A stretch of DNA of 19,657 nucleotides. It comes from an uncultured archaeon. Lineage in GTDB: Archaea > Asgardarchaeota > Thorarchaeia > Thorarchaeales > Thorarchaeaceae. A program made the translations under genes and the position numbers. The notes under the pieces are model-generated. The model worked only from the letters and a program-made list of their open reading frames with translations. It had not been told where the DNA came from and did not search any database. Location: NCBI GenBank assembly GCA_964590575.1, contig CAZPWM010000059.1, positions 1 through 19,657 on the forward strand. Direction: 5' to 3'. This document shows, one piece after another, positions 1 through 19,657 of the stretch; position 1 is the stretch's first letter; every line of letters starts with the position of its first letter.

Positions 1-594
1 ATCGCAATGTCATTTCCAATCATCACATTCTTTATGGCTGTGTGGTTCTTGGATGAGCCCCTAATACTATCGCGCCTTGCAGGTGCTATAATCGCAGTCA
101 TCGGTATTGTTCTGATATCGAATGAGCAGAATAGAAGTCAGAAGTACAGCGAAACACCAGTAAAATTGGATATCTTGGGGATACTTGGCGCCGTCGTGAC
201 AGCACTTCTGTACGCAATTGGAACCATCGTGCTACAAGTTGGTATCGAGGGAGTTGATCCGATTGCAGGTAACCTAATTAGAATGATTGTCGGTTCCATC
301 GCTTTTGTTCCAATGGTGGTAATAGCGCGATTTGGGGGAATGAAACTGATATCCCAAAAGGCGATAGTTCGTGTGATTATTGCAGGCTTCTTCGGTATGG
401 CAGTGGGGTCTCTTCTCTATGTGGCTGCAGTGGCAATGGTTGGGGCCGCAATAATGTCAGTTCTCTCATCAACAGCACCACTATTTGCAGTTCCAGTTTC
501 TGTTTTCATCCTGAAAGAGAAGTTGACCACAGTTGCGGGAATTGGCATTCTAGCTACGATAGTTGGTGTTGTTCTTGTCGTGGTAGGTTTCTGA
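1..594 (+). CDS. EamA/DMT-family transporter, 5'-truncated by the window edge
   Basis: Frame is open from base 1. Multiple hydrophobic helices with EamA-type motifs 'FLDEPLILSRLAGAIIAVIGIVLI' and 'STAPLFAVPVSVFILKEKLT...GILATIVGVVLV' (end of the first repeat plus a complete second repeat). Confidence 0.9.
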   Translation: MAMSFPIITFFMAVWFLDEPLILSRLAGAIIAVIGIVLISNEQNRSQKYSETPVKLDILGILGAVVTALLYAIGTIVLQVGIEGVDPIAGNLIRMIVGSIAFVPMVVIARFGGMKLISQKAIVRVIIAGFFGMAVGSLLYVAAVAMVGAAIMSVLSSTAPLFAVPVSVFILKEKLTTVAGIGILATIVGVVLVVVGF

Positions 595-597
595 GAA

Positions 598-1524
598 TTA
601 TGGAGCAGCTGACAGCTCCACATAATCCTCAAAGACTTCACTACCACGTTGAAACCTCACACGCAGTTTCGCACCTACCTTGCTACGTATGATTATCCGT
701 CTCAAGTCCTCCATTCCTGTAACGTCTTCGTCATTGATAGCAATTATAACATCTCCAGGTTGGAGCCCTGTATTACGGGACGGACCTTTTAGTACTTCAA
801 CTAGCATTGCTCCTTTCTCCACCTGAAGATTGTAATGAGTAGAAATCCCTTTGTTCAAAGTCACTCCGACTATTCCCATCCAAGGTGTCTGAACAGTTCC
901 TGTTTCAATAAGCTCGTTATAGACTCCCTTGAGTGTATCCACCGCAATTGCAAATCCGATACCCTGACTCCATGGAATCATCGCAGTTGGCACTCCGATA
1001 AGTCGACCATGAGAATCAACAAGAGCTCCTCCGCTATTACCCGGATTGATCTGCGCAGATGTCTGGATTAGTCCTTCAAGGTATGAGCCCTGACCCTGAA
1101 TTGTACGGTCTATTGCACTCACCATTCCAAAAGTGACTGTTGATCCAAGACCAAGAGGATTGCCAACTGCAATCGCGATTTGACCAACTTTGAGACTGTC
1201 TGAATCTCCCATCTCTATTGGATTGAGCCCCTCTGCATCAATCTTCAGTATAGCGAGGTCTCTTACCTTCGATTCACCTACAACAACTGCCTTGAAGTTT
1301 CGTCCATCATGAAGTGTGACATCTACATCTCGTGCACCCTCGATGACATGAGTGTTTGTCACAATGAAGCCGGTATCAGATAGGATAACTCCTGATCCCT
1401 GACCCTTGACGGGTACAACACGAGACAGTTGTGTCCGAGCAAGTCTGGTTGTTGAAACGCTTACCACACTAGGTACAACCTCATCTACAACCTCAACCAT
1501 TTTCTTCTCAAAATCTAAAAACAT
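598..1524 (-). CDS. htrA: HtrA/DegP-family trypsin-like serine protease with one PDZ domain, no signal peptide
   Basis: GSGVI, VTNTHV (His), RDLAILKI (Asp), IQTSAQINPGNSGGAL (Ser). C-terminal PDZ 'PWMGI...GLQPGDVIIAIND'. Confidence 0.93.
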   Translation of the reverse strand: MFLDFEKKMVEVVDEVVPSVVSVSTTRLARTQLSRVVPVKGQGSGVILSDTGFIVTNTHVIEGARDVDVTLHDGRNFKAVVVGESKVRDLAILKIDAEGLNPIEMGDSDSLKVGQIAIAVGNPLGLGSTVTFGMVSAIDRTIQGQGSYLEGLIQTSAQINPGNSGGALVDSHGRLIGVPTAMIPWSQGIGFAIAVDTLKGVYNELIETGTVQTPWMGIVGVTLNKGISTHYNLQVEKGAMLVEVLKGPSRNTGLQPGDVIIAINDEDVTGMEDLRRIIIRSKVGAKLRVRFQRGSEVFEDYVELSAAP

Positions 1525-1545
1525 GTTATTAACAATAGTTCAGGG

Positions 1546-1553
1546 AATATTAA
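1546..1553 (-). promoter_or_regulatory. Putative archaeal TATA box for a (near-)leaderless htrA transcript
   Basis: Minus strand reads cTTAATATt about 22-29 nt upstream of the ATG at 1524, with no SD sequence in between. Confidence 0.4.
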
Positions 1554-1630
1554 GTTGTCTAAATGTGCGTGATATTGTCAAAGGGTTTTTCGGGAGGTAT
1601 TGTACTAGAAAGAGTATTGTTTCTCGTGTG

Positions 1631-2233
1631 ATGGTTGTAGTGATAGAATGGATAAACATCATAGTGCTTGTCGTTTCGACGATTCTGTTCTTATACTTCT
1701 ATGTCAAGAGTGTGAGTCCTGCGCAACTTGAGAAGAAGATGGGAGAGATAGCGTATCCGAAATGCAAGACGTATCGCCTCATTGCTGGTAGTTTTGAAGG
1801 AATAACAGTCATCAACTATGTGATCTATTTTTTCTACCCGCTTCCACTTGGACTCCCTCTAGTGTTTCCATGGGATTGGATGGTTTCAATTCTTTTTGGC
1901 ATTATAATTCTGATTCCTAGTCTTTATCTCATGGTGATTGGAATAAAAGACGCAGGTCGAGAGACCCTTGAACCAAAGAAAGAGCACACCCTTTATGGGG
2001 GAATCTATGAAACTGTTCGGCATCCTCAAGCAATCGGTGAGGCCGTAATGTGGTTCCCAATCGCGCTCTTCCTCAATTCACCCTTTCTAGCTCTTTATTC
2101 ATTTTTATGGATTCCAATCTTCTACATCATGTGTGTAGCTGAAGAGCGAGACCTTGTGATTCGATATGGGGAAAGTTATCTCGAATACAGGGACCGAGTG
2201 GGATTCTTGATACCCAAGCGAACAAAGAACTGA
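1631..2233 (+). CDS. Isoprenylcysteine carboxyl methyltransferase (ICMT/PEMT/Ste14)-family integral membrane methyltransferase
   Basis: 4-5 TM helices, 'GGIYETVRHPQAIG' and 'EERDLVIRYGESYLEYRDRV' family motifs. Start moved from 1406 (overlaps htrA) to the ATG at 1631. Confidence 0.85.
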   Translation: MVVVIEWINIIVLVVSTILFLYFYVKSVSPAQLEKKMGEIAYPKCKTYRLIAGSFEGITVINYVIYFFYPLPLGLPLVFPWDWMVSILFGIIILIPSLYLMVIGIKDAGRETLEPKKEHTLYGGIYETVRHPQAIGEAVMWFPIALFLNSPFLALYSFLWIPIFYIMCVAEERDLVIRYGESYLEYRDRVGFLIPKRTKN

Positions 2234-2388
2234 AACTATCTGGTTTAATCACACTGCTACTTCGAAGACTTGATTCAGTTGGAGGAACATAATGTCCAGA
2301 AGAGGTTAAGGCTAAGTTCTAACCTCTAATCATCCTTTTCCGAACACATAGTAACCTATTTCAAACCAGAAACTATCTCTATACTACA

Positions 2389-3237
2389 ATGCCAACTCCT
2401 TTCATGAATAATGATCGCTTTCTGGTCAGTAAAGTTATTGCAGGAGCCGATTTGAAGACATCAATACAAAAAGCAATTGATCTTATTGGAGGTCTCGACA
2501 AAATCATTGATTCCGATGATAGGGTGACGATAAAACCCAACCTCAATACAGCTGATCCTTATCCCGCTTCAAGCGATCCTGAATTTATTCAAGCGCTCGG
2601 TGAAGTCATTCTAGAAGCTGGTGCTTCAAAGATTGATATCATTGAAAGTTCAACGATGCGATTGTCCACACGTGTCGTAGCTCAGAAAATCGGATTAGAT
2701 GTTGTTGCAGAGCAATTGGATGCAAATCTAATATTCCTTGACGAACATGAATGGGTAAAGGTCAAATTTCCCCGAGGTCAATATCTCAAGAGTGGTTCAA
2801 TTGGTAAACCTTTGCTGGACATACAGAAGTTAGTTCTTGCACCATGTCTGAAGACCCATTTCCTCGGTGGATTTACTGGGAGTATGAAACTATTCGTAGG
2901 ATGGATCAAACATAGTCAACGAATTCGGATGCATGCTCGTAAACTCCAACCAAAGATTGCAGATCTTGCATCATACTTCAATCCAGATTTGATTGTGATG
3001 GATGCACGAACCTGCTTTGTAACAGGTGGTCCTGCATCCGGTACTTGCTCTACACCGGGAGTTATCTTAGCAAGTGGCGATATGGTTGCTATCGATGTTG
3101 AAGGTGTTAAGATCATTCAGTGTTGTAAAGCTGAGAACAAACTAGACATGGATGTATGGGACATTCCCCAGATCAAGCATGCTGTTGAGATTGGGATAGG
3201 CGCAAAGAGTGATTCCGACATCGAAATTGTGCAATAG
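2389..3237 (+). CDS. DUF362-family protein (no appended ferredoxin domain)
   Basis: Family motifs 'AIDLIGG', 'VTIKPN', 'LKTH', 'PDLIVMDA...GGP', 'ILASGDMVAIDV'. Confidence 0.85.
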   Translation: MPTPFMNNDRFLVSKVIAGADLKTSIQKAIDLIGGLDKIIDSDDRVTIKPNLNTADPYPASSDPEFIQALGEVILEAGASKIDIIESSTMRLSTRVVAQKIGLDVVAEQLDANLIFLDEHEWVKVKFPRGQYLKSGSIGKPLLDIQKLVLAPCLKTHFLGGFTGSMKLFVGWIKHSQRIRMHARKLQPKIADLASYFNPDLIVMDARTCFVTGGPASGTCSTPGVILASGDMVAIDVEGVKIIQCCKAENKLDMDVWDIPQIKHAVEIGIGAKSDSDIEIVQ

Positions 3238-3240
3238 AGG

Positions 3241-5460
3241 TCATGTTTCAATTGCGTTCAGGGGTTTTGGAATCCATATTCTGAACTCTGCACCCTGCGT
3301 GTGATCCCCGATGACTCTGTCGTGGACCTCGATAGTACCGTTATACTTCTCAACAATATAATGTGCAGTGTGAAGCCCCAGTCCCCCAAACCTTCGTGAT
3401 GTGTCGAAGAGACTAGTTTTCACTGGGTCAGGAATCCCTTTTCCATCGTCTGCTATCGATACAGTATAACCAGCTTTATCCTCCTTAAGTACAACCCACA
3501 CTTTCTTCTCATCATTAGGATTATGTTCGATAGCATTCATCATAATATTTGAGAGGAGTAACTCAAGAAAATCGTCAGCTTCGATTATTACATCCCTGAT
3601 AGAATATGAGGTTTCAAAGGTTATCGATCCAGAACTCTTTGATAAAGCCTTGATTGTGAGTTCAATAGCCTCATCGAGTTTCCTCTCTCTAGTTGGAACT
3701 GAGAGCAGCTGTTCAGTCGCTTTAGCCTCTTCGATAATTCTTGAACACCGCCTTACAGCATCGCCAATCACTTTCATGAAAGAATCCTTGTTTGACTCAT
3801 CTATCGCTGATTTCATCAGGGCGGCACTATTGAGGATTACTTGGAGTTGTTGAGTCAAATCATGACCCATAAGATCCAAATAAAGAAGTGCGCGGTCCTT
3901 TGCAACCCGAAGTTCTCGTTCGCTTTCACGTCTATCTGTAATATCCACAATCACGGTCTGAACTGCTGATGTTCCCCCATACTCAACACGACTTGTAAAG
4001 CTCTCCACCCAACGGATTTCTCCAGTTTTTCGGATGAATCTATACTCGTATTGAGGCGGGATAGGTCTTCCTTTAATCTTATCTTCCATTCTTTTCTGAA
4101 GATCTGTTCTATCGTCTGGATGAACAAGATCCCAGACATCACTGGCTGTCATTTCAGAAAGTTCATCATTAGAGTATCCAACAAGGTCCCTGAAAGCTGG
4201 ATTGTAATAGAGAAGTGAATCCGTAGTTAGAATAGTGATTCCTTGAACTGATTGTTCTGCAAGGCTTCGATACTTTTCCTCAGATTTGATGAGGTTGTCC
4301 TCAGCAACACGTTTCTCAGTTATGTCTTGATATGTTCCAAGAACCCCAATCACATTGTTATCTTCATCATGCAATGAAACAATATTAATCTCAATCCACG
4401 CTTCTCGGTCATCTGCTTGATGTTGAGGAGCGATGATGTTCATCTGCGGTTGGTTTGTTCTGATTACTTCTTGATCAAGTGCTCGGAACAATTCAGCTTC
4501 TACCTCATTCCATGCTAGGTCAAAGTCTGTCTTTCCCACGATGTTGTCTGGATTACCTACACCTGCAACTAGTGCGAAGTTTTCATTGCACCCAAGATAA
4601 ACCGAGTCAAGGTCTTTCCAATATACGTATTGAGGGATTGTGTTCATGACTGTTAGAAGCATCTCTTGGGATGAACGTAGTTTTATTTCAGTCAACTTTG
4701 CCTCGGTAATGTCAATGACTATAACTTGGAATGCTTTGGCTCCTTCATATTCAATATCTCCTGAGAAAGCTTGAACCCATCTAATAGAACCGTCTCTTCG
4801 TATGAATCGATATTCATATGGCATTGGTATCTTGATTCCCGCCCTCCTATCGCTAGCTAACTTAAGCAAGTAACTTTTGTCTTCAGGATGAATAAGATTC
4901 CAACCCTCCTCAGATGGCATAGTAAGTATTTCATCCACTGTATACCCAACTAGAAAGGCAAAGGCTGGATTAACATACACATACCTATCATCCTGGATAA
5001 TTGTTAAACCTTGGATTGACTGTTCTGCAAGTAATTTGTACTTCTTTTCAGCTTCAATTCGTGCAGATATATCAGTGATTACGGCGAACGAGCCCTGATG
5101 AACCCCATCTTCACTAATGAGCGGAGTACCTGATACAATTGTTGGTATTTTCTTTCCTGTCCGTGTTGTCCATTCAAGCTCATATTGAGATGAGAGACCC
5201 TTGGTTCTTTTTCGGACATTATTCTCCAACAAAAACAGGTTTTCATCATCAAGAAAAGTAGTAAGTGGTTTCCCAATCATCCAATCCAAAGGATAATCAA
5301 GCAGATCACTGAATCTTTGGTTTGCATAGGTGAGAATACCGTTGCTATCAATAACACCAAATGCGTCATTCATTGCATCCAAAAGTGCTCTAAACCTATG
5401 TGCCTCTGTAATCGACTCTGAATCCTCATTATGAATAGTTTCGATTTTTTCATCTGGCAA
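3241..5460 (-). CDS. Soluble multi-PAS (4 PAS/PAC) sensor histidine kinase
   Basis: TTG start after GAGGA. Four PAS/PAC units each ending in DI(S/T). H-box 'LDLMGHDL', N-box 'NIMMNAIEHN', G1 'DDGKGI', G2 'GGLGL'. No TM segments. Confidence 0.93.
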   Translation of the reverse strand: MPDEKIETIHNEDSESITEAHRFRALLDAMNDAFGVIDSNGILTYANQRFSDLLDYPLDWMIGKPLTTFLDDENLFLLENNVRKRTKGLSSQYELEWTTRTGKKIPTIVSGTPLISEDGVHQGSFAVITDISARIEAEKKYKLLAEQSIQGLTIIQDDRYVYVNPAFAFLVGYTVDEILTMPSEEGWNLIHPEDKSYLLKLASDRRAGIKIPMPYEYRFIRRDGSIRWVQAFSGDIEYEGAKAFQVIVIDITEAKLTEIKLRSSQEMLLTVMNTIPQYVYWKDLDSVYLGCNENFALVAGVGNPDNIVGKTDFDLAWNEVEAELFRALDQEVIRTNQPQMNIIAPQHQADDREAWIEINIVSLHDEDNNVIGVLGTYQDITEKRVAEDNLIKSEEKYRSLAEQSVQGITILTTDSLLYYNPAFRDLVGYSNDELSEMTASDVWDLVHPDDRTDLQKRMEDKIKGRPIPPQYEYRFIRKTGEIRWVESFTSRVEYGGTSAVQTVIVDITDRRESERELRVAKDRALLYLDLMGHDLTQQLQVILNSAALMKSAIDESNKDSFMKVIGDAVRRCSRIIEEAKATEQLLSVPTRERKLDEAIELTIKALSKSSGSITFETSYSIRDVIIEADDFLELLLSNIMMNAIEHNPNDEKKVWVVLKEDKAGYTVSIADDGKGIPDPVKTSLFDTSRRFGGLGLHTAHYIVEKYNGTIEVHDRVIGDHTQGAEFRIWIPKPLNAIET

Positions 5461-5633
5461 CTAGGAAATTCCTCTTTCTGAATGAAATGCTTCGCTGAGC
5501 TATGTTTCTTGACCAGAAAACCATAATTTTGTATATTACTATCTTGTGTGTTTGTTATCCGCGAATCGGATATGGTTCATCTGTCGTAGTAAAGGTTTTA
5601 CTAAGAAAGAATGTGCCTCACTGAGTGGAGTTA

Positions 5634-7892
5634 ATGTCTGGTATCCAACAGGAGCGTCTTGCGAAACGTGTAGCGTTCTACAGTGTCATTGCATTGTTAG
5701 CTGCATTTGCATGGTTCATAATTGGATTACCTGCTTGGCAGACATATCACACCGATATTGCCTTTCAGACATTCATAGCATTCTCGACAATAGCGTGTAT
5801 TGCTATCTCCTTGCTAGCCAATAGAGAACACCCTACACCATTTCTTGCGATGGTTCAAGCAGCTCTGTTCTATTCTTCAGCCATGCATATAGGATTTACA
5901 ATTGATAACATATATTCACATGATACTTGGATACTGCATAGGTCCACATTGAATCTATTCAATGACTTACTGGAGTTAGCTCTCTTAAGTTGCTTATTCT
6001 TCATTTCAGTATGGTCAAATGTGAGATGCAAGAAAATTTCTAGTAGAAGGCTCTACTCAATCGCACTCGTATTAGGAACTTCCCTTTTGCTAATTTATGC
6101 TGTTCTCTCAGATAGAATAATCCAAATAATCCCTGAGTCACTGATGCATGGTTTGGGTGTCATTGTCTTTGGAATTGTAATAATCATACTAGGTGCAACA
6201 ATATATCTTGTATTCCAATCTTCAAAAGAAGACCTTCCATACCAGCCCATCGCGTTCATTGTGTTCTGTGTTTTATTAGCTGTGGCTGCAGTTCCTCTGA
6301 TTATTCCTCTTTTTCAGTCATCAGAAATCTGGACACTTTCAGTAACCTTTCAGTCTGTTGCATTCTTCGTTCTTTATTTGTCCCTAGCTATTCCATATCT
6401 TCAGGATGTCGGGATGAAATCAAAAAGTGCAACCATCTTCGCATCTGGCTTTTCAGCTCTTTTCCTTATTCCATTTGTTGTTACTCTTATTGTGGAAACA
6501 TGGATATCTGAATTTTACGATCCAGACTTGAGCGTTTACATTATCATACATCTGGGTGCCGCATCTCTGTCAGTTGTTATGGCGATCATGACTTATGGGC
6601 ATGCGAAAACGAGAGGAATGAGGAATCTCTATCCCCTCATTCTTCTGTTTGCTTCATGGACTGTTGTAGATATTTTTCAGGTAGTGATGTCTCAGCTACC
6701 ATTACCATATGAGGGTGAATCAATGGTTCCGTACATCACTGGGAGTATAGTATCACTAATCGCACTGTATCTAGCAATTCGTTGGACGATGGGTAAACCC
6801 CCATTGCATTTACCTCGTCCTGAGTTATGGCCTCTTCTTGGATTCTCGATTCAGGCTGGTCTTGTCATTATATCCGAATTGATTCAAACTGCTCTCACGG
6901 GAGCAGTTCCCACTCTGCTCCATAGCCCTCTAGGGAACTCTGTCCTTCTTATTATCAATTTCTTTGCAATGTTTGAGTTCACGTATCTTATCGTCTATCT
7001 ATCACGTAAATCAGGAGGCGGTCTTACAGTGGAAGTTCTGCTCACCGGTTTCCTCGCCCTTTGGATAGTACCCAATATTCTCAAAGCGAATTACCTGGAT
7101 TGGACAGCGGGGTGGTATTCTGCTGAGCTAATTCTGCTTGTTGCCTTATTATGTGGTCCAGCTGTCTTGGGTATGCTCTACCTTGGGGAAATGCGGAGTG
7201 CAGAGAGCTCCCATCAAAGAGCACGGGTCTATTCTGATCTTCTAGTTCATGATATTTCCAATTACCATCAAGCCATCCTCATTTCATTGGGACTCCTTGA
7301 AGTCAACGGGATTCAACCTGGTATAAGGGAGCAAGTCCTCAGAGATGCTCAAATTGAGTTGCATCGGGCTGATGAGCTCATTCGCAATGTGCGGCAATTA
7401 GGGATGTCTGAAGAGATTATTCATCAGATGCTTGACCGTCTTGACCTGGTCCAGTGTATTAGGACATCTTTTGACAATGCTATTCCAACTATCCACCGGC
7501 AAAATATTGAATTCAGCATTAATCGAAACCGTGGAGAATGCTATGTTCAGGGTCACCCCTTGATTGAGGGAATATTCACGAACCTTTTCCGAAACTCAAT
7601 CCAGTATTCACCTGACAAGAAACGTATCGAAGTAGAACTTAAATTAAGTAGAAATCAGGAAGGCGCTGTTTGGATCGTTAGAGTCATCGACTATGGTCAA
7701 GGAATTGAACCTGAAAAGAAAGTCAATCTCTTCAATCGTTTCATGAGCGGGGCAAAAGGAACAGGTCTTGGTCTTTCTGTAGCAAAAACACTCACTGAGA
7801 TTTTTGGCGGGACAATCGCAGTAGAAGATCGTGTCCCAGGTGATTACACGAAGGGCTCTGTCTTTATTGTCACACTTCCCGCTGCTCAATAA
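5634..7892 (+). CDS. Membrane-bound sensor histidine kinase with a very large (~16 TM) input domain
   Basis: ATG at 5634 after GAGTGGAG (alternative GTG at 5625). About 520 hydrophobic residues, then H-box 'DLLVHDISN', 'NLFRNSIQYS', 'IDYGQGI', 'GTGLGLS'. Confidence 0.92.
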   Translation: MSGIQQERLAKRVAFYSVIALLAAFAWFIIGLPAWQTYHTDIAFQTFIAFSTIACIAISLLANREHPTPFLAMVQAALFYSSAMHIGFTIDNIYSHDTWILHRSTLNLFNDLLELALLSCLFFISVWSNVRCKKISSRRLYSIALVLGTSLLLIYAVLSDRIIQIIPESLMHGLGVIVFGIVIIILGATIYLVFQSSKEDLPYQPIAFIVFCVLLAVAAVPLIIPLFQSSEIWTLSVTFQSVAFFVLYLSLAIPYLQDVGMKSKSATIFASGFSALFLIPFVVTLIVETWISEFYDPDLSVYIIIHLGAASLSVVMAIMTYGHAKTRGMRNLYPLILLFASWTVVDIFQVVMSQLPLPYEGESMVPYITGSIVSLIALYLAIRWTMGKPPLHLPRPELWPLLGFSIQAGLVIISELIQTALTGAVPTLLHSPLGNSVLLIINFFAMFEFTYLIVYLSRKSGGGLTVEVLLTGFLALWIVPNILKANYLDWTAGWYSAELILLVALLCGPAVLGMLYLGEMRSAESSHQRARVYSDLLVHDISNYHQAILISLGLLEVNGIQPGIREQVLRDAQIELHRADELIRNVRQLGMSEEIIHQMLDRLDLVQCIRTSFDNAIPTIHRQNIEFSINRNRGECYVQGHPLIEGIFTNLFRNSIQYSPDKKRIEVELKLSRNQEGAVWIVRVIDYGQGIEPEKKVNLFNRFMSGAKGTGLGLSVAKTLTEIFGGTIAVEDRVPGDYTKGSVFIVTLPAAQ

Positions 7893-8035
7893 CTTTAGTT
7901 TCTAGCAAGTTTGACCAGTTTATTGTCACTTTTCTGATGGTTTGTAATTTAGAGAAAGTTACACGGTATCAGGTTTTCTAATGCAGTGGCTCTACCAAAG
8001 ATGATCTTACGTTCACTGAGTTTAACTTCACTTAT

Positions 8036-8530
8036 CTAGTGAGTTATTTCTGTTGATGAAACTGCTTCTAATGAGTTCATTCTTGTCTGGATGGTTTTTT
8101 TAATCTCATTAAGCATTGGAGCTAGATTATCTTCTCGACCGCTTCTTAAATCCTCGATAGAATGAATGTCTTTCATCATTGCTCCAAGTCTATCTAGGAG
8201 GCTCACGACTCCAAGATTGAAGATATCTCCGAAACTACCATCAATAGAATACAGAACACGTTTTCTACCCCGACCAGTCTGGTCATAATCTCGTCTTCCT
8301 TCAATTACCCCCAACGCTTCAAGTTGAGAGATTATCAATCCTGCATTTGCACGGGAGTAACCTGTGACTTTACAGATATCATCAGAACTCATGCGATTAC
8401 CAGTTTCATAACTTTCGATAAAGAGTGCTGCTATGACCGGTCCTGCATTTGTGGATAGACCGATCCATTTTGCCACTTTCTCAAATAGTCTTGTGATAGG
8501 TCCTTTGAGAAAACCATTGTCATTTCCCAT
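8036..8530 (-). CDS. Winged-helix transcriptional regulator (GbsR/MarR-like)
   Basis: 'KWIGLS..AGPVIAALF', HTH 'MSSDDICKVTGYSRANAGLIISQLEALGVI', wing 'GRGRKRVLY', C-terminal coiled coil. AGGTG RBS upstream. Confidence 0.8.
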   Translation of the reverse strand: MGNDNGFLKGPITRLFEKVAKWIGLSTNAGPVIAALFIESYETGNRMSSDDICKVTGYSRANAGLIISQLEALGVIEGRRDYDQTGRGRKRVLYSIDGSFGDIFNLGVVSLLDRLGAMMKDIHSIEDLRSGREDNLAPMLNEIKKTIQTRMNSLEAVSSTEITH

Positions 8531-8641
8531 TGGTTTACACCTGTTGATTCTTTCAGTTACACAGCTAATCTAAGCCTTGCTCACATTTTTACAATTTCGC
8601 CAATCCATATATGATTATTGGATAAAATATAGAGTTTAAAA

Positions 8642-9973
8642 TCACATGTCTCTTTCGCGAGTGAGAACAAAGAGTACATCTTCTCCAGAGTATTTTCCCG
8701 TCACAACTCTTGTACTAGCAAATTTCTTGATTCCATTCATTGCCATAAGAGGTAACTCAAAACTAATGACCGTTCCTTCTACAGCCCCTTGCAAAGCTGC
8801 GCTAATCCTCTTTTGATCATCCTTCTCATAGAAATCCAGAATGCTTTTTCCCTTAAGAGAAGTTTCGCCTGTTCCTAATTTTGCACTCGCTGTATCGTTT
8901 GCATGGAGGACAGTTCCAGCTGTATCAATGACGAAGAACAGGTCTTGAAAGGAATCGAACATCTTAATCATTTCTGACTGTGACCGAATGATTGACTGTT
9001 GTGCTTTTACTCTGGCCATGTAGGCTCCAACTTGAATTGCAATCGCTTCCAGAGTATATCTGTCGTTGTTAGGTATCTCATCATGTGAGTGAGACCCAAG
9101 ACTGAGTATTGCAACGGTTTTTCCTTCAAAGAGAACTGGAACAATCGCTACTGCTGTTAGGTCTTCATAATCACTGAGTCCTTTTAGTGAATCATTTATC
9201 TCTGATCTTGAAACATAGAGCGGTTCTGTTACTTCAAGGCTCTTCTCTTGACCTAGAATACTCTTGAGAAACTGAGATGATATTCCTTGGCTTGTTGAAA
9301 GATCAAGCTGTCCAGTTTCATCATCCATGAGGAAAATTGCTGCCGTATCAACTCCTTCGAGATGCACTACTGCCTTCAGAATCCTATCCAACGCATCAAT
9401 CAGATTTTCTGTTTCACAAAGTATGTTTCCCAAATCTCTTTGTAGGAGTAATGAATCTTCGATTTTTTCTCTCTCAACAATCTCCTGATAGAGGCGATCG
9501 TTGGTTTCCTTTAATTCCGCAGTTCTCTCTTCAACTCGTTTTTCTAGGTCCGCCAGCGCGGTTTCAAGAGCTTCTTCTTGCCGTCTTGATTCCACCTCAG
9601 ATATTATCTTACTTGCTAGCTGCGAGAATAGTTCTCGAAACTCTTCAGTTCCTTTCTTGAGATAATAGTCTGCACCGAGATTCAATGCTCTAATAGCGAC
9701 AGATTCTTGACTTCGCCCTGTGAATATGATAAATGGTATGTGAGGGTTGAACTCTCTGACCCATTCTAGAAGCTCTAATCCTGTCATACTATCATGTCCC
9801 AGAAAGTGATCACATACTATTGCATCAAACTGCTCTTCTTCAATCAATCGTAGAGCTTCTTGATCAGTGGTTGCGGACACAAGATGAATTCGTTCATCCT
9901 CTCGTGTTAGAAACTTACCCGCAAGAAATAGTAGGTCCTCGTCATCATCAATTACTAGGACCCGTATCTGCAC
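8642..9973 (-). CDS. Response regulator REC-coiled coil-GAF-PAS, no DNA-binding or kinase output
   Basis: REC residues are intact: 'VIDDD', 'VCDH' (phospho-Asp), 'FTG', 'GADYYLKK'. S-helix 'LEKRVEERTAELKETN', GAF 'AVAIVPVLFEGKTVAILSL', C-terminal PAS. GTG at 9973 preferred as start (GAGGTGGAG upstream); ATG at 9994 is possible. Confidence 0.9.
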   Translation of the reverse strand: MQIRVLVIDDDEDLLFLAGKFLTREDERIHLVSATTDQEALRLIEEEQFDAIVCDHFLGHDSMTGLELLEWVREFNPHIPFIIFTGRSQESVAIRALNLGADYYLKKGTEEFRELFSQLASKIISEVESRRQEEALETALADLEKRVEERTAELKETNDRLYQEIVEREKIEDSLLLQRDLGNILCETENLIDALDRILKAVVHLEGVDTAAIFLMDDETGQLDLSTSQGISSQFLKSILGQEKSLEVTEPLYVSRSEINDSLKGLSDYEDLTAVAIVPVLFEGKTVAILSLGSHSHDEIPNNDRYTLEAIAIQVGAYMARVKAQQSIIRSQSEMIKMFDSFQDLFFVIDTAGTVLHANDTASAKLGTGETSLKGKSILDFYEKDDQKRISAALQGAVEGTVISFELPLMAMNGIKKFASTRVVTGKYSGEDVLFVLTRERDM

Positions 9974-10096
9974 TTCCACTCCACCTCTTCTCATTGGATT
10001 CTCTTATCCAACTAAATGATTCTCTCGATTGGTCCTAGGTTTGGCGTTTAATAGATATTATATTTGTCATCAAGCAATTCTCGTGAACTCAATAGG

Positions 10097-10129
10097 AAAA
10101 ATAGCGATGCCCAGTCTGTATGACTGGGC
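10097..10129 (-). terminator. Hairpin terminator of the surface-protein gene
   Basis: Perfect 8-bp stem GCCCAGTC-N5-GACTGGGC (10109-10129), 7 nt after the TGA at 10137, followed on the minus strand by atcgctaTTTTT. Confidence 0.65.
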
Positions 10130-10136
10130 TCTGATA

Positions 10137-12374
10137 TCAGCTTGTTTGCTGTTTCGGTTTTATGATGAAGATATATACTATGATTACAATGCCTACTACA
10201 GCAATAGCTACAACTCCAATAAATAGAGGCAGCAAATCTGGTGGAGGAGGTTCGTGGTATTCTGGTACAGTGTAACCTAGCTGTGTACTCTGAGATTCTT
10301 GTCCAAATCCGTCTAGTGCAGATATATAGAAATCAACTTCAGTGGCTTCAGGTTGCCCTGGTATTGTAGCGTTGAATCCATTTCCCGTGTCGACCATCTC
10401 AACCTCATTCCAAACGCTTCCGTTAATCCGATAGAAGAGTGACACGGATACAAGACTTGGATCGTAGACCTGTGCTGACACATTCACATCCCACCCAGCT
10501 ATAGGTGGTGTCAAGTGAATGGAAGCAATCTCAGGTGCAGGATCATGATAGAGGTAGACGTCGTCGAAGAGAACTTCTATCTGTCCACCGACATCGGCTT
10601 CTCCATACAAAATAATACTATACAGAGTTGTGTTTGGTGCAACACCAAATGCAGATTCATAATCATTGTATAGATTTCGTTGAAAATTGATCCAGACCCC
10701 CTCAGAATTATGCTCTGGCACAATAATGAATTCATCGAATCCATTTTCAGTTGGAACTGCTGAGTTGTTCGCTATAATATAGGCTAGTGATTCTTCTTCA
10801 AAATAGGCTTCAATGTACAAAATATTACTAGCATCCACAGACCAATCCTCAATGCGCCAGAATAGGTCCAACCAAATGTCAGTACTATTATTGATTTGAT
10901 AATTCTCAAGATACTGGTATCCCTCAAAATACTCTCCATCTGCTAGTGCAAGCTTTGCTGCACGAGCGCCTGAGTATGCTATATCTGTCACTGTATAATT
11001 GGGTGCTGGATTATCGCTAGGGTTCCAAGTCCAAATTTCACCACCCACCTGCTGCTGGTCCTCATAACCCATGTCACTCAATGCTGCAGTGACATGAGAC
11101 GCGTCGTCGAAAAGAATCGTGATACGTGCGCCAGGATCTCGTGAGTAAACTTCAACTTTAACATCATCAATAATGATGAAATCGGTTGTATTCACTGAGA
11201 TTACATCTTCCCAGATACTCCTATCAAATGTATGCCACTGACCAGTCACATTGAATCCTGTAGCATTAATCTCTTGTCCCTCGTAAGTTTGGTAGGGAAC
11301 TGCGGTTCCCATATAGAACAGCGCATAGGTGAGATAGAAATCTGCATCTTCAGTTCCGTTCGAGCAGTGGACCCTGAGATACGCATATGTGTGAACCGAG
11401 GCTGACACCACTTCATCAATTCGCCACTGAAGACTGAGTCTGTCTGGGTTCAAGGAAGATGCTCGAATATTATTATTATTAGTAAATTGAGCATTGCTCT
11501 CATTTCCATTCGATGTTACAGTCGCGTTTAGACTGAAGTCACCCTCTTGGCGTACTGAACTTTTACTAATCAAAGCAGGGTCGTTGTTCTGATTTGTTAG
11601 CCAAACACTCCCTGTTTCGAAATTACCATTCGAAATACTACCCCCAATGAAAGTAGTACCATTAACAAGCCACAAATCATCAAAATAGGCTCGACAGTAT
11701 GAAGTCGTAAAACTTCGAAGTTCAATTTCGAATGTTTTGAATTGGCCAGTTGGGTACGTGCCAAATGCTTCGAAATAATCATCTGTCATATTTCTATTAA
11801 AAATATTCCAAGTCTGCGTTGGACCTGAGATTTGAAAATAACAATAATTTGTGCTATTGGTAATAACACTATTTTGGCTTTCAAAGTAATAATGTAGAAT
11901 CCTTTCTCCAGCTGTATCAAACTTCACCAAAAGGCGAAGGTAGTTGTTATCAGTTGCACTGGGCAATTCATCAATAAACCAGTCAAATTTGAGGGTTAGA
12001 TTAGTCGGATTACTCCACCAAGAATATGAACCCCTCTTCAATACAGCCTCAGAGTAATCTTGAGGTGTTAATGCTCGTGCCTGAAGGACGAAGGAACGAG
12101 CCCCTTCATTTACATAAGCAGGATTGCTTTGAATATATGCATAATGCTCTTTGGTGAATTGAGATCCGATACCTTCTGGACTTGTGTCATCATACCATAG
12201 CTCAAATCCAGGATTTGGAAATTGGTTCGTTTTCCATTCGACACGATTGGGATCAGTTGCAGCGTCATTAAAAATCGCGCTTTTGTTTGGACTCATATCA
12301 GCAATTGGAGTGACCAATGGTATAAGCCATAATAGTACGCAGAAAATTCCTAGTAATTTTAGGTGGTTCTTCAT
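10137..12374 (-). CDS. Large secreted, C-terminally membrane-anchored surface glycoprotein: 3 tandem CBM/jelly-roll-like repeats plus an Ig-like domain
   Basis: ATG at 12374 after GGAGGA. Signal peptide 'MKNHLKLLGIFCVLLWLIPLV'. Three internal repeats, many N-x-S/T sequons, Pro linker, C-terminal TM and KPK tail. Confidence 0.8.
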   Translation of the reverse strand: MKNHLKLLGIFCVLLWLIPLVTPIADMSPNKSAIFNDAATDPNRVEWKTNQFPNPGFELWYDDTSPEGIGSQFTKEHYAYIQSNPAYVNEGARSFVLQARALTPQDYSEAVLKRGSYSWWSNPTNLTLKFDWFIDELPSATDNNYLRLLVKFDTAGERILHYYFESQNSVITNSTNYCYFQISGPTQTWNIFNRNMTDDYFEAFGTYPTGQFKTFEIELRSFTTSYCRAYFDDLWLVNGTTFIGGSISNGNFETGSVWLTNQNNDPALISKSSVRQEGDFSLNATVTSNGNESNAQFTNNNNIRASSLNPDRLSLQWRIDEVVSASVHTYAYLRVHCSNGTEDADFYLTYALFYMGTAVPYQTYEGQEINATGFNVTGQWHTFDRSIWEDVISVNTTDFIIIDDVKVEVYSRDPGARITILFDDASHVTAALSDMGYEDQQQVGGEIWTWNPSDNPAPNYTVTDIAYSGARAAKLALADGEYFEGYQYLENYQINNSTDIWLDLFWRIEDWSVDASNILYIEAYFEEESLAYIIANNSAVPTENGFDEFIIVPEHNSEGVWINFQRNLYNDYESAFGVAPNTTLYSIILYGEADVGGQIEVLFDDVYLYHDPAPEIASIHLTPPIAGWDVNVSAQVYDPSLVSVSLFYRINGSVWNEVEMVDTGNGFNATIPGQPEATEVDFYISALDGFGQESQSTQLGYTVPEYHEPPPPDLLPLFIGVVAIAVVGIVIIVYIFIIKPKQQTS

Positions 12375-12477
12375 GATTTTTCCTCCTAGTGAGGTCTTAC
12401 CATGCTGGTGAATCAACTGCTTATTTCTCTTTGCCGCCTAAGTAAAACTACCATCTACTCACTAGCTATTGTTTGAG

Positions 12478-12515
12478 AAAAAAAAAGAAAATAAGTAAGG
12501 GTTGAACCCTTACTT
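12478..12515 (-). terminator. Intrinsic terminator (hairpin plus U-tract) of the substrate-binding protein gene
   Basis: AAGTAAGGGTT-G-AACCCTTACTT perfect inverted repeat (12493-12515) just after the stop at 12523, followed on the minus strand by aTTTTcTTTTTTTTT. Confidence 0.85.
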
Positions 12516-12522
12516 TGTACTT

Positions 12523-14013
12523 CTATCTCTTACGGAAGATTACTGCAGCTACTACAATGCCTAGTACTAATCCACCAACTCCGATCACAGCGACTGTCAA
12601 GATATCGAAGCCTGGGGGTGGTAGTTCTGTTGTAGTTGTTGTTGTCGATGTTGTTGTTGTTGTTGATGTTGTTGGTGCGAATCCACCTGGAACATATGGC
12701 TCACCATTCCAGACAGAGGCAACTGGGGATGCTACTGTAGTTCGATTGAGTGTTTGAACCAATTCCGCAATTACGAGATTCTCTGTTTCAGATCCAGAAC
12801 GGGTGTCATTCACAGCTTTTGCGATATACATCTCTGCAAGCCCTTGATGGTCCTCCGGTCTCAAGTATGTTTCTCCCTTCGGACAGTTTATGATTACACC
12901 ACTTTCCAGATAGTTGATCATCAAGTCAGTATCAAGGTCTGCAATCTCATTTGTTACGTCCACCAAGAATTGTGCTGTGGCAAACGCACTTGCAGTGAAA
13001 AGTTCCGGAACTCTATATTGAAGACCATATTGACCGTTTGGCTTGATGTTTCTGGTGACATGTTGCGCTACCATCCAATCATTTACTGCATTGTTTGGTA
13101 GTTCATAGCCATATACACAGAGCCCAGTAGAATTAATGTAGGTAGCAGGAGGCGTCAAACTCGCTTCAATGGCGTTCATGGAAAGGATATCAATACATGC
13201 TCCAGCAATTTCCATATTTGCTGCAAGACTGTATGTTGTCATATCATTGTACAGATATGAGAAGTCAAGAGCCCAAATGATGAACAGATACTCGATATCG
13301 TTCACCAAATCAGCTGCTTTGAGAGCATCAATCTCTTGAGAGAAATCTGTATCAAAGAGGTTAGCATACACGGAACTGATTACGACTCCTCCCTTCTCTT
13401 CAATTACATTTGTCATTGAAGCAACGCCATCATATCCAAAGGAATAATCAGCGGCGAGAAATGCAAATTTGGTATACCCGAGTGTGTCCATCGCGTATGT
13501 AACACCTGCATAGGCATCTTGCCAGTTGTTTCTAGCGATACGGAAAATGTACGGATTAAAGCCCGATTCAGTTATCGAAGAAGCAGCAGCTGGAGTTATG
13601 AAAAATATCTTCTCATTATCTTCAGCAATAGGTGCCAATGCTGCAGCAACCGCACTAGAAGTTGCTCCCACGAGAATGTCAATTTCATCCGTTTCAATAG
13701 CTGTTACTGCCTGGGACGCTGCATAGGTCACATCACCCTTAGTGTCATAATAATGAAGTTCATAGGGTCGACCTGCTTCGGTCTTATTCTCATTGTCATA
13801 TCCCATCATCGTAGTTGCATATATCATTCCCAACTCGAAGCCTTGTTTCGTCCATGGTCCATATGAAATCAGACCAGCTGTTTCAGGAGTGAAAATTCCA
13901 ATCTTAATTGGAGTTGTCTGTGCAGCAACTGGTTTAACCATGAAACAAGGTAGAAAGATGGATGCGATCATTAGCAACGAAAGAGATAGAGATATTATTC
14001 TCATTTTTTTCAT
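12523..14013 (-). CDS. ABC transporter substrate-binding protein (LivK/type-1 periplasmic binding fold) with Thr-rich linker and C-terminal TM anchor
   Basis: GGAGGA RBS and signal peptide. Motifs 'IKIGI', 'YDTKGD', 'DILVGATSSAVAAA', 'YIFR', 'LAADYSFG', 'PKGETYLRPEDHQ'. Poly-Thr linker, PGF, TM helix, RKR. Confidence 0.92.
   Translation of the reverse strand: MKKMRIISLSLSLLMIASIFLPCFMVKPVAAQTTPIKIGIFTPETAGLISYGPWTKQGFELGMIYATTMMGYDNENKTEAGRPYELHYYDTKGDVTYAASQAVTAIETDEIDILVGATSSAVAAALAPIAEDNEKIFFITPAAASSITESGFNPYIFRIARNNWQDAYAGVTYAMDTLGYTKFAFLAADYSFGYDGVASMTNVIEEKGGVVISSVYANLFDTDFSQEIDALKAADLVNDIEYLFIIWALDFSYLYNDMTTYSLAANMEIAGACIDILSMNAIEASLTPPATYINSTGLCVYGYELPNNAVNDWMVAQHVTRNIKPNGQYGLQYRVPELFTASAFATAQFLVDVTNEIADLDTDLMINYLESGVIINCPKGETYLRPEDHQGLAEMYIAKAVNDTRSGSETENLVIAELVQTLNRTTVASPVASVWNGEPYVPGGFAPTTSTTTTTSTTTTTTELPPPGFDILTVAVIGVGGLVLGIVVAAVIFRKR
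12628..12672 (-). repeat. Low-complexity (ACA)n-rich stretch encoding the poly-Thr linker
   Basis: Plus strand tgttgtagttgttgttgtcgatgttgttgttgttgttgatgttgt encodes TTSTTTTTSTTTTTT. Confidence 0.85.
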
Positions 14014-14106
14014 CTTCTATCCTCCAATAACAGTTCTTTATCAGAATACTGTTAATGTTAGAACATAGAGCGTTCTATGCCTAACCACTAATGATGATGT
14101 CCCTGC

Positions 14107-14121
14107 TATTTATCTCTTGGC
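14107..14121 (-). promoter_or_regulatory. Putative BRE/TATA internal promoter for the substrate-binding protein gene
   Basis: Minus strand reads gccaagaGATAAATA. The predicted TSS (~14086-14088) coincides with the start of the first leader hairpin. Confidence 0.5.
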
Positions 14122-14152
14122 TAATTATGAAAAAACGAATAACTGTTCTTCT

Positions 14153-14959
14153 CTAAAGTGTGTTTTTCTGGGATTGTTTGTGTAAGAATCCTAGAACTAT
14201 GCTGTTGAACTCTTCAGGTTTTTCAAATGTTACAGCATGACCCGAATCACGAACAATAACCATTTCTGAATTCAGTAAGCTGTCGTGAATCAAACTCGAA
14301 TACGGATGGGTTGGTTTTAAGATGTCCTTCTCACCGGAAATCACACAAATGGGTATTTTGATCTGTTTTAGCTGATCTGTGATATTTAGCTTGAGAAACG
14401 CATCCATCAATCTTACAAGTGGAGGATAATCTAGTGCAGCATAACGAACCTTAGCTTGTTCCAAAATAGCAGTATTTTCTCGAATGAAGGGTTCTGCAAA
14501 ATTCAATGGTACAGTAGCGTGATAAAAAAGGTCAGGATCACCGAGCTCGCACGCATATCTCCATAGTTGAGCCATCTCAAGGAGCAAGGTGCCCACGTAA
14601 GAAACGGCACTACACACAACAAGGCTTCTCAGCATTTCAGGATACTTCAGTGCAAAGACTAAGCCTAATTCAGCACCATAGCTTATTCCTACATGATGAG
14701 CTTTGGAAATGCCAAGTTCTTCAAGAAGTGCCTTTTGATCATCAGCATGGACATCAAATGAATAGGGTTCTTCTGGCTTTTCGCTCTGCCCCTGTCCACG
14801 CATATCGTACAGAATGACTTGATACTCTTTAGAAAAAACAGGAACTTGATTGATCCATCCTAGTGTATTCGAAAAAACACCATTACCAAAGATGACTGGT
14901 TCTCCATCACCATGTATTTCGTAATAGATATCTATTCCATTTACGTTGCTGACGGGCAT
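14153..14959 (-). CDS. Alpha/beta-fold hydrolase (enol-lactonase/esterase-like)
   Basis: 'YDMRGQGQS', nucleophile elbow GISYG, acid 'GEKD', His 'SGHAVTFEKP'. ATG lies 2 nt after the stop of the ligase gene. Confidence 0.92.
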   Translation of the reverse strand: MPVSNVNGIDIYYEIHGDGEPVIFGNGVFSNTLGWINQVPVFSKEYQVILYDMRGQGQSEKPEEPYSFDVHADDQKALLEELGISKAHHVGISYGAELGLVFALKYPEMLRSLVVCSAVSYVGTLLLEMAQLWRYACELGDPDLFYHATVPLNFAEPFIRENTAILEQAKVRYAALDYPPLVRLMDAFLKLNITDQLKQIKIPICVISGEKDILKPTHPYSSLIHDSLLNSEMVIVRDSGHAVTFEKPEEFNSIVLGFLHKQSQKNTL

Positions 14960-14961
14960 GA

Positions 14962-16512
14962 CTACTTCTCCTCTTGTCCAAAATCTTGTCGCAATTTCCG
15001 TTTCAGGATTTTCCCTGCTCCAGAGATATATGGAGTAAAACTATCTGTAAAGCGTACTGATTTTGGAATCTTGAATTTTGCCAGTTTTCCAGCGCAAAAG
15101 TCGATTATCTCTTCTTCTGATGCTGTTTGACCTGATTTCAAAATAACAATAGCACGTCCCACTTCTCCCCATTTGGGATCGGGAACTCCGATCACTTGGA
15201 CTTGGTCAATCTTTGGATGCTCTTCGAGGATTTTCTCAATCTCTCTTGGATAGACATTCTCACCTCCGGAGATGAACATGTCCTTGACCCTATCCACTAC
15301 ATAGTAGTACCCTTCATTATCAAAATACACCATATCTCCAGTAGCAAACCATCCACCATCATCGAGAAGAGTCTTGTTCAATTCCGGCCTGTTCCAGTAA
15401 CCAATAGTCACTGTGGGTCCTTTAAACATCAGTTCGCCAACCTCATTCGCATCGCAATCCTTTCCAGTTTCAGGATCAACCACTTTTGCATCGATAAAGA
15501 AGTTTGGAGTACCAATACTTCCACTCTTTCGTTCCGCATCCCATGGATCAAGAGCGAAACACCCAGGACCAACTTCGGTCATTCCAAAGCCCTGCTTGAA
15601 TTTGACTCCATGAGTTTCTCTGTATTTCCTGATGACGTCTAACGGCAAAGGCTCACCACCAGAGGTCAGGAATCGAACATTACTGAAATCTATGGACTTA
15701 AAGTCAGGATGGTTCATGAGCATACGATACTGTGTAGGAACGGCAAAGAAAAAGTTGGGATTCTCCTTGTTGATTACTCGCACAAGAGTGTCAAGATCCC
15801 ATCTCTTCATCTGAATTACCTTGCCTCCCAAAATGAAGAGTGGAATTGCATACACATACAATCCCCCAACATGAAAGAGAGGTAGATGATTTATGTAGAC
15901 ATCACCTGGGAGAATGTCTCTAATAGTACTGAGCGTATTGAACGCCACATGTCTGTAGGTTATCATTGCCCCCTTTGGTAGTCCAGTTGTGCCGCCGGTA
16001 AATACAATCCCCATTGGATCTTCATAAGTAAGGGATACTGGTTGAGGAGATGTGGAGGGCGAGTTGTTAATTGCATCTTCATAAATGACTGATCCTTCTA
16101 CCTTTGCATCTTTTCTGTTCATTGACACCCATTGATTAACAGTGACTTCTTGTTTAAGTTCTAATGCAACACTTGATAATTCAGAATCGTAGAATAACAC
16201 CGATGGAGAAAGATCGTTGATCAATTCTGCTAATTCTCGGGCTACTAAACGCCAATTTAGAGGGCTGAAAATGCCACCACACTTTTGACACCCGAAAAAT
16301 ATTTCCCAGTACTCAAGACTATTTTGTGCGAGTATGCAGAGTCGGTTCCCTTTCTGAAACCCAATTTCTTGTTGAAGGAAATTCGCCACTCTATTTGCAC
16401 GTTTATTGAATGCTCTGTAGGTATACCGTTTCCCGGTTTCTACATCAACAAGAGCCTCAGCCTCTGGAGAGAAGACATCCCTCTTGGATAGATAATCAAA
16501 TTGATTGACCAT
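14962..16512 (-). CDS. Acyl-CoA synthetase / AMP-binding ligase (FadD13/MenE-like class I adenylating enzyme)
   Basis: P-loop 'FTGGTTGLPKG', 'LPLFHVGGL', 'GFGMTE', 'WFATGD', 'VDRVKDMFISGGENVYPREIE', 'GKILK'. GAGGAG RBS. Confidence 0.95.
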   Translation of the reverse strand: MVNQFDYLSKRDVFSPEAEALVDVETGKRYTYRAFNKRANRVANFLQQEIGFQKGNRLCILAQNSLEYWEIFFGCQKCGGIFSPLNWRLVARELAELINDLSPSVLFYDSELSSVALELKQEVTVNQWVSMNRKDAKVEGSVIYEDAINNSPSTSPQPVSLTYEDPMGIVFTGGTTGLPKGAMITYRHVAFNTLSTIRDILPGDVYINHLPLFHVGGLYVYAIPLFILGGKVIQMKRWDLDTLVRVINKENPNFFFAVPTQYRMLMNHPDFKSIDFSNVRFLTSGGEPLPLDVIRKYRETHGVKFKQGFGMTEVGPGCFALDPWDAERKSGSIGTPNFFIDAKVVDPETGKDCDANEVGELMFKGPTVTIGYWNRPELNKTLLDDGGWFATGDMVYFDNEGYYYVVDRVKDMFISGGENVYPREIEKILEEHPKIDQVQVIGVPDPKWGEVGRAIVILKSGQTASEEEIIDFCAGKLAKFKIPKSVRFTDSFTPYISGAGKILKRKLRQDFGQEEK

Positions 16513-16574
16513 TGTTGTCTCCTCGATATGAAATTATGTCATTTGAAATCAGTCATAACCGAAATAAAAATCCC

Positions 16575-17585
16575 TTACCACCATTTCAAAACAGCTGCTG
16601 CCATGTTGAAACCGCCTCCTGAAGAACAGAGTGCAATGTTTTCGCCATTCCCTTCTCCAGGCGGTGGAAGTTTTCCTTGGTCAATAGCATCATACATTGC
16701 TAGTGCAATACAAGCTGAACCGGTGTACCCCCATTTATCCATGACATTATGAGTCTTCTCAAGCGGCAAGCCTAGTTCCTTCATAACCGCCTCAATTGTA
16801 CGTAAGTTAACCTGAGTAAAAAAGATCCAGTCAATATCCTCGATGGTCATATTCGCTTTTTCTATGCACTCTCTTGTTAGGATTGGCCAATGCTGGAGAT
16901 TCGTGTCTGCAGGAAATCGCTTTCGGAAAGATAAATGATGTCTATTATTCTGAATTGCTTCAATTGTGGGTGGTTCTGCTGTTCCTCCCACGAAGACTCC
17001 TAAATGGTCATGAAAGGACCCATCAGCAATTAACTTTGAAGCAATGAATCCCTCTCTGTCATCACTAGCTTGCAGAATCATTGCTCCTGCTGCATCAGCA
17101 AATAATGTACAAGTATAGTGGTCGGTCCAATCCACGAATTTAGTCATGCCATATGCACCAATTACTAAAACAGAATTAATGTCTGGATCTGTTCTGATAT
17201 ATCGAGTCGCAATGTCTAGAGAAGTAACCAAACCTGCGCAAGCGCAATTGACATCAAATGTGCCAGCATTTTTAGCACCAATTTTATGTTGAACCACTAC
17301 TGAGGTTGCTGGAGAAATATAGTCTGGTGTGTCGGTACTCAAAATGATCAGGTCGAGATCGTTGGCCTTCAATCCTGCATTTTCCAACGCTTCACGACTT
17401 GCATTTGCTGCAAGGTCAGATGTCACTTCATCTTCGGCCATGACATGACGCTGTCTGATACCTACATTCTTTATCAACCAATCAGCTGTCCCAGGGCGGT
17501 TAAGCATCTGTTCAATGTCTTCATTTGTCAACATCTTCTCGGGAATGTATATCCCCAAACCTGTAATCACAGCTGAGCGAACCAT
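16575..17585 (-). CDS. 3-oxoacyl-ACP synthase III (FabH)-like thiolase-fold enzyme with a non-canonical active site
   Basis: 'GIRQRH', 'TDTPDYISPATS', 'FDVNCACAG' (Cys), 'LFADAAGA', 'SSGGG'. The His position reads 'FTQVN' and the Asn position reads 'GYTGSA'. ATG at 17585 after GAGGT. Confidence 0.92.
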   Translation of the reverse strand: MVRSAVITGLGIYIPEKMLTNEDIEQMLNRPGTADWLIKNVGIRQRHVMAEDEVTSDLAANASREALENAGLKANDLDLIILSTDTPDYISPATSVVVQHKIGAKNAGTFDVNCACAGLVTSLDIATRYIRTDPDINSVLVIGAYGMTKFVDWTDHYTCTLFADAAGAMILQASDDREGFIASKLIADGSFHDHLGVFVGGTAEPPTIEAIQNNRHHLSFRKRFPADTNLQHWPILTRECIEKANMTIEDIDWIFFTQVNLRTIEAVMKELGLPLEKTHNVMDKWGYTGSACIALAMYDAIDQGKLPPPGEGNGENIALCSSGGGFNMAAAVLKWW

Positions 17586-17667
17586 ATTCAACCTCTCATG
17601 AGTTTTCTCCTCAGATCCAACACTCTCTTTCCTGCCAAATCATCTTCTTATTTGGCTTAGGAATCAG

Positions 17668-18486
17668 TCATCCCTTTTCTACTTCATCTATAAAATTCAT
17701 TACCTCATTATTGAACTCCTCATACTTTTCGATAATGACAAAATGCGATGCATCCTTTATAATCTTCAACTTCGAATTGGGTATGCGCTCAGCTAGCAGC
17801 TCTCCATTCTTCGTCGGTACTGCACGATCATTAGCTCCGTGGAGAATAAGTGTTGGCGCAGTTATCTTATTCAATTCTGATTCGGAATTAAATTCACTTG
17901 TTGCGGAGCTCTGATGCACCTGAGCAAATAACGGTGTGGGGTGCTTTTCTGCCCATACATCTATCTGCTCTAGTAAGGATCTATTGTCTTTGAGGAATTC
18001 AGGACTGAAGGTAGCTCTATAACGCATCTCCCTTGCTTGCTCTACTGAGATTGTTTCTGTAGGCAGGGCAATTAGTAAAGCCATTGTTTTATCATCCATG
18101 GGGATATAATTATGTCCTCCAAAGTGAGTAGATGAAAGAATCAAACTTCGAACTTTTTCAGGATAGGAAATGGCAATCTGCTGAGCAATCAATCCCCCCA
18201 TTGAGATTCCTAAAATATGTGCGTCCTTGATGTTCAACGCTTCCATCAGACCAACCGTATCGGCAGCCATCATCTCTATTCTGTATGGATAGTCTGGTTT
18301 GGAACTTTTTCCAGCTCCACGATTATCAAACACTACACATCTGTATTTTTCCTTAAATGTGGGTACTTGCCGAAACCAAATCCAGCGGTAGCTAGCCCAT
18401 CCTCCAATGAGCACAAGAGGCGGAGCGTCATGTGCTCCATGAATCTCATAATAGATGTCAATGTCTCCTACAGTCGCGTATGGCAA
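17668..18486 (-). CDS. Alpha/beta-fold hydrolase (second paralogue)
   Basis: TTG start 1 nt after the permease stop, giving an N-terminus that matches the other hydrolase. 'FDNRGAGKS', GISMGG, 'HGAND', 'ASHFVIIE'. Confidence 0.92.
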   Translation of the reverse strand: MPYATVGDIDIYYEIHGAHDAPPLVLIGGWASYRWIWFRQVPTFKEKYRCVVFDNRGAGKSSKPDYPYRIEMMAADTVGLMEALNIKDAHILGISMGGLIAQQIAISYPEKVRSLILSSTHFGGHNYIPMDDKTMALLIALPTETISVEQAREMRYRATFSPEFLKDNRSLLEQIDVWAEKHPTPLFAQVHQSSATSEFNSESELNKITAPTLILHGANDRAVPTKNGELLAERIPNSKLKIIKDASHFVIIEKYEEFNNEVMNFIDEVEKG

Positions 18487-18487
18487 T

Positions 18488-19657
18488 TCAATCACTTCCT
18501 TCTGATGTTCTTGATGCAAGACTTCCTAATCTCGATCTCAACCTTCTACCGAAAGTTTTCAATCGTGATGTAATCCCCCATCTGAAGATGTATATTAGGC
18601 TTAAACCAATCACGCCTAGATATCCAAATATCGCGATAATAATAGGGAGAAATCTAATGTCTTCCGTAAAGAGTAGGAAAACGCCCATTGCACCTAGTAG
18701 CCCAAATACCCAGTAGTCCGCATCCTTAAGTCCAAACTCAATTTTTCTTATATTTAGGCGTTGTAGTTTTCCTTTCAGAGAATCGAATTTCCTACCAATC
18801 GAACCCACGATACCAAGAGGCAAGAATAGGACAATGATTATGTACATCACTCCAAGTCCGACCAACCAAAACCTTCCATCCAAGTGTAGCACTGATGTTA
18901 TGAAATCCACTAGATTTAACTCAGAATACGCCACTAATCCCGTTCCTAGCAATGGACCAAATAAGGTACCTATTCCTCCGATGATGGTGAATAACATTGC
19001 ATCAATTGTCCCATTAACTCCCAGAACTTTGTCAGGACCTATAGTTCTTATAAAAACCGTATATAATGCTCCCGAAAGCCCAGCAATTGCCCCACTTATA
19101 ACAAGCACAACCGTCTTTGCACGAAAACTGTTGTAGCCCAAAGCTTCAGCCCGTTCTTCATTCTGAGCCACAGCAGTAATCATTCTCCCAAAGGGAGAAA
19201 CAATTAGTCGTCTTACGAAAACATAGATTATCACGAGACAGGTCAATACTAGATAGTATTGCACTGGAATAGTATAGTAAAAAGTGGAGGAATCTTCAAT
19301 CCATAGTAAAACCATTTGGATTATGTTTCCTCCTACTGCTACAACCAAACCAAAAAGAGAAATTACAATGATGATTGCTGCTAATAATTTGGTAGGTAGT
19401 AATTTAGGTGGTTTTCCGTCGCCGGTGTCTGTATTGTCCTCAGAGTATCGAAGAGGGTCACTGATCGATTCACCTCGTTCAATCCAAAAGAAGAGAATCA
19501 TTAGCAGAAAGGCAAAAAACACCAATACAGATCCGAGAATATTTGTTCCTAATATTAATAGGACAACCATATAGGCAACCATAACTGGAGTGACCAAGAA
19601 TAGACCAAGAGTTTCTGTCCGTTTTTTCAAGTAAAGGATGACCATTCCAATAAAAGC
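18488..19657 (-). CDS. livM: Branched-chain-amino-acid-type ABC transporter permease (LivM-like), 5'-truncated by the window edge
   Basis: 'SPFGRMITAVAQNEERAEALGYN', 'ISGAIAGLSGALY', 'IIGGIGTLFGPLLG', 'VLFLPLGIVG'. Frame is open to base 19657. Confidence 0.9.
   Translation of the reverse strand, partial: AFIGMVILYLKKRTETLGLFLVTPVMVAYMVVLLILGTNILGSVLVFFAFLLMILFFWIERGESISDPLRYSEDNTDTGDGKPPKLLPTKLLAAIIIVISLFGLVVAVGGNIIQMVLLWIEDSSTFYYTIPVQYYLVLTCLVIIYVFVRRLIVSPFGRMITAVAQNEERAEALGYNSFRAKTVVLVISGAIAGLSGALYTVFIRTIGPDKVLGVNGTIDAMLFTIIGGIGTLFGPLLGTGLVAYSELNLVDFITSVLHLDGRFWLVGLGVMYIIIVLFLPLGIVGSIGRKFDSLKGKLQRLNIRKIEFGLKDADYWVFGLLGAMGVFLLFTEDIRFLPIIIAIFGYLGVIGLSLIYIFRWGITSRLKTFGRRLRSRLGSLASRTSEGSD

Follow-up and report, generated by a model that had tools for sequence, protein, structure and literature searches.

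KS-A, a gene in the window (the whole 19,657-nt stretch of Asgard archaeal DNA analysed here), encodes a FabH-fold (KAS III-like) protein in which the catalytic Cys is kept, the His and Asn of the canonical triad are replaced by Thr and Tyr, and the pocket around them appears to have been rebuilt rather than degraded or merely stripped. Our tentative reading, to which we give slightly less than an even chance, is that KS-A is an active, CoA-dependent, non-decarboxylating acyl-Cys enzyme of an uncharacterised KAS III subfamily, carrying out C–C chemistry of the thiolase or HMG-CoA synthase (HMGCS) type. By inference, it does not start fatty-acid synthesis. Hundreds of genes of the same Cys/Thr/Tyr clade are labelled 'ketoacyl-ACP synthase III' in databases, and the evidence, as read from sequence, says that this label is wrong for the clade. 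Where Asgard archaea are concerned, the label can be mistaken for evidence of bacterial-type fatty-acid synthesis, a point that matters to the debate over the origin of the eukaryotic membrane.

Gene and active site of KS-A

The KS-A open reading frame (16575-17591, minus strand) would encode 338 aa if begun at a TTG (17591). An ATG at 17583-17585 is preceded by a Shine-Dalgarno-like GAGAGGT motif and most KS-A orthologues are 336 aa long, which makes 17585 the likelier start. Residue numbers are counted throughout from the TTG (338-aa form). The gene and the codons discussed below, with conservation counted over 68 Cys/Thr/Tyr clade rows and 119 canonical rows, are:

16575..17585, minus strand: KS-A, FabH-fold (KAS III-like) gene, member of the Cys/Thr/Tyr clade; 336 aa from ATG; Pfam ACP_syn_III and ACP_syn_III_C
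17331..17333, minus strand: Asp87 codon, at E. coli FabH T81 and aligned with the general-base Glu of HMG-CoA synthase; Asp in 67/68 clade rows, 0 Asp and 1 Glu among 119 canonical rows
17238..17240, minus strand: Cys118 codon (TGC), nucleophile (E. coli FabH C112), second Cys of DVNCACAG; 68/68 clade rows and 119/119 canonical rows
17151..17153, minus strand: Tyr147 codon, at E. coli FabH D140; Tyr in 64/68 clade rows and no canonical row, where D or E stands in 117/119
16899..16901, minus strand: Asn231 codon, at the E. coli FabH A216 pocket position; 67/68 clade rows, 0/119 canonical
16815..16817, minus strand: Thr259 codon (ACT), replacing FabH His244 in HMMER and MAFFT alignments
16725..16727, minus strand: Tyr289 codon (TAC), replacing FabH Asn274 in HMMER and MAFFT alignments
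16710..16712, minus strand: Cys294 codon in the GYxGSAC motif, at E. coli FabH S279; 68/68 clade rows, 1/119 canonical

Several results support the fold assignment: the two Pfam domains score 84 bits each, the AF2 model has a pLDDT of 96.2 and its best Foldseek matches are FabH structures (TM 0.86-0.90). Searching the PDB with Foldseek found nothing nearer than canonical FabH, BioZ and PqsD, and the ESM Atlas returned generic KAS III clusters only. KS-A exceeds the cut-off of the broad PRK09352 subfamily model (268.3 bits against 249) but falls below that of the TIGR00747 fabH model (238 bits against 292.1). A search for RNA evidence over 14153-18519 listed none.

The first-pass annotation had described an intact frame that keeps Cys and exchanges His for Thr and Asn for Tyr, and all three codons are confirmed by HMMER and MAFFT in agreement. 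Against solved FabHs, HMMER places 'ftQvNlR' on 'phQaNrR', 'GyTgsA' on 'GnTsaA' and 'lfaDaaGA' on 'lfgDgaGA', and MAFFT with E. coli K-12 FabH sets KS-A C118/T259/Y289 on C112/H244/N274. The altered motif LFADAAGA, also picked out in that annotation, is present in KS-A; it is in part specific to Thorarchaeota, since other members read LFADGAGA or FYGDGAGA.

What appears to be new here is that five further pocket positions co-vary with the His-to-Thr and Asn-to-Tyr swap, namely D87, N231, Y147, W235 and C294 (W235, at the E. coli FabH L220 position, is found in 66/68 clade rows and 0/119 canonical), and that one of them, Asp87, falls in the column of the HMGCS general-base Glu. C118, T259, Y289, D87, N231 and C294, with the motifs TDxPD, TQxN and GYxGSAC, are all present in KS-A and are invariant in a 37-sequence alignment (A1). 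Nor has the His/Asn pair simply moved: no conserved His occurs elsewhere, and the clade has gained Asp87 and the invariant Asn231. Asp87 aligns with the HMGCS Glu by BLASTP (E 1e-8), hhalign (98% probability) and MAFFT, the residue concerned being Glu79 of S. aureus HMGCS as counted on the alignment to 1xpk. A conserved Glu is described in a review (PMC13412983) as the general base of HMG-CoA synthase. The docking results given in PMC6897290 and PMC8457745 place T81, V212, A216 and L220 of E. coli FabH in its pocket, A216 on the strength of the docking table of PMC6897290. Judging from homology and these docking tables, Asp87, Asn231 and Tyr289 would lie near Cys118.

Other parts of the FabH machinery are retained or lost selectively. 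The backbone oxyanion-hole glycines G325 and G327 are invariant in the clade, Gln260 of the HQxN motif is kept, and Asn262 is kept in most rows. The E. coli FabH G209 position is Lys or Arg in the clade and the F87 column (KS-A position 93) is Ser or Thr in 67/68 rows. Of the canonical CoA clamp, KS-A keeps W38 (E. coli FabH W32) and has Asn42 for R36 and His158 for R151; across the clade W32 is kept in 43/68 rows, R151 in 3/68, and R36 is mostly Asn. Because this clamp is eroded, CoA may be bound in another way, or the acyl donor may be a different compound.

Loss of the canonical triad might suggest a catalytically dead scaffold or a regulatory subunit, a reading that we find barely credible given that Cys118 is present in 68/68 rows, that a new polar set has become fixed around it and that dN/dS is 0.04-0.07, indicating strong purifying selection. 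Dead paralogues such as PqsB have lost the Cys. The same selection, and the fixation of the His/Asn loss across a deep clade, bear out the earlier view that KS-A is not a pseudogene.

The Cys/Thr/Tyr clade and a second FabH-like gene

Thr is found in every one of the 55 locus rows with a score of 268 bits or above, and Tyr in 52 of them, the other 3 ending before the Tyr column; the 21 canonical-triad rows have His/Asn and all score at most 231 bits. Because the two sets separate in this way, the Cys/Thr/Tyr change is best taken as a clade signature and not as chance, and no Thr/Tyr pair occurs in the 119 canonical rows. Among the best 150 representatives at 50% identity we count 21 full Cys/Thr/Tyr clusters. 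In the phylogenetic analysis 45 of 46 Cys/Thr/Tyr rows grouped together (SH-aLRT 90) next to the canonical clade (SH-aLRT 99), so that the suggestion that TQ.N/GYTG might define a conserved clade holds in the form Cys/Thr/Tyr plus GYxGSAC. This group is found in Thorarchaeota, Heimdall/Hod archaea, Chloroflexota, Bacillota, Actinomycetota and Proteobacteria. A divergent Thr/Tyr representative (P0157) has neither Asp87 nor Asn231 and falls outside it. A search for longer fused forms gave three matches (P0272, P0273 and P0274). One, P0272, is an in-frame hydrolase–KS fusion that looks genuine, though it is a single record; P0273 and P0274 (KS plus ligase) were rejected as fusions, since they look like the product of deletion and frameshift artefacts, one without the GYxGSAC region at its C-terminus, the other with stretches that are scrambled.

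A second FabH-like gene, which the first-pass annotation, proposing a PqsBC-like heterodimer among other readings, suggested looking for upstream, is absent from the window, which holds no second KS, but exists on another contig (C95). This gene, KS-B (L084:3257-4297), belongs to the PRK06840 '3-oxoacyl-ACP synthase' family, for which we found no characterised member, and occupies the divergent arm of the cluster; in relatives it often lies about 8 kb from KS-A on the opposite strand. Both proteins are encoded in one conserved Asgard cluster and have an acid at the E. coli FabH T81 position and Tyr at the D140 position, but they are only 24-30% identical, and KS-B has an aliphatic residue in the His244 column and His in the Asn274 column.

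These likenesses invite the view that KS-A must pair with KS-B in an obligate heterodimer, as in PqsBC or LstAB. A KS-B-like gene accompanies KS-A in 27 of 36 Asgard genomes, the 9 exceptions all being at most 84% complete, and both genes lie within the stretch examined at four Chloroflexota-type loci and one Hodarchaeota locus. Yet none of five KS-A-bearing bacterial genomes tested has a PRK06840 match above cut-off, 64 Asgard genomes carry a KS-B-like gene without KS-A, KS-B being far commoner across Asgard genomes, and the two genes belong to operons that diverge from each other and have separate ligases. We therefore hold obligate pairing to be improbable, and on these distributions KS-B appears not to be an obligate partner of KS-A: the second gene exists, but the earlier PqsBC-like proposal is weakened as far as obligate pairing goes.

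Operon context and proposed chemistry

KS-A lies in a conserved operon that contains a Liv-type importer, an alpha/beta hydrolase, KS-A, an acyl-CoA ligase, a hydrolase and a binding protein. In the window its members are:

18488..19657, minus strand: LivM-type ABC permease, partial at contig end
17668..18519, minus strand: alpha/beta hydrolase 1, directly upstream of KS-A; Ser106/Asp231/His259 invariant in 16 orthologues
14962..16512, minus strand: AMP-forming acyl-CoA ligase (FadD-like), directly downstream of KS-A
14153..14959, minus strand: alpha/beta hydrolase 2; start 2 nt from the ligase stop
12523..14013, minus strand: Liv-type (Peripla_BP_6) substrate-binding protein; linker rich in Thr, membrane anchor at the C-terminus

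On contig C95 the operon runs on through two ABC ATPases, beyond which come a divergent ligase, KS-B and MaoC. Among 32 Asgard loci the upstream neighbour of KS-A is a hydrolase in 27 and the downstream neighbour is a ligase in 30, the other 2 stopping at a contig end. Neither ligase nor binding protein betrays the substrate: in the PDB the ligase best matches the fatty-acyl and feruloyl-CoA synthetase entries 8weu and 8wev (E about 1e-100), which we do not read as a substrate hint, and the binding protein matches only the 'possible substrate binding protein' entries 3nnd and 3n0x. The hydrolases best fit PcaD-type models, with weak matches to scl-PHA depolymerase models. Bacterial relatives of KS-A adjoin a FabG-like SDR, CoA-transferase, thiolases and parts of Liv-type importers; proteobacterial contexts are heterogeneous and have no ligase. 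A 3-hydroxybutyrate dehydrogenase gene lies near the Paucimonas copy. Salvage of PHA or 3-hydroxybutyrate oligomers was considered from the depolymerase matches, this dehydrogenase and the MaoC hydratase of the cluster, and was not adopted, the evidence being too thin. KS-A marks a conserved uptake and processing operon common to anaerobic archaea and several bacterial phyla.

Fatty-acid synthesis partners went undetected. Searches of the genome, which is 91% complete so that absence is not proof, gave no match to a PP-binding (ACP) domain or to the FabD domain (Acyl_transf_1), and a ketoacyl-synt search gave weak thiolase-type matches only. With Thr259/Tyr289 in place of His/Asn and a score below the fabH cut-off, this led us to reject the canonical FabH reading, and it accords with the first-pass opinion that the enzyme is unlikely to initiate fatty-acid synthesis and is probably ACP-independent. 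A Carboxyl_trans gene is present on contig C67, so malonyl- or methylmalonyl-CoA may still be a substrate. It is conceivable that KS-A still condenses by decarboxylation, with Thr259, Tyr289 and Asn231 forming the enolate oxyanion hole in place of His/Asn: hydroxyl donors are able to stabilise enolates, Gln260 and usually Asn262 persist, and the PRK09352 cut-off is exceeded. We give this very little probability, however, given the complete absence of Thr/Tyr from canonical rows, the undetected ACP and FabD, and the requirement of E. coli FabH for both His244 and Asn274 in decarboxylation.

The route that we prefer would begin with an acid brought in by the operon's Liv-type importer, possibly after ester opening by one of the two alpha/beta hydrolases. 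The adjacent ligase would convert the imported acid to acyl-CoA, from which the acyl group would be loaded onto Cys118. Because the malonyl-decarboxylating His/Asn pair of FabH is gone and KS-A has instead Asp87 at the HMGCS general-base position together with a Tyr289/Thr259/Asn231 polar set, we favour non-decarboxylative making or breaking of a C–C bond, of the thiolase/HMGCS type, in which Asp87 would move the alpha-proton while Tyr289, Thr259 and Asn231 polarise the partner carbonyl. We infer that CoA carries the acyl group and that Asp87 acts in this way, and we infer likewise the type and direction of the reaction. A simple thiolase role would be redundant in several bacterial loci, because an ordinary or SCPx-type thiolase already lies next to the KS-A gene.

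The same residues might instead serve acyl transfer or thioester hydrolysis, one of the readings put forward in the first-pass annotation, as in enzymes of the CerJ and ChlB3/ChlB6 type. The acyl group would then go from CoA to Cys118 and on to water or an O, N or S nucleophile, with no C–C chemistry taking place. The kept Cys and invariant oxyanion-hole glycines, the lost decarboxylation pair and the flanking hydrolases all suit such an enzyme; CerJ is an altered-triad KAS III acyltransferase, and in ChlB3 an altered triad in this fold reportedly gives an acyltransferase as well. But the known KS III-like acyltransferases (CerJ, ChlB3/ChlB6, DpsC) keep the His, the operon has no acceptor-supplying genes (sugar, ACP, NRPS), and such a role would not account for Asn231 or for the invariant Asp87, which stands where HMGCS has its base. 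We judge acyl transfer unlikely, while according it real weight.

The preferred C–C chemistry can be extended to a bolder proposal, which we regard as doubtful: that KS-A represents a new catalytic class in the thiolase superfamily, in which a Cys118 acyl-enzyme, an HMGCS-style Asp87 base and a Tyr/Thr/Asn network standing in for His/Asn would allow ACP-free, malonyl-free C–C formation or cleavage on imported acids, and which Asgard archaea would have acquired, with the importer operon, from Chloroflexota-like bacteria. The clade is a natural, deeply conserved swap of the Cys-His-Asn triad for another polar set with a carboxylate, and could reveal another enolate-handling route in the thiolase fold.

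Comparison with known systems

Literature searches in a library of open-access papers for a characterised clade member or a study of Asgard KAS III proteins returned nothing relevant. KS-A is compared here with related enzymes. FabH (E. coli 1hn9, N. meningitidis 4ryb, B. xenovorans 4dfe) shares its fold at 28-36% identity, with both Pfam domains, the nucleophilic Cys, the Gly-rich oxyanion loop and the Gln of HQxN. It differs at H244 (Thr in KS-A), N274 (Tyr), T81 (Asp), D/E140 (Tyr), A216 (Asn), L220 (Trp) and S279 (Cys), as well as at R151, G209 and F87 across the clade, in the fabH model score, and in the FAS-II partners ACP and FabD, neither of which was detected in the KS-A genome.

HMG-CoA synthase (S. 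aureus 1xpk; archaeal 6esq-type) belongs to the same superfamily and, as KS-A probably is, is ACP-independent; the archaeal type is also encoded in the KS-A genome (L003:847-1884). It likewise has an acid in the Glu79 column, 31-32 residues before the Cys. Identity is however about 21-23%, KS-A has Asp for Glu, and of the Glu-Cys-His triad it keeps the Cys, with the HMGCS His falling on Thr259; scores against HMGCS models lie far below cut-off (PRK04262, 74.6 bits against 244; TIGR00748, 46.2 against 353).

PqsC of PqsBC (6esz, 5dwz), a KAS III-fold enzyme that has an incomplete triad and acts on CoA and free-acid substrates, is a weak match (E 1.6e-11, residues 91-334). It keeps the His and needs PqsB, in contrast to this clade, of which the five bacterial genomes tested have no second KS of the PRK06840 family.

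OleA (3row, 4kti) brings in a further possibility, an Ole- or lipstatin-type pathway in which two acyl-CoAs are condensed head to head and the product is then reduced, closed to a lactone and released. The gene content does recall oleABCD (a KAS III-like gene, a member of the AMP-ligase family and an alpha/beta hydrolase, joined in bacteria by an SDR), and there are two KS-like genes with a ligase each. We consider such a pathway quite improbable: OleA chains match residues 22-144 only, with E about 1e-14 against 1e-56 for FabH, the ligase best fits FadD-type CoA ligases, the hydrolases fit PcaD-type models and an importer heads the operon. Besides Cys-His-Asn, OleA uses a trans-acting Glu that the partner subunit supplies; the OleA His and Asn are absent from KS-A, and the position of the trans-acting Glu, which we take to be the E. 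coli FabH F87 column, is Ser/Thr93. OleA, CerJ, ChlB3/ChlB6 and DpsC are thiolase-superfamily enzymes that work without malonyl decarboxylation, as we propose for KS-A.

Identity of KS-A and the clade that shares its active site

KS-A, the FabH-fold (KAS III-like) gene under study, lies in a stop-free reverse-strand reading frame (16575-17591, 338 amino acids counted from a TTG, where our residue numbering starts). Because a GAGAGGT motif precedes an ATG two codons past the TTG (17583-17585) and orthologues mostly have 336 amino acids, 16575-17585 is the likely gene. Both KAS III Pfam domains are present, solved FabH structures are matched with E values of 4e-56 to 1e-45 (HMMER), and AlphaFold2, given 37 clade sequences, yields a very confident model (pLDDT 96.2, pTM 0.94) whose nearest solved folds are canonical FabH, BioZ and PqsD (TM 0.86-0.90, 24-36% identity). 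Comparison with four Thorarchaeota orthologues gives a dN/dS of 0.04-0.07, rough values given dS above 1; two further pairs are saturated. The first-pass annotation had read a retained Cys, with His replaced by Thr and Asn by Tyr, and HMMER comparison with FabH structures and MAFFT alignment with E. coli K-12 FabH agree on these codons:

17238-17240, reverse strand: Cys118, aligned with E. coli FabH C112
16815-16817, reverse strand: Thr259, aligned with E. coli FabH H244
16725-16727, reverse strand: Tyr289, aligned with E. coli FabH N274

Scanning prokaryotes with a single genome for each species gave 79 loci. Once these were aligned, Thr was seen in every one of the 55 rows with scores of 268 bits or more and Tyr in 52 of them, the other 3 stopping before that column, and each of the 21 His/Asn rows scores at most 231 bits. 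Judged from these alignments, the Thr/Tyr swap is a clade signature and no private mutation. Since no conserved His exists in this Cys/Thr/Tyr clade, the His/Asn pair has not moved elsewhere; its pocket has gained one carboxylate (Asp87) and one Asn (Asn231).

Carriers occur in Thorarchaeota, Heimdall/Hodarchaeota, Chloroflexota (53-57% identity to KS-A), Ignavibacteriota, Actinomycetota, Bacillota, and Alpha- and Betaproteobacteria, the proteobacterial carriers including cultured Paucimonas lemoignei DSM 7445. Of the best 150 representatives of 50% identity clusters from 1.84 billion proteins, 106 are Cys/His/Asn and 21 are complete Cys/Thr/Tyr proteins, several more being fragments of the latter kind. 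We built a maximum-likelihood tree of 79 rows rooted on PRK06840 paralogues, with 5 Thorarchaeota loci besides the query and a random 28 canonical (Cys/His/Asn FabH-type) rows. Of the 46 Cys/Thr/Tyr rows, 45 fall together (SH-aLRT 90, not starred) as the sister group of the canonical clade (99, starred), the divergent P0157 alone falling outside. The Asgard KS-A sequences form a single clade (100, starred); its sister group (93) is a clade dominated by Chloroflexota (100, starred), and it is placed within wider bacterial diversity, a nesting that fits passage of KS-A from bacteria to Asgard archaea.

Genomic context of KS-A

On the reverse strand the gene order is LivM-type permease, alpha/beta hydrolase, KS-A, FadD-like acyl-CoA ligase, alpha/beta hydrolase and Liv-type binding protein. 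Features around KS-A are as follows:

3241-5460, reverse strand: multi-PAS histidine kinase
5625-7892, forward strand: polytopic membrane histidine kinase
8036-8530, reverse strand: small protein without a Pfam family
8642-9994, reverse strand: receiver-GAF-PAS regulator
10137-12416, reverse strand: 759-aa secreted Asn/Thr-rich protein, C-terminal membrane anchor, weak DUF3047 match
12523-14013, reverse strand: Liv-type binding protein, poly-Thr/Ser linker and single transmembrane helix at the C-terminus
18488-19657, reverse strand: LivM-type permease, cut by the contig end

The binding protein has an archaeal-style C-terminal anchor instead of a lipobox, and its best solved relatives are the unnamed structural-genomics binding proteins 3nnd and 3n0x. 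The 759-aa protein gene sits between it and the response regulator; this gene looks like an insertion, since in L004, L022, L028 and L040 the regulator directly follows the binding-protein gene. Because homologues of the 8036-8530 and 8642-9994 products trail the cluster in these same four Thorarchaeota loci, both products may regulate it.

KS-A is preceded by the hydrolase in 27 of 32 Asgard loci and followed by the ligase in 30, the contig ending there in the other two. The full conserved order is an opposite-strand ligase, two ABC ATPases, two permeases, hydrolase, KS-A, ligase, hydrolase and binding protein. Contig C95 of the source genome (L084, 50-4725) opens with two ABC ATPases pointing off the contig end, followed by a divergent ligase, KS-B and a MaoC hydratase; it is the other arm of the KS-A cluster, parted by an assembly gap from the window, which makes up all of contig C59.

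Neighbours of bacterial KS-A genes include a FabG-like SDR and a butyryl-CoA:acetate CoA-transferase relative (L047, L048, L051, L075), a thiolase (L051), an SCPx-type thiolase (L039, L045-L047) and Liv-type importer parts (L044, L047, L051, L056). Chloroflexota neighbours are hydrolases and ligases; proteobacterial surroundings are heterogeneous. One 624-aa NCBI record (P0272) is an in-frame alpha/beta hydrolase-linker-KS (Cys/Thr/Tyr) protein with its domains ordered as the operon genes, which hints that hydrolase and KS-A work together. Two apparent KS-ligase fusions look like artefacts.

KS-B and fatty-acid synthesis

A search for a second FabH-like gene, suggested by the first-pass annotation, ended in the divergent arm on C95 with KS-B (L084:3257-4297), which scores 414 bits against the NCBIfam PRK06840 equivalog, above its cut-off of 315. 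KS-B has Glu at the Asp87 column, Tyr at Tyr147, an aliphatic residue at His244 and His at Asn274. It thus shows rewiring of its own, including Glu at the column of the HMG-CoA synthase (HMGCS) base and loss of His244.

Among 301 sampled Asgard genomes, KS-A (called at 45% identity or more) occurs in 36, and 27 of these also have a KS-B-like gene; none of the other 9 exceeds 84% completeness. KS-B-like genes alone occur in 64, being much more widespread there than KS-A. No PRK06840 match over the cut-off was found in any of five bacterial genomes carrying KS-A; therefore KS-A has no obligate KS-B partner, and the PqsBC-like pairing once considered becomes less likely as an obligatory one. In Asgard archaea KS-A appears to supplement a KS-B module.

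The source genome (3.4 Mb, 91% complete) yielded no PP-binding (ACP) or FabD match and, for ketoacyl-synt, weak, thiolase-type matches only; this genome without detectable ACP or FabD encodes a full-length carboxyltransferase (G000:C67:8842-10302; Carboxyl_trans, 650 bits). KS-A itself fails the fabH equivalog-level cut-off and passes the broad PRK09352 one. The earlier view that it is unlikely to initiate fatty-acid synthesis agrees with these results, and KS-A is predicted to be no part of that pathway. Very probably it is an active, non-decarboxylating acyl-Cys enzyme outside fatty-acid synthesis, from an undescribed KAS III subfamily, in an acid-uptake/CoA-activation operon.

A rebuilt pocket and its resemblance to HMG-CoA synthase

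On column comparison, the clade pocket is evidently rebuilt.

Residues at rebuilt columns in 68 clade rows (30 Asgard, 38 others) and 119 canonical rows, all of 300-380 aa
Asp87 (E. coli T81): clade 67/68; canonical 0 Asp, 1 Glu of 119
Tyr147 (E. coli D140): clade 64/68; canonical 0/119, D or E in 117
Pro227 (E. coli V212): clade 66/68; canonical 0/119
Asn231 (E. coli A216): clade 67/68; canonical 0/119
Trp235 (E. coli L220): clade 66/68; canonical 0/119
Cys294 (E. coli S279): clade 68/68; canonical 1/119

The CoA-clamp Arg (E. coli R151) is kept in 3 of 68 clade rows versus 113 of 119 canonical ones, and the G209 column is Lys or Arg in 54 of 68. FabH F87 reaches in from the partner subunit and closes the acyl pocket; its counterpart in M. 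tuberculosis FabH is a Thr that opens a long-chain channel. Of the 68 clade rows, 67 have Ser or Thr in this column. Invariant columns of the 37-sequence clade alignment include D87, C118, N231, T259, Q260, Y289, C294, G325 and G327. In E. coli FabH, T81, V212, A216 and L220 line the active-site pocket by docking, according to PMC6897290 (table 2) and PMC8457745, and by these docking studies Asp87, Pro227, Asn231 and Trp235 are placed as putative pocket positions.

Three methods, BLASTP (E 1e-8), profile-profile hhalign (98% probability) and MAFFT L-INS-i, place Asp87 opposite the 'GSES' Glu of the genome's own HMGCS. By alignment count, this Glu is residue 79, and the Cys residue 111, of S. 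aureus HMGCS 1xpk; we take the catalytic numbering to be Glu79/Cys111/His233. A 2026 review (PMC13412983) describes an HMGCS Cys-His-Glu triad whose conserved Glu takes the alpha-proton off the acetyl-Cys intermediate. We tentatively suggest that KS-A might make or break C-C bonds in thiolase/HMGCS-like fashion, Asp87 acting as base, a reading that we hold at somewhat below even confidence; its main rival, that KS-A does plain acyl transfer or hydrolysis, we consider less likely.

Our literature searches, which covered one open-access library, found neither a characterised clade member nor an Asgard study of the clade. The Asp87/HMGCS correspondence, the co-varying positions and the reconstruction of the contig-split cluster are new in this analysis. 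From the MAFFT L-INS-i alignment and row comparison, the acid seems to shift between neighbouring strand ends across families: in canonical FabH, position 140 is Asp/Glu and position 81 is neutral, and KS-A and KS-B alike carry their Asp/Glu at 81 and Tyr at 140. HMGCS, unlike all three, has acids at both columns.
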